Source: a virus
Reading direction: 5' to 3' (one strand)
Length of the DNA: 64,000 nt
Virus record (IMG/VR): IMGVR_UViG_3300045988_158973
Coordinates: 1-64,000 of that record
A model generated the notes under the pieces. It made no database searches. It saw nothing but the letters and a program-made list of their open reading frames with translations, and was not told the origin of the DNA. Within the stretch, counting starts at the first letter, position 1; each line of letters starts with the position of its first letter. Below, piece by piece: positions 1 to 64,000 of this stretch. The position numbers and the translations under genes were made by a program.

Positions 1-22
1 CTTTTTTTTTTTGAGATGGAAG

Positions 23-304
23 TTATTCTACAGTAAAATCTGTATTCGTAAATACCATGTTCTTGCTCTCTTCCAAGGGGTCTTGACTTACATAGACAAT
101 CAATTTCTCAATGTCGAGATATGGCAAGGAACGTCGATCATACAACACTTCGCCATTGTAGACAACACGTTGAATAGTCGGTGTGGTTTGTCCTTCAGCA
201 AGAGGCCAAATAACCTGACCGTTGAATAGAACGCGACGGACGGCCTCGCCGGACAGCAAACGCCGTCCGTTGAGTACCAAATCCGTTATCTTTCTATTGG
301 CCAT
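23..304 (-). CDS. hypothetical protein, distal end of tail-fibre cluster (93 aa)
   Basis: Intact co-oriented ORF whose start shares nt 304 with the stop of the upstream fibre-like ORF. No motif recognised. Confidence 0.4.
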   Translation of the reverse strand: MANRKITDLVLNGRRLLSGEAVRRVLFNGQVIWPLAEGQTTPTIQRVVYNGEVLYDRRSLPYLDIEKLIVYVSQDPLEESKNMVFTNTDFTVE

Positions 305-522
305 TATTCTTCGGGTTTTACTTCAATGTATAAGATGTTGTCTTGTTGAGAGGGTGCGTTCTCGGTGATTTCTACACCGCGAACTGAAACAGAACGAACG
401 GTTTTGGCATTGATCGCGCTTTGAAATTGCTGTTCTTCCTCATCGAAGATTTGTTCCGTTCGCGCCAACTTGCCGTCAGCTGCCTTATTATGAAGAAGGC
501 CATATATATCGATCTCTGCCAT
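304..522 (-). CDS. small protein carrying the tail-fibre N-terminal module (72 aa)
   Basis: Residues IDIYGLLHNKAADGKLARTEQIFDEEEQQFQSAINAKT are a clear paralogue of the N-terminus of the 607-aa fibre (INIYGLLFAKTADGKLAFTGQIWDETLQKFQSDINAKT). Confidence 0.5.
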   Translation of the reverse strand: MAEIDIYGLLHNKAADGKLARTEQIFDEEEQQFQSAINAKTVRSVSVRGVEITENAPSQQDNILYIEVKPEE

Positions 523-527
523 AACAC

Positions 528-2351
528 TTATGCAATTACGCCGTTAAACGTACCTTCAGCGAAGGGACCTGCGCTGCGGTAACACTTGTAGTCTCCTTTG
601 CCGTCAACGGCAACCGTAACCGGAGCGGCCATCGGTACGTCGAAGCCTCCCGACTTCACGCTGTTGATGGTCATCGTTGAAGGTACACACAGCCAGAGGT
701 ATTCGTTGGCGCCAACCTCGACTGTTACGTTGCCGGCAGGCGAAGACTTGATGGGCTGCTTGGTCAGCGCCAGTACGTCAGCCGAAACCAGAGCATCCTT
801 GACCGACGCGCCAAAGTACATCGGATAGTAAGCATTCACCGTCACCGAAGCCGTCTTGGTAATACCCTTGATGACCGCAGTCATGGAGTAGGCTTGAGTG
901 TCGGAAACGTTATCGCCGATTGTCTTGAGGGTCTTATCGGTAGTAAGAACCGTAGACCCCTTTTTGACCTCGATGGAATCAGGCGTGACTTCCTGATTGT
1001 TGAACTTCGTAGACCAGTTCAGCGTCACGGCAGTTTCAACGCCCTTTTCGAACGACGCCGGAGTACGACTCATCGTAAGGGCCGTATACTGGGTGAACAG
1101 GATTTGGTTAATTTCATCGACGTCGGCTTGAGAAGCGGCGCCAATATTCTCTCGCGCTTGGAGTTTTTCAGCGTCTTGAAGCGTTTGAGCCTTGTCGTAG
1201 AGAACCGCACCTGTTCCAGCGGCAAACAGGTTGGAGTGGTTCAAGCGCGTAAGCGCCGTGGGTACAGAATCGCCTCCGCTTTCGTCGATCGTGATTTCGT
1301 ACTCGGCGACATCGCCATTAGCGCGTATCACGGTGAACTTTTTGCCGTTGTCGGTGCTGGCCCATGAAATGACTGCGCTGAATACCCGGCCTGAATCGTC
1401 AGGATCGCTGTTATTCGTGTAAAACCAGAACACTTGGTTCGTGAGTTCAGAGACGATGGTGTCTTGGAATTTGATCAACTTCACCAAGAAGTTGTACATG
1501 TCGCTGTTGACGGCGATATCGTATTGTGAAAGATCGTCGCCGCCCGTGCCTGCGTTCATCGGCACCAGCGCCTCCATCATCGGCATTACGAAATTGTCCG
1601 AAAGCGTCTTGAGCGCTTCCTCGTCGGCGGCACCGATGTTTGCTCGCGCTTGCGTTTTCTGTGCAGTCGAGAGCGTTTGCGCGCTTGTGTGTACAGCCGA
1701 GTAATCGATGTAATGCGAAGAAGCAGGGGCCGTCAGAATCTTCGTAACTTCGTTGTAAGTAATTCTGACGAAAGAGTCAGCGATATAAGGCGCATTGAAA
1801 TAGCGAATTTCGTTCGTCGACGTGGAGAAAGTGAGAATCATCCCTGTGTAAACGGAGGCTCCTGTGTACATTTGAGGGACGATGATAAGTTTAGCAGCCA
1901 TGATAGCGGCATGAACTTCGTCGCTTACAGGCACACCAAACTGAAAATCGTCAGGGAGCTGATAGGTATTGGCAATGGTTGGCTTGTTGAGGATGTCATC
2001 CCATGTCACCGAACCGCCGCCAGATCCTCCAAACGAAGCCCAAGCGCCGTCGATCCACATCGAAGGATCGTAAACCACCGGATCGCTTCCTTCGCGCTTG
2101 ACGAGATAGATTTTGTTAGCTTCGCCCGTTTCAGGCAGCGACGCTACAACCTCGCTCGACGTAGCGTTCTGAAGCGATTCAGGCAGCAGGTTGATAGGCA
2201 GTTTCCCGTCTTCACCAAGTTGAGGGGTTTTGGCGTTGATGTCGGACTGGAACTTTTGCAGCGTCTCGTCCCAGATTTGGCCCGTGAAAGCGAGTTTACC
2301 GTCGGCAGTCTTCGCGAACAGCAAGCCATAAATGTTGATGTATTCTCCCAT
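528..2351 (-). CDS. tail fibre protein (607 aa)
   Basis: Two fibre-type motifs (TAQKTQARANIGAAD and AEKLQARENIGAAS) and a GGSGGG linker. The C-terminal ~170 aa are paralogous to the next gene. Lies distal to the baseplate genes. Confidence 0.7.
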   Translation of the reverse strand: MGEYINIYGLLFAKTADGKLAFTGQIWDETLQKFQSDINAKTPQLGEDGKLPINLLPESLQNATSSEVVASLPETGEANKIYLVKREGSDPVVYDPSMWIDGAWASFGGSGGGSVTWDDILNKPTIANTYQLPDDFQFGVPVSDEVHAAIMAAKLIIVPQMYTGASVYTGMILTFSTSTNEIRYFNAPYIADSFVRITYNEVTKILTAPASSHYIDYSAVHTSAQTLSTAQKTQARANIGAADEEALKTLSDNFVMPMMEALVPMNAGTGGDDLSQYDIAVNSDMYNFLVKLIKFQDTIVSELTNQVFWFYTNNSDPDDSGRVFSAVISWASTDNGKKFTVIRANGDVAEYEITIDESGGDSVPTALTRLNHSNLFAAGTGAVLYDKAQTLQDAEKLQARENIGAASQADVDEINQILFTQYTALTMSRTPASFEKGVETAVTLNWSTKFNNQEVTPDSIEVKKGSTVLTTDKTLKTIGDNVSDTQAYSMTAVIKGITKTASVTVNAYYPMYFGASVKDALVSADVLALTKQPIKSSPAGNVTVEVGANEYLWLCVPSTMTINSVKSGGFDVPMAAPVTVAVDGKGDYKCYRSAGPFAEGTFNGVIA

Positions 2352-2363
2352 GATACTTTGTAA

Positions 2364-3482
2364 TTATGATATAACACCGATAAATTCACCCGTTGCAAAC
2401 TGGTTGGCACTTCGATAGCAGTTATAACTGCTTCCACTGACCAAAACCTCCACAGCAGGCTTCATAGGTACAGTGAAACCGCTGGATGAAACGCCGCGAA
2501 TGGTCATTGGCGCAGGTACGCACACCCAAAGATATGCCACCTCGCTGAACATCACCTCAATATCGCCCGCAGCGCTTCCTTCGATTTCACGCTTCGAAAG
2601 AGCCAGTACATCGTCTTCAGCGAGTGTGTCCTTCGGATTGGCTCCGTAGTACATAGCGGAATTCGATTCAACGACGATTTCAGCCGTTTTTGCGACGCCT
2701 TTTATCACAGCCGATACCGTGTATCGTGCGGCAGTAGATACGTGGTCTACAACGCTCTTAAGCGATACGTCGGTCGTAAGTACCGTGTCGCCGCGTTTTA
2801 CCGTGAGCGAATCGGGTGTTACTTCCTGACCATCGTACTGCGTAGACCAGCTGACAGTCACGTCGGTCGGTACGCCGTCAGCGATATGAGTCGGAACCAC
2901 AGCCGCCGTCAGCGTAGCCTTTTGACCGAACAACACCTCTTCGATTGCGTTGAGGCGACCGTCGGTAGTGTTCTTGTAGTTGTTGAATATTTCCGTTGAA
3001 ACCAACCCCAGCATTTCAGCCGTAAGATCACCTTTGATCGTAACACCGTTAATAGTAGGGAGGTTGTTAAGTTGGTTATAATCCGTCGTACCGCCGCCAC
3101 CGCCAATAACGGGGATCATAACGGCTTGTAACTGCCAGTAGTTGGTATTCCAGAACAGCGTGACGAACGCCACATGGGCGGTGTCAGTCGTCACCGTTAT
3201 AGGGTTCAGCTGGGCATCGACGAACTTCTTGTACGCGATGGTGGAATTGACTCCCACCTGAGACAAGTATGCCACGCGGGCCGAAGGCGGTTCGATAGGG
3301 TCCGTATCAGCGTCAGCGATACCGACGATAGACGTACTCATCGACGTCTCCAGTTCCTGAACGTAGTCCAGCAGCGCCAACTCGTAGTTTTGCTGGTTGG
3401 GAACCTGTACTTTGGTCCCCTCAGGCCGTTCTTCGAGGGTCGAAAGGATGAGTTTCCGGACGTCGTTATAAGAAAGTGGCAT
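2364..3482 (-). CDS. tail fibre protein paralogue (372 aa from Met at 3482)
   Basis: C-terminus (VTVSWSTQYDGQEVTPDSLTVKRGDTVLTTD...YLWVCVPAPMTIRGVSSSGFTVPM...YNCYRSANQFATGEFIGVIS) aligns with the C-terminus of 528..2351, and there is a GGGGG linker. The track ORF starts at 3620, but that overlaps the upstream gene by 134 nt. The ATG at 3482 lies 5 nt after the upstream stop. Confidence 0.65.
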   Translation of the reverse strand: MPLSYNDVRKLILSTLEERPEGTKVQVPNQQNYELALLDYVQELETSMSTSIVGIADADTDPIEPPSARVAYLSQVGVNSTIAYKKFVDAQLNPITVTTDTAHVAFVTLFWNTNYWQLQAVMIPVIGGGGGTTDYNQLNNLPTINGVTIKGDLTAEMLGLVSTEIFNNYKNTTDGRLNAIEEVLFGQKATLTAAVVPTHIADGVPTDVTVSWSTQYDGQEVTPDSLTVKRGDTVLTTDVSLKSVVDHVSTAARYTVSAVIKGVAKTAEIVVESNSAMYYGANPKDTLAEDDVLALSKREIEGSAAGDIEVMFSEVAYLWVCVPAPMTIRGVSSSGFTVPMKPAVEVLVSGSSYNCYRSANQFATGEFIGVIS

Positions 3483-3486
3483 AGGA

Positions 3487-4380
3487 CTATGAATATTCTT
3501 GTTCGTTATACTCGTCGCTGTATTCGCGAGTGTCAACAAGGTTATAATTGACGACAAGAGAAATACGTTCCAGAGTTTCTTCTTTGACCTTTGCGTCGTA
3601 CTCTTCGAAGAGTTGGTCACAGGTCTTGTGAGCCGTTTCTTTGATAGTACGCTTGATCCACAGTCCGACGCACTGGTCAGTGTTCATAGTTTCAGCCAGC
3701 AACAGCGTGTTGTTGATGGCGTTGCGGAAGTCGCCGTCGAATTCTAAGCGGATGCGGCCGTCTTCTTCAGCCATAACGCTTACGGGGAACGGGTCGATGG
3801 CTTCGTAGTCCTTACGCTCGATGCGGAAGACCTTTTCGCTCACGTAAACCACCTGCCATACCGAACTGCCTTCGAACGCCGCCTTAACGGCATTGAACGT
3901 TCCCTCGTAGTCGGCAGTTTTAGGCGATTTGACGACGATATTGAACGGCTCTAATACAAACTCCTCACCCACGGCTGCAGGCGAAACTATGGTCACCTGA
4001 ACGCCTGCGCGGCGAAAGTCGGCGTTGTAGAATTTGGCGTTGATGGGCAGCGAGTACCGATTGCGGAGCGATTCCATCTGGAGGTCTTTCACCGCCACGG
4101 CGGCTACCTCAAACTGACAAAGGTCATCGTCAGCACCAACGATCTTGATTTCGACGTCCGAAACCTGCTGTCCGGCCTTGTTGATGAGGGCGAACGCCAT
4201 GCATTCAGTCGGGCGGTTCTGAAGCGTGAGCAGCGACACCTGATCGAACAGCACGTTCAATGCGGCGTTCGGTACGGGGGTTGAACTCACGTAGCCGCCC
4301 AAACTCATGCGGGGGTCATTTTGAGGCGCATCCGGAGATACCATCAACGAGTTAGGTGCGCCAGTAAGATACAACATCAT
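3487..4380 (-). CDS. baseplate/fibre-associated structural protein (297 aa)
   Basis: Intact ORF with a 4-nt overlap to the upstream gene, in the baseplate-to-fibre block. No motif recognised. Confidence 0.45.
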   Translation of the reverse strand: MMLYLTGAPNSLMVSPDAPQNDPRMSLGGYVSSTPVPNAALNVLFDQVSLLTLQNRPTECMAFALINKAGQQVSDVEIKIVGADDDLCQFEVAAVAVKDLQMESLRNRYSLPINAKFYNADFRRAGVQVTIVSPAAVGEEFVLEPFNIVVKSPKTADYEGTFNAVKAAFEGSSVWQVVYVSEKVFRIERKDYEAIDPFPVSVMAEEDGRIRLEFDGDFRNAINNTLLLAETMNTDQCVGLWIKRTIKETAHKTCDQLFEEYDAKVKEETLERISLVVNYNLVDTREYSDEYNEQEYS

Positions 4381-5735
4381 AGGTTCACAGTCAATACCGA
4401 GTTGGTTAAGAATTTCGTCATTCCGTCGGTGAGGTCCTTATACCCCGACTGCGGGAACGCCTTAAAGGCACTTGCGGCGCGTCCGTCGATGTCACGGTAG
4501 CGCAGCGTGAGAGTTGTTTGACCGCTTTTCAGCGGTACGAAGATGTTGGTCTGAACGTCCGTAACCGGGAACCGGGCCGTACTGCGGACTCCTTCCCACG
4601 TAGTAGCCCCGGCGGCGGTCAGCTGATACTCGATATCGGCCACCGCGGGTACGATCACAAAATCGTCACCCTCACCCAGCGACAGGTCTCCACTCCACGA
4701 CGCCAGCGTCAACAGCGTATTGGCGTTATCGACGATGCGGACGCCCTTACCCGTAGCGCGGTTGAACAGCGTCCAACCGGCAAACGCCGACGAGGGAATA
4801 CTTCCGGAGTTACCCGATACCGGCCCCAGTACGTTGTTCTTGCCCTCCAAGATACGGAATTGCAAAGCCGACGCCCGTATTTCGAAGCCCGTGACGGTGT
4901 AGCCGTTTTCAACCGCAATGCGCAGCATATCGCCGTAACGGTCGATATTGAGGACGCTGACGATGTTGGTCGAAGCGGCGATAATTTCTTCCGTAGGGTC
5001 GGTGTTGAACGTGCACGAATTGCGCATATCGACGATCGACATATCGCCACTTTCCCAGTTCAACTGCGCAAGGATAAACTCGTACCCCTCCTGAATGCCA
5101 GGCGCGTTGTCCGACTGGACCATGCGAATCTGGAAAGAATCGTACTCGTAGATGAGTTCGTTGGCGTTCGACGGGACAAAGCCCGGCGTGAAAGCCCCGA
5201 TAACGCCGTAGCGCATGTTGCTTTCAGCCACGGCTGGAACGGCGATGACGGCTGACGTGTCGGAAACCACGTTGATGACCTCGTAGTTGAGGATGTTCTT
5301 GGTAGAGTCGATGAACTTGACGGCGTTCGGGAAGTTGTCGCCGCCACGCAGTACTTTCGCAAACTCAGTACCAACGCCCGTGAGCGTGCCGTCGGTAGTT
5401 ACCGAAACCGTTCCGGCTTCGTAGTTGGTTACGGCGCGCGAAAGAATGACCCACGTCTTGGTGTCCGATTGGATAGCCTGAGCCGTAACGGCCTCGCGGC
5501 TGATGATACGATCAAAGTCCTTGTTCCATGCCGTGCCGGGAGCGATAGAAATTGTGTTTTCCTCGCCCGTGGCGGTGACTTCAAAAGCATTAGAGCCGGA
5601 ATTGCGAGCAATTCCGAAGTTTTTCACCAGCGACTGCAACGCGGCCTTATAGCCTTCGTCTACCATCAGGCGACGAAAGTTCTCCAGTTCGGCCACCTCC
5701 AAGAAGAGGTTCGGTGAGAGTTTCAATTTCGACAT
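4377..5735 (-). CDS. baseplate/fibre-associated structural protein (452 aa)
   Basis: Intact ORF by position in the baseplate-fibre block. No motif recognised. Confidence 0.45.
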   Translation of the reverse strand: MSKLKLSPNLFLEVAELENFRRLMVDEGYKAALQSLVKNFGIARNSGSNAFEVTATGEENTISIAPGTAWNKDFDRIISREAVTAQAIQSDTKTWVILSRAVTNYEAGTVSVTTDGTLTGVGTEFAKVLRGGDNFPNAVKFIDSTKNILNYEVINVVSDTSAVIAVPAVAESNMRYGVIGAFTPGFVPSNANELIYEYDSFQIRMVQSDNAPGIQEGYEFILAQLNWESGDMSIVDMRNSCTFNTDPTEEIIAASTNIVSVLNIDRYGDMLRIAVENGYTVTGFEIRASALQFRILEGKNNVLGPVSGNSGSIPSSAFAGWTLFNRATGKGVRIVDNANTLLTLASWSGDLSLGEGDDFVIVPAVADIEYQLTAAGATTWEGVRSTARFPVTDVQTNIFVPLKSGQTTLTLRYRDIDGRAASAFKAFPQSGYKDLTDGMTKFLTNSVLTVNL

Positions 5736-5737
5736 AT

Positions 5738-7864
5738 CTATTCGACTTTAATGGCGTTGGTGTTGGTCTTCAGGTCCACAAGGCCCTTTTCACCGTTCAA
5801 GTTTATGATAATTGAATTTGGCGTCAATACCAGATACGGCACAAACTCCGACGGCGTCGATGAGGTGTTAACAGGCGTAGTACCGTACACGAATACAGGC
5901 TGGAATCCGTACGGAATTAGGTACTTATTCACGATTCGTTCCAACTGGGACTGTGACATCGTGTTGTTGTTATTCTTCAGGAAGATGTAGAACAACCGCT
6001 GTGACTGGATGAAGCCGTTGGACCGGGCATCGACGCGGCCCGTTTCCTTCAGCGGGAGGATGTTGCGGCCGTAGACGAGGGGGCGTATCTTGTAATCCCA
6101 GATGTAAAGCGTAGCTGTTGAGTCGCCGCCACCGAGTTGAATCTTCGGGAGAATGTACTCGACAGAGTAGTTGTTGTAGCACAACTGCGTTCCCAAGTGG
6201 GGTGCGATATTAAGACCCGGCGCGTTTACGGTCACAGGCTGCGTGCTGTAAGCGTGGATGATACCGCGGACGTGATACCACGTGTTGGCTTGTACGGCGG
6301 AAAGCGGCAGTTCGTTGGCGAAGTAGTCCGTTACCTGCGTAGAATCCAAGCGGATGAAACCTGTAGACAGGGCGGTCTTTAAGATGTTGAAACCTTCAAC
6401 GCCAAAATTCAGCGTTCCCTTACCGTCGCTCTTCATCCAAAACGAGACTTCGTACGAAAGGTTGCAGTCGGCCGTGTACACGCGGTCATCGACAGGCGTA
6501 GCGGTATCGCCGCGGCCCAAGCCGCCTTCACCTGTGATCTTCAGGCAGACCTTGTTCTTGTAGACCGGAGTCTTCTTTTCGCGGTCGTAACCGACGATAT
6601 ACTGGTCCGGTATCTCTTCGATGGAAACGTTACCCGTGGTTACGAAGTCACCCAACGACTCAAAGTCGGGTGACGTTTCGCGTGTTTTGTTCAGCTGGTT
6701 AGAACCTCCAACGCCGCGGTACAGCGGCGACGCCTGTCCCAAGCACCAGCCCATCTTCGACGCTGGGAGATTATCGGTCAGCAACTCGTCGCTATCTTCA
6801 ATACCGAACAACCGTACGAACTCGCCGTTGTAGGGCCGACCGTCACCGCGTCGCGCAAATACCATAGCCGTACCACGCTTGCGTATTTCGTCATAGTAGT
6901 GCGACGCAAGATACTGGAGTTCTTCCAGCGTGACGCTCTTTTCGTCAAAATACAACCCGATCTGGCGAACGTACTCGCGCAGCATGTCGAAGTCGTTGTA
7001 GATGTTTTCGAACCGTTTGGCGAACGATACCATCATGGCGAAGAAACGCCCCACGGTCGAGAACAGCGAAACGTAGTCGCGGTCTTCGTCGTAGTTACGA
7101 TCAGCACCGCGTGTCACATACTGGGCCATCACGCCGTGGTAGTACAACTTCTTGAACAGGTTGCGTTCGATACGCTTGGTCTGCTCCGAACCAACGACGC
7201 CGGAAAAGATCGATTCGTCGATGGTAGGGGCAACGAACTGAATCGGTTCAACCGTACCTTTGAAGGTGATCGAATTGAAGGTGATAGGCGCGGAACCTCC
7301 TTGGCGGATGTACTGTACCTCGATCGACATCATACCGTCAGCCGTCACGGGTTCAGCAGCCTGAAGAGCGGCGTTGGTCAGTTCGGTCCATTCGCTCCAA
7401 AACAACCCGTCGGCCGACACGCGGAACAGCCGCGCTATATCCGCCGGAGCGCTCACGCCCGTGAGGTCCTCGGTGAAAGAAGCCAGTGAAACGTGCCCTG
7501 ATATGTCGCACGTGATAGCCACCAGCAGCATGTCGCCCACCGCGGCCATGACGTTATTCAGTTGAGGGTCCTCAGCGCGGTCGTACATCAAATCGGAGCC
7601 GTCGCGGTGGTACTTACTCTCTTCACCGTCGCTGACCGTTAAAACGAGCCTGCCATCACTGGTAAGGGCAGCGTCGGCGGGCGGCTTATCCAAACTGATC
7701 ATCAGGTCGCCTTGGACACCCGGCGTATTGTTGACGGTCTTAGGCTCTTGGAGAATCTCTGCCTCGTAGATTTCAGGCAAGTTGCCACTGGCCGCGGCGG
7801 TGATCGTCACTTCGTTCGACGGCGAAACAACGACCTTGCTGCGTATGGAGGTAGTGAGATTCAT
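5738..7864 (-). CDS. large baseplate wedge / fibre-anchor structural protein (708 aa)
   Basis: Immediately downstream of the baseplate J-like gene. Size and position are typical of a P2 gpI / Mu gp48-type or fibre-adaptor protein. Inference from position only. Confidence 0.45.
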   Translation of the reverse strand: MNLTTSIRSKVVVSPSNEVTITAAASGNLPEIYEAEILQEPKTVNNTPGVQGDLMISLDKPPADAALTSDGRLVLTVSDGEESKYHRDGSDLMYDRAEDPQLNNVMAAVGDMLLVAITCDISGHVSLASFTEDLTGVSAPADIARLFRVSADGLFWSEWTELTNAALQAAEPVTADGMMSIEVQYIRQGGSAPITFNSITFKGTVEPIQFVAPTIDESIFSGVVGSEQTKRIERNLFKKLYYHGVMAQYVTRGADRNYDEDRDYVSLFSTVGRFFAMMVSFAKRFENIYNDFDMLREYVRQIGLYFDEKSVTLEELQYLASHYYDEIRKRGTAMVFARRGDGRPYNGEFVRLFGIEDSDELLTDNLPASKMGWCLGQASPLYRGVGGSNQLNKTRETSPDFESLGDFVTTGNVSIEEIPDQYIVGYDREKKTPVYKNKVCLKITGEGGLGRGDTATPVDDRVYTADCNLSYEVSFWMKSDGKGTLNFGVEGFNILKTALSTGFIRLDSTQVTDYFANELPLSAVQANTWYHVRGIIHAYSTQPVTVNAPGLNIAPHLGTQLCYNNYSVEYILPKIQLGGGDSTATLYIWDYKIRPLVYGRNILPLKETGRVDARSNGFIQSQRLFYIFLKNNNNTMSQSQLERIVNKYLIPYGFQPVFVYGTTPVNTSSTPSEFVPYLVLTPNSIIINLNGEKGLVDLKTNTNAIKVE

Positions 7865-7865
7865 A

Positions 7866-9128
7866 TCAGATAGACATTAACACGGTTGCTTGGTAGTTTG
7901 CGTCTTCGACGTTCGGGTAGAACACTTCGGAAAGCACTCCGCCGTTGTCGATTATCACGTTGCCGTCCAAGTCACGCATCACGAAACTGCGTACCCGCGG
8001 CAGCGTATATTCGGGGACGTTGATGTCGTAGCCGGGGTTGAAGTGCGTATCGGGGACGTATCGCACGCCTTCGACGTTCTTGACGACGTACAGCATGTCT
8101 TCCCACTCCACCTTGTCACCCGGTTCCCAGAAACGGTAGTCGAACAGTTTGTTCATCTGGAGTTGAATCTGGGTACGGACGTCGTCGGTATTGTACGCCG
8201 GGTCGATATCAACGCGGAAGTCCACATTAACGAACAGCCAGTTGACGTTACGCAGGTTGATAGCGGGGTAACGCGCTCCGGCGATAGAAACACGCAGCAG
8301 GTCGGTGAGGCACAAATACTCCTCAGCGCGCGAATACATCTCGTCGAATTCTTCTTGTGTGAAGTCTTGACCGTTCACTGATACCACCGTCAGGTTGATG
8401 CGGCTTTCAGCGGCTGAACCCGTAGTTTGCGATTCGCCGTATCCGCCTTTGAGTACTCGCAAGACGCGAGGGTTGATCTTCATCAGCACCTGCTCCAACT
8501 GCGACAGCGTATTCATCGCCAACTGGTTCACGCTTTCCTTGATACGGATGCGGAACGTTTCGTCATCTTCCTGATCGCGGCCTCCGGTAGCTTGGTACTC
8601 GTTGGTGCAACTCTGGTGTCCGGGAGGCGTAGGGTTCACGCGGTTCAGCGACAGCGGCGGGATGTTGGTAACAGCCCCCGATTTCGTACACCGAACGGGG
8701 ATATACGCCATCCGGGCGTTTACGACCACGCGGCCTGTACTTTCATCGACGCCGCCAATAGTCGCATCTTCCGTGGAAACGAACGTCAACCCGGTCGTTG
8801 AGGTGAACATCGTGCCTGCCTGATAGAACGTACCCGGATCACCAATCACGCGAACGTAGGTCGTAGCGGGAGCGGCTTCGAATCGTGGTGCAACGCCTCG
8901 TAGCGCAGCCAGCGCGTCGAGGTATTCGCCTGCTGCTGTATCGGGGAATATGTGACCTTCGATCACCGCCTGATTGACCATGATCTTCTGGCCGATCTTG
9001 GAATCGGCGTAGGCCATGGCGTTCAAAACCGACTCGGCTGACACGTCAGAAACCTTGTCGGTCTTGTTCAGAAATATTTCGAGCCACATCTGCTTGAGTT
9101 CCTCGATTGGCGTTATCTGCGTTATCAT
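7866..9128 (-). CDS. baseplate J-like protein (P2 gpJ / Mu gp47 family)
   Basis: N-terminal region ...HIFPDTAAGEYLDALAALRGVAPRFEAAPATTYVRV... matches the characteristic A.G..LD.La...GV.R..A..A signature of Baseplate_J proteins. Size is 420 aa and context fits. Confidence 0.72.
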   Translation of the reverse strand: MITQITPIEELKQMWLEIFLNKTDKVSDVSAESVLNAMAYADSKIGQKIMVNQAVIEGHIFPDTAAGEYLDALAALRGVAPRFEAAPATTYVRVIGDPGTFYQAGTMFTSTTGLTFVSTEDATIGGVDESTGRVVVNARMAYIPVRCTKSGAVTNIPPLSLNRVNPTPPGHQSCTNEYQATGGRDQEDDETFRIRIKESVNQLAMNTLSQLEQVLMKINPRVLRVLKGGYGESQTTGSAAESRINLTVVSVNGQDFTQEEFDEMYSRAEEYLCLTDLLRVSIAGARYPAINLRNVNWLFVNVDFRVDIDPAYNTDDVRTQIQLQMNKLFDYRFWEPGDKVEWEDMLYVVKNVEGVRYVPDTHFNPGYDINVPEYTLPRVRSFVMRDLDGNVIIDNGGVLSEVFYPNVEDANYQATVLMSI

Positions 9129-10126
9129 AGCTTCACTTTTTTGGTCACTTTGTCATTGTACTTGGTCTTAATCTCCAGCGTACAAACCAGCGAATCCTGA
9201 TCCTGTTCGATGGAAACCATATCAACAGCCTCGAATAAATCGTCTTGGAGGAACGTGTCCACCATCTGGCGGCGAACCGTGGGTAGCGACAACTGCGCGG
9301 CGGTGACTCCAGCCGTGAGGTTAGGATCGACGCCCAGCAACGGGTTGTCGGGTACGGTCCCGCGGTTGAGTCCCATGAGGATCATCACCTTTTGGTCGAT
9401 GTTGTCCTTGTATTTAACGATTTTAAGGTCACCTATACGCCGGGCCGAAGTGACGGTCGTTGAGTCGCCAGATCGCCGAAAAACGGCCTTTGTTGCCACT
9501 TCCTCTTCAACCTCGATGGTGATCTTACGGGCGATGTCCTTGCCGTAGACCTGTTTACCGATTGGCGGTTCTAAGATAGTAGTCACGGCAGCGGGTGTGA
9601 TGTTATTCACCATAGCCGTCACGGGCTTCAACTCGTCAATCTCCCACTGGTCCTCTTCGAGGTCGTTGTCCAGCATGAGTTGCTCCCACGAAACGCGGTC
9701 CATGCCGTTCGATTGGATGGCTATGGACAGGTCCTCCATAGTACGCTGAGCGCCAATCGACGACTCGACCTGAATAACGGGCTTGTAATTCCGGGCAGTC
9801 AGCGTGGTGCGCCGGAATTTGGGTAGCTTCGTAACCTTTTCAACCTGCATAACGAGGTTGTCGATCCACTCCATCAGCAGCCAATAGCCGCAGTTATCAA
9901 AGCGGTTGTCGTAGTTCTTGAACTGGGCTTGTAACTCACGGCAGTCAGCGAGCAATTTCTGGAGACGGCGCAGGCGGTCATGATCGACGCTTTCACTGAG
10001 GCCTGAAAAATACTGGTCGATGGACGTATAATCGTTGTCGAAGAAGTCTTGGTATCGCTCCAAGAAGTCCGTCAAACGATATTTCGTCACGTTGGAAAAG
10101 CGGATTATGTATTCAGGAATCAGCAT
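9125..10126 (-). CDS. baseplate component (333 aa from Met at 10126)
   Basis: Intact ORF. The ATG at 10126 sits 2 nt after the upstream stop (10129), whereas the track start at 10153 overlaps by 25 nt. Function by position only. Confidence 0.4.
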   Translation of the reverse strand: MLIPEYIIRFSNVTKYRLTDFLERYQDFFDNDYTSIDQYFSGLSESVDHDRLRRLQKLLADCRELQAQFKNYDNRFDNCGYWLLMEWIDNLVMQVEKVTKLPKFRRTTLTARNYKPVIQVESSIGAQRTMEDLSIAIQSNGMDRVSWEQLMLDNDLEEDQWEIDELKPVTAMVNNITPAAVTTILEPPIGKQVYGKDIARKITIEVEEEVATKAVFRRSGDSTTVTSARRIGDLKIVKYKDNIDQKVMILMGLNRGTVPDNPLLGVDPNLTAGVTAAQLSLPTVRRQMVDTFLQDDLFEAVDMVSIEQDQDSLVCTLEIKTKYNDKVTKKVKL

Positions 10127-10128
10127 GG

Positions 10129-10917
10129 CTAAAACATATTCATGATACCGCACGTGAGCAGATCACTGACCTGTCCCAGTACCCGCGTTACACTTCTGCT
10201 CAACGATTGGTTCATGACCTGCCCCAAGAAGTCGTTGAGGGACTTGATGGTGGTATAAGCGGCCACGGCGCGTAACTCGATCGAGTAATTCCAGATCATG
10301 TTGCTGTTCTCGTCCATCGAGTAGTTATCCTGAACGACCTCAACGTAGTACGCCGTGTTGAAGGCGTGGTTGGTGAACACCAGCCGATAGGGCTTTCCGT
10401 TAGGGTCCAACTTCGTAGCCGCGGTCAGGATTTTCTGCATCATCTTAGTAAGGCCATACCCCGTTTTGGCGATCATCGTACGGTTATCGCCTACTCCGGC
10501 GGCTCCTGTAAACATGCCGATGTTGAAGAACGGGATGGAGGCTCCTTCTTCAGCCTGATCCTTGAACTGCTGCTGGCCGAACGAGACGCGCAACTTGCGG
10601 CCGAACGTACCGCGCAGTGAAATATCGACGGGGTTGAACGACGGGTTAATCATCGACACCACCACGTTGTTGGTCTTGGTGATAGTAGTAAGCGATGTCC
10701 GGCTTTCAGTGATGTTACTGGGCATGACAGGCAGGTTCATGAAAGCCGCGGTTTCACCGCTCGACCTTATCAACTCCAACGTACACATGTAGTACTCGTA
10801 GTCGTCCGGCGCAACAGCGTGTACCAACCCGCGGCCCATCGTAACAAGCGCGTCGCTCGCTGCGCTGGCAAAGTCGCCTTTGGCTTTATTGAGAACTGTT
10901 CCTGCTATGGTCGGCAT
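10129..10917 (-). CDS. baseplate component (262 aa)
   Basis: Intact co-oriented ORF in the baseplate block. No motif recognised. Confidence 0.4.
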   Translation of the reverse strand: MPTIAGTVLNKAKGDFASAASDALVTMGRGLVHAVAPDDYEYYMCTLELIRSSGETAAFMNLPVMPSNITESRTSLTTITKTNNVVVSMINPSFNPVDISLRGTFGRKLRVSFGQQQFKDQAEEGASIPFFNIGMFTGAAGVGDNRTMIAKTGYGLTKMMQKILTAATKLDPNGKPYRLVFTNHAFNTAYYVEVVQDNYSMDENSNMIWNYSIELRAVAAYTTIKSLNDFLGQVMNQSLSRSVTRVLGQVSDLLTCGIMNMF

Positions 10918-10945
10918 CGTCTTAAATTTACATCAATTATACTTG

Positions 10946-11392
10946 TTACACGGGTATGGCCGACAACGCAGCGTCGGCTGCGGCCAGAGTTTGAGCCGCG
11001 GCGGTTACAGGGGTCGGGAGCGGTAGCATGAAACCACCAACGATACGTATAACTTGCTGGATGGCAGCATTACCGGTAGCCACCTGCGCTTTGGCGGTAG
11101 CTGCGCCGGACTTGGCTGACGCTATGACGCCCGCGGACGCTACACCCGCCATCGGGTCAGCGCATACGGCTTGAACGCCTAACGAAGTGGACGCCTCAAT
11201 GGCGTTGGTGCCGGATGTTTCAGCAGCTTCCAACCACGTTTCGGCTTCATCGATCTTTTGCTGGATAGAATCGCCAACCGACTGCTCCATGTCGTCAACG
11301 TAGCTGTCAGCCTCTTCTTTGGGCAGCGTGGCGAGGTAGTCCTTACACGTAGCGCGGATAACCATTTTGGGGTCTATTCCTAACTTTCCCAT
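10946..11392 (-). CDS. small Ala-rich baseplate/tail-tip protein (148 aa)
   Basis: Intact ORF between the spike-like and baseplate genes. C-terminal half is Ala/Gly/Val-rich. Function unknown. Confidence 0.35.
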   Translation of the reverse strand: MGKLGIDPKMVIRATCKDYLATLPKEEADSYVDDMEQSVGDSIQQKIDEAETWLEAAETSGTNAIEASTSLGVQAVCADPMAGVASAGVIASAKSGAATAKAQVATGNAAIQQVIRIVGGFMLPLPTPVTAAAQTLAAADAALSAIPV

Positions 11393-11396
11393 GGCG

Positions 11397-12260
11397 TTAA
11401 TGTGATAATTTCTTGTCCTCCATCTTTGGCATTTCGCTGGCCATCCAACTCGAAAGGTTCGAACCGGACGAGGCTATCAGGAGGTCTTTTTGGAGAGCCT
11501 GAACCAGCGATTCGATTTGCGCGATATTCACCACGCCGCGGTTTGCGCCGCCGTTGAACGAAGCCTTTTCACCCTTCACGATAAACGTCGACTTGCCGCC
11601 CTTGGTGGTATACTGCAATTCGTCGTCTTGAAGAACTACTTCAATGCCGGCCTCCGTATCAACGCCATTCACTATGTGTGCCGTTACGCGGGTTGCGGAA
11701 GTGATCTCGACGTGCTTATCACCCGATACGCTTATATCGGCGTCGGAAATGATGTTCACTTTGGAATCGACGTTAGCCGACTGAACTCGGATATTAATTT
11801 CAGCAGGGGTGTCCTCCGTACCGCCGACGTAGATGTCGATGATACCCTGAGAGGCGTCGGTCTTCACCTCGGCAACCACTCCGTTTGATTCCTTGCGCAT
11901 AGTACGCTGACCCGGTTGTTGCTGGTTGAACTTGCGTAAGTCCAAAGAGTTTACAACGACAGGCCACTGATTGTATTCATCCAGTACCCAGACCACGGGG
12001 GTCCCGAACTCGTCGATCGACACCGGAAACTCCACCGTTTCGAGAACCGACGGGGGAATAGGCACGTTGTTGTAAATAGACCTACCTGCGCCGCCCTGAA
12101 TAGACACGGTGTTGGTCCTCATGCAGTTCTGGATGTAGAGTTCGCGGTTCTCACCGCCCTCAGGGATAACGATATAACCTATACCGCCGCACCCCATATG
12201 AAGGTGATTCATCTGTACGCCAAATGGCGCCGGGGTGCGTTTGTAATCTTTTGTTTCCAT
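11397..12260 (-). CDS. putative baseplate central spike / hub protein (287 aa)
   Basis: Follows the hub/lysin gene. The C-terminal half has a repetitive beta-strand-like pattern (VKTDASQGIIDIYVGG...INIRVQSANVDSKVNIISDADISVSGDKHVEITSATRVTAHIVNG) typical of beta-helical spikes. Inference. Confidence 0.4.
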   Translation of the reverse strand: METKDYKRTPAPFGVQMNHLHMGCGGIGYIVIPEGGENRELYIQNCMRTNTVSIQGGAGRSIYNNVPIPPSVLETVEFPVSIDEFGTPVVWVLDEYNQWPVVVNSLDLRKFNQQQPGQRTMRKESNGVVAEVKTDASQGIIDIYVGGTEDTPAEINIRVQSANVDSKVNIISDADISVSGDKHVEITSATRVTAHIVNGVDTEAGIEVVLQDDELQYTTKGGKSTFIVKGEKASFNGGANRGVVNIAQIESLVQALQKDLLIASSGSNLSSWMASEMPKMEDKKLSH

Positions 12261-12263
12261 AGG

Positions 12264-14099
12264 CTATTTTCCGGGCAAAAAGCCGACTTTTTTACATAGG
12301 ATGTTCAAAACGTGTTGATTGATATGGATGTCGGCAATACACTCATTGAAGGTAGTTTTCCCGTCAATGAGGCCGTCCCACTTTTCAGGGTACGCAGCCC
12401 CGCTTTTTGTTTTTCCGAAGTCAACCAAGCCGAAATATCCGCTCAACGCGCTGTAGCCATCAGCCTTATTGACATGAGTCAAATCTTGACCTGTACCGTC
12501 TATCAGGCTTGTCTTCATGCCGCGCGATACCTGTAACGTGGTCGAGCGGAAAACGCGGTTTCCGACGCTTTGGAAAGTATTCGTTACAGCGTCAACGTAG
12601 TACATTTCTTGCGTAGGAACGAAATACATCCACGTACCGCGCTTGATTTGCCGGTTGCCGTACAGGGTGATGGTCCCCTGACGGGTGAATGGCAAATAGA
12701 TCGTCGTTTCGATCAGGTACTTCAAATCGAGCATCATCTGAAGATACGACTTCGCGAAGTTATCACGCGCCTGTTTGCTGATTTCTTCGCTGGCGTTATC
12801 AACATCAGCCTTGCCATCGTTGACGGTGTTGTAGTAGTTGCTTTGAACGTGACAAGCGCGAGCGCCGAATAACGCCGCCATCTCCGGGAAGAATACCGCC
12901 GGAATGTAGTACACCGTACCGTCGTTACCGCCAAACGAAACACGCGGCCGGAGGTAGTACCACGAGTAAGCGTTGGAAACGCTTTGAGTGAAGTTCGTTT
13001 CAACGACCTGCTCCTTCTGAACCACGTGATACAAGCCACTACCGCTCATTGCGTAGTTGTAAGCCCTCAACACGCTGGCGTGATCAAAAGGCGGGCGGCG
13101 GGCGATGAAGTAATATTGGTCGCCCCAAGTTTCTCCCATAAACTCAACGAACGGCTCTTGACACACCTTGTTGAACCAGTTGAGAAGCGAGCCTGTTTGG
13201 TTGGTAATAGTGCCATCAAATACCTGCCGATGAGCCACGTTTTCGTCAATGATAAGTTTGACGATCTGCCATATACCGGGCGCCAAACGCTGCTTCACTT
13301 GAAGGTTTTCGAGTTTAACCTCGGGAATGATAGGCTCGGTGTCTTTGGAATCGAACGGCACTTCTACTTGATTGTAGCGCGTGAAGTCCATCATCCACTG
13401 GTAGTCGGGCACGGGCTTTGACCCCACGTCGGTAGTGAATCGGCGACGGTCGTAGGGGTTGATGTAAGGGGCAAATTCCTTCTTTGAAATGGAGAAATAG
13501 CACTTACTCATCATTTGAGCCGGGTTGAGCCAATCGCCGTTGGCTGCACAATCCAGATGGAGGTGAGGCCCGGTGGATCGTCCGGTATTGCCTGATCTAC
13601 CTAACAGCGTACCGGGATCGAACCATTCACCTTCGCTGATATTGGCGATTTCGCTCAAATGCATAAAGCGTACTGTGGCGTATGCATAGCACGCCACCGC
13701 GTACTCGGCCCACTTCTTACGTGATATGGCGTTATTCGCCAAGTTGGCGGTTTCAAACTGACCGAACGGCCCGACGTTTCCAAACCACCATGCTGGAATG
13801 ATTATCGAAACGTAGTTTCCCGAGGGTTTATTCGGCGTTCGGCTTACACGAACACACTTACAATACCCCGGAGCGTAGATAGCCGTACCAACGGGCATTG
13901 AAATATCCAACCCTTGGTGGAATTCCTTCTTGTTCTTGCCGTCCATGGACAGCGTTCGGTTGCCGACTATGGAGGTTATGAGAAGAGGCGCTGCGGCTGA
14001 TTGACCGTACACACACCACTCAGGGTCCCACGTTTTGAAGGCCCAGTATTCGTTTTCCTTTTGGTCCAGTTTACGTACAAGTCCGGTTCCGATACTCAT
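12264..14099 (-). CDS. tail-associated lysin / baseplate hub with M23 (LytM) peptidase domain (611 aa)
   Basis: The M23 zinc-site motifs are both present: HxxxD (HQGLDISMPVGTAIYAPG) and HxH (GNTGRSTGPHLHLD). Located directly downstream of the tape measure region. Confidence 0.75.
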   Translation of the reverse strand: MSIGTGLVRKLDQKENEYWAFKTWDPEWCVYGQSAAAPLLITSIVGNRTLSMDGKNKKEFHQGLDISMPVGTAIYAPGYCKCVRVSRTPNKPSGNYVSIIIPAWWFGNVGPFGQFETANLANNAISRKKWAEYAVACYAYATVRFMHLSEIANISEGEWFDPGTLLGRSGNTGRSTGPHLHLDCAANGDWLNPAQMMSKCYFSISKKEFAPYINPYDRRRFTTDVGSKPVPDYQWMMDFTRYNQVEVPFDSKDTEPIIPEVKLENLQVKQRLAPGIWQIVKLIIDENVAHRQVFDGTITNQTGSLLNWFNKVCQEPFVEFMGETWGDQYYFIARRPPFDHASVLRAYNYAMSGSGLYHVVQKEQVVETNFTQSVSNAYSWYYLRPRVSFGGNDGTVYYIPAVFFPEMAALFGARACHVQSNYYNTVNDGKADVDNASEEISKQARDNFAKSYLQMMLDLKYLIETTIYLPFTRQGTITLYGNRQIKRGTWMYFVPTQEMYYVDAVTNTFQSVGNRVFRSTTLQVSRGMKTSLIDGTGQDLTHVNKADGYSALSGYFGLVDFGKTKSGAAYPEKWDGLIDGKTTFNECIADIHINQHVLNILCKKVGFLPGK

Positions 14100-15394
14100 T
14101 TCACGTTCTTTTTAGGGTCTTCAGGCGTTGCCGGTTCAATATCGGCCATCGTAGTACGGTCATCACCCCATGGAGTGAACAAGTAGTCTGGGGCGATGGC
14201 GATATTCGAAAGCCAGTTTATAACCTCTTTGAGCACAAATTCCAAGGTGTACATATTGCCCATGAAAGGCAATATAACGCCGTTGACGTTTCGTCCTAAA
14301 AGGCGGTTGACGGCATTCTTACAGTTCAACTGTACGCCTAATCCGTCGCCAGCGTTGGTAGTCGAAATACCTGAAGCGTTGGCGAAGAGTTCGCGTGCGC
14401 CTAAGTCCATAGCCACCGGGAAGAAGAACGATCCGTCGTCGATCAGTAGCTTCATCAGGTCCCGCCCGCGGACGCTGACGTTGGAAACTGCACCTTGTGA
14501 ATCGGTGGAAATAGACACCGAATCCACCAAACCGATCATGTCCCAGACGTCGCCCCGTAACTGAGGTTCGCCTGTACGGTTGGTAAGGTCGGAGTTGATT
14601 TCCTCCACCGTCTTTTCAAACCGGAGGAATATCAAATCGTTTGGCGATATGAGCCAGTTGAAATAGTCGTTTTCGTTCCGCGATACGTCATCAGCGAAAG
14701 TCGTTTTATAGTACGGCTTTTCCTCGATCGAGGCTGAGATGATAGTATTTTCATACGTGCCTGATTCACCGCGAATAGTTTCCTCAATAGCAATATGCGG
14801 CAGACTCAACGTGAAGTTACCGCCATTTTTGGCGACGTTTACTGTCATGGAGCCAACGTAACGGGATATGTCACGCAACGATGAAGCCTTCGTATCATCC
14901 GACCGTTCACTGTTCAGGAACTCTAAGGCTCGAAACCACCCACACACGCGAATGTTAGGGGCCATTTTGCGATATTCCTTCGTTACGACGTTACCTTCGC
15001 TCCGGAAACCGTTTGAGTCCGTTATTTCTAACAATTGCTCGTCAGCCCATTTTACGTAGTCGGTGATCTTGGCTTTGACGTTACTGACGTATAGAACGTC
15101 TTCTTGGCGAATGTTGGTGTAGTACACCCGTATCTTAGCGAACCGCGGCAATGCCATTTCGGGGTCCAACTTATCGGCCGTTAAAGTGTCCAAGACTCCG
15201 GTCAGGCCGTGCTCGAACATGTAGGTGTACTTATCGACTAACGACATCGCTGCCAAGATATTGTCGCGGTTGTCGTCAAACAACTTCTCTGGCGTTATCT
15301 CGTCAATGTGGTAGAAGGCTATGAAATCCTTCATGGTCACCACGCTCTTCTGGTCGTGGATTATATCGACATATCCCTTAACTTCTATCATCAC
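14096..15394 (-). CDS. distal tail / baseplate assembly protein (432 aa)
   Basis: 4-nt overlaps with the tape measure gene upstream and the hub gene downstream. Position is equivalent to Mu gpN/P-type proteins. No motif recognised. Confidence 0.4.
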   Translation of the reverse strand: MMIEVKGYVDIIHDQKSVVTMKDFIAFYHIDEITPEKLFDDNRDNILAAMSLVDKYTYMFEHGLTGVLDTLTADKLDPEMALPRFAKIRVYYTNIRQEDVLYVSNVKAKITDYVKWADEQLLEITDSNGFRSEGNVVTKEYRKMAPNIRVCGWFRALEFLNSERSDDTKASSLRDISRYVGSMTVNVAKNGGNFTLSLPHIAIEETIRGESGTYENTIISASIEEKPYYKTTFADDVSRNENDYFNWLISPNDLIFLRFEKTVEEINSDLTNRTGEPQLRGDVWDMIGLVDSVSISTDSQGAVSNVSVRGRDLMKLLIDDGSFFFPVAMDLGARELFANASGISTTNAGDGLGVQLNCKNAVNRLLGRNVNGVILPFMGNMYTLEFVLKEVINWLSNIAIAPDYLFTPWGDDRTTMADIEPATPEDPKKNVK

Positions 15395-17463
15395 GAACCG
15401 GGGTGAACCTCGTTTTCTTCTATATTGTAATTTGCCAGCGTGCTACCTAACTGCGTAGCGAACTCCTCCGTAGCGGTCAGCAGTTTACCAACTGCCGTAC
15501 GAAATCCGGAGTAGTCGCTCATGTTTTGAAGCATGCTATAATGCGACTCAGTGGCCCCTTGCTTCATAGCCTGACTGGACCGCGAATATTGACGCGCCGT
15601 TTCGCCTGTAGCCAAACCGGGCAACGTTTGAGCCAGTTCGTCGTAGGTTAAATTCGGTAAAACGCCGCGGATGATATTCATAAACGCAGGTGAAGCGAAC
15701 AGAGCGCTCATGTCGCCACGCTGGTCTTTGGGGATATTGGCCATATCAGCGATACGCTGAATCACCATCGAGTTTATTTGGGTCTCGTTGAGGCCAAAAC
15801 TCTGCGGATTGCTCAGTACGTACTGCAGTTGGAAATTGTTCATTTTATCCAGTCCGAACCCTGCGCCGTATTCACGTAAGGCGTCGAACGAGATAGCCTG
15901 CATATTCTCGCTTTGTGGGTTCCCCAGCGCGGAGTCTAATTTGGCGATGACGTCACCCAAACGGCTATCCTGAATGAACCGCGGGTCCATGGCTGCGGAG
16001 TAAGCGGCCTGAGTGGCGTTGGCTACTTCATAGTTCGGTCGATTGTATGCCGAGTAGTACCGCCCCATCAGCTGTTGCTGGATGTCGTACCGTTCCTGCA
16101 TCCGGATGTATCCTAACTCGCCGCCGATGCCGGTATTCACGCCTTCATCGTTGAGGCGTTCGAGTTCGTACGCCAAACGCGAAATTGCCGTGTTAGCCTC
16201 CAAGCCATAGCGGTCATAGCGCGATGCCTGCGCAACGCTGCCTTCACGCAGATTGAACTGGCTTTCGTTGGCGTAGCTGTAGAACGTCCGGTTCTCCCAG
16301 TTAGCCAACACACCAGACGTAGTCATGAGGGCAAGCGCGCGTTGCATAAACTCGGCGTCCTCCAGCCCCAGTTGTTTACGGGTGATTTCTTCGCCGTAGG
16401 CTCCTTGGGTACGGGCGTTGATGACGGTAGCGGTAGCGTTACGGAGTGCGGCGTTACCGGTATTACCACCCCAAATTCCCCGTATCGCGGCCATGTCGCC
16501 CATGGACTCAATACGGTTGGTGGTGGCTATGACGGTTTGACCCACAGCGGCGATGATCGCTCCGGCGATGATACCTGCGATAGGAATGCCAAGCGCGGCG
16601 GCTCCTAAACCAGCGGCCCCCATACCCATGCCAGTGATGTTACCGCTGGCGGCTGAGGTTATCATGCCTGTGCCGGAAGTAGCCAAGCGGGCGTTGGTGA
16701 TGTTCTCGAAGATATCGCCGTTGCCGGCTGCGCTTTGACGTTGATCGAATTCCTGCAACCTTCGACGAGCGGCAACGTAGTCGTCTTGCGACACGGCCCG
16801 CTCCATTTCGTCGGTGAGTTCCTTGCGCTGCAAACGCAAGCGGCCCATGTAGGAATCGTCGCTGCCTGATGACTTCTCACGCGATTCGGTCCGTAACGCC
16901 TCCGCAACGGCCTTCAGGGCGTCCGTCATTTCGCGTTCTACCGCGGCACGCTCACTTTCCTCTTCAGAGGCTAAACGCTCGTCAATCGGCGCAAATTGCT
17001 CTTCAATGGCCCGGAACCGGGGGTTGTACCACGAATCGAGGTCCTGAGCGATGGTCTTGCCTGACGGAAGCGGCTTACCTTCGGGGTTGAACAGTGTACC
17101 GTTAGGGGCGAATGAATATTGGTTAACACGCGCTTCACGCTCAGCGTCCAAGCGGTTAACCTCTTCCATGTAACGGCTCGAATTCTCCTCACGAGCCAAG
17201 TCAAAGCGGTTGCGTATTTCTGCCTGACGCTGGGTGACGATACTCCGACCGACATCGTCCAAATAACCTTTGAATCCACTCTGGCCGAACGCCGGGCCGC
17301 CGCCTTGGGACAACGCGCTGCGAAGTTCGCTTACCAAGTCCGACACCGACGCGCTCAACCGCGTATCGCCGCCACTCGCGGGCGGTTCGGGAGGCGTCGG
17401 GGGAGTGCTGGTGCCGCCGGAGCCGTTTCCGTTGATGTTAACTGTTATGTCCCTTTCGGCCAT
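15391..17463 (-). CDS. tail tape measure protein (690 aa)
   Basis: Position after the chaperone pair. Helical/charged N-terminal half and a central Gly/Ala-rich hydrophobic segment (GMGMGAAGLGAAALGIPIAGIIAGAIIAAVGQTV) typical of tape measure proteins. Confidence 0.72.
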   Translation of the reverse strand: MAERDITVNINGNGSGGTSTPPTPPEPPASGGDTRLSASVSDLVSELRSALSQGGGPAFGQSGFKGYLDDVGRSIVTQRQAEIRNRFDLAREENSSRYMEEVNRLDAEREARVNQYSFAPNGTLFNPEGKPLPSGKTIAQDLDSWYNPRFRAIEEQFAPIDERLASEEESERAAVEREMTDALKAVAEALRTESREKSSGSDDSYMGRLRLQRKELTDEMERAVSQDDYVAARRRLQEFDQRQSAAGNGDIFENITNARLATSGTGMITSAASGNITGMGMGAAGLGAAALGIPIAGIIAGAIIAAVGQTVIATTNRIESMGDMAAIRGIWGGNTGNAALRNATATVINARTQGAYGEEITRKQLGLEDAEFMQRALALMTTSGVLANWENRTFYSYANESQFNLREGSVAQASRYDRYGLEANTAISRLAYELERLNDEGVNTGIGGELGYIRMQERYDIQQQLMGRYYSAYNRPNYEVANATQAAYSAAMDPRFIQDSRLGDVIAKLDSALGNPQSENMQAISFDALREYGAGFGLDKMNNFQLQYVLSNPQSFGLNETQINSMVIQRIADMANIPKDQRGDMSALFASPAFMNIIRGVLPNLTYDELAQTLPGLATGETARQYSRSSQAMKQGATESHYSMLQNMSDYSGFRTAVGKLLTATEEFATQLGSTLANYNIEENEVHPGS

Positions 17464-17474
17464 TGTTATTTGCG

Positions 17475-17810
17475 TTAAAAGTCATCCAAGTTGATATTCT
17501 CGTAGTCTTCGTCGATCTCCTCTTGACTCAGTTTAACAACCCGTGAATCGTAGTCGTCGCCCATCATTTCACGCTCCGACTGCTCTTGCGCGATACGCTT
17601 CAGCAACACCTCTTCACGGTACTCGCGTAACTGGTCAAAGAAACTCATCGCCCGGTGACGCGGCGACCCGTAGGCTACACGGTATTTCCTCCGCCACCAA
17701 AGGTCGATCGGGAACTGACTCAGCCAGCGTTCGACGCCACGGTCAGTGACGTCATTCAGCGTCGGCTCCGCCCTTTGCGTTGAGAGACGGCTGGGCATTT
17801 CCTGCCTCAT
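17475..17810 (-). CDS. second tail assembly chaperone ORF (111 aa), overlapping the first
   Basis: Overlaps the 3' end of 17752..18168 by 59 nt in the +1 frame, immediately upstream of the tape measure gene. This is the position of the gpT-like extension of the chaperone pair. Confidence 0.4.
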   Translation of the reverse strand: MRQEMPSRLSTQRAEPTLNDVTDRGVERWLSQFPIDLWWRRKYRVAYGSPRHRAMSFFDQLREYREEVLLKRIAQEQSEREMMGDDYDSRVVKLSQEEIDEDYENINLDDF

Positions 17811-18168
17811 ACAGTTTCGACATCATCGAGTTATACCACGGGGCGATTTGCTGCTTGTACCAAGCCGTGAGTTCCGACGCCAGCCCCGAATCGACGCTCA
17901 TCAGGGACTGCCCTTCAGGGAGGTTCAGCATGTTGCGTACGGCTTTGAGTTTGATCTCGATGAAGGCCATGGCGTCGATCACGTCAACGGCGTAGATCAT
18001 ACTCTTCACGCCGCTGGCCAGCATAACGCCGTAGCGTCCGCCAGAGTATGCGGTTTTGAGGTTCTCGATGTCGATCATCTCACCGACGTTAGGGAACTTG
18101 ACGTTGAGTTTCGCACCACGGAACTCGACTGCTTTCACCTCGGAAAGTTGTTGTTTGTAATCTTCCAT
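17752..18168 (-). CDS. tail assembly chaperone (138 aa)
   Basis: Small acidic protein between the tube and tape measure genes (conserved synteny in long-tailed phages). Confidence 0.5.
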   Translation of the reverse strand: MEDYKQQLSEVKAVEFRGAKLNVKFPNVGEMIDIENLKTAYSGGRYGVMLASGVKSMIYAVDVIDAMAFIEIKLKAVRNMLNLPEGQSLMSVDSGLASELTAWYKQQIAPWYNSMMSKLYEAGNAQPSLNAKGGADAE

Positions 18169-18191
18169 TTTAGACTATTTTGTTTAACAAT

Positions 18192-18228
18192 AAAGAGAGC
18201 ACCACGGGCTTTCCGTAGCACTCTCTTT
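18192..18228 (-). terminator. hairpin terminator after the tube gene
   Basis: Minus strand reads AAAGAGAGTGCTACGG-AAAG-CCCGTGGTGCTCTCTTT, a ~16-bp stem with G.U pairs, followed by an ATTGTT tail. Confidence 0.5.
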
Positions 18229-18256
18229 ATACTTGGTGTTGGTAGATAACGCGGCG

Positions 18257-18757
18257 TTACTCGCTGATACCGTCAAAGAGGATCGGGCTGGTGTACTCAA
18301 ACTCGGTATCGCGTCCCGAGATCTGCCCCTCTTGAATGTCAAAGCCCTCACGGGTAACGAACGCCCCTTTCACCAGCGCGAACGTTTCGTAGGCGGCCTT
18401 AACCATTCCGGTTTCAGGGTCGATTTCGCCGTCTTTGACCTTACGCTGAACAGCGAACTCCAAGCCCTCTTCCTGAAGCAGGATGGCGTTGGCCCAGTCT
18501 TCGACGCTGGTAGTCTGGCGGAAGGTTCCCTTCTTGGACACGTTGGCCAGACGGTTGAAATTGATGGAGTACGAACTGCAACTCAGCGATCCGCTCCATT
18601 CCACCGCCGGAACCTCACTGGGTGTGAGGCTACCGAGGCCGACGACCCGCCCGCGGCGGATGTTCTCCGTGATGCGGACGTTCTTCATCTTACCGACGGC
18701 AACGCTGTTGATGCGGATAATCGCCAGCGGTGCAGTCATTACTTTCTTATTCGACAT
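18257..18757 (-). CDS. tail tube protein (166 aa)
   Basis: Immediately downstream of the sheath-sized gene and upstream of the chaperones. Size is typical. Followed by a hairpin terminator. Confidence 0.55.
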   Translation of the reverse strand: MSNKKVMTAPLAIIRINSVAVGKMKNVRITENIRRGRVVGLGSLTPSEVPAVEWSGSLSCSSYSINFNRLANVSKKGTFRQTTSVEDWANAILLQEEGLEFAVQRKVKDGEIDPETGMVKAAYETFALVKGAFVTREGFDIQEGQISGRDTEFEYTSPILFDGISE

Positions 18758-18776
18758 ATAGCGCTCCTTTCTTTAA

Positions 18777-20462
18777 TTACGAGTTGAAAACATAGTCGAG
18801 CATGTTCCCGACGAAGAACGTCTTGTTGACCGGAACGTTCGGGACGAAGTCGTACGTTACCTTGTAGTCGCCGTTGCGGGCCGAAACCTTCACGTTCTTC
18901 CACGAGATAATCAGGTTGTCATCACCTACCTTGGCCACGAGCGACGTGAGTTTGGTTTCGGTGAAGTCCTTCACGGTGTTGGGCGAAGCCTGAGCCGCCG
19001 TGTTACCCGTGAAGCGCGTTTGGCCTTCGAGGATCAGTTCCTTGTTCAGCTGAGCCTTGATCAGAGCGATCGACAATTCGAAGGTCTGGCCGTCCTCGGA
19101 GATGGTCTGCTTGTTGTTCTGAAGCGACGTGATACCCTGATTGACGCGGTAGTAACCCGAAACCTCGCGGACGTGCATAATACCAGCCTGAAGGGCCTTC
19201 ACGCGCTCGCTGAACGTAAGGTCGTAGGCGTAGGCGTCGTATCCCACGCGCTTGAACGTAACGGGAGTCTGGGCAGCCAAACCAGCGTTCAGGCCCATGA
19301 TAGCCGCAGCGAGGTAGATCGACGGCAGGTTCTTGGTGCCGTTGCCGTCCTTACGCGGTACGGTAGGCGAACCGTGGGTGACGATGACCTTCTCGTCGTT
19401 GTAGTGTACAGCCAGCGCCTGCGAAGTCTGGGTAATGGTGTTGGTCGTCAGCAGATCAGCCTTTCCTTCGCCGCCGGGTACAAACATAAACTCGTCAAAC
19501 TTGGCGTCGTTCTTCAGGAAGGTGAACAGTTTGCCGTTGGACGAAGCCTTGGCGCCGTTGACTACACCGTAGTCCGTACACAGGAAGAACGTAACCTCCA
19601 ACTCGCGGATAGCCTCCAGCACGTCGGGGTAGTATTCGTTCTCGCCCTTCGAACCCTGATACGACGTGGTGCCACCAGCGAACAGTGCCGGAGCGGTTAC
19701 TTTCAGCGCGGTCGTGCCTACATAGCCTGCACCCTTCGACGGGCGGAAGTTGGCCATGGCCATCGACGACGTCAGCAACCAGTTGTAAAGTTCGTCGTAC
19801 GTTCCAATCTCACCCGACTGGGCAACCATCTCACCGTAAGCGTCAGCCAGCGAATAGGTGCCGTAGGGTTCACCCGCAGCGTCCGTACCGCGGTAGTTAC
19901 CTCGGTAGATGGTGACGATGAATTTCGACGTGTCGTCAACGCCTGCCTTAATCGCGAGGGCGTAGCCCACCTTGAGGTTCTCCAGCGTGCCGTTCGACAG
20001 TTCGCTCATATCGCCTTCAGCTACACCGTTACCAACCGCGCCTTCGTTCAAACACGTCAGGACGATAGAATTGGTGTCAGCACCGATACTCAGCGTTGCA
20101 GGCGTGGTCTTGGCTGCACGGGTATAGTACAGACGCGGCGTACCCAGCGCACCGTCGATCGGCGTGAATAGCTTTTGAGCGATGTCGGTGATCATACCGC
20201 CACCCATAAAGTCCGAGAAGTCCTCGAAATTCTCGAAACTGTAAATGGCCTTGCGCCCGGAAGCGTCAACGCCGGCAATACCTGCGCCGCCAGCGAATTC
20301 GTACGTTGCATCGTCCACCGTCTCCTGAGAGAGACCCGTGTCGATAATCATAACGCGGCCAAACGAAGCCACGTTGACTACCGAAGTGGGCTGGTAGACA
20401 GTGATCGCGTACAAACCCGGCTCAACGTAGGTTTTGCCATTCATCGTTACCACAGTACTCAT
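18777..20462 (-). CDS. contractile tail sheath protein (561 aa)
   Basis: Size and conserved order: sheath, tube, chaperones, tape measure. Synteny-based call. Confidence 0.62.
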   Translation of the reverse strand: MSTVVTMNGKTYVEPGLYAITVYQPTSVVNVASFGRVMIIDTGLSQETVDDATYEFAGGAGIAGVDASGRKAIYSFENFEDFSDFMGGGMITDIAQKLFTPIDGALGTPRLYYTRAAKTTPATLSIGADTNSIVLTCLNEGAVGNGVAEGDMSELSNGTLENLKVGYALAIKAGVDDTSKFIVTIYRGNYRGTDAAGEPYGTYSLADAYGEMVAQSGEIGTYDELYNWLLTSSMAMANFRPSKGAGYVGTTALKVTAPALFAGGTTSYQGSKGENEYYPDVLEAIRELEVTFFLCTDYGVVNGAKASSNGKLFTFLKNDAKFDEFMFVPGGEGKADLLTTNTITQTSQALAVHYNDEKVIVTHGSPTVPRKDGNGTKNLPSIYLAAAIMGLNAGLAAQTPVTFKRVGYDAYAYDLTFSERVKALQAGIMHVREVSGYYRVNQGITSLQNNKQTISEDGQTFELSIALIKAQLNKELILEGQTRFTGNTAAQASPNTVKDFTETKLTSLVAKVGDDNLIISWKNVKVSARNGDYKVTYDFVPNVPVNKTFFVGNMLDYVFNS

Positions 20463-20491
20463 AATGTTGTATGTTTAGAAAAGTTTGGTAT

Positions 20492-21196
20492 TTATTCGGT
20501 TTCATCGCCGCCGGGGATTATCACTTCACCGCCAAACGGGTCGCAAATGTTATAATTGTAGCTGATGGCCTTTACGACTTGGGCACGCAATCTTGTTGGA
20601 ACCGTAACCTCGTATTTGAACGCCAGCGTGAGGGCTTTGTGGAATATGGTTGGCGGAATTATATCCTGTTGAAGTATTATATCGCCGCCTGATACGCGCG
20701 GAATGCGTAACCCCACCAAATCGAGGTTTGGCGCGTACATCAGCAGCATGGCTTTTAACACGTTGTAGGCTATCATAGCCTCAGACGAGTTATCCGACGT
20801 GATGAGAATTTGATACTGTGCGTCCATCCACTGTGTGTACATGAACTGTTCAGCGTCAGCGTTCCATTCCTGACCCTCGCCTAATGGGGCATTTGAGGCT
20901 TGTTCGCCGGGCAAAATGATGTGAACGGCGAGGGCGGTCGTCACCTGGGGATTGTATCCCAAATGGACCTCCAAATTCGCCGGGTTAGAAAATATCTTTA
21001 CCGCCTGTCGGAAATAGTTGTAGGCGTTCATGTGAATGGGTTGTCCGTCCTCGTTTTCACCCAACAGCTGGTAAAGTATGGTGTTCTTGACGTCTTGTGG
21101 TACGGTGAGCGCAATGTCGTCGCGTATCATTTTCACAATAGCGTTCAACACACGGGCGATTATCACCTCGGGCAGTATAAGGGCGTCTACTTTCAT
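20492..21196 (-). CDS. neck / tail completion protein (234 aa)
   Basis: Intact ORF between the head-completion genes and the sheath gene. Position only. Confidence 0.4.
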   Translation of the reverse strand: MKVDALILPEVIIARVLNAIVKMIRDDIALTVPQDVKNTILYQLLGENEDGQPIHMNAYNYFRQAVKIFSNPANLEVHLGYNPQVTTALAVHIILPGEQASNAPLGEGQEWNADAEQFMYTQWMDAQYQILITSDNSSEAMIAYNVLKAMLLMYAPNLDLVGLRIPRVSGGDIILQQDIIPPTIFHKALTLAFKYEVTVPTRLRAQVVKAISYNYNICDPFGGEVIIPGGDETE

Positions 21197-22008
21197 AAGT
21201 TCTCCAAGAAATTAACCGATTCGTTGTGTACTATTGTTTCAACATCCGTCTGGTCGATGGCCTTGTCAGCAAAGCGTCGCGCCGTAAGACCCGGGAATAT
21301 CCAACTCAACGGGTCGGAGTTCTTTGACGCTCGACGGAATGAGACGTATATGTTTTGAGTCGTTCGGGCGTAAACCCCTGTCTGCTTGGTGATGCCCTCG
21401 TAGATGGAGTGTCGGCGAATATAAGCGCCATACGCTGGCGAACGGTCAGTAGCGGCAATGGCCCGACGCTCGCTCGGTACGTTGTACGGTGAAGGAATCT
21501 GCGAAGCGCGTAGTCGTTGGCCAGTAACAAACGTGCGGACCACGTCGTAAACCTCTTGTGGCATTTCGTCAGAGAATCCTGCCTGACCAACCGTTCCCGG
21601 CGTGCCGTGACGGAACGGAACAGTCAAATACCAATCGCCGCCGGGTTTAAGTACTGTGCCATCCTTGCGTAGTACAGGCACCGTGTGTCGGACCTTCGAT
21701 GACCGCTGAAAATATTCCTTTTGGTCGAAAGGGGTTGCCCCGGCCTCCAGCATCACTGGTAACTCCCCCGTGAGGACAATCGACTTGGCGAAACGGCCGC
21801 GATCGATTATGTTTAGATTTTGGAGGTATTCGGGGCGTGTTGAATTTAATCCTTGTTTGGCCAACGCCTGCCAGTTGGCGTATACAGCAGCAGTAACGGC
21901 TTGAACACAGAGTTCAGTTAGGTCGTCAATCTGGGCTTGCGTGAGTCCAAACTGGGCGCCTAAACCTGTAACGTCTATGTTGATTGGTTTAGCCATTGAT
22001 GAATACAA
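21193..22008 (-). CDS. neck / head-tail joining protein (271 aa)
   Basis: Intact ORF with a 4-nt overlap to the next gene. Position only. Confidence 0.4.
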   Translation of the reverse strand: MYSSMAKPINIDVTGLGAQFGLTQAQIDDLTELCVQAVTAAVYANWQALAKQGLNSTRPEYLQNLNIIDRGRFAKSIVLTGELPVMLEAGATPFDQKEYFQRSSKVRHTVPVLRKDGTVLKPGGDWYLTVPFRHGTPGTVGQAGFSDEMPQEVYDVVRTFVTGQRLRASQIPSPYNVPSERRAIAATDRSPAYGAYIRRHSIYEGITKQTGVYARTTQNIYVSFRRASKNSDPLSWIFPGLTARRFADKAIDQTDVETIVHNESVNFLENL

Positions 22009-22279
22009 TGAATATCACCCAAACCGTATATCCACCGCCTATTGTCCAGAGAATGTCGTTCACGTCAACCTTCGAATCTACTGCGTATTCCTTAACCATA
22101 GCCAATGACACCAAAGCGACTACCGATATCACCAAAGGTAGCCAACGCCAACAGCCAATCAAAGGTGCAGTGATTATTAACGCCACAGAAGCGATAATTG
22201 CTCCAAGCGTAAAGTGCTGATACTTATCCTTGGGGACGACATTAAGCCATCCAATGAACTTTTCAATCACCTTTTTCAT
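21989..22279 (-). CDS. small integral membrane protein, 3 predicted TM helices (96 aa)
   Basis: Hydrophobic segments LGAIIASVALIITAPLIG, LPLVISVVALVSLAMV and GGGYTVWVIFIVFI. The KDKYQHF...KEYAVD...D pattern is loosely VanZ-like. Confidence 0.5.
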   Translation of the reverse strand: MKKVIEKFIGWLNVVPKDKYQHFTLGAIIASVALIITAPLIGCWRWLPLVISVVALVSLAMVKEYAVDSKVDVNDILWTIGGGYTVWVIFIVFING

Positions 22280-23109
22280 TTCACCGTGTTGTCATAAGGA
22301 ACATCACCATACCGCATAGGCGGGAATACATATTCAGCCTTGCGGCCAACAACCTTTACAGGCATCGCCGTCAACGCTTCACGTCGTGCAGCGCAGGGCT
22401 TTCCCTCGCGTACTTGCATCAGTTCGCGGTCAACGTCGATTATGTGATACACGGGATAGTGCTTGTAACGAACGGAGACGGTCAAATTTCCGGCTTTTGC
22501 GTTGGGGTCGTTACTTTCTACCATACCGATCAAATCCTTGCTGAAAACGACCCTGTTCTTGTCTACGCGGAACTCGGCCGTAGTAAGCGGCCGCAACGGT
22601 TCGCCGTCGGCTACATGAAGGAAGATGTCGGTCACTTCCAAGGGTTCGTACACTGGGTAAGCGAACAGTTCGTTACGGTAGATAGTCGGCCGGAGTATCT
22701 CGGAGAAATACCCCTCCAAGTCCAGCAGCACGACGCGGTCCATGAACCCCATACGGTCAACGGCGCGGGCCGTGATGGCGGCGGTGCCGATGTTGAGTTC
22801 GCTCCACTCTTCGTACTTGCGGCGGTTGCCCATGGTCTGGGCTATGAGGCGCGTTTCACGGCGATTGACGAAGAACCATCCTCGGCCGTAGCAGTTTTGA
22901 CACGTCGACGAGGCTTGACCGCTGGTCTTGTCCACGCACGGGCAACGCATAGCGCGGTCGATGTAGGCATCATATCCTTGGTCATATATCAAGCGTTCGA
23001 AACGCCCCACGTCCCAGCCCACGGCCGGACGCCCCGGTTGCGCGGGGGTCAGGCTCACGGGTGGGGTGTCAACGATAGACGCGCTCAATATGGATTGCTT
23101 CTTGGCCAT
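22276..23109 (-). CDS. head completion / neck protein with Cys cluster (277 aa)
   Basis: Intact ORF. Possible zinc knuckle CPCVDKTSGQASSTCQNCYGRGW. Position in the neck block. Confidence 0.4.
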   Translation of the reverse strand: MAKKQSILSASIVDTPPVSLTPAQPGRPAVGWDVGRFERLIYDQGYDAYIDRAMRCPCVDKTSGQASSTCQNCYGRGWFFVNRRETRLIAQTMGNRRKYEEWSELNIGTAAITARAVDRMGFMDRVVLLDLEGYFSEILRPTIYRNELFAYPVYEPLEVTDIFLHVADGEPLRPLTTAEFRVDKNRVVFSKDLIGMVESNDPNAKAGNLTVSVRYKHYPVYHIIDVDRELMQVREGKPCAARREALTAMPVKVVGRKAEYVFPPMRYGDVPYDNTVK

Positions 23110-23903
23110 TACAGTACATCAAACGCGATACCGCGGTATTGGTTCTTGAGATTCGGCAGTTGTTGATTCAGTTCGTCCAGATACAGTTTAATGCGGCCGC
23201 CGAATAGACCGCCTTGGGCCGAACGTGTCAACGGCGTGTTTTGCGACACACCGTCCAGTGAAATACTCACCGACGACATGCCCACGCCGTACAGTACATC
23301 GCCTATCAATGCCAGAACGTTCAACGCTGCGGCCTTGGCTATGAAGTTCAGCAGGTCGGCAGGTATTTCGTCCCATCCGGTGACGTATTTCAGCCGCCAG
23401 TAGTTGGGGATGTACTTTTGACCAAACCACCCTAAATTGGGAGCAATGCCGTTATATACATACGAATTCTGCGTCATGATAGCCCCTTTTCCAGAACCGG
23501 AATTGGGGATCAGCGAAATGTTACGATACACGGCCACTGAAGCGATCTTCTTGATTGAAAGCCACTCCGATGGGTAGCGGGTCTGCATAACAGAGTTGAT
23601 GAAACCGCACAACGAGCGAATACAGACCACAGGGTACATCGCACGAACGAAGCCCCAGTTGTTCCACTCTTCACGAATGTAGTCACGGCTTTCCTCGATA
23701 ACCTGCTTCTTGAGTTTCACCGACAGTAGGTTTTCGACCTGCGTCTGCGCCACCTTAATCTGGGTCTTGATGGAGGACTCGGCGACACGCTGACCGTCAG
23801 GAGCGCACATCGGAATACCAAAAAGGTAGTTTTCGGCCAATTCCGAAGGGCTTATGACGAGGCCTTCGTTCTTGTTATAGAGGATGTCTAATTGAAGAGT
23901 CAT
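23109..23903 (-). CDS. head-tail connector / adaptor protein (264 aa)
   Basis: First sizeable gene after the capsid gene pair. Position only. Confidence 0.4.
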   Translation of the reverse strand: MTLQLDILYNKNEGLVISPSELAENYLFGIPMCAPDGQRVAESSIKTQIKVAQTQVENLLSVKLKKQVIEESRDYIREEWNNWGFVRAMYPVVCIRSLCGFINSVMQTRYPSEWLSIKKIASVAVYRNISLIPNSGSGKGAIMTQNSYVYNGIAPNLGWFGQKYIPNYWRLKYVTGWDEIPADLLNFIAKAAALNVLALIGDVLYGVGMSSVSISLDGVSQNTPLTRSAQGGLFGGRIKLYLDELNQQLPNLKNQYRGIAFDVL

Positions 23904-23943
23904 TTTGGTCTGTTTTGCGAGTCGTAACGGTTAGACGAGGAAA

Positions 23944-24327
23944 CTACTCCTCAGCGGCGACAGCGGCCTTGTATTTCTTCACCAGATAGGCTGCCATCAA
24001 TTTGGCGTTCTTTACGAACTTCTTGTACTCGTCTTCGGGGTAACCAGCCTCGGCGGCAGTCTCGATCATTTCTTCGAGCGACATGGCGCGAATCTGGTCG
24101 ATGACGGCCTTGTTCTGATCGGCCTCTTCGGGTTCAGCCTCCGGCTCGGGGTCGGCGTCCTTCGCCTTGTCTTTTCCAGCTGCTACCCACTCGGGGAGCG
24201 TCAGCAGATGGCGGGCGCAGGCTTCAGATACGTTGATCTCGCCGTTGCGGTCGATTTGGATTGTGCCGTCAACGGGAACGGTAAGGCGCGAACCGTAAAG
24301 GGACGCATTGTTGGTTTTCAGTTTCAT
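23944..24327 (-). CDS. small acidic head-associated protein (127 aa)
   Basis: Directly downstream of the capsid gene. Contains the acidic linker DADPEPEAEPEEAD. Function unknown. Confidence 0.45.
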   Translation of the reverse strand: MKLKTNNASLYGSRLTVPVDGTIQIDRNGEINVSEACARHLLTLPEWVAAGKDKAKDADPEPEAEPEEADQNKAVIDQIRAMSLEEMIETAAEAGYPEDEYKKFVKNAKLMAAYLVKKYKAAVAAEE

Positions 24328-24343
24328 TGCTTACGATTTAATG

Positions 24344-24376
24344 AAAAGCAGGAGCGGGGCTACCCCCACCCCTGCT
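24344..24376 (-). terminator. strong rho-independent terminator after the major capsid gene
   Basis: Minus strand reads AGCAGGGGTGGGG-GTAG-CCCCGCTCCTGCT, a ~13-bp GC-rich stem, followed by TTTTC. Confidence 0.7.
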
Positions 24377-24398
24377 TCTCGGTTGAACGATTGTTTCG

Positions 24399-25886
24399 TT
24401 AGTTGGCGGCACGTCCGATGTTGATCAGACGAACCAGTTTCTTCGGCGCGTACAGGAACGGCGTACCGTACAGCAGCACCATGAAGCGGTACGCAGGCGA
24501 CAGAATCGCCAGGTCCATCTTCATCAGCGGGGCCAGCTGGGCGAACTCAATCACCTCGTTGTCGAACTGTACCAGGAAGGCCTGATCGCAGTCGGGCAGG
24601 AAGTAGTTGTTGTCGCGGCACAGGTCGCCGGCAGCGCCTGCGTAGCCCAGTTTCAGCTGAGCCACCGAGATGTCGAAGATCGGGTACAGTTTGCTGGTCT
24701 TGTCGCCACCCTTCTTCGAACGGTAGATACGATAACCCGTAGCCGGGTGAGCGTTGTCCACGATCGAGAACTTGAGGTCAACGACCGACCCCGCAGTCAC
24801 GGCCACCGGAGTCTCGTTCACCACCAGCGACGACTCGCCGTGGCGGTTGATGGCTGCGATAGCGTAGATGTAGTTGCCAGCGTCCTCCGAGTTGAACTTC
24901 GAGGTCGTCACGTCAGCAACAACCGTAGCCGGAGCGGCGGTGTCCCATACGGGAGCGGCGGGCGACTTGGGATGCGTCGACTGAGCACCAGCAACCTTGA
25001 ACGGAGCCTTCTTGAAGAAGACGTCGTAGTTGAGGCCGATGCGGCCGAACTGCGAGTCGAACGCCTGAACGCGCTGACCCATGATACCGGCGCTGGTCTG
25101 GGCGGTGTTGGGCTGGATGAACTTGTTGCCGTAGAACGTCTTGACGAAGTCCGAAAGAACGGCGGGGGGAGCATACAGCTCGGTTCCGAGGCCGTAGTTC
25201 TCGACGATCGAGTTGGCAGCCGTCTCGATGGGGTCCTCGGTCAGGCCACGACCGCGAAGGTCGATCACGTTATCAGAGTTGAGGTAAGCGTCCAGACCGC
25301 TCCATGCGTCCGACTGCAGCTGCTGAGCCAGCAGACCGTTGAACTCCTGCGGGATGATGTCCGAGTTGCCGTAGTACAGCGACTTGTTCAGTTTGCGGAG
25401 AATCCACAGCGTGCCGTCCTTGATGGTGCGCTCCATGATGTTGCCCACCATCGTGTTGACGAGGGTCATCTGGTGCGTAACGGACTTCGTAACGCCGAGA
25501 TACTTCACGAGCTGAGCCCGACGGATGTAGATCGAGTCTTCCTCGTCGGGGAGTTCGCCTTCGTTGGTGAAGCCACCGCGGTCAGCACCGTACGATGCCA
25601 GCTGGTTGTACTCCTCAACGGTGTTGTAGGCGGCCTTTTTCGGCAGGTTCTTCCAGAGAACGATGTCGCTCTCGCGGAACGTCAGATGTTTCAGAGTACG
25701 CTCCAGCGACTCCACCTTCAGCGGAGCACCCGAGGCATCGGTCAGGTTCGTCGTCTGGCGACCCGTGATGTCGGTTGCTTCGAGGGCTTTGTTCAGCGCA
25801 GCGACCTCTTCCTGACTGGACGAGCCGTACTGGGCACCACGCGCTTGGATGCCATAGTCGGCGAGATTGATAGAAAGTCTGTCCAT
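24399..25886 (-). CDS. major capsid protein (495 aa)
   Basis: Directly downstream of the protease/scaffold gene. Followed by the strongest terminator in the window. Size fits an HK97-fold capsid protein with an insertion domain. Synteny-based call. Confidence 0.65.
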   Translation of the reverse strand: MDRLSINLADYGIQARGAQYGSSSQEEVAALNKALEATDITGRQTTNLTDASGAPLKVESLERTLKHLTFRESDIVLWKNLPKKAAYNTVEEYNQLASYGADRGGFTNEGELPDEEDSIYIRRAQLVKYLGVTKSVTHQMTLVNTMVGNIMERTIKDGTLWILRKLNKSLYYGNSDIIPQEFNGLLAQQLQSDAWSGLDAYLNSDNVIDLRGRGLTEDPIETAANSIVENYGLGTELYAPPAVLSDFVKTFYGNKFIQPNTAQTSAGIMGQRVQAFDSQFGRIGLNYDVFFKKAPFKVAGAQSTHPKSPAAPVWDTAAPATVVADVTTSKFNSEDAGNYIYAIAAINRHGESSLVVNETPVAVTAGSVVDLKFSIVDNAHPATGYRIYRSKKGGDKTSKLYPIFDISVAQLKLGYAGAAGDLCRDNNYFLPDCDQAFLVQFDNEVIEFAQLAPLMKMDLAILSPAYRFMVLLYGTPFLYAPKKLVRLINIGRAAN

Positions 25887-25924
25887 GATTTGGAATTGAT
25901 TATGTTAGGAAATTGTTTGGGTGT

Positions 25925-27469
25925 TTACTCTACTACCTCGTACCCGGTTTCAGCCTTGAGGCGAGCGATAATGTTCTTGGGGAGACCGTCAGCGGGGCGT
26001 GCCTCAAACGCCAAAAGCGCATCACCGTACTCCTTGTCGTAGCCCTTGGCGAACGATGCCTGGTCGAGCAACGACGCAACGGCTTTCGGGTTTTCACGCA
26101 ACGAAATGCGAGTGGCGTTGCCGCCCTTCTCGATACCGTTGTCGGCGTTACCTTTCGCGAAGGCGCGATCAACCACCGTAGCCGAACGCAGCGACTTCGG
26201 CTGCGGCACCTCGCTGCCATAGCGCTCCAGTTTGGTGGAGAAGCCCTCGATGATCTCGGTCTGGCCCTTGATGATGTTTTCGAGTTCGCCGATACGTTTA
26301 GCGTCTTCGGCGCGTTTCTGGCGAAGATCGTTCACCAGTACGGCAGTAGCGCGAATGTACGACTTGAATTCGTCTCCAACACCATGAATAGCCTTCAGGA
26401 TGTCGTTATCGGCACCCTTCTTCATCTTGGCGCCGTTCTTGTCGCACTCCTCGAAACCCTCGTCGTCATCCTCGGTCTCTTCCTCAGATTCTTCCTTCTT
26501 GCCTGCAACGGCGTTCTTTGCGTTAGCGGCGTTGTGACGCGGCTCGTCGTCGTGGGTTTCGTCTTCCTTCCCCATCTGGCCATCAGCGTCATCGCCCTTC
26601 TGCACGTCCTCGGCATTGTCGGCTTTCTTCTCAGGAGCAAGCCCCAGAGCGTCATATGCCTTCTCGATGTCCTCGGAAGTGATGGATTTGCGTTTGTTCA
26701 TAACCGATATATTTTTGATTAAAGTATACAATTCTTGGGCGTTCGGTATTGTAATATTTGGAATGTCGCGGAAGATACATTCCATGACGGAAGATTTTGA
26801 AAACGTTTTCTTCGGTTGGCCGTCTACGGATTCAGGCATAAGCGCTGCGCCGGATTCAGTAGTTAAAGCCTTCTTTTCGGTCTTGCCGCCATGCTCTTCA
26901 GCGTTATCGTCCTCTTCTTCTAAATCTACCTCAATACCATCGGCGTCAACCTGACCTTTGATGATGTTGACGAACGTGTGAGGGTTCTTCGGCATGTGTG
27001 TTACAGCAACGCCTGTAATCACCGCCTTCACGATCTTGTTGTATAAGGGTGATTTCTTGTCGTTGGAAGCACGTTTTATAACCTTGCCTTCGATGGAATA
27101 TCCCAAGCGGCGTGTCTTGCTGTTTTCTTCGAGAGTTTTGGCTAACTCATATACCTCATTAGCCATAGGTGACGAAGCGTACAAATCACTCTCGATCCAA
27201 AGACCCTCGGGGCGCAGTTCTACTTTCGATGGTTCGCCGATGATTGCTGCAGGCGAGTTCTTGGCCTGATGGTGCCAGTTGACCATTCCCGACTCCTTCA
27301 AGGGCTGGATGTCGAAGCCTGACGGATCGAGTGTTTCGCCGTCAGCATCCTGATCGACGGTTGAAGCAATACCGCCGATGCGCATAACAGGTTCGCCTGT
27401 TTCCTCGTCGGTAGCCTTCTTTATGGGCTCGATAGGGCACCAAAAATTGAATTTATCGTCCTTAAACAT
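25925..27469 (-). CDS. prohead serine protease fused to scaffold domain (514 aa from Met at 27469)
   Basis: The N-terminal domain resembles HK97-type (S78/U35) prohead proteases (RIGGIASTVDQDADGETLDP...VNWHHQ...LGYSIEGKV). The C-terminal half is acidic and helical (EEEDDNAEE, EESEEETEDDDEGFEE), like a scaffold. I prefer the start at MFKDDKF (27469). The track start at 27559 would run through the left inverted repeat. Confidence 0.68.
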   Translation of the reverse strand: MFKDDKFNFWCPIEPIKKATDEETGEPVMRIGGIASTVDQDADGETLDPSGFDIQPLKESGMVNWHHQAKNSPAAIIGEPSKVELRPEGLWIESDLYASSPMANEVYELAKTLEENSKTRRLGYSIEGKVIKRASNDKKSPLYNKIVKAVITGVAVTHMPKNPHTFVNIIKGQVDADGIEVDLEEEDDNAEEHGGKTEKKALTTESGAALMPESVDGQPKKTFSKSSVMECIFRDIPNITIPNAQELYTLIKNISVMNKRKSITSEDIEKAYDALGLAPEKKADNAEDVQKGDDADGQMGKEDETHDDEPRHNAANAKNAVAGKKEESEEETEDDDEGFEECDKNGAKMKKGADNDILKAIHGVGDEFKSYIRATAVLVNDLRQKRAEDAKRIGELENIIKGQTEIIEGFSTKLERYGSEVPQPKSLRSATVVDRAFAKGNADNGIEKGGNATRISLRENPKAVASLLDQASFAKGYDKEYGDALLAFEARPADGLPKNIIARLKAETGYEVVE

Positions 27470-27505
27470 GTTTACGGCACTATTGTTACCACCGTTATAC
27501 TTGTA

Positions 27506-27955
27506 ATGGCGAATCGCGTTGGTACTTTCTCCGGCTCGACGAACGGAACTACTGCTCAATGGACAGAATTAGGCGGTGGCGGAGCAATTATATGGGAGGG
27601 TGAGGAGTCTTTGGTGGACGAAGGTCCGAAAACATTCAACTTCAATAAGACCTTGAAAGATGGTGATATTATATCAGTACTATTCGATATTAATACTGAT
27701 AATAATTTTAAGGTTACCGGATTTACTCAAAACCTAACCTTTCAAGCAATCGTTGGAGAGACCCTATCAAACGTTAATTATGTAGCTTTTTATGATGCCG
27801 GAGGTTCCTCAGGAGGCACTATAAGAGACATAGCCACCTTGCAAGTAGACTGCGGTACTTCCAGATTAATGATTACTACAAGGGGCGGCGAAATGACTCC
27901 TACGGCAAACAGATTTAGCATCAGAAGAATATATAAAGTTGCCAGCGGTAATTAA
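27506..27955 (+). other. silent alternative C-terminal cassette of the 597-aa protein (the only credible plus-strand coding segment)
   Basis: Reads through the left inverted repeat in the same codon phase as the expressed gene reads the right repeat (TFSGSTNGTTAQWTELGGG). The 124 codons after the repeat (27581-27952) are a divergent homologue of the expressed tip. No promoter context. Confidence 0.6.
27522..27580. repeat. left inverted repeat (IR-L) of invertible segment
   Basis: GTACTTTCTCCGGCTCGACGAACGGAACTACTGCTCAATGGACAGAATTAGGCGGTGGC. Its reverse complement occurs at 28397-28455 with 56/59 identity. Confidence 0.9.
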
Positions 27956-27957
27956 TG

Positions 27958-27983
27958 AAAGCCCCTCATTTAGAGGGGCTTTT
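27958..27983. terminator. bidirectional hairpin terminator between the two convergent tip cassettes
   Basis: AAAGCCCCTC-ATTTA-GAGGGGCTTT is a perfect 10-bp stem with T-runs on both strands. It lies 3 nt after the plus-strand stop and 3 nt after the minus-strand stop. Confidence 0.75.
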
Positions 27984-27985
27984 GA

Positions 27986-29779
27986 TTACTTACCGGAAAT
28001 ATTATAAACTCCGGTTATCGCGTATACTATCTCTGGTATATCTCCGTCTTGATTAAGATATAAACCAAAATCAATCTGACCCACGAGAACGTTTTGATCG
28101 TTCTCAAGGCACAACCCATAGAATGTCCCGGCCGAAAAATCGGTGTAAATCTCCTCCAGCGCTACTTGAAATGTAGCATGGTTATCTATAAGAGACGGAT
28201 TTATAATAGCCTGCCCCGCTACATGAAAGCTATTAGGGGTGCCCGTCTTTAACCAAGTTACAAGCAACACATCAGTACTCTTTATTTCGCGGGAAAGCGT
28301 AATAGTGGTCGTTCCACCCGACGTATTAACTAACGGGCACATGCTTAATGCTTGTTCGTCCCAAGTGGATATTTTCTCGAACGATGTTCCACCCGAGCCA
28401 CCGCCTAATTCTGTCCATTGAATAGTAGTTCCGTTCGTCGAGCCAGAGAAAGTACGGCTACCATCAGCCGTTTGGAGTAGATAGGTGTACGATTTTGTCA
28501 AAGAGTTCTTGATACAATGCCCGTAAAAGGCCGTACGAGTAACGCCCGAAGGTAGTCCAATGGCGTTGGCTAAAGCATATACGATCAAGCCTTGACCTGC
28601 GCTCAAGTTTTGTATGACTACATTCGTTGGGGCTACGAAGTTAGTCACCGTCACTTTTTGCGCCGCTTGACCTACCATGGCGACTCTTACTCCCGTCAGA
28701 TTCACAGCTCCGGTTGTTGCGTTAACAGCGATGCGGTGCATTTCAGCACCAAACGTTGAGCCAGTATCTACCGAAGGACAGGCGAAGACATAGTGATCGG
28801 TTTTACCGCTGTCTTGAGACCGAATAAAGTCTAATTGAATGTAGTCTGCCTGATCGGGGGTACTGAATACTAAGCGGAAGATATCGGCAACCTTAACGAA
28901 TTTCAAATCGCCAGTAGGCACATCCTTGTTTTCGGCGTATGTGAATTCGTACACCGAGGCTTCGATTCCCGTGGGGGTGCCAACAATAGACCAGTTCGTA
29001 TTGTAAATACTCGTAGACTGGTAAGTATACAGATACGAGCGTCTATAAGTATTGATTGAGGTAGAAGTGCCGACATATTTAACCGACAAAGCAGAAACTT
29101 TTACAGCATAACCTACCAACTCCGAACCGGGACCATTAGCAGCGTCAACGGCGCTTGTAAACGTGAACATCTCACCAACGGCAATATCACCAATCGCACC
29201 ATTACTGAAAGTGTTGCGGGTAAAATCAGTAACCGTCAGATATTTCATGGCGCTGCTGCTTCCGGCCCACTCCATCGTTACACCCAGACCGCCCCAATCG
29301 CCAGAAGCGGTCGAGTGAAGTTTCGTGATGATCGCTTCGTCAGTCAGTGTCTGCAGCGTAGGCCATGCCATAGCGACACTGGACGAAGGAATGACTCGGA
29401 TATAATCGTTCGTCAGGTGGAAAATCTGGAGGCCGTTCGTCCCCTGCGTCTCGGCATTCGTGCCCTGAATGATATTTACGATGAATGCCATTTCAGGTTT
29501 CCCGGACGCTCCGGTGGCGGGGTTGCCGGATACGATACGAAGACGGCCAATATTAGCCGCCGCCGTCAGCATCTCGAGCATACTGAGAAGTGTAGTCTTG
29601 TTATCGACGTACTTCAAACGGCTGTTGATAGGCAAATCACCCATATTCGGATTCTGCGAAAACGTCAACGCCGCAATCTGGCTTGTGTTAATCTTGTTGG
29701 ACTCAGAAACCTGAATTTCTTCTTGTCCGCTGGCCGAAGACTTCAGCGTCAACGCAGACATGTCAATAAAAGTAGGCAT
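27986..29779 (-). CDS. putative receptor-binding / adhesin protein with switchable C-terminal tip (597 aa)
   Basis: Intact ORF. The C-terminal 136 aa lie inside the segment bounded by the inverted repeats. No family motif recognised. The function is inferred from the invertible-cassette architecture. Confidence 0.55.
   Translation of the reverse strand: MPTFIDMSALTLKSSASGQEEIQVSESNKINTSQIAALTFSQNPNMGDLPINSRLKYVDNKTTLLSMLEMLTAAANIGRLRIVSGNPATGASGKPEMAFIVNIIQGTNAETQGTNGLQIFHLTNDYIRVIPSSSVAMAWPTLQTLTDEAIITKLHSTASGDWGGLGVTMEWAGSSSAMKYLTVTDFTRNTFSNGAIGDIAVGEMFTFTSAVDAANGPGSELVGYAVKVSALSVKYVGTSTSINTYRRSYLYTYQSTSIYNTNWSIVGTPTGIEASVYEFTYAENKDVPTGDLKFVKVADIFRLVFSTPDQADYIQLDFIRSQDSGKTDHYVFACPSVDTGSTFGAEMHRIAVNATTGAVNLTGVRVAMVGQAAQKVTVTNFVAPTNVVIQNLSAGQGLIVYALANAIGLPSGVTRTAFYGHCIKNSLTKSYTYLLQTADGSRTFSGSTNGTTIQWTELGGGSGGTSFEKISTWDEQALSMCPLVNTSGGTTTITLSREIKSTDVLLVTWLKTGTPNSFHVAGQAIINPSLIDNHATFQVALEEIYTDFSAGTFYGLCLENDQNVLVGQIDFGLYLNQDGDIPEIVYAITGVYNISGK
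28397..28455. repeat. right inverted repeat (IR-R) of invertible segment
   Basis: The reverse complement reads GTACTTTCTCTGGCTCGACGAACGGAACTACTATTCAATGGACAGAATTAGGCGGTGGC, differing from IR-L by 3 transitions. Confidence 0.9.
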
Positions 29780-29801
29780 ATTCTATGATTTTATGAATTT
29801 A

Positions 29802-29809
29802 CAAATTTA
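29802..29809 (-). promoter_or_regulatory. possible Bacteroidota-type -7 promoter box (TAAATTTG)
   Basis: Minus strand TAAATTTG matches TAnnTTTG, 23 nt upstream of the ATG at 29779. No clear -33 TTTG. Confidence 0.3.
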
Positions 29810-29815
29810 TAGTTG

Positions 29816-30340
29816 TCACGCCATTATTTCAACGTGTATTGCAGGCTCGTTGGCGTCAATGGAAACTTTCGGGCTGTCGTACTTCGTATCACCTAACGGC
29901 GTGATAATTTTACGGCACTTTTCTTCTTTGGCCAACGCTTTGGTGAAGTCGCGTGGGTTTTTCATGCGGGTGATCGACAGGTCGATGATGTTGCACTGAC
30001 GGTACAACTCCTCCGTGGTACAATGGAGCGAAACACGTTGCCCCATTGAGGCTTGACGCTCGATTTCAGCTACCATCAGTTTCTCAACCTCAGACCGGGC
30101 CTGCTTTTTGCAGTTATCGTCAAAAACCTTCACAACAGCTGCACCGGGGGCGCGATAACGAATGCGCTTGCCGGCGTACAGGTTGTCGGCCATAGCCTTG
30201 GCCTGTGTTTCGGGGGTGCGCAGCGTGGAGGTAATGACGATATCGGGGTTGTTGGTATTATCGGCGACGCGGCTGATAAGGTCTTTCACCGTGTCGTTAA
30301 TCGCAAACGCCGACTTGTTAGCGTATGTAATATTTGCCAT
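29816..30340 (-). CDS. putative LAS-superfamily (M15-like) zinc peptidase (174 aa)
   Basis: The pattern ITSTLRTPETQ ... SLHC ... IIDLS ... AIHVEI resembles the SGxR...SxH...D...H arrangement of M15 DD-/LD-peptidases. Weak call made by eye. Confidence 0.35.
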   Translation of the reverse strand: MANITYANKSAFAINDTVKDLISRVADNTNNPDIVITSTLRTPETQAKAMADNLYAGKRIRYRAPGAAVVKVFDDNCKKQARSEVEKLMVAEIERQASMGQRVSLHCTTEELYRQCNIIDLSITRMKNPRDFTKALAKEEKCRKIITPLGDTKYDSPKVSIDANEPAIHVEIMA

Positions 30341-30734
30341 ACGGAATTGTGATTTTGAGTGCTTCTACACTGATTGAGTTCGTATTCATCCAATCCAGCA
30401 AGTAGTCCGACTTATCGGCATTGCTTAATTTTACAAAGTCCGCAGGCGTCACGGCGCGTTTCGCCAGGTACTCCTTGAATCCTTGTTCCATGAGGGCAAT
30501 ACGCTGCCCCTCCACGGCTACCTTCTGGAACAACGGCGACAACTCATCGAGAGTGAGAGTTTCCTGAATAGCCTTACGAAATTCCCGTGCGTCAATGTCA
30601 TTCAACATCGGGAATTCGCCGCGGAACGGTATAAGTTCCGACGGGCGTTTACGATCGATGTATCGCGACGCTGCGCCTCCTACAACGGAGGTCGTCAGAT
30701 TGCGCGGTACACCATATTTGCCTTTGCTTTTCAT
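30318..30734 (-). CDS. hypothetical protein (138 aa)
   Basis: Intact co-oriented ORF. No motif recognised. Confidence 0.4.
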   Translation of the reverse strand: MKSKGKYGVPRNLTTSVVGGAASRYIDRKRPSELIPFRGEFPMLNDIDAREFRKAIQETLTLDELSPLFQKVAVEGQRIALMEQGFKEYLAKRAVTPADFVKLSNADKSDYLLDWMNTNSISVEALKITIPYGKYYIR

Positions 30735-30737
30735 GGC

Positions 30738-33119
30738 TTATTTCCTTGTAATTATTTTCGAACGGTTGAACACGATCATGAACGAGTTTCCGCAGTGATT
30801 ACCGTTAGGCTGGATCATGGCGTCATAACCCTTCAACGCAGCGTATACACCCAATACATCGTCACACGATCGTGCGGCTTGATATATTCCGGCATAAATG
30901 TCCTTGTCGGGATTTCCGACGCTGTTGGTAGCCAATTTACGGGCTGCGTTACGCTTTTCTTGATAGACGCGGAAGGCGTCAGCGCGTTCCTTTTGAAGAC
31001 GGTTTACCTCGTCGTCGAGATTATTGACAGCCTCCTTGACAGCTTCTTCGATACGGCCGTAGTGCTCGCGCATGATCCATTCCTTAAACTGGCGGACGGG
31101 ATAGTTGTACGGACGTGAAAAGCCGCTTTTGCGCTTAATAGCGTTATTCTCGTACCGGTAACGCGAGAACAGAAAACGCTCCGTGGTATTCGGCATTTTG
31201 ATGACCAAATCACCACTGCCGTTATTCTTCTCGGTAATGGTACCGCCATTGGCCGTTACCCAGCCGCGGAGGTGGTTGTTCACGAAATCGTCAAATTTCA
31301 TATAGTCCGGGTTGCCGTCATCGTCGATAGCACCCCAGTCGATGATCTGATCAATCTGCAACGGGATGTCCTTGTAGGCAAAGTCGTCCCAATGCATGTT
31401 GGCCTTAACCTGCTTTTCGGTAGTGTCGGTTAGGGTGTTCAGTTCTTGAGACAACTTGTTGTAGTTATCCTCCGCGTCTTGCTGCTCCTTGAGAGCCTTC
31501 TTGGCTGCAGGAGAAGTGGTGAGCGACAGTTTCTGAATTTCATCACGAGCGTCTTGAACGGTAATCACCTTGGCGGAATCATCCAGTACAGCTTCGATGA
31601 CAGCCCCGTTGTAACCAGCGTAACAACGGGCGTTTTTGTAAGACGATGTGTGCTTGTACCCCGACGGCGTTTTATTGGCGTTATCAGAATCGTTGACGTG
31701 GAAATAGATTCCTTCGCCGTAAACGCTTTGCGTACCGTAGAAACACGCGTCGTTGTACTTGAAGTCGTCAGCGTAATATTCCGTATCGCTGCCGCGCGCA
31801 TTAACGCCACGGAACAGATGGTATTTTGACTGCGCCACCTTGGCCCAGAAGGTATTATCACCTACAACGTCAGGACGCACATCGAAACCGCGGGCCTTGC
31901 AAATATTGGACAGCATCTCCCATCCTACCTGATTATTGGTATTGGTTAACTTGTCCGCAGCACTGATTCCGCTGACGCTACTGTAGATTTCCGCCAACTC
32001 ATCATCGGTGAACTCGCGGTACATTTCCGCATCCGGTTTCAGAGTTCGCGGCGCAACCTTTCTTTGCTGGCGTTGCAACTCTACCTCGTACTGTCCTCTG
32101 ATGCGATCAAGGTCTTTGAAACGAGCCTCGATGATAGCACGCATCTTCGGTTTAGAGGCCAATTTACCAGCGTCGAAAAACGCCAACACCTCGTCTTTGC
32201 GTGCCTTTAAGGCGTCAATTTGGTTGATAAAATCCCGCGGCGTAAGGTTAGCTACAATCTGTGGGTTGTAGTGAACCATGCCGTCCCAGTCGATTTGACT
32301 GTTAAAAGGCTTATTGGCGCCTTGTGCTCGGTAGTCGAACGTACCGCCGTTATCCACGCGATAGACTTTGCCGGCGGCGTCAACCAAGCAGTTGTCATTC
32401 TGGTAGATATCCCAGTTGGCCAAAAAGGCATCAACGGCGAAGCCTTTGGCCATAGCGTCATAGTCCTTGGCCTGCGGCTCACTCATACCGCGCATGTACG
32501 GCGAAATAAGCGTCAAATCGGTTCCGTCGTCGTACATTTCATATTCTGGCGTGTCGAGCCCCAAGAGGTCATAAACCTGCGCGGCGTAGTATTCTGCAGC
32601 AACGTGACCGCGATTAGTGTTTTTAGAACTCTTGACGACAAACTCACGCCCTTTAGAGTCCTTCATGAGTTTGGCTCCAGTACTACCGCCGAGGTCCTGC
32701 ACATAGGTGAGGTCTGAAGGATCGGCAGGGAACATCTCGTTCAACTGCTTCTCTTCCTGAGCCAGCATGGCTTTAGAACGAAAGGCTCCTTTTCCAATAG
32801 GTTGGCCGTTGGCGGTCTTGTAAACTCGCCAGTCGTACGTCGTCTTGGCGTTAGGAGTCAGCGTCCAAATGTACACCACGCCATTCACGACCTTGGTCTG
32901 GCCAGGCATGATGGCTTTGGCTATCTCGGGGTCTTGATCGATACCGTGGATGTGGTCATACACCGATTTGGCGACGTACAGGTTGTACGAATAGTCGTCA
33001 GCAAAGTCTTCAGACCGCGCCTTATACGCTTCACACGCCTTCTCCAGTACGGCATCAGATATCTCGCCCTCAGCGTTACGGAGGGCGAAGACATCGAGTG
33101 CTTTTCTGAGTTCATCCAT
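30738..33119 (-). CDS. large two-domain protein: protein-kinase-like domain plus ADP-ribosyltransferase-like domain (793 aa)
   Basis: Kinase-like region, aa ~138-300: Gly loop plus Lys LGGSTGAKLMKDSKGREFVVK, catalytic-loop-like DAFLANWDIYQNDNCLVD, and DxG-like YRVDNGG. ART-like region, aa ~395-525: YHLFRGV ... YGTQSVYGEGIYFHV ... NGAVIEAVL. Confidence 0.5.
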   Translation of the reverse strand: MDELRKALDVFALRNAEGEISDAVLEKACEAYKARSEDFADDYSYNLYVAKSVYDHIHGIDQDPEIAKAIMPGQTKVVNGVVYIWTLTPNAKTTYDWRVYKTANGQPIGKGAFRSKAMLAQEEKQLNEMFPADPSDLTYVQDLGGSTGAKLMKDSKGREFVVKSSKNTNRGHVAAEYYAAQVYDLLGLDTPEYEMYDDGTDLTLISPYMRGMSEPQAKDYDAMAKGFAVDAFLANWDIYQNDNCLVDAAGKVYRVDNGGTFDYRAQGANKPFNSQIDWDGMVHYNPQIVANLTPRDFINQIDALKARKDEVLAFFDAGKLASKPKMRAIIEARFKDLDRIRGQYEVELQRQQRKVAPRTLKPDAEMYREFTDDELAEIYSSVSGISAADKLTNTNNQVGWEMLSNICKARGFDVRPDVVGDNTFWAKVAQSKYHLFRGVNARGSDTEYYADDFKYNDACFYGTQSVYGEGIYFHVNDSDNANKTPSGYKHTSSYKNARCYAGYNGAVIEAVLDDSAKVITVQDARDEIQKLSLTTSPAAKKALKEQQDAEDNYNKLSQELNTLTDTTEKQVKANMHWDDFAYKDIPLQIDQIIDWGAIDDDGNPDYMKFDDFVNNHLRGWVTANGGTITEKNNGSGDLVIKMPNTTERFLFSRYRYENNAIKRKSGFSRPYNYPVRQFKEWIMREHYGRIEEAVKEAVNNLDDEVNRLQKERADAFRVYQEKRNAARKLATNSVGNPDKDIYAGIYQAARSCDDVLGVYAALKGYDAMIQPNGNHCGNSFMIVFNRSKIITRK

Positions 33120-33125
33120 GGCTGG

Positions 33126-34883
33126 CTATTCGAACAACAGGGTTTCTGCCTTTTCGATCGACATTTCATCAACGTGGAGTGCGCCAAGATCAATCTCTTT
33201 GGCCTTCCACGTATCAGGGATCATGTCTTCAGCACCGAGTGTTTTGGCGCGACGCTTGATCCAGCGGCGAGCGCGTTCGGGGTTCTTAGCGTTGCCGGCG
33301 AGGCGGATGGCGTTCTTCAGATCAGACTTGTTGCGGATCGGGAACGAGCCGTCGGGGAGGGCCTCCTTTTTCTTGGCGAGTTTATCGCGCTGCTCTTCGG
33401 TGAAATCGGCCTTTTCGAGCGATTCTGCGCCGTTAAGTAACTGCTCGGCCTTACTGATCGCGTCGGAGGTTTCGATCGGTTGAATGGCCTCATACGCGAG
33501 ACTCTTCGTCAGCGCACGCACGGCACTCTTCTCCCACTCCTTTTGCTTCGCACCGATGAGGTTCGTCCACTCACCGCCCTGTTGGGCCATACGGTTAGAA
33601 CGTTCCGTAGAGCGTTTTTCTGACAGAATGGTACCGAAAGTACGGGTGGTAAACTTGGCGGGATCGATCTTATCCTTATTCTTGACGATCAAATCGAACA
33701 GCTCTTGGCGTTCGGCCTTGTCCTCTTCAGGATCGTCAAGGTGAGGTGCCTGAGGTACGTCCATACTGGCGAATCGGTCTTTTAGTACCTCGATAGTTTC
33801 ATCAACCGTCAGGTACACCTCCGACGAAAGCGTAGCGCGGCTGATGATAGCTTTAGTATCTTCGTTCTTGGCGAGGTTCACCAAGTCCTTGTTGGTCATG
33901 ATGATGATACGTCCCGTGAATACGAAATTCGACTTGACGTCTTCAGGGTCGCCGACGACGCGTTTACCACTGGCGGCAGTAGCTTTCTTCATGATAGAAG
34001 CCAGGTCGGCGCGGGCGATAACGGAATCGGTATCGTCGAACAGCAGAATCTTGCCGTTGTGGGCCTTGAGTACGCCCAACAGCTGCTTCTTGGAGTTGAT
34101 ATCACCAAGTTCAACGTAGTCATAATCGCCGTCGCCAGGGGCGTCGGTCTCAGCGTCAAACGGACGCTTGTTGAGCAGTTCGGCGATCTTCTTGAAACCG
34201 TACGACTTACCAACGCCTGCGCCTCCGGCCGAGATCATGAAGCGTTGCTCCTTGTTGTCCAAGAACTCCAGATACTGGCGGTTCAGGTCGTACATTACCT
34301 CAACGGGCGGCTGGTAGTCGGGGTCCTTACGCTTCATCTTGTAGACGAAACGGTCGTAGGCGATACGGTCTTGGCGGTTCTGGAGTTTGTTGAATTTCTT
34401 CTGAACACGCGGGTCCTCGGGGTTGAGGAACCAGTCTTCCATAATCTCGCCATCGACGTTTTCACCTTCGCCGTCGTTAATATCAACCTTGTCTTGGGCG
34501 TTAGTAGGCGCAACGTCGTCCTGCTTGGAGGTCATCTTCAGCAGCGCGTCGAGTGTACCGGAGGTATCAACAGCCGAAGCGTCGAATTCGTCACGCGTCT
34601 TCAACTCCTCATAGGCGATCTTACGCAACTGCGCGTTGCCCTTGGGGTTGTTTACTACTTTGAGCAGATTGTCTGCGGAGGTACGCTTGGCCCACTCTTC
34701 AAGGCTGGCGGAACCGCCAGCAGAACCCGATTTACCTTCGTCGGCGGCAGGAGCCTTCTTGTTCTTGGCGTTTTTGTCGAGACGCCAGTTAAACTTTCCC
34801 GGCTTGTATTCGGTCCAAACCCACGGCTGTGTAGGGTGGTGGTCGCCGACGTTGTGTTTTGCTTTTTGGATAATGTCTGACAT
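33126..34883 (-). CDS. AAA+/P-loop ATPase (585 aa)
   Basis: Walker A ISAGGAGVGKSYGF, Walker B KILLFDDTD, sensor-like RIIIMTNKD and ISRATL. The C-terminus carries the motif ALPDGSFPIRNKSDLKNAIRLAGNAKNPERARRWIKRRAKTLG. Confidence 0.65.
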   Translation of the reverse strand: MSDIIQKAKHNVGDHHPTQPWVWTEYKPGKFNWRLDKNAKNKKAPAADEGKSGSAGGSASLEEWAKRTSADNLLKVVNNPKGNAQLRKIAYEELKTRDEFDASAVDTSGTLDALLKMTSKQDDVAPTNAQDKVDINDGEGENVDGEIMEDWFLNPEDPRVQKKFNKLQNRQDRIAYDRFVYKMKRKDPDYQPPVEVMYDLNRQYLEFLDNKEQRFMISAGGAGVGKSYGFKKIAELLNKRPFDAETDAPGDGDYDYVELGDINSKKQLLGVLKAHNGKILLFDDTDSVIARADLASIMKKATAASGKRVVGDPEDVKSNFVFTGRIIIMTNKDLVNLAKNEDTKAIISRATLSSEVYLTVDETIEVLKDRFASMDVPQAPHLDDPEEDKAERQELFDLIVKNKDKIDPAKFTTRTFGTILSEKRSTERSNRMAQQGGEWTNLIGAKQKEWEKSAVRALTKSLAYEAIQPIETSDAISKAEQLLNGAESLEKADFTEEQRDKLAKKKEALPDGSFPIRNKSDLKNAIRLAGNAKNPERARRWIKRRAKTLGAEDMIPDTWKAKEIDLGALHVDEMSIEKAETLLFE

Positions 34884-34917
34884 ACGTTGTGCAGTTTTCC
34901 AATAAATACTTGGAATC

Positions 34918-35727
34918 CTACACTTCTACAGCGTCAAAGTCAATATCAAACTTCTTGTACACAATACGCAACTCCGGAACGCCGTTTATGGGTTTCTTCT
35001 TTTCGTCAACACGAGCGTTAAGCGGCCAACGCTTCAAGATAATATCGTGAGCACGCTGTACACGCTCTTGACGCTTGTATACGTCTTGAAGACCGCCGCC
35101 TTGAGTGGCTTCCTTGTTCATTTTGCTCTGGAGAAGGAAACGCACGAACCGCGCATACACGATACCGAGGTACATGCACTTCAACGAATAGTCGATATCA
35201 CACTTCAACTCCAACTTTTCGTCAAAATCCAGTTCCAGCGTGCGTAAGCCTTTGAACACGATGAGGTGAGGGATGCCGCCGTATTTGAAGCGAGGGCTGA
35301 CGTCGGTGCAGTTCCAGTCAAACGCGCTCTTCCCCATGGTCCCGTACTCGAAGTCGGTTTCCATGACTTCGCGGTTGAACTCTTCGAAGAATTCAGCCAA
35401 CTCTTCAGGGGTTTTCAACGAAAGCCCGCATTTGGCTTCGCCGTCAATCGAATAGAAGAAGTTGGCGATATCGTCATCCATGACCACTACCGGGCGCCCC
35501 TCGTGCAGATAGGTGTTCTTACAGAAATTGACTACATAGCTGTAGCCACGATTCGATGCCGGTAGCACGATAAGGCGTTCACGCTCGTGACCCGCTTCGA
35601 CGTATTTCTCGACGTCTTCTTTCTCGACTACGATGTGATAGTCGACGCCGCCCTTTTTCAGCAGTTTGGTCGTGACGCATTTAGGGCGGTTCTTGGACAC
35701 GACGAAGAATTGACAATTCATACTCAA
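34918..35727 (-). CDS. GT-A-like glycosyltransferase, copy 1 (269 aa)
   Basis: Rossmann-like start FFVVSKNRPKCVTT, DxD-type VVVMDDDIANF, and a C-terminal QGGGLQDVYKRQ...RWP. It is a paralogue of 53123..53938 and is reminiscent of TET/JBP-associated glycosyltransferases of phage DNA-modification loci. This was not verified by a search. Confidence 0.5.
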   Translation of the reverse strand: MSMNCQFFVVSKNRPKCVTTKLLKKGGVDYHIVVEKEDVEKYVEAGHERERLIVLPASNRGYSYVVNFCKNTYLHEGRPVVVMDDDIANFFYSIDGEAKCGLSLKTPEELAEFFEEFNREVMETDFEYGTMGKSAFDWNCTDVSPRFKYGGIPHLIVFKGLRTLELDFDEKLELKCDIDYSLKCMYLGIVYARFVRFLLQSKMNKEATQGGGLQDVYKRQERVQRAHDIILKRWPLNARVDEKKKPINGVPELRIVYKKFDIDFDAVEV

Positions 35728-36404
35728 AACGGTAAGTCACCCTCGTACCAAATTTCCTCGGGTGGGTTTTGTTCTATAAAACGTTGATATTTGTTCATCG
35801 TAGGCTCTAACGACGGATAAAAGCGCAGCGCCAGTTCCCACTTAACGTCGAACATATCGCCAACATCAACCCGGCGTTTCATCAACAAACTTTCGCTGCC
35901 GTAGCACTGGACTTGAATCTGGCTACAACCGCGGCGCGTGTACGAATACGGAAAGTCGCGATAGTATTCCGCCCCGGACGCCGTATCATACACCGTATCG
36001 TGCACAAACTGGTTGAAGGGGTTGCCTGCACCCAACGGCGCTAACAGGGTGTATCCGGGGTTGCGGCGCATAAACTTACGCAAATAATCGCGAAGCGTTT
36101 GTTCGGCGAAATTAAGCCCATCAGTCCCGAATTTAGCGCGAAGGTACATATAGACGCTTTCGTAGCTATAATCCCTGTAATGGGTCTTGAAATCGCTGCA
36201 ACGGACATCTTCTAACTCCAAGTCCAGACAGTCCGCGCCGATTCCCAGAAAATCGTACAATTTACGCTGTTCAGCGAGCGACGATGGCGCGTTATCAACA
36301 GTAAGCACCCGAACGTCGTATTCGGGTGCTACTAAAACGTGACAAGCGCTCATCAGGAGATCACCCGCGTGCGGCTCGACACAGAGGTACTTTATTTTTC
36401 CCAT
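35724..36404 (-). CDS. PIG-L/LmbE-like de-N-acetylase (226 aa)
   Basis: N-terminal KYLCVEPHAGDLLMSACHVL resembles the (A/P)HPDD zinc-binding motif of the LmbE/PIG-L family, with a later FVHD. 4-nt overlap with the downstream GT gene. Confidence 0.42.
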   Translation of the reverse strand: MGKIKYLCVEPHAGDLLMSACHVLVAPEYDVRVLTVDNAPSSLAEQRKLYDFLGIGADCLDLELEDVRCSDFKTHYRDYSYESVYMYLRAKFGTDGLNFAEQTLRDYLRKFMRRNPGYTLLAPLGAGNPFNQFVHDTVYDTASGAEYYRDFPYSYTRRGCSQIQVQCYGSESLLMKRRVDVGDMFDVKWELALRFYPSLEPTMNKYQRFIEQNPPEEIWYEGDLPF

Positions 36405-37351
36405 GGCCGTTTGTAAATCTTCTCAGCGCACGGGCCGTCCTTCGATACGTCTTCAGCCATACGGCGAATTTCAGGCGTAATAGGCGGCAGCGTTTTCTTG
36501 CCCATTTTGTCAGGCAGGAATCCGACGCGGACGCTGACGTGTGTACACCCTTGACACGGCCGGAAACGGCGGTCATTGTTGTACAGCATAACGCGAGCGG
36601 CGTGAAAACGCGGATGGTTCCAAAGGTCCTCGATAGGCATATCGTGGATATTGGCGATAGGGTATTCGCCGCGGAAGTCGTCACAGCACAGACACACCTG
36701 GCCATTCCAACGCACATCCAGTTCACGGAACGGGAAGGTACAGCGCTTGTTGTTGAACGAATCGTCGAGCGGGAACGCTGCACCGCAGTGATTGGCCAGG
36801 CGACGCGTCATCTTGTTGGTATCGTCTTCGGCGATAGGCGGCAGCAGGCAGATACGACGCCCCTGCTTGGGATAGTAGTACGGAACGCCCGGTTCCAGCG
36901 TGACGACGTTGTACTTTTCAACGTCGATCTTCTTGACGAAGTTCCAGTCGCCGTTGGCTGTGTAGCAGTCAACCAGTATGTCGTTCATGCCGGCCTCGAA
37001 CAGGCGGTCGAGGTACTCGGACGTGTCAGCGGCGTGGTTCATGGCGTAGCCGTTGCTGTACATATGAAATACGGCCTTCGGTAAGTGCTTGCGGAACGTA
37101 GCCACGATGTCGATGAACGCGGGGTTAAGCGTCGGCTCGCCGTGCATAGCGAACACGAACTTACAGTTCCACCCCACGCGTGCCACCTCCGAAGCAATAC
37201 GCTCGGCGGTTTCAACGGTCATGAAATTCCACGGTTTAGTCCCTTTTTCGCGCATACCGTGAAGACCACAGAACGAACACCCCAGATTGCACCCCTCGGT
37301 CGGCTCGATCTGCATGGTAAACGGGGGGTCTTGTACGATTTTGTTTTTCAT
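36392..37351 (-). CDS. radical SAM enzyme with C-terminal Cys-rich (SPASM/twitch-like) extension (319 aa)
   Basis: Canonical CxxxCxxC in EPTEGCNLGCSFCGLHG. Later Cys clusters are CTFPF...VCLCCDDF...RPCQGCTH. The start codon shares 1 nt with the MuF stop codon. Confidence 0.8.
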   Translation of the reverse strand: MKNKIVQDPPFTMQIEPTEGCNLGCSFCGLHGMREKGTKPWNFMTVETAERIASEVARVGWNCKFVFAMHGEPTLNPAFIDIVATFRKHLPKAVFHMYSNGYAMNHAADTSEYLDRLFEAGMNDILVDCYTANGDWNFVKKIDVEKYNVVTLEPGVPYYYPKQGRRICLLPPIAEDDTNKMTRRLANHCGAAFPLDDSFNNKRCTFPFRELDVRWNGQVCLCCDDFRGEYPIANIHDMPIEDLWNHPRFHAARVMLYNNDRRFRPCQGCTHVSVRVGFLPDKMGKKTLPPITPEIRRMAEDVSKDGPCAEKIYKRPWEK

Positions 37352-38283
37352 TATTTGGTAACTTTAATGTTAAGTTTCACGTTCTTTAACTTTGGGTTCT
37401 TGAATTGACGCTTAACTGGCTTGGTGAAGGCGCGTGTTGCGGGGTCCCATTCGAAGCCGTCAGGAACGAAGTTGATCGTACACCGACAGTAGGGGTGCGT
37501 TGGGTCAATCGTCGGGAGCCATTCAGCTACTTTGCGTCCAATATTGTTACCGTTGGCAATAAGGTCTGCCAAGCGGAACAGTTTCGGCTTTGAGTTGAGG
37601 TCTTCAGGGTCTTCCAAGTACAATTCACGACATTTGGCACACGCGCCGGGGTAAACGTCGAAATACACCTTGGCGTCAGGGCCGTGTTGCTTGAAAATAC
37701 TTTCAGCGCGGCCTACATTGTAGGCTTCATGGAGAAGGTAATACGCAATACGCAGCCAATCACGCCCCCAGTCTTGGGTAAGGTTCCCCAGTTCGCTGGC
37801 TATATACCGCGCTCCCTTACGGAGTTGAACGGCTTGAATGGCCTTGTCTTTGATTTGCTGGCGTATTGCCGATTGCTGACGAAAGTTCGACTTGAGTACA
37901 GCGTTGCGCGTTCCGGTGACGATCCGGTTGCCGAGCGACGTGATGTCGGTATAGGCGCGGTTCTTGAGGTAGTTCAGCGCGTTTTCTTCCTGTTCAGTGA
38001 GTGGAACGAAGTTTCCCGATTTCAAGAACTGGAGAAACTGCTTGTAGTTCATCTTCTTGGCGCGTGTGTCACCGATTGCTTCAGCTAAGATTCCAAACAA
38101 AAAGGCGTGTTCGATGATACCCTTTGAGTTCTTGTACTTATCGACGTTGACGCCCGACGCTACCAAGATATCAATTTCAGACTGCGTAAGGTAGTCCAAT
38201 CCGACGTGTTTGGCAATAAAGAGATACTGCCAACGTCGGAGAATACCGACCATGTCGTCTATTTGGCGGTTGTTGAAAATCAT
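37351..38283 (-). CDS. MuF / SPP1 gp7-like minor head protein (310 aa)
   Basis: C-terminal signature PGACAKCRELY...LPTIDPTHPYCRCTINFVP is typical of the Phage_Mu_F family. Confidence 0.72.
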   Translation of the reverse strand: MIFNNRQIDDMVGILRRWQYLFIAKHVGLDYLTQSEIDILVASGVNVDKYKNSKGIIEHAFLFGILAEAIGDTRAKKMNYKQFLQFLKSGNFVPLTEQEENALNYLKNRAYTDITSLGNRIVTGTRNAVLKSNFRQQSAIRQQIKDKAIQAVQLRKGARYIASELGNLTQDWGRDWLRIAYYLLHEAYNVGRAESIFKQHGPDAKVYFDVYPGACAKCRELYLEDPEDLNSKPKLFRLADLIANGNNIGRKVAEWLPTIDPTHPYCRCTINFVPDGFEWDPATRAFTKPVKRQFKNPKLKNVKLNIKVTK

Positions 38284-38295
38284 TGTCGTTAATTT

Positions 38296-38952
38296 TTAAT
38301 CATCATCCCCATCGTGCTCAGTACCCCACGTTCCGTTATTCCTCAACGTGCGGGGAGATGGTAAATCAGCGACACTCACCTTCGCGCCGTAACTGCCACT
38401 TTGGGAGTTTTCTTTACTACGCACGCGATTCGCTCTTTTAGCTTCTTCCGCGGGTGAAGGGGTCGACACCTTCCTCAGTAGGCGAATATCTCCAACCTTG
38501 ACTGGATCGACGAACTTCCCACCTCCTACCTTAGACCTTGAACCGTCAATCTTGACCTCAAACTCATCGCCTTTCAAGTGCTTTATAATAGCACCAACAG
38601 AATAGGAATGGCAACCATACCTATTCTTCACATGAACGATTATCTTATCGCCATGCCCCAAGTCTGAAACGCTAACCCGGTGTCCCGAATTGAAGTCATC
38701 AACCGTATATCCCCACGTTGGTTTCGACGGCAAAACTATCCGTTCGAAATTGGGTTTTTCATAGGGCATTCCAACACGCCCCTTCTTTCGATTTTCAGGC
38801 GTGTTGGCGTAACGACCGCTCTTAGAACGCGCCTTCTCAAGCGCATCATCGGTCAAAGTGTTTCCTTGAAAACAGCCAATGGCCTTTCGTAAGTGATCGT
38901 TGCGGTATTTACTGGCCTCGTGAAAGGTCCTTGTGATTTCGTCTACTTCCAT
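38296..38952 (-). CDS. hypothetical protein with EKAR-NR-RVG motif and small beta-barrel-like module (218 aa)
   Basis: LEKARSKSGRYANTPENRKKGRVGMPYE is shared with the N-terminus of 39624..41687. IIVHVKNRYGCHSYSVGAIIKHLKGDEFEVKI resembles modules in the next two genes. Confidence 0.45.
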   Translation of the reverse strand: MEVDEITRTFHEASKYRNDHLRKAIGCFQGNTLTDDALEKARSKSGRYANTPENRKKGRVGMPYEKPNFERIVLPSKPTWGYTVDDFNSGHRVSVSDLGHGDKIIVHVKNRYGCHSYSVGAIIKHLKGDEFEVKIDGSRSKVGGGKFVDPVKVGDIRLLRKVSTPSPAEEAKRANRVRSKENSQSGSYGAKVSVADLPSPRTLRNNGTWGTEHDGDDD

Positions 38953-39161
38953 AATCGTACCTTTGATTCATGGCCGCGCTTAAAGATAACCACGCAGTCG
39001 TTGAGGTTGATTTCAGCAGCGGTGTCGGTGAGTTTAACGACTTTTCCTACTCTGTAACTGAATCCGGCTTCAGTGCGTACCTTGACGATAACGGTACTGC
39101 CCTTGAGGAGTTCGGCGAAGTCTTTAATTTTGACAGCGTCTTCATCAAACATTTTCTTCAA
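38943..39161 (-). CDS. small beta-barrel-like protein (72 aa)
   Basis: VIVKVRTEAGFSYRVGKVVKLTDTAAEINL module. Intact co-oriented ORF. Confidence 0.4.
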   Translation of the reverse strand: MKKMFDEDAVKIKDFAELLKGSTVIVKVRTEAGFSYRVGKVVKLTDTAAEINLNDCVVIFKRGHESKVRLWK

Positions 39162-39179
39162 AAACCAATCGGCGTCAGG

Positions 39180-39452
39180 CTAAAGGCGGATTTCTTCGTC
39201 GGGTTGTAACGACACCGTGATCGATACACCAGAGGGGTACACCTGCACTTCACACTTACCGTCGGCAATACGCGATAATGTACCGACGTTGTACTTCGGC
39301 CGACCTCTTTCGTCCCTAACGCGGGTAACAACCCGCACCGGATATGGCGGTTCTTTCTCCAATGCGCTGTTACCAGCGATTATCGTACCGACGTTCCAAA
39401 TCTTTTCAATCTTCGTTGACGGTATGGCCCAAATTGCCTTTCTTTGTTTCAT
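39180..39452 (-). CDS. small beta-barrel-like protein (90 aa)
   Basis: VRVVTRVRDERGRPKYNVGTLSRIADGKCEVQV module. Intact co-oriented ORF. Confidence 0.4.
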   Translation of the reverse strand: MKQRKAIWAIPSTKIEKIWNVGTIIAGNSALEKEPPYPVRVVTRVRDERGRPKYNVGTLSRIADGKCEVQVYPSGVSITVSLQPDEEIRL

Positions 39453-39624
39453 CCTCGTTTAGTTCTTTAACCGCCGCAGCCGTAGCGTCGGCGATGTATT
39501 TCAAGACATCACCGAGCGCCGCGGCGTTATTGGCGTTCCATTCCTTAATGAATCGGTTCTCGTATTGAGTAACGGTGGGGAATGGCGACGGAAGGAAGTG
39601 TGTATGTTTGGCGTTGTAGGGCAT
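39406..39624 (-). CDS. hypothetical protein (72 aa)
   Basis: Intact co-oriented ORF whose start shares nt 39624 with the stop of the upstream gene. Overlaps the next ORF by 47 nt, so one of the two starts is uncertain. Confidence 0.3.
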   Translation of the reverse strand: MPYNAKHTHFLPSPFPTVTQYENRFIKEWNANNAAALGDVLKYIADATAAAVKELNEDETKKGNLGHTVNED

Positions 39625-41687
39625 TACTCTTCGGTGTTACCGCCGTAGATTTCGAGGAACTTGTCGACGAATTCCTTGTTGGTGCGTTTCATTACCTCGA
39701 TTTGCGCGTCAACCTTCTTGCGGTATTCTTCCGGATCATACTCCCCGCGAAGCGAATCGCGTGCAGCCTGACGCTCGTCAGCGATTTTCTTCAACTCAGG
39801 ATGGTTGAGGAGTTCTTGGCCAACGCCCTTGTCGCGCGACTGCGGATCGGTAAGCGAATTGAGGCTCAAAGCAGCACGCTGGGCCTCCTTGTCGCCGGAT
39901 GCGATCCTTGCTTTCAGAGCGCGGGCAATGCCTTCAGGATTCTTGGCGATCATCTTGGCGTACTCAGCCGGATCAGCCCCTCTGCCGGTTTTCTTGATGA
40001 ATTTATCGGCTGCAGCGTTATCCTTCTCAGGCGAAGACTTTGTAGCTTTGTCGGCCTTGGTGCCCTTTTCAGCACTCTTCACTTCAGCCTTGGCGGCAGC
40101 ATCAGCCTTCTTACCTTGCTTGGTAGCGCTTTCCTCCTCACCGCCGATCAGCGCGTCGAGTTCCTTCTGGCCGTCCTTCGATACCTTCACGCCAGCCATC
40201 TCGAACATATTGGCGATGGTGTCGGCAATTTCGTCGTCCGTAGCGTCGGACTGAGCACCACCAGTGTCAACCGGATTTGCTTTCATGGCTGCAGCCAGCT
40301 CCTTGATGGCCTTGGCGTCGCCTTTCTGCTTTACGAAGGACTTGAAGCCTTCAGTGTCGAAGTCGGTGTCGTTTTCAGCCATGTCGTCGAAACTTTGAAC
40401 GAGGCCCTCGGCGCTGCTGACCTTACCGTCGTCGTTGGCGTCAGCGCGCATCTTGTCGAGCGTGGCTTGGCCTTTCTTCGAAAGTTCGATACCGGCTTCT
40501 TCGAAGATGTTGGCGATCTCGTCAGCGATTTCATCGTCGTTCAAATCGCTCTGAGCCGATTCAGCCTCGTCGGATGCCTTGATGGCGGCGACGAGTTCCT
40601 TGATGGCCTTGGCCTCGCCCTTGTTGTCGATGAGGCTTTCGAGCGCTGCGCCGAAGTCATCGTCTTCACCCGACTCCGAAGTGTAGGCGTCCCACTTGGC
40701 CAGAACGCTTTCACCCGACCCGCGAAGGTTGTCGAGTTCCTTCTTGGCCTCACGCGGTACGCGCGTTCCGGCCTCTTCGAACATATTCTCGATCATGTCG
40801 GCGATCTCGTCGTCAGCCAGATCACTTTGCCCGGCCTCGCTGGGCATCTTACGGATGGCGTCGGCGATTTCCTTCACGGCCTTACCGCCTTTTTCCTTCA
40901 CGAACGATTTGAACGACTTGGCGTCGAAGTCTGCATCGCCCTCAGCCATAGCGTTGAAACTGTCAACGAGCGATGCGGCGTCAGCCTTTCCGCCCTTACC
41001 CTTGGCGTCGGGATCGCCAAACTTAGACGCGGCTCCCTCAACGTCGCCGATCTCCTTCACCGTCACCGACTCGAAATTGTCCACGTCGGCGTAGGGGTAT
41101 TTGTCCACGCGGTAGCCCTCGCTGGTCTTGGTGACTACAAGGTCGAAGCCGTCTTCGTCACCGCCGATCTGCTTGATGAAGGCGTGCGAAGCGTCCTCAA
41201 CTCCGGCGTACTGCTGGAGGTCCTGATCGTCCATCTGACGGAAGCCCATGCCCTCGAACGTCGATGCCGATTTGGCGTCACCGTCAGCCAGCCCGTTACG
41301 CAGCGACGTGTCGCCGTTCTTGTTCTTGGCGCGAACGCTTACACCGCGGCGTTCCAATTCAGCGGTAGCCACCTTGCGCATTTCGGGGTCAGCCTGCGGA
41401 TCGTTGGCAACCTTCGTCAGCGCCTCCTCCGAAGCCTGACGAGCGTGGTTCTGGAGGCTGACATTTCCCTCAGGCATACCACCCTCCTGGCCTTCGCCTT
41501 CAGGGTCTTCCTTGGCGGCTTGGCCGTACTCCTGTCCCACGCGCTGCAGACGACGGTTTTGAGCGTTGTCGGTGTAGACACCGTGACGCGCTTTTTCGAT
41601 CGGCTCTTCCGCGGCCTCCTCGGGGTTGGTGAACCCTTTAAGAATTTGCTGGCGACGCGCTTCGCCGTAGTTGATAACTTCTTTCAT
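39624..41687 (-). CDS. acidic repeat-containing protein, possible internal head / scaffold-like protein (687 aa)
   Basis: Three tandem ~90-aa repeats, very D/E/K/A-rich, and an N-terminal EKAR...NRRLQRVGQEYG motif. The mirror plus-strand ORF is rejected. Confidence 0.6.
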   Translation of the reverse strand: MKEVINYGEARRQQILKGFTNPEEAAEEPIEKARHGVYTDNAQNRRLQRVGQEYGQAAKEDPEGEGQEGGMPEGNVSLQNHARQASEEALTKVANDPQADPEMRKVATAELERRGVSVRAKNKNGDTSLRNGLADGDAKSASTFEGMGFRQMDDQDLQQYAGVEDASHAFIKQIGGDEDGFDLVVTKTSEGYRVDKYPYADVDNFESVTVKEIGDVEGAASKFGDPDAKGKGGKADAASLVDSFNAMAEGDADFDAKSFKSFVKEKGGKAVKEIADAIRKMPSEAGQSDLADDEIADMIENMFEEAGTRVPREAKKELDNLRGSGESVLAKWDAYTSESGEDDDFGAALESLIDNKGEAKAIKELVAAIKASDEAESAQSDLNDDEIADEIANIFEEAGIELSKKGQATLDKMRADANDDGKVSSAEGLVQSFDDMAENDTDFDTEGFKSFVKQKGDAKAIKELAAAMKANPVDTGGAQSDATDDEIADTIANMFEMAGVKVSKDGQKELDALIGGEEESATKQGKKADAAAKAEVKSAEKGTKADKATKSSPEKDNAAADKFIKKTGRGADPAEYAKMIAKNPEGIARALKARIASGDKEAQRAALSLNSLTDPQSRDKGVGQELLNHPELKKIADERQAARDSLRGEYDPEEYRKKVDAQIEVMKRTNKEFVDKFLEIYGGNTEE
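40140..40973 (-). repeat. three tandem ~270-nt coding repeats (aa ~239-516 of the 687-aa protein)
   Basis: Repeat core: DFD..FKSFVK.KG.AKAIKE.A.A.K......QSD..DDEIAD.I.NMFEEAG......G.KELD. Copies start near aa 239, 331 and 427. Confidence 0.8.
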
Positions 41688-41720
41688 GGTGTTATAGGTT
41701 TATAAGTTTCATTTCCACTA

Positions 41721-41728
41721 CAAAAGTA
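41721..41728 (-). promoter_or_regulatory. possible Bacteroidota-type -7 promoter box (TACTTTTG)
   Basis: Matches TAnnTTTG on the minus strand, 34 nt upstream of the ATG at 41687. A TTTG lies 12 nt upstream of the box, which is non-canonical spacing. Confidence 0.3.
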
Positions 41729-41759
41729 CTGAATTTTCTCCAAACTACCAAGAGAACCG

Positions 41760-42317
41760 TCAAAATTTTATGCCAAAATCCAACGTATATCCCCACTGGT
41801 CTTCAACCCTTATAGCTGAAGCGCCAACCATGAAGCGTTGACGAAAGTCGGCTCCGGCGGAGAACTTTTGCGTACCAAAGTCCACGGACGTTCCTATCTG
41901 GGCGTAGCCTTGGATGAAGGGTATTCGCTTGTCGATGATGGTGTGTTCTATCTCGTGGATGCGGATCAGCGGCTTGACGTGCGACACGGCCTCCGTAATG
42001 GCGTTACGCTGGACAGTGGCGTTGACGCGGAATTCACCGATACTGTCGTTAGAGAAGTCGAGGTGATACTCCTTGCGCGCCAGATAGTCGGCCAGTAGCG
42101 CGGCGGTGTCGATTTCACCCGGTAGGTAGATGGTGGTGTCGCGGATGATGATTTTCGGGACCGGAACCTTTACCGTATCGCGGTATTCGACCGTGTCGTG
42201 CTTTGTACGCCACCTTTCAACGACTTTAGGGGGTTCAGGGGTATAAGTACTTCGCCCGAATAAGAACGCGAGAATTAGGGCCACCAAAACGAGGATTATT
42301 TGCACTACTGTTTTCAT
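41760..42317 (-). CDS. membrane-anchored protein, N-terminal TM/signal anchor (185 aa)
   Basis: MKTVVQIILVLVALILAFLFG, then a soluble domain. 4-nt overlap with the upstream TM/coiled-coil gene. Possible lysis-cassette member. Confidence 0.45.
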   Translation of the reverse strand: MKTVVQIILVLVALILAFLFGRSTYTPEPPKVVERWRTKHDTVEYRDTVKVPVPKIIIRDTTIYLPGEIDTAALLADYLARKEYHLDFSNDSIGEFRVNATVQRNAITEAVSHVKPLIRIHEIEHTIIDKRIPFIQGYAQIGTSVDFGTQKFSAGADFRQRFMVGASAIRVEDQWGYTLDFGIKF

Positions 42318-42814
42318 GGCCGTTTTCCGCTTTTGATCATCTCCTCGTAGGCCGTTATGGAGGCTTCGAGTTCGTTGATGCGTCGCTTGTAGTCTTCCGC
42401 CGCCTTGTTGGCTTCACGCTCCTGAGTACGGAACTCTTCCATCAGGCGGTTGTACTTATCACGGTCGGCCTGACGCTGGGCCTCATACTCGTCGCGTATT
42501 TTGATGAGTTCGTTACGAAAGTTCGTCATCATTTCGTTGGATAACTTACGTTCGTTCTGAACCTCTTGGTAGAGGTTGTTGTAGCGTTCCTTCCACCACG
42601 ACTCCTTTTTGTCCAACTCGGCCATCAGCGTATCATAACGGCCTTTCCAGAACTCTTCGCCTTTGAGGTCAGCGTCGGCTTGGCTACAACGTACTTCCTG
42701 ATCGTATTTCTTACGATCCAGCATACGCGCCACAATGGCGTAGCCAATACTGCCCACCCCGAACAGAAGCGAAATTACAGGGAAGATGGTGGTCGTGAAA
42801 AGTCCGTCAGCCAT
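42314..42814 (-). CDS. TM plus coiled-coil protein (166 aa), spanin- or holin-like
   Basis: N-terminal TM helix TTIFPVISLLFGVGSIGYAIVA followed by a long charged helical region (EELMRNYKDRDAQRQ-type heptads). Confidence 0.4.
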   Translation of the reverse strand: MADGLFTTTIFPVISLLFGVGSIGYAIVARMLDRKKYDQEVRCSQADADLKGEEFWKGRYDTLMAELDKKESWWKERYNNLYQEVQNERKLSNEMMTNFRNELIKIRDEYEAQRQADRDKYNRLMEEFRTQEREANKAAEDYKRRINELEASITAYEEMIKSGKRP

Positions 42815-43376
42815 TGTGTTTCATTCTTTCGTTAATACGTATGCGAGCGGCCTTGGCGGCACGAGCATATGCGTTATAATCGTAATTAGAGCGAAGACAC
42901 CTCACAATTTCGTCAGCGAATACCCGTATAATCCCGTCGCGTGCGCTGAGGTAGGCGTCCATGTCCCCCTCGTTGGTAAGCGTAGCGGGATAGATTATGA
43001 GTTTCACCTCCGCGCTAACGCGATTGAAGAAACGATACCACTGACGGTCATACGAATCAACGAACAGAAACGACCGCCAACGAATTTGAGGCGTCAAAAT
43101 ATCGTAGTGGTTCGAAAGGTTGTAGGCAAAGTCCCGCGTTAAAGCCGGGCAAACCCGGTTCAACGTCAAACTGCACCCGTCCTTCTGGTCGGCGAAGAAG
43201 TCCACCGCCATGGCTATACCGTAGGTGCGATGTGGCCGGAAATAATTCCAAACATCGTAAGCGTTGCCGACGACCACTTCGATACGCCGCCGACGCAACT
43301 CAGCAGCCAGCGCTTGGATGAAGCGTCGAGCCTCGGCGTTGAAACGCTTGGATGTTAAATAGACCACCTTGCACAT
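42807..43376 (-). CDS. hypothetical protein (189 aa), weak Amidase_3-like resemblance
   Basis: VKLIIYPATLTNEGDMDAYL vaguely resembles the C-terminal strand/loop of MurNAc-LAA amidases, but I cannot find the N-terminal zinc ligands. Confidence 0.25.
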   Translation of the reverse strand: MCKVVYLTSKRFNAEARRFIQALAAELRRRRIEVVVGNAYDVWNYFRPHRTYGIAMAVDFFADQKDGCSLTLNRVCPALTRDFAYNLSNHYDILTPQIRWRSFLFVDSYDRQWYRFFNRVSAEVKLIIYPATLTNEGDMDAYLSARDGIIRVFADEIVRCLRSNYDYNAYARAAKAARIRINERMKHNG

Positions 43377-43379
43377 AAC

Positions 43380-45029
43380 TTACGATTGTCGATTGAGAAT
43401 GTATTTCGTCATCAGCCAATATCCACGTTCACCTCCATAAAGCGGCATAAAGCGGCAGTTAATGAGGGTCTGATAGCTGGACGCCGACGGCGAACCAATG
43501 GTGTTCTGATATACGATAACGGGCAGCCAAGTGACATAAAGATCTCTGCGAATAATCAACTTGGCAGTATTATTAGGCATACGAACCCAAAAATCCCACA
43601 TACAATCAGTACGGATATTTTCGTAGTTTTCAGAAATAGACGGCTCCACGTTTGGTAACGTAACCGTGGCCGCATCATAAAACATACCCGGCTCAATGAA
43701 CCAATTGGTCGGGTCAGTACCTTCCCAAACGTTAACGGGATATTGCTTTTCGACTCCGTTGTTTATGAGCGACATAACGTCAACACCTAATTTAGGCTGC
43801 GTAACGCTTTGCGGACGAATACTCTGCGTACGAACCAAGCTATCAGCCACGTAGGGGACGTCATCTACTCCGCCGCCAAACAGCGAGGCCAAGTTGTTGA
43901 CGATCTTAGCAACAGCCTGATACAGATTATCCGTTGGTTTGATCTGGTACGAAGGATTAGGACTGGCCGGGAAGTCGCCTGCGTTACCACCAACAGTAAC
44001 AGCAGTAGCCTGTCCGTTGAAGTCTTGGAGGAATTTCTGAAGAATACCGATGGCCTGTTCCACGGTATCACCTGCCTGAGGATAACGCGACTTGTTCGCT
44101 GCTGGAGCATACGCAGGCGAAAGACTCATGCCGGTACTCAATTTCAGACGGTTGTACCAGCCTTGTATCTTGTTGAGGGCCGTCTTCAAATCATCCTGCG
44201 TGGTCAGGTCCTGAGGCGCGGCCACCGTAGCTGTTACGGGATTGACCTCGATCAACTTGGCGCCAAAGATCATTGCCGACGAACCGTTCTGCCAGTCGTT
44301 GATGATTTTGCTGACGTCAGCAAAAGCCTTTTCGATGGCCACATAGTCGGCCTTGTATTGCTTGTAGCCGGGGACTTGGGTATCGCCCGTCTGCTCAGAG
44401 ACGATAACGCCGTTCATCGCTGCGCTGAAGTCGAAGTACAAGCCGTTGACGAACCCTAACGAGTTCTTACTCGAATTAGACAGCAACGACTTCACCGTTC
44501 GCTTCACCAACGTAGGAATGTTGTTGATGACCCGCATGCCGTACAACACGTCTGCGAGAGCCGGGTTGTCGGTCAGCTGTTGGAACGTGTAGTTGAGTTT
44601 CGAGGTCTTTTTGTCAAACGTAGCGACGATGTTGTCGAAGAAGTAGTTGGTCGATGCCACATACTGAGTCGTCGTACCTTGGCCAGCCAAGTCTTCAACG
44701 ATGATGTTGTTGAGTTTATCGACGTACTGGATGCGCGTTTGCCCCACCACCCAGACCATGGTGTTCCACTGGGCGTCAGCGTCGCGTTTCAGGACATTGT
44801 AGAACGCAGCGATAGGTAAGCCGCCCGGAAGGTTCGCTTTATTGATAAGGTCGTTGAAATCGCCTATTTCGGACACAATCGCCTGCGACATCGGAATCCA
44901 CTGCCCGAGTGAGGCGTCGTAGTTCTTGTGGAGTTTGTCGGTGGTGTCGTACCAGATAATCGCCGGATTCGACGGTGGTGTCGTTCCGATGGATATACCT
45001 GCTACAGTTCCGACGTCAATAGTTGCCAT
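43380..45029 (-). CDS. large virion-associated protein of unknown role (549 aa)
   Basis: Intact ORF downstream of the portal gene. No motif recognised. Confidence 0.4.
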   Translation of the reverse strand: MATIDVGTVAGISIGTTPPSNPAIIWYDTTDKLHKNYDASLGQWIPMSQAIVSEIGDFNDLINKANLPGGLPIAAFYNVLKRDADAQWNTMVWVVGQTRIQYVDKLNNIIVEDLAGQGTTTQYVASTNYFFDNIVATFDKKTSKLNYTFQQLTDNPALADVLYGMRVINNIPTLVKRTVKSLLSNSSKNSLGFVNGLYFDFSAAMNGVIVSEQTGDTQVPGYKQYKADYVAIEKAFADVSKIINDWQNGSSAMIFGAKLIEVNPVTATVAAPQDLTTQDDLKTALNKIQGWYNRLKLSTGMSLSPAYAPAANKSRYPQAGDTVEQAIGILQKFLQDFNGQATAVTVGGNAGDFPASPNPSYQIKPTDNLYQAVAKIVNNLASLFGGGVDDVPYVADSLVRTQSIRPQSVTQPKLGVDVMSLINNGVEKQYPVNVWEGTDPTNWFIEPGMFYDAATVTLPNVEPSISENYENIRTDCMWDFWVRMPNNTAKLIIRRDLYVTWLPVIVYQNTIGSPSASSYQTLINCRFMPLYGGERGYWLMTKYILNRQS

Positions 45030-45042
45030 TGTGCGTTGCGGT

Positions 45043-45300
45043 TTAGCGTGAATATACGTAGGTAGCGCGGTCGGCCCACACGAAATTGTAACTCATGTCG
45101 CCAATGGGGTATTCGGTGATGGTGATTCCGTCGGCGGTAGTCTCACGCTCGATGCGCCACCCGGCTTCGCCTTGGCCCGTACCGATGGGGGCATAGCCGC
45201 GGTAGATCACGCTGCCGCCGGAAGCGTCGATGATAGGCTTGGGCATAGCGTCAGCCAACAGCTGTACGATGGGCGCGGTGTTCTTCTCGTTACTCGTCAT
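45043..45300 (-). CDS. hypothetical small protein (85 aa)
   Basis: Intact co-oriented ORF overlapping the portal stop by 11 nt. Confidence 0.4.
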   Translation of the reverse strand: MTSNEKNTAPIVQLLADAMPKPIIDASGGSVIYRGYAPIGTGQGEAGWRIERETTADGITITEYPIGDMSYNFVWADRATYVYSR

Positions 45301-47050
45301 GGTTTATTGCTTTTTGTAAGTATTCATCGAATGCGGCCACGAGCGGATTTGCCTCACGGGCCTTCATAGTTTCTTCTTCATCGCCTTGGGCGTAGAGATC
45401 GAACGGGTTGCCGGCCTGCGCTTCATCGTCTTCCTCACCTTCGCCGCCAGCCACAGGTTCATCGGCCGGGCCGCCAGCAACCTCCATACCCATACCCGCG
45501 GCCTCTTCGAACGGGTTGCCGCCGCCCATACCACCCATCGCCTGTTGCTGTTGTTGCTTGGCGCTGAGTGCTTGCTGGATGACGGCGTTCTCGATGGTGT
45601 CGCCACCCTTTTCTTCGCCGATAGCCGGGAGGTCCCACTTCTCGCGAATCTCGTCCACGGTCTGGAAGGCTTGAAGGCGTTTGATGTCCATATCCAGCTC
45701 TTCGGAAATGGTCATTCCGTTGAGGCCCATGAATACGAATTCGAAGTCAGGGTTGATTTGCTCGACTATGAATTTGTTGAGTTTACGCTGGATGAACTTC
45801 AGCATCGGGTAGAGGCCCTTGTCCTTGGACTGCTCCATGCGCTGCTTTTGGCCATCGCCGAACGTCAGGCCGCTGCCGTTGGAACGAGAAATGTCCCACC
45901 CGATTTCCGTCGGGTCGATACAGAATACAGCACACGCGATCTTGATCAGGTATTCCATCCACGAGTTGTACTCCATATCGCGGTTGTTCTTCTGGAGATC
46001 AACCCAGTCGATATCGCCCTCAACGACGGGCGTCTTCCACGACTGCATAACGCCTGATATCATGGCCTGCCACTGCTGCTTGAACTGCTGAAGTGAAGCC
46101 TCATTGACGTTACCCTTGATCCGAAGAAGACCCTTCGGCGCTGATCCTTGAGAGAAGAAGCGGCGGTTGTATTCGTCACCCCAAAGCATCGATGTAACGA
46201 CGTTAATCAGTTCTTCCAATTCAGAGTTTCCGTACCCGTTGGCGTAGATCGACGTGGTCGGGTTGCGTATACCGAAGCACAACTCCCACGGATAGAACTG
46301 CGCCACCTTGGCTGTTTGGTACACCTGAACGTAGGCCGGATAATAGCCATCAACCTTTGGACCCCAGTTTTGGCGGTCATCCATCATAGCGCCGTCAAAA
46401 TACGGGTTGTTGTATTCACCGTCGAAGTACGATTCAGCCAACCGGAACGTCGCAGCATCGACGGCTTGAAACCGTACCAGTTTGCCGCGGCGGTTACGAA
46501 TGCACTCAAACGTCATCTGGTCGAACGTCAACGAGTCGTCAACGATTTTACGAATAAACTCGTCAAACTCGTCGCCGTCCCAAGTGGCGGTATCACCGCA
46601 ATTGAGAATGAAGTCGGTGATGGAGGCCGCAATCTTGCGGTCTTGAGAATCCATCTTCTGCTCTTGGCCGAATTTCGGTTTACGACGAATGACGAATCCC
46701 GTAGAATAGCGGTCGGCCTGTGGTTCGGCAAAGTCGGCTATTTGGTTCTTGCGGGTCTTGAGGATTGAGTTGATGATGGGGGTGCGGCTCATCCGGCGCA
46801 GTGTCTCATACGAGAGCGAAAACGGCTTATCCTTATACCCCAAAAACGAATTGAACTCCAAAGGATCGATCAAGTACGCCTTCGGGGCAACGTTAGCAGG
46901 CTTGGATTGCTGATTGAATATTTCAGCGGCTTTGAGTATATCGGACGGGTTGTCGCTGCTCAACGCACGCTCTACCAACAGCGACTTGCGTATTGTTAGA
47001 GCCTGCATGGCACGTTCCACCGATTCCAATCTTTCTTTTACACCGGACAT
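45290..47050 (-). CDS. portal protein (586 aa)
   Basis: Core region ...GYGNSELEELINVVTSMLWGDEYNRRFFSQGSAPKGLLRIKGN...EYNSWMEYLIKIACAVFCIDPTEIG matches the conserved portal core pattern. Gly/Met-rich acidic C-terminal tail. Confidence 0.75.
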   Translation of the reverse strand: MSGVKERLESVERAMQALTIRKSLLVERALSSDNPSDILKAAEIFNQQSKPANVAPKAYLIDPLEFNSFLGYKDKPFSLSYETLRRMSRTPIINSILKTRKNQIADFAEPQADRYSTGFVIRRKPKFGQEQKMDSQDRKIAASITDFILNCGDTATWDGDEFDEFIRKIVDDSLTFDQMTFECIRNRRGKLVRFQAVDAATFRLAESYFDGEYNNPYFDGAMMDDRQNWGPKVDGYYPAYVQVYQTAKVAQFYPWELCFGIRNPTTSIYANGYGNSELEELINVVTSMLWGDEYNRRFFSQGSAPKGLLRIKGNVNEASLQQFKQQWQAMISGVMQSWKTPVVEGDIDWVDLQKNNRDMEYNSWMEYLIKIACAVFCIDPTEIGWDISRSNGSGLTFGDGQKQRMEQSKDKGLYPMLKFIQRKLNKFIVEQINPDFEFVFMGLNGMTISEELDMDIKRLQAFQTVDEIREKWDLPAIGEEKGGDTIENAVIQQALSAKQQQQQAMGGMGGGNPFEEAAGMGMEVAGGPADEPVAGGEGEEDDEAQAGNPFDLYAQGDEEETMKAREANPLVAAFDEYLQKAINHDE

Positions 47051-47087
47051 AATGTTTTTACGCGATTTGTTAACCTATAATTGGCTG

Positions 47088-47411
47088 TCAACACAACAGT
47101 TTCAAAATGTCGTTCCGTGCCGTTTGCCTGATAATCAGAGCCCGATGGACGATATCGCCCCACACAGCCACCTGATAACCATTCCACGTGAAATAGTCCG
47201 TCTGGTCGTCATACGAACCATTCCATTCACCGTCGTGACGTATATCAACGATCAAACGATCAAACCGCGCTTTTTCTTCCGTGGTGAAGGGTGTTATGAA
47301 AGTGCCGACGACTACTAATCGTGCGGCACTCGTAGACAGGTCATCGGCCATAATCTGAAAGTCGATACCCATAAAATCGCCCGTTTCAAGAGGCGTGTGA
47401 AAGGTTATCAT
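47088..47411 (-). CDS. hypothetical protein (107 aa)
   Basis: Intact ORF with a 4-nt overlap to the upstream gene. Confidence 0.4.
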   Translation of the reverse strand: MITFHTPLETGDFMGIDFQIMADDLSTSAARLVVVGTFITPFTTEEKARFDRLIVDIRHDGEWNGSYDDQTDYFTWNGYQVAVWGDIVHRALIIRQTARNDILKLLC

Positions 47412-48418
47412 TGCCCCACTAATTTACGAGTTTGAGGTTCAAATGTAGAACGCTGCTTACCTTCGCCAATACGCATTTTCCAATACTTTTGGTACTCACA
47501 CAGCCACATTTCCACCTGATGAAGCGTTATTTCTCCCACACGCGATACGCGGTAACGCCACCCGGCGCGGTCCCAGTGTAGGTATGGGAAATTACCTAAC
47601 TTCGCCAACTCGTCGCGTGATTCATCGCGCAGGCGATATATTCCATCCACCTGACGTTTCAACGACGGAAATATCAACCGCAACCCAATCGAGGCGCCAG
47701 GCCCTACGTTGGTATAGTCGTCTTGAGTAAAACGCATGAAACGACGCGTGGTGTAGCGTGATATGTAGGTGAAGTCTTGGTAAAATTCGTGAGCGATGAA
47801 TGTAGCCGATGAAGGTAAACTGCGTAAAAACCTGATGATCTGTTCGGGGGTTTCAGCCGCCAATACCGTCCGTATCAACTCACCCAAGCGCTGGTGTAAC
47901 GTGGGAACCACCAAGTGCGTGTAGCAGTAGTCGCGCGGTTTACCGGGCGTGGCCATCGAATTGATCAAATACGCCGTGGTGTAAGGGTTGTTTCCCGACG
48001 CACGGTACGCAGCTATCATCTCTGCGAAGCGATCTTCGTCGTATTGGTCGTAATCCGGAATTCCCGCCTTCCAACCATATCGTTCTTGAGCGAATTCGAA
48101 CGTTGCAGGATTATTGAAGTACCGAAACACCATCGTCTTCCAAACCAAATTCGTCAACGAAAGTAGCGGATCGAGGATGATGTTTCGTATTTGCCACTGC
48201 GAATTGCGGTCCAACTCGCGGTATACGTTGGTGAACTTATAGTCCCTTAAGATCGGATCTTCGGTCCACGGACGCGGCGCTCCATCCAAGAAGCGGCGTT
48301 TCCATATCATCTGGCGCTCGAACATCGTTCTGAAGAACTCCGAGCGGTGCTCTTCGCTCACGTCCAGCGTTTCATCAGGTAGCTTATCTGCCCACGCATA
48401 ATTATCAAAGGTCGCCAT
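47408..48418 (-). CDS. aGPT-pyrophosphorylase-like DNA base (thymidine) hypermodification protein (336 aa)
   Basis: N-terminal FERQMIWKRRFLDGAPRPWTEDPILRDYKFTNVYRELDRNSQW matches, from memory, the hallmark W.RR...PWT.DPIL..Y.FTNVYRE.DR.T region of the alpha-glutamyl/putrescinyl thymine pyrophosphorylase families. A profile search is needed. Confidence 0.6.
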   Translation of the reverse strand: MATFDNYAWADKLPDETLDVSEEHRSEFFRTMFERQMIWKRRFLDGAPRPWTEDPILRDYKFTNVYRELDRNSQWQIRNIILDPLLSLTNLVWKTMVFRYFNNPATFEFAQERYGWKAGIPDYDQYDEDRFAEMIAAYRASGNNPYTTAYLINSMATPGKPRDYCYTHLVVPTLHQRLGELIRTVLAAETPEQIIRFLRSLPSSATFIAHEFYQDFTYISRYTTRRFMRFTQDDYTNVGPGASIGLRLIFPSLKRQVDGIYRLRDESRDELAKLGNFPYLHWDRAGWRYRVSRVGEITLHQVEMWLCEYQKYWKMRIGEGKQRSTFEPQTRKLVGQ

Positions 48419-48719
48419 GCTGTTTACGATAGCTTCTAATTAACAATTCTCGTCGCGCTTCAACGCTCTTCCCAGTCAACCGCACCAACGTACCATCCGG
48501 AACCTTCATCAACGGACGTTTAGGAGCGTTTACAAGTCGTACCTCCCCGACGCCGAGGTTTACCCTTATGCGGCGACCGCGAATCGGTTTGAGGGACTCG
48601 CCAGTGATTAACGGACAGTAGTCGTTACCGTGAAACGCGCGTATTACAAACGTCGTCCGACCCCAAACTTCAGGGTCTGCAACGACATCACCTATTCTGA
48701 AATATTTCCATTGGTCCAT
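48405..48719 (-). CDS. hypothetical protein (104 aa)
   Basis: Intact co-oriented ORF. Confidence 0.4.
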   Translation of the reverse strand: MDQWKYFRIGDVVADPEVWGRTTFVIRAFHGNDYCPLITGESLKPIRGRRIRVNLGVGEVRLVNAPKRPLMKVPDGTLVRLTGKSVEARRELLIRSYRKQHGDL

Positions 48720-48794
48720 ACGTTCAAAAACGTTGGCCCCGAAACGTTACCGAATCGAGGCCGCTGTCCTGACAAAATGGAAACGGAAAAGAAA

Positions 48795-49457
48795 CTAAAA
48801 CCCGAACACCGTCAACTGACGAGGTGACAGCTGATAGCGCTCGTTGTCGGAAAGATTGGTTTCAAGGATTTCGCACGCCTTGATGTCGGTAGCCACGTTG
48901 GCGTATTCACGCACCTTGTCGTTGTACTCTTGGCGGCACTTACGCATCTCCGGCGTAACGGGGTTCTCCTGCTCTTCGCCAACGAGCGTACCGGCAATTC
49001 GCGGCGCTTCACAGCAGTCCATGCTTTCCCACGAGAAGATGCGGAACGGGATGTCGACCTTGATGTCGGCCGTCCACCACGGCGGAGTGGTTTCAGTAGG
49101 CGCACCGCCGCACTCTTCCAACTTGCTTTCAAGTTCTGCGGCCAGAACCTGCAATTTAGCGTTCAGCGGCGGAAGAACGTCGGCCTTCAGTTTGGCCTTG
49201 ATTTCCTTACCGAGTTTGCTGAACCTGATGTTGGAATCGTAGCTGATGGCGTTCATGATATCAGCCTTCTGGAGTTCACCTTGGAGAGCCTCCTCGCTGT
49301 TGTCGGACTCAGCCTTTTCGATAGCCTCGGCCATTTTCTCGAAGACGTTGTCGGCCTTTTCAACTTCGTCGCCTTCAGGGATCGGGCCAAAGCCCTTGAG
49401 CATGTGCTCCTGACGCTCGGCGCGAGCGCCTAAAATGATGTCACGAATGTTTTCCAT
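48795..49457 (-). CDS. hypothetical acidic protein (220 aa)
   Basis: Intact co-oriented ORF. No motif recognised. Confidence 0.4.
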   Translation of the reverse strand: MENIRDIILGARAERQEHMLKGFGPIPEGDEVEKADNVFEKMAEAIEKAESDNSEEALQGELQKADIMNAISYDSNIRFSKLGKEIKAKLKADVLPPLNAKLQVLAAELESKLEECGGAPTETTPPWWTADIKVDIPFRIFSWESMDCCEAPRIAGTLVGEEQENPVTPEMRKCRQEYNDKVREYANVATDIKACEILETNLSDNERYQLSPRQLTVFGF

Positions 49458-49641
49458 CGCTGTTCGATTGTTTAGCGGCCTTGGCAGCCAAATACTTCAC
49501 CCACGCCCAGTGTGCTACCACGCCCGCCACAAACGAGAAGATAGCCACCAGCGTGTGGATCACCTTCGCCTCATGGGCGTATACCACCGCAGCGATCACC
49601 AAGACCACCGCGATAATAAGAATCCACATCCACTTTTTCAT
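49441..49641 (-). CDS. small membrane protein, 2 TM helices (66 aa)
   Basis: WMWILIIAVVLVIAAVVYA and IFSFVAGVVAHWAWVKYLAA. Confidence 0.4.
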   Translation of the reverse strand: MKKWMWILIIAVVLVIAAVVYAHEAKVIHTLVAIFSFVAGVVAHWAWVKYLAAKAAKQSNSDGKHS

Positions 49642-49661
49642 AGTATATTATTTTGGTCAAA

Positions 49662-50654
49662 CTACTTTATTAACATTCCGTAGAAGTCTTCAAGCGTGTA
49701 TGCCTTCTTATAGTTGTAGCTGTCCTTCGTGTTGGCCACCTCTTCAGCCATCGCTATGAGTAGTTCTTCCTGCTTGGGGCCGTACACCGACGGTGAAAGC
49801 CACGTTAACTGAATATTGGAGATGATACGACCTATTTCTTCCGTTGAAAGCGCCGTGCCCAAAAATCGCTCAAACTTGGACTGAATCCAAAGCGCCAGTT
49901 TCGTACAGCTGTAGCCTTGGAATACGGTCGGCGACGGCAATCGGCCGTTGAGTTCCGGTTTCAGTGATTCGATAAAACGGTTGAACGCCTTATCGCCAAA
50001 TCCAGCGCGGACCTTGGGTATATTATCCGACTTATCACCCATGAGCACCTTATACAACAACACCTCAAACGCTTCGGTGGTGAGAACCTGAATTTCGGCG
50101 TCCAAGCGCTCATTCCACAACGCCTCCTTGCCTGGAAAGACGTAGAACTTCATGAACTTCGAGTTGTAGTTAAACACCGAAATGGTTGGCGTTATCAGCT
50201 GGCGAATATCGCTGTCGGCGGTGAGAATCACCGTCTCTTCGTCAGGGAGTTCGTCCAACGCAAAGGCCCACATCATAATCAGGTCGTCGCCTTCAGCTCC
50301 CGGTACGCGCGTAACAATCAGCCCGCGTTTACGCAACAGCGCTTCGAATTCACCCAACACTTCAACGAACGCATCACTCCATGGTTCCTTCACGCGCGTG
50401 AGAGCGTACTTGTAGTCGTCGTAAATAGTTCGCCGCCACGAGTGGGAGTCGATGACCACCACAACGCGGTTCACGTCATCGCCAAAGCGCCGCACCGCAG
50501 CGCAAAGGTTCATCACGCACTTACGAATCAGAACTTGACGCTTTTCGCGGTCTTCCAGGACCTCTGTTAGGTCCTGGCCGCGATAGTATGTCGAGAATAC
50601 AGAGAACGACAGGTGGTACAGGAAATTGCCGTCAAATACGAGATTCACTTTCAT
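49662..50654 (-). CDS. 5'-3' exonuclease / flap endonuclease (T4 RNase H / FEN family, 330 aa)
   Basis: PIN-like acidic motifs: LVFDGNF, VVVIDSHSWRRTIYDDYK, GAEGDDLI, ILTADSDIRQL, and the H3TH-region LMGDKSDNIPKV. Confidence 0.78.
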   Translation of the reverse strand: MKVNLVFDGNFLYHLSFSVFSTYYRGQDLTEVLEDREKRQVLIRKCVMNLCAAVRRFGDDVNRVVVVIDSHSWRRTIYDDYKYALTRVKEPWSDAFVEVLGEFEALLRKRGLIVTRVPGAEGDDLIMMWAFALDELPDEETVILTADSDIRQLITPTISVFNYNSKFMKFYVFPGKEALWNERLDAEIQVLTTEAFEVLLYKVLMGDKSDNIPKVRAGFGDKAFNRFIESLKPELNGRLPSPTVFQGYSCTKLALWIQSKFERFLGTALSTEEIGRIISNIQLTWLSPSVYGPKQEELLIAMAEEVANTKDSYNYKKAYTLEDFYGMLIK

Positions 50655-51568
50655 TGCGCTATACGGTTAGGGTTGGTATTCGAAGCAGCGATACCGCCTC
50701 GCGTTATATTAACCTTGCGGCCGTCTTCGCGCCCCTGCTGCATGGCCTGATAGCTACCAATGTGACCCGGTTTGGAAGCGCGGAGGTCCTTGTAATTTTC
50801 AGCCACATAGTCGTTCAGCTGCTGGTCGTGGCGGAGCACCAGCGCGTTTACCTGCACTTGGGCTTGGAGTTCGCGTTCACGTTCTTCACGCAATTTGTCC
50901 TGAACACCCTTGGCTGCTCCGGCTAAATACGAGCGGAGGAACGTACCGCGGTGCATTTTCTTTTCACCCATAAAGAGACGCATAACCGCCTGACGGTCAT
51001 CCTCACGATATTCTTCGTAACGCTTCAGCGCCAAGCGGTACAACTGCCCTGCCAAGACGTTGAACAGCCATTTCACGACCTCGATATTCTGCGGTTCGCC
51101 AATAACGATGTATTTATGGCGCTTTTCGAAGACCATTTTGCCGTTACGATTAATGCGGTGTGTGTGCTGGCCGCTGACTATCGCGTAGCAGAAGTTGTAC
51201 TTACAAATTCCGTACAGCAGGAGTTGGTCCCAAAAACCGCCACACTTACGCTGCCAGCTGTCGTCGAGTTTCTCTTCCGTTACGTTGGTCTTCGGCTCGT
51301 CGTCAACGGCTGCTTCCAAATCAACCATCGAAAGGTTGTATTGCGTGAGGAGGTTCTGAATTTTGGCAGCGGCGTTCTGGGCTTCTGCTTCAGAGTTGAT
51401 AGCCTTGGCGCCCTCGTAGAGCCGCTGCAGTTTCTTCAGTTTCGAGAGGATCGAGTTGATGTCTTGAGTCTTTTCCATAACCAATTTTGTTTTACGATTT
51501 CTTTTCCAAGAGCGAAGGTACGGCGAAAATGCGAATTCTCCAAGAGAATCACGAAAATTTTTCAACAA
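50651..51568 (-). CDS. DUF2786-like phage protein (305 aa)
   Basis: LSKLKKLQRLYEGAKAINSEAEAQNAAAKIQNLLTQYNLS is the typical DUF2786 helix pair. Function unknown. Confidence 0.5.
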   Translation of the reverse strand: MLKNFRDSLGEFAFSPYLRSWKRNRKTKLVMEKTQDINSILSKLKKLQRLYEGAKAINSEAEAQNAAAKIQNLLTQYNLSMVDLEAAVDDEPKTNVTEEKLDDSWQRKCGGFWDQLLLYGICKYNFCYAIVSGQHTHRINRNGKMVFEKRHKYIVIGEPQNIEVVKWLFNVLAGQLYRLALKRYEEYREDDRQAVMRLFMGEKKMHRGTFLRSYLAGAAKGVQDKLREERERELQAQVQVNALVLRHDQQLNDYVAENYKDLRASKPGHIGSYQAMQQGREDGRKVNITRGGIAASNTNPNRIAQ

Positions 51569-51849
51569 TCCATCACCAAATTACCTTCACACTCCAAGGC
51601 ATACAACCGTTCAGCGTCTGGTTTGGCGTAACAGAATATCAATTTACCGCCGCCAGCGGCTTGTAGTGCCTTACGGTATGCAACCTTGATACGCTGAAAG
51701 GTTTCACTCCTGTAAAAGTCGTAGTCGCTGACGCATATCTCCCACCACCGTTCTTGGCGTGACGCCCAGGAAATTACTCCTGGGCGTTCGGCTTCGATTC
51801 GCTTTACAGCGGCCAACATCAACGAACCGTGTCGGCGATCTGGTTTCAT
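51562..51849 (-). CDS. hypothetical protein (95 aa)
   Basis: Intact ORF with a 4-nt overlap to the upstream gene and a 7-nt overlap to the downstream gene. Confidence 0.4.
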   Translation of the reverse strand: MKPDRRHGSLMLAAVKRIEAERPGVISWASRQERWWEICVSDYDFYRSETFQRIKVAYRKALQAAGGGKLIFCYAKPDAERLYALECEGNLVMDC

Positions 51850-52433
51850 AACGTTTCGTCGAGGTTTTGAGCCAGTTCAGCCAACAGTTTCACGTGTACA
51901 CGCTCGTCAGCAATAATCTTGTTAATCAACTGAACGGCCAACGTAGAAGTCACGGTCGGCGTAGGGTTGCTGGATTGAATGCGCTGGATGAGTTTCTCGT
52001 ACGAAGTGATGGTGTCTTGCTCGGCGCGGAGGTTGATCATCACCGCTTCGATGGGACTTTCGGTCGTAATGTTCACTTTGGCTGCCGAAAACACGGGCTT
52101 CGATACGGCGTGACCCAGATGAGCGATGAAGTCGCCTAAACGATCGTAGTGCTTCATTTCGGTCAGCGCGATTCCCAAGAACGTTTCGCCAATCTGGTCG
52201 AAAAGCATTCGCTGCTGCGTGTACTGGAGAATGGCCGTGAGTTCCGACGTCTCGTTGATGCCGGCGTATGCCTTGTAGAACCACTCGGCCGGAACGCCAT
52301 CGTCGGCTTTGGCCTTGGAAATATCCGGATAATCGACTACATGGTCGGCGAAGCGCATCGACTCTACCATGGCGTCAGCCATCGCTTCGACGTTATCCTG
52401 TTTGGCAGGATTGTGTAAGAGTATCGTTTTCAT
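51846..52433 (-). CDS. ferritin-like di-metal (Mn-catalase/CotJC-like) protein (195 aa)
   Basis: Duplicated E...ExxH ligand pattern: SELTAILQY ... ALTEMKHYDRLGDFIAHLG and AEQDTITSY ... IADERVHVKLL. Confidence 0.6.
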   Translation of the reverse strand: MKTILLHNPAKQDNVEAMADAMVESMRFADHVVDYPDISKAKADDGVPAEWFYKAYAGINETSELTAILQYTQQRMLFDQIGETFLGIALTEMKHYDRLGDFIAHLGHAVSKPVFSAAKVNITTESPIEAVMINLRAEQDTITSYEKLIQRIQSSNPTPTVTSTLAVQLINKIIADERVHVKLLAELAQNLDETL

Positions 52434-52445
52434 GAGTTACGAGTA

Positions 52446-53126
52446 TTAATATCCACCGTCCGTGGTGTGACCGTCGTTATCGATACGTTTCCAGTAGCCG
52501 CAGTCCTCGCACTGGTAAAGAACCGTGTCGTCTAAGTCCTTCGTTACCGACATCGGCGAGCCGCAGCGCGGGCACGGTTTCACGTCTTCGTCCCACACGG
52601 CACGCGGTGTTTCCTTTTTGACCGTTGACCCGAAACCACCCGTGTCGCGCTTCGACGGAGTGAGTTCTTCAACCCAACCGGACTCAATTTGGGGCGCAGG
52701 CACGATGACCAGCTGGGCTACGACATCACCGACGGCGAACGCCTTGGAATGTATCGGGCGGGGATTGACACAGAGTTTTCCGACTCCGTGACTATACGTC
52801 TGTAGTTTACCGGCAATCTTCTGCCACAGCGTCGGTGCGTGGAAGACGTTTTTGTAGCGAGCGCGCATCGTACCACGATACCCCGGATCGATCACCCCCG
52901 GCGCGTTACACATCACCAGGTCCTTTTTCGAACAGCGCGAATTGGGGACCAAAAAGCCGCAGTACCCCTTGGGTATTTCAACGGCCACGCCAGTGTCGTA
53001 TTCGATGTAGTCTTCGGTTTCCTCGATCGACACAGCCACGAGGTCCAGTCCGTTGTCTTCGCCGTCGGGGTGAGCGTATGTCGGGAGAACAGCGTTGGGG
53101 TGTACTTTCTTGAATTTTACGTTCAT
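52446..53126 (-). CDS. dut: trimeric-type dUTPase fused to a C-terminal zinc ribbon (226 aa)
   Basis: All five dUTPase motifs are present: I PTYAHPDGEDNGLDL, II PNSRCS, III GVIDPGYRG, IV GDVVAQLVI, V RDTGGFGST. There is a ~45-aa insertion between motifs III and IV. The C-terminal Zn ribbon is CPRCG-x17-CEDCG. Confidence 0.82.
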   Translation of the reverse strand: MNVKFKKVHPNAVLPTYAHPDGEDNGLDLVAVSIEETEDYIEYDTGVAVEIPKGYCGFLVPNSRCSKKDLVMCNAPGVIDPGYRGTMRARYKNVFHAPTLWQKIAGKLQTYSHGVGKLCVNPRPIHSKAFAVGDVVAQLVIVPAPQIESGWVEELTPSKRDTGGFGSTVKKETPRAVWDEDVKPCPRCGSPMSVTKDLDDTVLYQCEDCGYWKRIDNDGHTTDGGY

Positions 53127-53938
53127 TTCTTGTATCCTTTTAAGTGTATTTTGACTTCGATCATTTCACGATCCTTCATTTCGCCACCCCAGTTGGTGCA
53201 CCGCTTGGTACGAAGGGTGATATACTCGGGGAACGCTTCTCTTAAACGTTGTGACTCGGCATTGGAGTTCTCGATAGTTCGATACACGGAGCAACCGCCA
53301 GCGGCGTTGGCTCCTGTCATTTTATCGAACGAATACTGGTACGAAACCACGTTATCCAATCCCGCACGGCGTAAGCCACACGCCACCGCAAAATCTTCCT
53401 TGATGGGCCACTCGCTGAATCTCACAGGCTGGCTCAGATACTGCTCGATGTTCAGCCCCCAAATGGAGAAGAACCGCCCGTTGATCTGTACGTCGTGTTC
53501 CTTATCGCGGTTGAAAGGACGGTACGAAAGCGCCGCCACGGCATAGGTGTCCAGCTGTTCAGCCACCCAGTCGAACATCATCGAGTAGATATATTCTTGA
53601 GCCTCGACGGTGAAATTGTCGTTGTTTATGACTACAGGGGTCTTGGCATCGTCTAAACGTAGCGAGAAAGACACGTTATCGTCTAAAAAGAAGACTCCGC
53701 CAAATCCCCGATTTTGGGCCTCTACAACAATGTAGTCGCGTATATCCCCCACGCCGCGACACGCCGTGCTGTATTCCTCGATGCCGCCAACCTTACCGCC
53801 CCAGTTACGGCGATGAACCGCCAATTCGCCGGGGTGACAGAATACGGTCACGCGCCGACGCGCTTCAGGAGTGAGACGTTGAAGGGTTTTCTGACGGTCA
53901 ACACGACCACGAGTGAATAGTGCTATCAGAGTTTTCAT
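53123..53938 (-). CDS. GT-A-like glycosyltransferase, copy 2 (271 aa)
   Basis: IALFTRGRVDRQKT, DxD-type VFFLDDNVSF, and C-terminal AAGGCSVYRT...AFPEY. Paralogue of 34918..35727. 4-nt overlap with the dUTPase gene. Confidence 0.5.
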   Translation of the reverse strand: MKTLIALFTRGRVDRQKTLQRLTPEARRRVTVFCHPGELAVHRRNWGGKVGGIEEYSTACRGVGDIRDYIVVEAQNRGFGGVFFLDDNVSFSLRLDDAKTPVVINNDNFTVEAQEYIYSMMFDWVAEQLDTYAVAALSYRPFNRDKEHDVQINGRFFSIWGLNIEQYLSQPVRFSEWPIKEDFAVACGLRRAGLDNVVSYQYSFDKMTGANAAGGCSVYRTIENSNAESQRLREAFPEYITLRTKRCTNWGGEMKDREMIEVKIHLKGYKK

Positions 53939-53957
53939 ATCACTTAAAACGATGGCG

Positions 53958-56675
53958 CTAACCTAACATATCAAACTTAAAGCCCGTAGTCATACGCGAA
54001 GCAGCCAAGTCGGCCAACCAGAACGACGACGAAATATCGTCGTGACTGCCCACGCTCTCCAATCCTTTTTCGGTGAAAGCCACTGAACCGAGGTCTTGGA
54101 AAATGAGGTCCTTGACCTGTTGTGAGTATACGTTACCCACGGGGATATGTATCTTACCGCGTTCAAAGAGCGTCGAAAGGTGCGGCCAACCAGTTTTCAG
54201 GTCGTATTTATCAATACCCGTAGTGTGGCCGATAACAGGCATACCTTCAGTGTCGGCGGCTTCAACGAATATCTGTTGGAAGGTGTTATTCTCCATCACG
54301 ATCAGATCTGGACGGAAACGGGAATTGATACGGCGCAGAACGTTCATCTGCTCGAAGAACTTCACGCCCTTTTCACGGTACAGGTGTAACAGCCAACGCT
54401 CGTCAGTCAATTCGTCAATTCCCCACACGCTGAATACGGCGTAGTCGGCGCCGACGTTGGCTGAAATGGCGAAGTCGCACCCAACGACCACCTTGGAGAA
54501 TTTAACAGGGAACTCTTCACGTGAATCCACCAACGTGTAGTTCTCCATTCGTAGCAACGCGCGTGTAAGAATTTCCATCGGGAATATAGACGACTCGTTA
54601 GTGATCGGGCGGCAAAGGTTCTCGCGCGAGAAGATGATCGATCCTTGGGTCTCCTTTTTGTCCATCAGGTCCTTAAACGACCACCGTTGAGGCCAAAGAA
54701 TTCGTCCGTCAGGGAAGATAGCTGGGTATTCAATCACAAACCAGCCGTTCTTCGTCTTCAAGTCGCCGTAAAGGTCTTCGGCGTGGAACGGCGTACCAAC
54801 AACGATAATCTGGCCGCCGGGGACGAGCATATTCATAATCACCGAGTGGAAATAGTCGGTGGACTTATTTCGTTGGAGACTGGAGTAGATGACGTTGTCC
54901 TTCAGGCCGTCGTCAACGATAATCCAGTACGGGTGAGCACCGCGCACCGACGATCCAAAGCCCTTACCCGTCAAACGCGCTCCGTTGCGGCACACGATAT
55001 TGGTAGCTGACCAGTTGTTGGCCGTTGACTGGGGGAACAGCCGCTCTTTCAGAATCTCGTTTTCTTCGATGGTTCCTTTCAGAATCTCCAAAAGGTCAAC
55101 GCTCTGCTGTAGCGAGAACGAAAATAAGAATCCGCGGTTTGACGACGCCACGGTTGGACGCTTTGAATAACGAGTTGTTGAGGGACGTTTGTAACGGTAT
55201 AGCTGCCACGCGGCGTAGGCGTTGGAGAAATAGAACGAGTTGTGAGTCACCGTACCATCACCCAACACGAAGCGGTGGTCGCCGTCGGTGGTGATAGACA
55301 CATACTCGCCTTCGCCAACGGGCGTAATTTTCAACGACGATACCACGCTGGGGTGTATACCGTTGATCGTGCCCCATTTTTTGTGTGACGTCTTTGAGGC
55401 CCAGTCGGTGACGACTTTCTTACGAGCGATCTTTACCGGAATACGGTCCAGTTCGCCAGAAATAGTCACGACCCACGACGCATAGTCACGACCCAACGCT
55501 TTACAATACCGCGTTCCGCCACCTAATCGTGTACAGAAACCGAGGCTATCAGCCAAATTCTTCACATCACGCGCCAGCTGGTGGTTCGTGTTGCTGAAAT
55601 GATAGCCGCCCTGCCAATAGTTACCGTCGGAGTCTATCAACCCTGCCAACACCTGGAGACGAACGTCTTCGCTGTTGACGAGGTATTGGTCGGGAATGTG
55701 TTTGTTGAAAAGTAGGTTGTAACCCTTTAGCATCCTTTCCAGCGGGTTACGCTTACCGCGTCCACGGGTGTCAATTCCAATCGTCACCGTCATACCCTGC
55801 TCGCCATAGTGAAGTCCTAAACGCTCGGCGTAACCGCGTAAATACTCCGCAACTTCAGGGTCGGCGGTGGTGATCTTTTGGTTGTTGGAATTTCCGTCAC
55901 CTAACCAGTACCCCAAGAAATACGGTTCCAGCCCTACAGGTCGCGCTGGATATTTCACCGCCACCTTGAAGCCGCGATAACGCTCTCTTACCCAGTTTGG
56001 GGCTTTACTCAACAGCGTTGGTATATCAACGTCAACGATTCGTTTACAGCAGCGCTCAACGCTTCCGTCGCGTCCTTTTTCGATTAGCGTACAAATGTGA
56101 CGCGAATTGACGGTGTAGCTATCACCGCGCGACTGGTCGATACGGTACATAATCGAATCATGACCGCGGTGCGTAGCAACCACGCGACGCGGTTTAGAAT
56201 CAACACCCATCAACAGGTCTCCAACGACAACGTCTTCGACCTTTTTGATAGTTCCATCGTACATTCTTACGGGAGTGCCAACGGCTTCGCATTTTCCGTG
56301 GTCACGCGCAGCGTTGATACACAGTTTCTTGTACTGGTGTACCAACTCACCCCACTCCAAGTGGTGCCACGACAGTTGGAAGTCTGGTATTACAGAGGTG
56401 ATGAAATACGTCAAATTGGCGCACCTCAAGGTGTCTTCCACCACGGCAGCGACGTTCTCTTCATAGCGGGGCTTAAAATCGATCGACACGTCGCCAGTAT
56501 ACATAATCCGGTACGTGTCTTCCATCAAGGCGTCGAATATCGTATCAACGTCGTGTATATCGCCGCTCATCATTTCATTCAGACCCCGCTCGTCCATACC
56601 CTCGATAATTTCATCAACGAGGTCCAAACAAGCCAAGCGGTGTGTCACCGAGGGAGCTGTAATTTCAGGCATCAT
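53958..56675 (-). CDS. terL: terminase large subunit, interrupted by an intein (905-aa precursor, ~554-aa mature)
   Basis: Walker A ARDHGK/S is split by the intein. Walker B is YWIIVDDGL. The RNase H-like nuclease motif is VVGCDFAISANVGADYAVFSVWG. Confidence 0.85.
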   Translation of the reverse strand: MMPEITAPSVTHRLACLDLVDEIIEGMDERGLNEMMSGDIHDVDTIFDALMEDTYRIMYTGDVSIDFKPRYEENVAAVVEDTLRCANLTYFITSVIPDFQLSWHHLEWGELVHQYKKLCINAARDHGKCEAVGTPVRMYDGTIKKVEDVVVGDLLMGVDSKPRRVVATHRGHDSIMYRIDQSRGDSYTVNSRHICTLIEKGRDGSVERCCKRIVDVDIPTLLSKAPNWVRERYRGFKVAVKYPARPVGLEPYFLGYWLGDGNSNNQKITTADPEVAEYLRGYAERLGLHYGEQGMTVTIGIDTRGRGKRNPLERMLKGYNLLFNKHIPDQYLVNSEDVRLQVLAGLIDSDGNYWQGGYHFSNTNHQLARDVKNLADSLGFCTRLGGGTRYCKALGRDYASWVVTISGELDRIPVKIARKKVVTDWASKTSHKKWGTINGIHPSVVSSLKITPVGEGEYVSITTDGDHRFVLGDGTVTHNSFYFSNAYAAWQLYRYKRPSTTRYSKRPTVASSNRGFLFSFSLQQSVDLLEILKGTIEENEILKERLFPQSTANNWSATNIVCRNGARLTGKGFGSSVRGAHPYWIIVDDGLKDNVIYSSLQRNKSTDYFHSVIMNMLVPGGQIIVVGTPFHAEDLYGDLKTKNGWFVIEYPAIFPDGRILWPQRWSFKDLMDKKETQGSIIFSRENLCRPITNESSIFPMEILTRALLRMENYTLVDSREEFPVKFSKVVVGCDFAISANVGADYAVFSVWGIDELTDERWLLHLYREKGVKFFEQMNVLRRINSRFRPDLIVMENNTFQQIFVEAADTEGMPVIGHTTGIDKYDLKTGWPHLSTLFERGKIHIPVGNVYSQQVKDLIFQDLGSVAFTEKGLESVGSHDDISSSFWLADLAASRMTTGFKFDMLG
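55239..56291 (-). mobile_element. intein with LAGLIDADG homing endonuclease (351 aa, Cys129..Asn479) in the TerL P-loop
   Basis: Block A CEAVGTPVRMYDG follows HGK directly. The LAGLIDADG motifs are YFLGYWLGDGN and VLAGLIDSDGNY. The C-terminal splice junction is VTHN/S. Confidence 0.85.
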
Positions 56676-56696
56676 ACGTCAAGGCATTTTAATAGC

Positions 56697-56731
56697 AACA
56701 CCCAAAGGGACTGAAAATCCCTCCGGGTGTT
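56697..56731 (-). promoter_or_regulatory. 14-bp hairpin between the putative small and large terminase genes
   Basis: Minus strand reads AACACCCGGAGGGA-TTTTCAG-TCCCTTTGGGTGTT, with two G.U pairs. Possible attenuator or processing site. Confidence 0.35.
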
Positions 56732-56751
56732 ACCGCGTCACACAACAAAAC

Positions 56752-57228
56752 TCATCTCTTCAACTTCAGCGCCGTACTCAAATATCGTTCCATTTCCAGT
56801 GTCTCACGCTCGTATACGTCCTTGGGGTAATCCTTCAGGAGCAGGCTGTTGTAGCTTTCGATGGTGCTGCCCAGCAGGGTGGTCAGCTGCATGATTTTGG
56901 CCTTATGGACCGCTGCGCGGTCATCGGCGTTGAAGGTGAAGCGAAATTTAGTCTTGTTGGTATCGAGAAATGCGACGTAACCGAACGTCGCCAGCGTTTC
57001 GAGTAGGTCCAACGCTTTACGGTGCGACAGCGTTGTCTTTTTAACAACCCCTGTACGAGTGAACTGCCGCTGGGCTATCATCTCGCGCTCCAAGTTGTCG
57101 AGGCCCAAAATACGGAGCAATTCCAACGCTTTAGAAAACGCCAAGCGGCGATTTTCGTCCTGTTCGGTGAACTTCTTTGTCGCTTCTACCTCCTCGGGCG
57201 TTTGAGCGACACGTGTGTTATCTGCCAT
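56752..57228 (-). CDS. possible terminase small subunit / DNA-binding protein (158 aa)
   Basis: Called only from its position immediately upstream of terL and its size. No motif recognised. Confidence 0.3.
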   Translation of the reverse strand: MADNTRVAQTPEEVEATKKFTEQDENRRLAFSKALELLRILGLDNLEREMIAQRQFTRTGVVKKTTLSHRKALDLLETLATFGYVAFLDTNKTKFRFTFNADDRAAVHKAKIMQLTTLLGSTIESYNSLLLKDYPKDVYERETLEMERYLSTALKLKR

Positions 57229-57970
57229 TTTGTTTTACGGTTTCTCGTTTTATAGTTGGAAACAACTCGCCGTGAAAGCGAATCATCGTCCGCTGAAGGT
57301 GAGCAAATATGTCTTCCGGTTGGGTGAATAAATCACGCAGCGGAACGTCGTTAGTGTACACCAAGTCGTCTTCATCAGACAGGCGATATGCCAAGTTGAA
57401 CGTATAGCGGCCGTTGGTAATATCACGCATAATGCCGATAATCTTGACCTCCACCACCTGAACCGGCCCGCAGTCGGCGTGAAGTATATATCGTGAATCA
57501 CCAATATTAGGCAGCAGTTTGCCCTCAAAACGTTTGACATTTCCGTTCTGGTTGACGTCACGCGGGGGGGTTACACGTTTAGGACGACCGTCGGTACGGC
57601 GAGCAGCGTTATACGAGCAAAGGGCTTCATACACCTTTTCAGCCAACTTATCAAGATCAGGAGTCACACAAGCCCGCGACTGATAACGGTAACGCACCCC
57701 TGTTCCAACGCTTTCACGCTCGATGAGTCCGTTTTTCGTCAACACGTCGAAAAGCGGCGGTGTGTATTTCTTGTTGACGCCGTTGGCGGCTAATATGGCG
57801 CTGAATGACGCGCCGGGTTCCCTCACACTTACCCACTTATCGCGGGAACGCTCAAAGATTTCAGCGATTGACGCCTTAATGCCTTTAATGAATTGTTGCT
57901 TGTCCATTTTCGTTATACGGTTTTGTTGTTTGACGTACTGTATAACGTTGGCGGTTGTTACTTGGCGCAC
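57218..57970 (-). CDS. hypothetical protein (250 aa; alternative start at 57907)
   Basis: Intact co-oriented ORF. No motif recognised. Confidence 0.4.
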   Translation of the reverse strand: MRQVTTANVIQYVKQQNRITKMDKQQFIKGIKASIAEIFERSRDKWVSVREPGASFSAILAANGVNKKYTPPLFDVLTKNGLIERESVGTGVRYRYQSRACVTPDLDKLAEKVYEALCSYNAARRTDGRPKRVTPPRDVNQNGNVKRFEGKLLPNIGDSRYILHADCGPVQVVEVKIIGIMRDITNGRYTFNLAYRLSDEDDLVYTNDVPLRDLFTQPEDIFAHLQRTMIRFHGELFPTIKRETVKQNGR

Positions 57971-58626
57971 TTAAATTCGAAGAACTCGTTACCGCGTCGC
58001 CGTGTCTTTTTCTCCGCAGTAGGCAACGCACCGCCCACAGCCCTCAAACGCTGTACGCAGTAGCGGAAGTACCCAGCCGTGGCTTCAACGTCGTTCATCG
58101 CTCCGTGAGCGTCCGTAAGGGTGATTCCTGCGCGTTCACACGCGGCACCCAACGTCATTTTTTCATCACCCGTCAAGCCGTACATCATTTTCGAGAGATA
58201 CATCGTGTCCAGCGTCTGGTCTTGGATGTAGGTGAACAGGCTCTGCTTTTTGGCGTAAGACGAGTAATAGAACGCCGCTTCCAACATCCCGACGTCGAAC
58301 AACACGTTGTGACCAACGCCAACCAAACGCCGCTGGTCCTTATCCTTTACGTCACCGAAGTTCTGGGTACAAAACCGTCCAAATGCCTCAATAAACGCAT
58401 TCAGTTCCATACCGCGATTCACCTCGGCCATATTCACCATCGTTTTCTCGATGGCTGTCTTCGTTATTTGGAGACCATTGTACGGCTTTATGTAGGTCTC
58501 CCAGCGGTCTACCTCTTTCAGGGTATTGAAGTCCAGCACAACGGCTGCAAATTGCGTTATGGGGTTTTCTGAGGGGTCAAGGCCTCCGGTTTCGCAGTCG
58601 AATACCAAATAGTTACTTTTCTTCAT
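57958..58626 (-). CDS. DnaQ-like DEDDh 3'-5' exonuclease (222 aa)
   Basis: Exo I LVFDCETGGL, Exo II VGHNVLFDVGML, Exo III HGAMNDVEA. Confidence 0.8.
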   Translation of the reverse strand: MKKSNYLVFDCETGGLDPSENPITQFAAVVLDFNTLKEVDRWETYIKPYNGLQITKTAIEKTMVNMAEVNRGMELNAFIEAFGRFCTQNFGDVKDKDQRRLVGVGHNVLFDVGMLEAAFYYSSYAKKQSLFTYIQDQTLDTMYLSKMMYGLTGDEKMTLGAACERAGITLTDAHGAMNDVEATAGYFRYCVQRLRAVGGALPTAEKKTRRRGNEFFEFKCAK

Positions 58627-58994
58627 CTTCGTTTTTACTTTACAAAGAAGAGACCGCCGCGGGAGCGCTTACGCAATCGGTTTAATGCCTTCTCCGACGT
58701 GGCGGCGGACATCTTTGATCTCCCGCGGCGGTTATCCGCGTTTCTCTCTTCTAAAAGAAACACCCAAGTTAACAAGAGCAGCGACCTATTGCGGTTCCCC
58801 TTTTGCCGGCCGGGCGTCCACTGGTAGTTAACCTTGGGTGTTAATTTCGTCAGGGAGTTAACGTGTCCCTGATTCTCACACGGTCTTCGGGACGATCCTC
58901 GGAGTTTACTTCAGGTTCATCACCCTGTATCACTCCTCTTTCTGGACGACGATCCAGCGAGTGTTCATTTTGCCGTGCTGCCACTCGTCAGCGC
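58627..58994 (-). ncRNA. candidate structured RNA or leader downstream of the tRNA (no ORF)
   Basis: 368 nt without an ORF. Contains a perfect 13-bp long-range stem (58653-58665 / 58720-58732, extended by 58647-58652 / 58746-58751) and a 15-bp stem (58759-58773 / 58827-58842). Smaller hairpins lie at 58851-58871, 58942-58957 and 58954-58997. Confidence 0.3.
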
Positions 58995-59068
58995 TGGTTG
59001 AGATGGAAGGATTCGAACCTCCAACGCGAGAACCAAAATCTCGTGTGTTACCATTACACCACACCTCA
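58995..59068 (-). tRNA. tRNA-Gln (anticodon UUG), CCA encoded
   Basis: Hand-folded cloverleaf: acceptor TGAGGTG/CATCTCA (U1-A72), D stem GTGT/ACAC, anticodon stem CGAGA/TCTCG, loop TTTTGGT, T arm GGAGG-TTCGAAT-CCTTC, then A-CCA. Confidence 0.85.
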
Positions 59069-59323
59069 AAATGAGGGATCGGACTGCGGCGTCCGTTATA
59101 CTCTATCCCTCGGTTCGAGTCTGTCTCCTCCGCTCCGGCGCTCGCTATGGAGGAAGTCTGCGTTGCTGCCTTGGAGACAATTTGGTTGACCTTTTGGCCC
59201 GTTAGAAACTACAGAACGCCAACTGGAAAAGAACTACACTAACTGCTAAACCTCATTTCGTCACTTGGCATAAGTCGGCGTATCGCTCGTTTCAGGTAGT
59301 ATAACGTTGGCGTGTAAGTAACG

Positions 59324-59358
59324 AAAAATCCGTCAGGGCAAACCACCTCCCCGACGGA
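59324..59358 (-). terminator. rho-independent terminator after the HU-like gene
   Basis: Minus strand reads TCCGTCGGGG-AGGTGGTTTG-CCCTGACGGA followed by TTTTT. Confidence 0.7.
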
Positions 59359-59386
59359 CTGCGAAAGCAAACGTTGTTAGTTTGGG

Positions 59387-59683
59387 TTATTTCTTACCCT
59401 TTTTGGCAGTTTCGCCGTACACCCTGAAGGCGTGAGCCGCGCGGAACTGAACCGTGCGATACGGTTGAGCCTCGGCGATCTGTCCGGTGATGGGATTGCG
59501 TCTTACGTGAGCCGGAACGTCCTTCAGAGCAAACTTACCTACGCCGTTGAGCGTGATGGATTCACCCTTGTCGCGGACCTCCTCGGCAAGCACGACTTCG
59601 AAGGCGCGGACCAGTGCGATGGCCTGAGCCTTGGTGATGCCGGCTTTGTTGGCCAGCACGTTGTAAAAATCTTGCGTTTTCAT
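59387..59683 (-). CDS. HU/IHF-family DNA-binding protein (98 aa from Met at 59683)
   Basis: MKTQDFYNVLANKAGITKAQA...LNGVGKFALKDVPAHVRRNPITGQIAEAQPYRTVQFRAA carries the HU signature arm R.NP.TG. The track ORF start at 59785 adds 34 unlikely residues. Confidence 0.8.
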   Translation of the reverse strand: MKTQDFYNVLANKAGITKAQAIALVRAFEVVLAEEVRDKGESITLNGVGKFALKDVPAHVRRNPITGQIAEAQPYRTVQFRAAHAFRVYGETAKKGKK

Positions 59684-59721
59684 TTTACGATAATTTTGAT
59701 TGTTGATGATTATGGGGTTGT

Positions 59722-60201
59722 TTAGACCTTCGCTAAAACGATAGTGATGCCCAGTTCTACGAGTTGTTGACGTAATGAGTTCCACGCTTCGTCACGCGCT
59801 GCGGCGTTTACCCACCACTCGCTGATGTTATCACCTTCGGAGGCCATCGTGTCGTGGTTGATAACGATACCGAACTCGTACTGCATTGACGAGGAATTAT
59901 AGCGCTCTGCACGCTCTAACGAACGCACGGCGTACCACGGGACCACTGCGTCGCCTAACTCGATGAAAATGCCGTTCAAGCGCTTTTTCTGGGTAAAGGA
60001 TTCAGCCTGAGCCAAAAAGTCACTCAACGACAGATCGTAATCCACGCCATCGTCGGCGTTACGCTGGGCGTCGTAGGGGCGGGATTTTTCAGCCGCTGGT
60101 TTATCGCCAAACAGCGGTAGACCGTTGGCACCGCGGGGTATCTTATGAGCCTTGGAAGGCTGCTGTTGTTCGTCAATCTTTGACGTGTGGACCTTTACCA
60201 T
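59722..60201 (-). CDS. hypothetical protein (159 aa)
   Basis: Intact co-oriented ORF. Confidence 0.4.
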   Translation of the reverse strand: MVKVHTSKIDEQQQPSKAHKIPRGANGLPLFGDKPAAEKSRPYDAQRNADDGVDYDLSLSDFLAQAESFTQKKRLNGIFIELGDAVVPWYAVRSLERAERYNSSSMQYEFGIVINHDTMASEGDNISEWWVNAAARDEAWNSLRQQLVELGITIVLAKV

Positions 60202-60538
60202 CGTGTTTCACCATTTTGATGTACCCAGCCTTGGTCAGTTTGCGTATAGCGTTACGGTGATTCAAGGCTTGTAAATAAACGCAATCGGGGTTGTACTGAA
60301 CCTTCACTGCTCGACGCTGACGTGGGGCGCCAGTGGTGACGTCTAATTCCAACGTGGTTTCAGTACCAATCTCGCGACATTCTCCGGTCTTATAGTTGAA
60401 CTCATATAACCACATACCCGGTAGCCGAATGGCTGATCCAAGATAACGCTGCTCTTGCTTTTGGCGTTCTAACTGCTCGGTGCGAGTACGTTCGGTGTCA
60501 CGGCCTAAAACGGGGACAACGTGGAAGAATTCGCTCAT
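60173..60538 (-). CDS. hypothetical protein (121 aa)
   Basis: Intact co-oriented ORF with a 4-nt overlap to the upstream gene. Confidence 0.4.
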   Translation of the reverse strand: MSEFFHVVPVLGRDTERTRTEQLERQKQEQRYLGSAIRLPGMWLYEFNYKTGECREIGTETTLELDVTTGAPRQRRAVKVQYNPDCVYLQALNHRNAIRKLTKAGYIKMVKHDGKGPHVKD

Positions 60539-61080
60539 AACACATCAAGATTTTGGAGTCCTTGTGCCACGCCTTTCAACACTTCAGCCGTGAAGCGATG
60601 AATCAACGGCGTGTAAGTACCGTGTTGGCGCCAATAGGGAATTTCGCCTTCAACACCAACGTTGGCGATACGGCGTTTCTTCAACTGGAACCACAGCCAA
60701 CACTCTTCGTCGCCAGTCACCTTCACGTCCAGCAGGTATACCCAACCACCAAAGCATATTCTGGCGTCGTGGTTTGAAAGCACTTTGGCGCGTGAGGCCG
60801 TGATTTCGAGTTGAAGTTTCAAGCCCTCAACGGTGACGGTAAGGGTTCGCAGGTGTAGTTCATTGGCGTCACCCCAGTTGGCGTGAATTACTTCTGCTGG
60901 CGAAGGAAGGTTAATCACCGCTGTGGCGTAAACGTCTTGGTGAATTAAAGGCGCCAAGTCTTCGTCGTCGCGTAATTCAGGCATCCGTCGATGTAGTTCA
61001 TGTGTCACCGCTGTGCCAATAGCATCAGCCACACGGTCGGCGTAAAGCCATTCAACGAAGCGTTGGAAATATCGTTTCAT
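60535..61080 (-). CDS. hypothetical protein (181 aa)
   Basis: Intact co-oriented ORF. First gene after the unusual intergenic region. Confidence 0.4.
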   Translation of the reverse strand: MKRYFQRFVEWLYADRVADAIGTAVTHELHRRMPELRDDEDLAPLIHQDVYATAVINLPSPAEVIHANWGDANELHLRTLTVTVEGLKLQLEITASRAKVLSNHDARICFGGWVYLLDVKVTGDEECWLWFQLKKRRIANVGVEGEIPYWRQHGTYTPLIHRFTAEVLKGVAQGLQNLDVL

Positions 61081-61149
61081 TCTGGAGTGTTGTTTGTTTA
61101 CGGAGTGAATAACGTTGGCTGTGAATAACGATTGCTGTTGGCGTGTTGG

Positions 61150-61258
61150 TCACGCGCGTATAGGCGCACGCGGGGTGGTACACACGTGTTCTCGCTGGGA
61201 TGTGTGTCGCGTATGCGTATGAGCGTGCGTAAGCACGTGAGCGCACATACGTGCGCGA
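61150..61258. repeat. ~110-bp alternating purine-pyrimidine (CG/CA/TG-rich) tract with nested palindromes
   Basis: CACGCGCGTATAGGCGCACGCG...ACACACGTGT...GTGTGTCGCGTATGCGTATGAGCGTGCGTAAGCACGTGAGCGCACATACGTGCGCG. Includes the palindrome GCGCAC-ATAC-GTGCGC and two CACGTG sites. Confidence 0.7.
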
Positions 61259-61327
61259 GGAGAGACGAAGTCTCTCGAAAGTATAAACACCAGTGTCTTT
61301 TGGTGTTTATACCGGAAAAGCGGAGAA

Positions 61328-61394
61328 GGGGGATTATAGGGGGTTAAGGAGTAAAGGGGGTGAGGGGGAAGAGAACCATCGGGGGAAAAGGGGG
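61328..61394 (+). repeat. six G5 runs in a 67-nt polypurine stretch (three G5-N3-6-G5 pairs)
   Basis: G5 runs start at 61328, 61339, 61356, 61364, 61381 and 61390 (AAGGGGGATTATAGGGGG / AAGGGGGTGAGGGGG / TCGGGGGAAAAGGGGG). Confidence 0.8.
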
Positions 61395-61413
61395 AGGAGG
61401 CTGCCAACAGAAA

Positions 61414-61443
61414 AGCCGCCAAGGACCTAAATCCAAGGCGGCT
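61414..61443 (-). terminator. hairpin terminator after gene 61468..62454
   Basis: Minus strand reads AGCCGCC-TTGGA-TTTAGG-TCCTT-GGCGGCT followed by TTTCTGTT. The stem has an internal loop. Confidence 0.5.
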
Positions 61444-61467
61444 AAAAGCGTCAACGCCAAAGCGTCG

Positions 61468-62454
61468 TTACGACACGGGTTTGCCCTTTGTGTCCATCAC
61501 CACGGCGGCTTCCTCGACCTTCTCGTCCAGATCGGCCACCGTAGGAGCGCTGCCGTCCTTGGGGATGACGATACGCGCCAGCCCTACCTTCTTCCCGAGC
61601 GACTTACCCAGCATCTCTGCCAAGGCCGCCATCGGGTTGTCTTCAAGGACTTCAGCAGGCTCTTCGTCGATGATACCGTGTTCGCGCTTGTATACCTCCG
61701 ACATGGCCAAAAAGCGCGTGTGGTACTCGTTGACGATCTCTTCAGCGTCGTGCTGGAGATAGCCTTCGTCGGCCAACGTGGCCAACACTTCAGGGTTGAT
61801 AGCCACCAGGCGTTCGACGATGAACGTTCCAACGCCAAACACGTTCACCAACAGCAGGCCGTCGGTGCGGCGGTATACAGCACCCATGAGGTCGTTGTCG
61901 ACCATCACGAACTGGTTCTTCAGTTCGCGCGGATTCAGCGTGGGGACGTGGCGCATACATTCCTCAACGCCGATACCGCAGTGGCCGTAGCGGTTGTTAA
62001 CGATTTTCAGGACCGAGCGCTCGATCACCAGCCACTCAGCGTCCAACACCGGGCCGTACTTTTCGATGGCCTCAACACCAAGGGCGGTGAAGTGAAGCGT
62101 GTCGTCGTCAACGCACAACTCCAACAGCCCGGCGTCGCTACACTCGTACGACACGCGCTTGATTTCGCGAACGAAGTCTGCGCCGTCAGGGATAGGCATC
62201 ACGCGCCGCATCAGCAGGTTGGCGTCCAGCATCTGGCCAAGCCAGTTACGGACCTCGCTGTAAGGCACGGCCACTTCGTCAACACCCGTGAACGGCAGCG
62301 GGCCTTCGTCGACGTTAGGGATGAAGGGGCGGTCAGCGGCAGCAGCGGCGACGGCGTACAGGAACAGAACCTGCGTCTTGGTGATTGAGGCTTCGGCGTT
62401 GATGGCCAGCGGGGCGGTGGCGTTGAAAACGCTCGTGATAGTTTGATTTTCCAT
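61468..62454 (-). CDS. hypothetical protein (328 aa)
   Basis: Intact co-oriented ORF. The mirror plus-strand ORF 61360..62388 is rejected. No motif recognised. Confidence 0.45.
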   Translation of the reverse strand: MENQTITSVFNATAPLAINAEASITKTQVLFLYAVAAAAADRPFIPNVDEGPLPFTGVDEVAVPYSEVRNWLGQMLDANLLMRRVMPIPDGADFVREIKRVSYECSDAGLLELCVDDDTLHFTALGVEAIEKYGPVLDAEWLVIERSVLKIVNNRYGHCGIGVEECMRHVPTLNPRELKNQFVMVDNDLMGAVYRRTDGLLLVNVFGVGTFIVERLVAINPEVLATLADEGYLQHDAEEIVNEYHTRFLAMSEVYKREHGIIDEEPAEVLEDNPMAALAEMLGKSLGKKVGLARIVIPKDGSAPTVADLDEKVEEAAVVMDTKGKPVS

Positions 62455-62492
62455 TTTCGTTTTGCTATTTGGTGATTAAAAGGTTTGCGTTG

Positions 62493-62720
62493 TTATTTGG
62501 CCTCGTTCTCGAATGCCCTCAAAAGTTCACGGGTGTCGGCTATACGTTCACACAACCGCCTCACTTCTTCGTCGGTGGCGTTTTCCTTGGCGCGATTCAG
62601 CGACTTTACCTGCTCACGGTACAGCGCTACCTGTACACGGAGAGCCTCCTTGGAATGGTTTTTAGCGTAGTCACGGGCCGTAGCCATGGCCGTCGCACGA
62701 GTTACTCGATTAGGTGCCAT
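62493..62720 (-). CDS. hypothetical small helical protein (75 aa)
   Basis: Intact co-oriented ORF. Confidence 0.35.
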   Translation of the reverse strand: MAPNRVTRATAMATARDYAKNHSKEALRVQVALYREQVKSLNRAKENATDEEVRRLCERIADTRELLRAFENEAK

Positions 62721-62739
62721 AATTCACGATATTAGGGGA

Positions 62740-63039
62740 TTAAACTTCGATTTCTATTTTCTCGAACATCACACGGTCGAGGTTGAAGTCACCGAATACA
62801 GTCGTCAGGGTGTACCACGCATCAGCCACTTCACGGCGTGTTAGGCGAGGGACCATGATGGCGGTGTGGAGGTTGGCGTTGATGGTTACGTTGGTCAGGA
62901 CGTTGGTGCCGGGTAACAACTCGCGAGCCGTTATCAACCGTCGCTCTTCCGTGCGAGCACGTTCGTAGACGGACATATCACGAAGGTCGCTGTTGGCGGT
63001 GGCGTTTACGACGTAGAGGTTGATGAAAGTAGGGTTCAT
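62740..63039 (-). CDS. hypothetical protein (99 aa)
   Basis: Intact co-oriented ORF. Confidence 0.4.
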   Translation of the reverse strand: MNPTFINLYVVNATANSDLRDMSVYERARTEERRLITARELLPGTNVLTNVTINANLHTAIMVPRLTRREVADAWYTLTTVFGDFNLDRVMFEKIEIEV

Positions 63040-63044
63040 CGCTT

Positions 63045-63872
63045 TTACCAGTTTTGGAGTTCGTATTGGTTGAACGCGGCTTCAAAGCCTTCAAGACCGA
63101 GTTCTTTTAGTTGAACGTTGGCAGTGCTGATGGCAGTCGCGATCTTAGCTGCGGCGGACCCGTATACCAGCAAGAGGTCTTTAAGCGATTTAAGACGACC
63201 TGCCAACAGCAACACCCCCATCCACGCATAGCGCACGACCTGGATATTCACGTCGTCGCACGAAAAACGTCCGTGATTGTCCACCGCTGTTACCAGCGTG
63301 GGCTCATCGTTACCACTCACGCCACGGTCGATGTAGAACGTCAGCGCCGACTTTTCAACGATTTCGCCTTTAGCGTCGGCCAACCCAAACGTCACGGAGT
63401 TCTCGGTGAAACGTGCCACGCGCCAGTCTTCGCAGTTGCGGTGCTCTTCAACGAACTTATTCAACTGGGCGAGGAACGTTTTGTTTTGGCGGTCCAGTTC
63501 GGCGTTGTTGTGATTGATGGTGTTGAGCAATTCTTCTTGGCGTGCCCTCCCCTCCGGCGACCGGAGATAGGTGTCTTGGAGGTGGAAGCGCAGCCAACGC
63601 TCACGCGCTTCGCGGAACAGGCACTCCATATTCTTCAGGTAATCGACCATGTAGCGCTTCGTGTGTTGGTACTCGCCGGGCTTGAACGAGTTACCACCCA
63701 TCGTTTGGAAGGCGAGGTCGTATGCCTTTTGAGCCTTGAACGACGGCTCGGGGTTGGTGCCGGTGCGGCGGGCTTCAGCCTCGCACCAATCTTCGCGGCG
63801 CTTGAATACGTCGATAATGGCGTCCATCACCTCTTCCTTGGTCTTGAACTGGTTGATAAGGTACGTTTTCAT
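63045..63872 (-). CDS. hypothetical protein (275 aa)
   Basis: Intact co-oriented ORF. The mirror plus-strand ORF is rejected. Confidence 0.45.
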   Translation of the reverse strand: MKTYLINQFKTKEEVMDAIIDVFKRREDWCEAEARRTGTNPEPSFKAQKAYDLAFQTMGGNSFKPGEYQHTKRYMVDYLKNMECLFREARERWLRFHLQDTYLRSPEGRARQEELLNTINHNNAELDRQNKTFLAQLNKFVEEHRNCEDWRVARFTENSVTFGLADAKGEIVEKSALTFYIDRGVSGNDEPTLVTAVDNHGRFSCDDVNIQVVRYAWMGVLLLAGRLKSLKDLLLVYGSAAAKIATAISTANVQLKELGLEGFEAAFNQYELQNW

Positions 63873-63873
63873 G

Positions 63874-64000
63874 TTATTTCTTATCGTTAAATTGTTTAAT
63901 TGCTTCTACGACCTTGGCGAACTCGTCGGCGGTAAAGTAAACACGTTTACAAATCGTGTCACCCGTGCCGTAAATCAGTTCTACATAGCGTTCGTCGTTG
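63874..64000 (-). CDS. 3' end of a gene truncated by the window edge (last 41 codons plus stop)
   Basis: Open minus-strand frame from the window edge (...NDERYVELIYGTGDTICKRVYFTADEFAKVVEAIKQFNDKK) ending at TAA 63876-63874, 1 nt before the next ATG. Confidence 0.45.
   Translation of the reverse strand, partial: NDERYVELIYGTGDTICKRVYFTADEFAKVVEAIKQFNDKK

Follow-up and report, generated by a model that had tools for sequence, protein, structure and literature searches.

Thymidine is hypermodified by amino-acid:DNA transferases (ADDTs) in phages M6, ViI, PaMx11 and PhiW-14, and the proven transferases of this kind (M6 gp51, ViI gp247 and PaMx11 gp46) belong to clade 2, PF18724, of a family for which Iyer and Aravind reportedly coined the name alpha-glutamyl/putrescinyl-thymine pyrophosphorylase (aGPT-Pplase) in 2013. 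Clade 1, PF18723, is itself a large family and, ever since that year, a loose end in the study of phage thymidine hypermodification. It is found in every classic hypermodifying phage, yet has been renamed by Pfam as a kinase helical domain. We know of no PF18723 protein for which a biochemical activity has been demonstrated to date.

Reconstitution in M6 lysates requires only the kinase and the clade 2 protein, and the clade 1 protein gp55 can be omitted (PMC8989533). In the systems that have been characterised, activation yields the monophosphate 5-PmdU and not a pyrophosphate (PMC8989533). A cysteine and a neighbouring glutamate are essential in both M6 gp51 and ViI gp247 (PMC8989533). In the PaMx11 enzyme PUGT (gp46), the flipped base is clamped by Trp146 and Cys247, Glu243 binds a metal and Cys247 attacks C6 of the base (PMC11472151). 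SP10, a maker of alpha-glutamylthymidine, has a clade 1 domain only, which is fused to the kinase in gp186, and no second paralogue (clade 2) is detected in that phage by the same source (PMC5889632 Table 3). A different type of DNA decoration is carried out by the TAGTs, a phage DNA glycosyltransferase family that acts directly on DNA and whose members are structural kin of the trypanosome base J glucosyltransferase (bioRxiv 10.1101/2023.12.21.572611).

The window analysed here is a stretch of 64,000 nucleotides of viral DNA, whose ORF listing includes an ATG-started ORF of 336 aa at 47408..48418 (-). Its product matches Pfam PF18723 with an E value of 1.8e-51 and 175.6 bits (cut-off 25) over profile positions 4-279 of 281, and PHROG 2396 with an E value of 3e-49, a likeness that by sequence comparison is well above chance. 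In the same scan, PF18723 was matched by the ViI-type reference protein sal1_136 (4e-83), SP10 gp186 (2.4e-44) and PaMx11 gp50 (5.6e-41). For PF18724, the 336 aa protein gave no match at E ≤ 0.01, where PaMx11 gp46 gives 1.6e-27. A database search returned 668 homologues at E ≤ 1e-5, and 3,488 clusters (50% identity) of a representative library matched PF18723 at E ≤ 1e-3; the best-scoring members are mostly standalone proteins of about 290-400 aa. We conclude that the 336 aa protein is a standalone and true member of PF18723 (clade 1). A search of PDB sequences with the family profile came back empty at E ≤ 10. GenBank phages gave no match by megablast to the 14 kb surrounding the gene, so there is no annotated close relative to draw on.

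Pfam now lists PF18723, once aGPT-Pplase1, as 'HMUDK_hel', with the description '5-hmdU DNA kinase, helical domain', and PF18724, once clade 2, as 'ADDT'. The equivalence of aGPT-Pplase1 with PF18723 and of aGPT-Pplase2 with PF18724 was set indirectly, through scans of reference proteins and database labels, and homologues of the 336 aa protein in GenBank and UniProt keep the labels 'aGPT-Pplase1' or 'clade 1'. A sequence-only reading of the window had recognised the hallmark of the aGPT-Pplase families in the N-terminal block FERQMIWKRRFLDGAPRPWTEDPILRDYKFTNVYRELDRNSQW (residues 33-75). This recognition was correct; R35, P50, F62, N64, R67 and D70 of the block are identical in 11 of 11 diverse family members, and the assignment stands for clade 1 and fails for clade 2. 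The same reading credited the family with building 5-substituted thymidines through a pyrophosphorylated intermediate; the first of these statements applies to clade 2 (ADDT), and the second is contradicted by the characterised systems. Also identical in 11 of 11 members are F207, D215, G239-P240-G241, C307, E308 and K311. The C-terminal conserved motif reads E303-x3-C307-E308-x2-K311-Y312, in which E303 is kept in nine of the 11 sequences and is replaced by Gln in LuckyBarnes and by Ser in phiRSL1.

The AF2 model of the 336 aa protein (pLDDT 89.7) predicts an all-alpha, HhH-glycosylase-like fold with the GPG hairpin at 239-241. When compared with BFVD by Foldseek, the model is best matched by SP10 gp186 (E 1e-14, TM 0.76), with further matches to phiRSL1 (TM 0.73), PhiW-14 gp72-type (TM 0.61) and 'Pplase1 clade 1' proteins, and then to the ADDT-domain protein of Mycobacterium phage LilMcDreamy (E 0.023, prob 1.0, TM 0.47-0.52). 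Among 350,542 PDB chains, the top matches are three chains of PaMx11 gp46/PUGT (best 8Z2N), with an E value of 0.13 and a TM score of about 0.4. The PDB neighbours after PUGT are mostly HhH DNA glycosylases (Ogg, AGOG, EndoIII, MutY and AlkA). Alignment of 11 clade 1 with eight clade 2 sequences by hhalign gave a marginal match (E 2.7e-4, 124 columns, probability 42%), and this significance is reached only with family alignments, the single sequence giving no significant match to PaMx11 gp46. Specifically, the marginal alignment pairs G-x-F207-x3-E211-x3-D215 of clade 1 with G144-P-W146-x3-K150 of ADDT, and V-E303-x3-C307 with V-E243-T-x2-C247. In general, the predicted structure and the profile comparisons suggest a tie between PF18723 and ADDT, and the relationship between the two clades is weak.

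To view the genome as a whole, 37 kb beyond the window were rebuilt with the help of a circular IMG/VR genome of 101 kb and 94% identity, which was walked in four steps; the presence of a hydroxymethylase and the absence of a kinase are thus read from this proxy and not from the window's own genome. The phage, a myovirus of ~100 kb with a distant likeness to SPO1, belongs to a large clade that is uncultured and apparently human-associated (gut). The proxy encodes a thymidylate synthase-like protein of 408 aa that is 44-45% identical to the SP10 dUMP hydroxymethylase and SPO1 gp29. It scores 174 bits against SP10 gp188, whereas no PDB chain gives more than 73 bits and no thymidylate synthase more than 64. 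In its GlPtN it carries the uracil-specifying Asn, which is Asp in CMP/dCMP hydroxymethylases. In the proxy genome, its gene is flanked by those for PolIII-alpha and an HD 5′-deoxynucleotidase. Because an SPO1/SP10-type hydroxymethylase is encoded beside these two genes, the DNA of this phage is likely to be built on 5-hmdU. By way of the proxy, the PF18723 gene therefore resides in a genome that is predicted to make 5-hmdU, with the hydroxymethylase gene outside the window, where the sequence-only reading had left it. The hydroxymethylase of the proxy and the two PF20691 proteins of the window together make up the gene set for a glycosylated hydroxymethyl-pyrimidine (ThyS + GT-A).

The P-loop 5-hmdU DNA kinase had likewise been reported as missing from the window. 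This is true, but the kinase is not merely outside it, as none is detectable in the proxy genome or in 140 related loci. Among ORFs of at least 137 aa in the window and proxy genome, none matched PF18748, PF18747 or PF18724 in Pfam scans that ended at E 0.01 or 0.001, and phmmer searches with PaMx11 gp49 and SP10 gp186 found no kinase in the genome. The local kinase HMM (four seed sequences only) and an ADDT HMM gave no matches in the 140 related loci, and in the genome, too, phmmer and HMMs of known kinases and ADDTs returned nothing. Small Walker-A proteins were not found in the genome, nor were PLP or FAD enzymes. In LuckyBarnes, phmmer and HMMs of known kinases and ADDTs returned nothing from the 50.0 of 50.8 kb that were searched. 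On these searches, the large uncultured clade of which PF18723 is a core gene seems to have neither the kinase nor the proven transferase, and this phage may conceivably still encode a very divergent 5-hmdU DNA kinase.

The PF18723 gene overlaps both of its flanking ORFs in an operon-like arrangement. The upstream ORF (104 aa, 48405..48719 (-)) extends with its stop 14 nt into the start of the PF18723 gene; of 80 related IMG/VR loci, 75 have a homologue of this ORF next to PF18723. An ORF of 107 aa (47088..47411 (-)) separates the PF18723 gene from the portal gene; it shares a 4-nt overlap with the PF18723 stop and occurs in 23 of the 80 loci, closest relatives only. Neither ORF matches a Pfam or PHROG family. 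The PF18723 gene adjoins the portal gene in 80 of 80 loci.

Two genes of the window encode TAGT-family GT-A glycosyltransferases. The first (53123..53938 (-), 271 aa; PF20691 E 6.7e-13, phrog_842 E 7e-28) is homologous to LuckyBarnes gp39/gp40, PhiJL001 gp22 and phiRSL1 ORF233/234, and the second is at 34918..35727 (-) (269 aa; PF20691 E 3.8e-13, phrog_842 E 2.4e-18). Near the first is a gene for a dUTPase/dCTP-deaminase-like protein with a C-terminal zinc ribbon (52446..53126 (-), 226 aa; PF00692 E 2.2e-8, PF22769 E 5e-5, phrog_135 dUTPase E 7.5e-31), a probable source of dUMP for the hydroxymethylase. The DCD/dUTPase gene adjoins a TAGT gene in relatives at 59% identity. The dUTPase-like gene has a conserved neighbour that encodes a ferritin-like/rubrerythrin di-metal protein (51846..52433 (-), 195 aa; PF00210 E 1.7e-8, PF02915 E 3.6e-5), which is present in 49 of the 80 related loci and also in L167. 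Towards the second TAGT gene, a radical-SAM + SPASM enzyme (36392..37351 (-), 319 aa; PF04055 E 1.7e-16, PF13186 E 2.6e-12) is a possible tailoring enzyme; phmmer with SP10 gp185 matched nothing in the genome, this enzyme included. Near its N terminus, the 226 aa protein at 35724..36404 (-) carries a 'VEPHAGD' motif that recalls the LmbE/PIG-L sugar deacetylases, and it has no Pfam, PHROG or PDB sequence match. Most of the neighbouring enzymes named in the sequence-only reading, namely two glycosyltransferases, a radical-SAM/SPASM enzyme and a di-metal protein, are thus borne out, and its 'deacetylase' stays a motif-level guess. A 310 aa protein beside the radical-SAM gene was left out of the modification set, having only a weak match to a head-protease PHROG.

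The association of these genes recurs elsewhere. In the Brevibacterium phage LuckyBarnes, gp41 is a hydroxymethylase, gp40 and gp39 are TAGTs and gp38 is a PF18723 protein; the Alphaproteobacteria phage PhiJL001 carries PF18723 as gp19, a TAGT as gp22 and the hydroxymethylase as gp24; and in the Ralstonia phage phiRSL1 the TAGTs are ORF234/233, PF18723 is ORF231 and the hydroxymethylase is ORF230. Because LuckyBarnes, PhiJL001 and phiRSL1 are culturable and carry this compact three-part module, the role of clade 1 can be tested directly in them. The clade of the window's phage carries 5-hmdU supply genes, and many of its members also have DNA glycosyltransferases. A TAGT gene lies near the PF18723 gene in at least 21 of 51 full loci, a lower bound in that the TAGT gene of relatives at 59% identity is found 8-10 kb upstream, where the examined flank ends. 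Literature searches returned nothing relevant on glycosylated 5-hmdU in phages with a dUMP hydroxymethylase, and nothing on the DNA chemistry of PhiJL001, LuckyBarnes or phiRSL1.

The gene had been taken to imply hypermodified thymidine. A 5-hmdU DNA is indeed likely, given the hydroxymethylase of the proxy, but the PF18723 gene alone does not imply a pathway of the ViI/M6/SP10 type, since it belongs to clade 1, the known intermediate is a monophosphate and neither a kinase nor an ADDT is found. The case for a modified thymidine rests instead on the hydroxymethylase and the TAGT glycosyltransferases. Building on the established family membership, fold, conserved motif and gene content, we propose, with a probability of roughly one half, that the PF18723 protein is a catalytically active paralogue of ADDT that acts on 5-hmdU DNA as part of a glycosylating pathway without a kinase. 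What we infer beyond this ground concerns its catalysis, its substrate, the order of the steps, the nucleophile and the final base. Before replication, dTTP would be replaced by 5-hmdUTP through the dUMP hydroxymethylase and the HD nucleotidase, encoded about 37 kb away, and the dUTPase/dCTP-deaminase-like enzyme of the window would join in this supply. After replication, the PF18723 protein would act in an ADDT-like manner on 5-hmdU, or a derivative of it, in DNA. The DNA would be bound through the GPG loop of the helix-hairpin-helix and the base flipped out against Phe207, after which Cys307 would attack the pyrimidine at C6. With assistance from Glu303 and Glu308, the group carried by the C5 methyl would then be expelled to leave an exocyclic methylene, and this methylene would be captured by a nucleophile. 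The partners of the protein would be one or two JGT-like TAGT glycosyltransferases in place of a kinase and an ADDT, and the radical SAM/SPASM enzyme and the LmbE-like protein could tailor the sugar or side-chain. As the partners are TAGTs and no kinase or ADDT is detectable, the final base is most likely a glycosylated 5-hmdU derivative, and the tandem or dual glycosyltransferases suggest a di- or modified glycan. One point against this explanation is that hydroxide, when not phosphorylated, leaves poorly. A TAGT could also glycosylate 5-hmdU by itself, and PF18723 would then have no necessary role in the glycosylation step.

A stronger form of the kinase-less, glycosylating pathway, to which we give only tentative credence, holds that PF18723 is a self-sufficient, kinase-independent modifier of 5-hmdU DNA in which Cys307 opens the C5 hydroxymethyl group directly. 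With the JGT-like glycosyltransferases, and perhaps the radical-SAM/LmbE-like set, it would produce an undescribed sugar-bearing thymidine analogue in this clade and, independently, in LuckyBarnes, PhiJL001 and phiRSL1. If true, this would be a third route to thymidine hypermodification, besides kinase plus ADDT and TET/JBP plus glycosyltransferase.

The same attack of the cysteine on C6 could serve another end if the methylene were reduced, so that non-hypermodified 5-hmdU (or activated 5-hmdU) is converted to thymine at the polymer level. The virion DNA of SP10, PhiW-14, M6 and ViI is without 5-hmdU, the non-hypermodified fraction becoming T after replication (PMC8989533), and all four phages have a PF18723 gene or domain (PMC5889632 Table 3 and our scans). 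Phages of the SPO1/SP8 type, which retain 5-hmdU, are absent among the PF18723-matching phage records listed, and PF18723 tracks the hydroxymethylase more closely than any tailoring enzyme. The fold supports such chemistry, because ADDT with borohydride turns 5-PmdU into T (PMC8989533). However, no hydride-donor motif (flavin, NAD(P)H or folate) or partner reductase was identified, SP10 would be left with no glutamate transferase, and the correlation comes from few genomes, the reading being purely inferential; we consider it unlikely. Lower still in our estimate is the pathway of the ViI/M6/SP10 type favoured by the sequence-only reading, with a P-loop kinase that is too divergent or is supplied by the host and a PF18723 protein that exchanges the phosphate for an amine or hydroxyl nucleophile. 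PF18723 does occur together with 5-HMUDK in hypermodifying phages that have been characterised and in relatives of the SP10 type: the two are fused in SP10 gp186, adjoin each other in PaMx11/M6 and lie near each other in YungSlug. Several ORFs of this genome are unannotated, including a 585 aa Walker-A protein next to the second TAGT gene. As a hidden kinase, this last candidate was judged unlikely and rejected, since the protein is conserved in the clade as part of its core, is labelled ClpB-like in one source and has no kinase-family or PDB match. Against this pathway also stand the failed kinase searches described above, those in LuckyBarnes included.

The current Pfam name and the fusion in SP10 could also mean that the protein is a non-catalytic accessory, a helical module recognising DNA or 5-hmdU that targets or scaffolds the kinase elsewhere and the glycosyltransferases here. 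The kinase domain of SP10 gp186 is active alone and M6 gp55 is dispensable in vitro, but most of the best-scoring family members stand alone and this genome has no detectable kinase. A mere scaffold is also hard to square with the alignment of the invariant Cys-Glu pair and base-clamp aromatic with ADDT catalytic residues, and we regard an accessory role as rather improbable. Far less credible is that the protein works as an ordinary HhH DNA glycosylase and removes a base from DNA, for example U, T or a host-type base. The GPG hairpin and the glycosylases that follow PUGT among the PDB neighbours would fit this role, but their TM scores are only 0.2-0.33 by query (0.23-0.48 by target) at E > 1, the position after the HhH hairpin carries neither a conserved Asp nor a conserved Lys, and the invariant residues are those common to ADDT. 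Finally, several GenBank records and phrog_800 would make the protein a small terminase subunit. The phrog_800 'terminase small subunit' profile matches residues 133-315 with an E value of 2.8e-7, such labels are found on SP10 gp186, PAKlein3 and phi1_146029, and the gene lies between a probable terminase gene and the portal gene. This match covers only part of the protein and falls 42 orders of magnitude short of that to PF18723 or phrog_2396; the proteins so labelled are the kinase/PF18723 proteins found in hypermodification clusters, SP10 gp186 and PaMx11 gp49 being proven kinases; and in LuckyBarnes and PhiJL001 the gene is within a replication/nucleotide module. We therefore rejected the labels as annotation carry-over, and this reading is effectively refuted.

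The clade 1 relatives of hypermodifying phages (the C-terminal domain of SP10 gp186, ViI gp160, M6 gp55/PaMx11 gp50 and PhiW-14 gp72) share with the 336 aa protein a full-length PF18723 match, the predicted fold (TM 0.61-0.76), the invariant residues and an association with dUMP hydroxymethylase, at only 24-30% identity. What differs is the setting of the standalone protein, a genome with TAGTs and with no detectable kinase, ADDT or PLP enzyme. The P-loop kinase, clade 2 transferase and PLP/FAD enzymes of the ViI/M6/SP10/PhiW-14 pathway were thus not found, and the radical-SAM/SPASM enzyme that is present is unrelated to SP10 gp185 by phmmer. Among ADDTs, comparison was made with PaMx11 gp46/PUGT (PDB 8Z2M/8Z2N), M6 gp51, ViI gp247, PhiW-14 gp109 and the Pplase2 proteins of SH-Ab 15599 and YuA. 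ADDT provides the best structural match in the PDB and has the HhH-glycosylase-like fold, and its base-clamp aromatic and [VI]-E-x3-C motif can be paired with clade 1 residues in the marginal alignment; the PF18723 protein likely shares base flipping and the Michael addition of Cys to C6 on a 5-substituted uracil in DNA. It differs in that the N-terminal half is not conserved and that the leaving-group pocket and metal ligand Thr244 have no recognisable counterpart. The ADDT substrate 5-PmdU, moreover, requires a kinase, and none was detected in this phage.

The locus raises the question of whether bacteriophages make a glycosylated-hmU, base J-like DNA from a pre-replicative hmU pool. Such DNA chemistries bear on the resistance of phages to restriction and CRISPR, on artefacts in virome sequencing and on enzyme tools. 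The glycosylated systems to which this one can be compared are T-even hmC glucosylation, the phage 5mYOX/ThyS + GT-A systems (Pyle et al.) and trypanosome base J (JBP + JGT). As in these, a hydroxymethyl-pyrimidine would be formed first and then decorated by a JGT-like GT-A enzyme (TAGT). The base predicted here, however, is hmU made before replication by a dUMP hydroxymethylase, not hmC and not hmU made by TET/JBP, and the module includes an ADDT-like PF18723 protein that has no counterpart in the T-even, ThyS + GT-A or base J systems. The same module of hydroxymethylase, PF18723 and one or two TAGTs is found in LuckyBarnes (gp38-gp41), PhiJL001 (gp19-gp24) and phiRSL1 (ORF230-235), which are of unrelated virion types and hosts. 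In those three phages the module genes are tightly clustered, whereas in the phage of the window they are spread over about 60 kb.

The gene at 47408-48418 lies on the minus strand, which carries almost all genes of the window; in the ORF listing it starts with ATG and encodes 336 aa. The sequence-only reading had assigned it to the alpha-glutamyl/putrescinyl thymine pyrophosphorylases (aGPT-Pplase) from an N-terminal block, which is real and spans residues 33-75. A search with hmmscan gave a single strong Pfam match, to PF18723 ('HMUDK_hel, 5-hmdU DNA kinase helical domain'; E 1.8e-51, profile positions 4-279 of 281). The aGPT-Pplase name is not among the Pfam matches because the families have been renamed, and we established the equivalence of old and new names by scanning reference proteins against Pfam. 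PaMx11 gp46 (PUGT), a proven glycine:DNA transferase that Lee et al. list under Pfam 'aGPT-Pplase2' (PMC8989533), now matches PF18724 ('ADDT, amino acid:DNA transferase'; clade 2). PF18723 (clade 1) is matched by the ViI gp160-type protein, labelled 'alpha-glutamyl/putrescinyl thymine pyrophosphorylase clade 1' in GenBank, by the C-terminal half of SP10 gp186 and by PaMx11 gp50, which is of the M6 gp55 type. Homologue labels in GenBank and UniProt concur ('aGPT-Pplase1 domain-containing protein', 'Pplase1 ... clade 1'). The window protein is a divergent (24-30% identical) new member of a known, uncharacterised family. The profile match bears out the proposed superfamily, but places the protein with the clade-1 paralogues and not in the clade of known activity. 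In GenBank/PHROG-derived annotation (phrog_800), 5-hmdU DNA kinases and PF18723 proteins are both misleadingly called 'terminase small subunit', as for SP10 gp186, PaMx11 gp49, PAKlein3 and Klebsiella phi1_146029 (including loci L012, 4053-5966, and L001, 5420-5989).

A comparison made in 2018 found two paralogous 'DNA-glycosylase-fold' genes in each hypermodifying phage, except that SP10 has only one, fused to the kinase (PMC5889632, Table 3). In 2021 the kinase and the clade-2 protein proved necessary for the transfer step and together sufficient for it, and the clade-1 protein of M6, gp55, could be omitted from the reaction (PMC8989533). The pyrophosphoryl mechanism that had been invoked for the window gene is outdated and lacks support here; the characterised kinase product is a monophosphate, 5-phosphomethyl-dU (PMC8989533). 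Our literature search found no paper that gives clade 1 a reaction. SP10, whose genome has only the clade-1 domain of the two paralogues, makes alpha-glutamylthymidine (PMC5889632, Table 3), which speaks for clade 1 being capable of catalysis.

The genes for baseplate J, an M23 peptidase, an SU10-type capsid protein, a portal, and FEN-type and DEDDh exonucleases clearly identify the window as part of a tailed phage. The PF18723 ORF overlaps the upstream ORF (48405-48719) by 14 nt and the downstream ORF (47088-47411) by 4 nt, and is translationally coupled to these small ORFs on either side. The portal gene (45290-47050; PF04860) follows directly downstream; its product is ~40% identical to portals of Chryseobacterium phage MA9V-3 and SPO1-like Herelleviridae, as would fit a remote relative of the 'hmU phages'. 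Upstream of the PF18723 ORF is a gene for a 905-aa protein (53958-56675, minus strand) with a PI-SceI/VMA1-type intein (Hint and LAGLIDADG), which begins after '...AARDHGK/C' and ends at '...VTHN/S', within a Walker-A-like GK[ST] motif. Judged from position, the intein host is probably the large terminase; it matched no terminase family in Pfam. Elsewhere, between lysis-like genes and the radical-SAM/TAGT2 cluster described below, a very acidic 687-aa protein (39624-41687, minus strand) matches no Pfam family and carries about three long internal repeats ('DDEIAD.I.N.FEEAG...').

The exact PF18723 protein is also present on a 99-kb metagenomic contig, and a 99%-identical copy lies on a 100,969-bp IMG/VR contig (L133), used here as a proxy genome. 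This contig was read in four steps, with positions 1-63,623 assembled without conflict. It is circularly permuted relative to the window, which corresponds to its positions 37,025-100,969 plus 1-120, with ~94% identity over the main shared block. The genes outside the window are thus read from a 94%-identical proxy, and here the reconstruction as a whole is at its weakest. The additional 37 kb is a replication module encoding an SF2 helicase, DnaB, a DnaG-type primase, a RecA-like protein, Mre11/Rad50-like proteins, UvrD and two GIY-YIG/NUMOD3 endonucleases. It also carries, at 9577-15031, a gene for a 408-aa thymidylate-synthase-family protein followed directly by those for a DnaE-type PolIII-alpha (1186 aa) and an HD/YfbR-like 5′-deoxynucleotidase. 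For a phage of SPO1-like lineage, having a PolIII-alpha replicase is unusual. The two homing endonucleases are close by.

The best phage matches of the 408-aa protein are the dUMP hydroxymethylases of SP10 (44.5%) and SPO1 (gp29, 44.9%), and the SP8, CP-51, YungSlug and PaMx11 enzymes. Its score of 174 bits against SP10 gp188 compares with no more than 73 bits for any chain in the PDB and no more than 64 bits for any thymidylate synthase. The catalytic Cys is retained, and the motif 'GLPTN' has Asn at the position occupied by Asp in CMP/dCMP hydroxymethylases. Judged by sequence, this hydroxymethylase, the HD nucleotidase and a dUTPase/dCTP-deaminase-like protein (window 52446-53126) make up the classic toolkit for replacing dTTP with 5-hmdUTP. 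The hydroxymethylase missing from the window is present in the proxy genome; no 5-hmdU DNA kinase was detected. None of the ORFs of at least 137 aa in the window and proxy genome matched the Pfam families for the kinase (PF18748, PF18747) or ADDT (PF18724), and phmmer queries of this phage genome with PaMx11 gp49, SP10 gp186 and PaMx11 gp46 found nothing. A search with HMMs for the two enzymes, made from four kinase and eight ADDT sequences, likewise gave 0 matches among ORFs from 140 related IMG/VR loci. Canonical Walker A motifs occur only in helicases, the RecA-like protein, a structural-module protein with an M23-peptidase domain, and a 585-aa protein (window 33126-34883, minus strand; GGAGVGKS at residue 220). 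The last is a core protein with at least 50% identity throughout the phage clade; it has no Pfam or PDB match, and a homologue carries the name 'ClpB protein' in one source. As far as these searches reach, the phage appears to lack both enzymes that define the characterised pathway.

Two glycosyltransferases of family PF20691 (TAGT) are encoded in the window. TAGT-type GT-A enzymes are DNA glycosyltransferases of phages, similar in structure to the base-J glucosyltransferase, and in metaviromes their genes adjoin those for TET-like dioxygenases or thymidylate-synthase-family proteins (bioRxiv 10.1101/2023.12.21.572611). TAGT1 (53123-53938) adjoins the dUTPase-like gene and one for a ferritin-like/rubrerythrin di-metal protein (51846-52433, minus strand). 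The ferritin-like gene remains beside the dUTPase/DCD-like and TAGT genes even in a relative at 59% identity (L167), and its product could be part of a nucleotide or modification module. TAGT2 (34918-35727) lies upstream of the 585-aa protein gene; its other neighbours encode a radical-SAM/SPASM enzyme and a protein of 226 aa bearing an LmbE/PIG-L-like 'VEPHAGD' motif ('PHxxD' type). These two genes (35724-37351, minus strand) directly precede TAGT2 within the structural module, where a possible head-protease gene (37351-38283) adjoins them. They resemble an inserted cassette for tailoring sugars or side chains, and just 9-10 of 80 related loci have them. The proposal that the PF18723 gene implies hypermodified thymidine holds only in part: such a base is implied by the hydroxymethylase and glycosyltransferases, not by the family of this gene.

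The combination of PF18723, TAGT and hydroxymethylase genes is repeated in unrelated cultured phages. LuckyBarnes has a tight operon of gp41 (TS-like), gp40 and gp39 (both TAGT) and gp38 (PF18723). Neither its annotation nor our searches revealed a kinase or ADDT in the 50.0 of 50.8 kb covered. YungSlug, which gives the top match in GenBank, differs from LuckyBarnes in having an SP10-type kinase nearby. PhiJL001 carries gp19 (PF18723), gp22 (TAGT) and gp24 (SPO1-like hydroxymethylase), and in SH-Ab 15599 the hydroxymethylase gene directly adjoins the PF18723 gene. In the jumbo phage phiRSL1 (L162, 1-5090), a six-gene run comprises a nucleotidyltransferase, two TAGT homologues (ORF234/233), a sulfotransferase-like protein (ORF232), PF18723 (ORF231) and the dUMP hydroxymethylase (ORF230), which hints at a sulfated or nucleotidylated sugar on thymidine. 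Among loci of the uncultured clade, the PF18723 gene adjoins the portal gene in 80 of 80. Of the full-length loci, at least 21 of the 51 have TAGT, a lower bound because in the 59%-identity relatives it sits at the edge of the fetched flank. By this distribution, PF18723 tracks 5-hmdU synthesis itself.

A confident AlphaFold model of the window protein, built on 32 homologues (pLDDT 89.7, pTM 0.88), is all-alpha except for one short beta-hairpin. Among predicted viral structures it matches SP10 gp186 (E 1e-14, TM 0.76), phiRSL1, PhiW-14 and 'Pplase1' proteins, and then an ADDT-domain protein (probability 1.0, TM ~0.5). Sequence profiles found no relative in the PDB. With the model, the top three PDB matches are PUGT chains (E 0.13-0.31, probability up to 0.85, ~300 aligned columns), followed mostly by HhH DNA glycosylases. 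Profile-profile comparison of 11 clade-1 with eight clade-2 sequences (E 2.7e-4, 124 columns) aligns '[LM]-x-x-[VIL]-E-x-x-x-C-E-x-x-K-Y' with '[IL]-Q-E-V-E-T-x-x-C-K', and 'G-x-F-x-[AS]-[YHN]-[EQ]-x-x-x-D' with 'G-P-W-x-x-F-K-x-x-D'. In the PUGT-DNA crystal, the flipped-out thymine is sandwiched by Trp146 and Cys247, the proposed C6 nucleophile, and Glu243 binds an essential metal (PMC11472151). Neither M6 gp51 nor ViI gp247 can do without the Cys and the Glu beside it (PMC8989533). In clade 1, C307, E308, K311, F207, D215 and a GPG hairpin are invariant (11 of 11), and E303 is kept in nine of the 11, with Gln in LuckyBarnes and Ser in phiRSL1. Given this ADDT-like motif alignment, and SP10 with its clade-1 domain only, we think that the label 'helical domain' undersells the family.

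The family, the fold, the conserved Cys/Glu/aromatic motif and the gene content are observed; the mechanism is inferred from them. In it, the PF18723 protein would flip 5-hmdU or a derivative out of DNA, whereupon Cys307 would attack C6 to generate a C5 exocyclic methylene that a nucleophile then captures. The substrate may be free 5-hmdU, glycosylated 5-hmdU or another derivative, with action before or after the glycosyltransferases, and the incoming group may be an amine, hydroxyl, sugar or hydride. ADDTs can form C-O bonds, as in ViI. Hydroxide is a poor leaving group, and this is the weakest point of a kinase-independent mechanism. Capture of hydride would convert 5-hmdU to thymine at the polymer level, a reaction known in SP10, PhiW-14, M6 and ViI; PF18723 is carried by all four phages, which makes this rival attractive, if on balance unlikely.

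We looked for two of the features that define the kinase-plus-ADDT pathway and found neither in the window system, which differs from that pathway. It overlaps with the recently catalogued ThyS plus GT-A glycosylation pathways, to which it adds an ADDT-like component; we found no discussion of such a component in the literature on those pathways. The window offers a clean, recurrent kinase-less setting with culturable counterparts, in which the long-unassigned clade 1 and a possible glycosylated-hmU phage DNA can both be tested directly.
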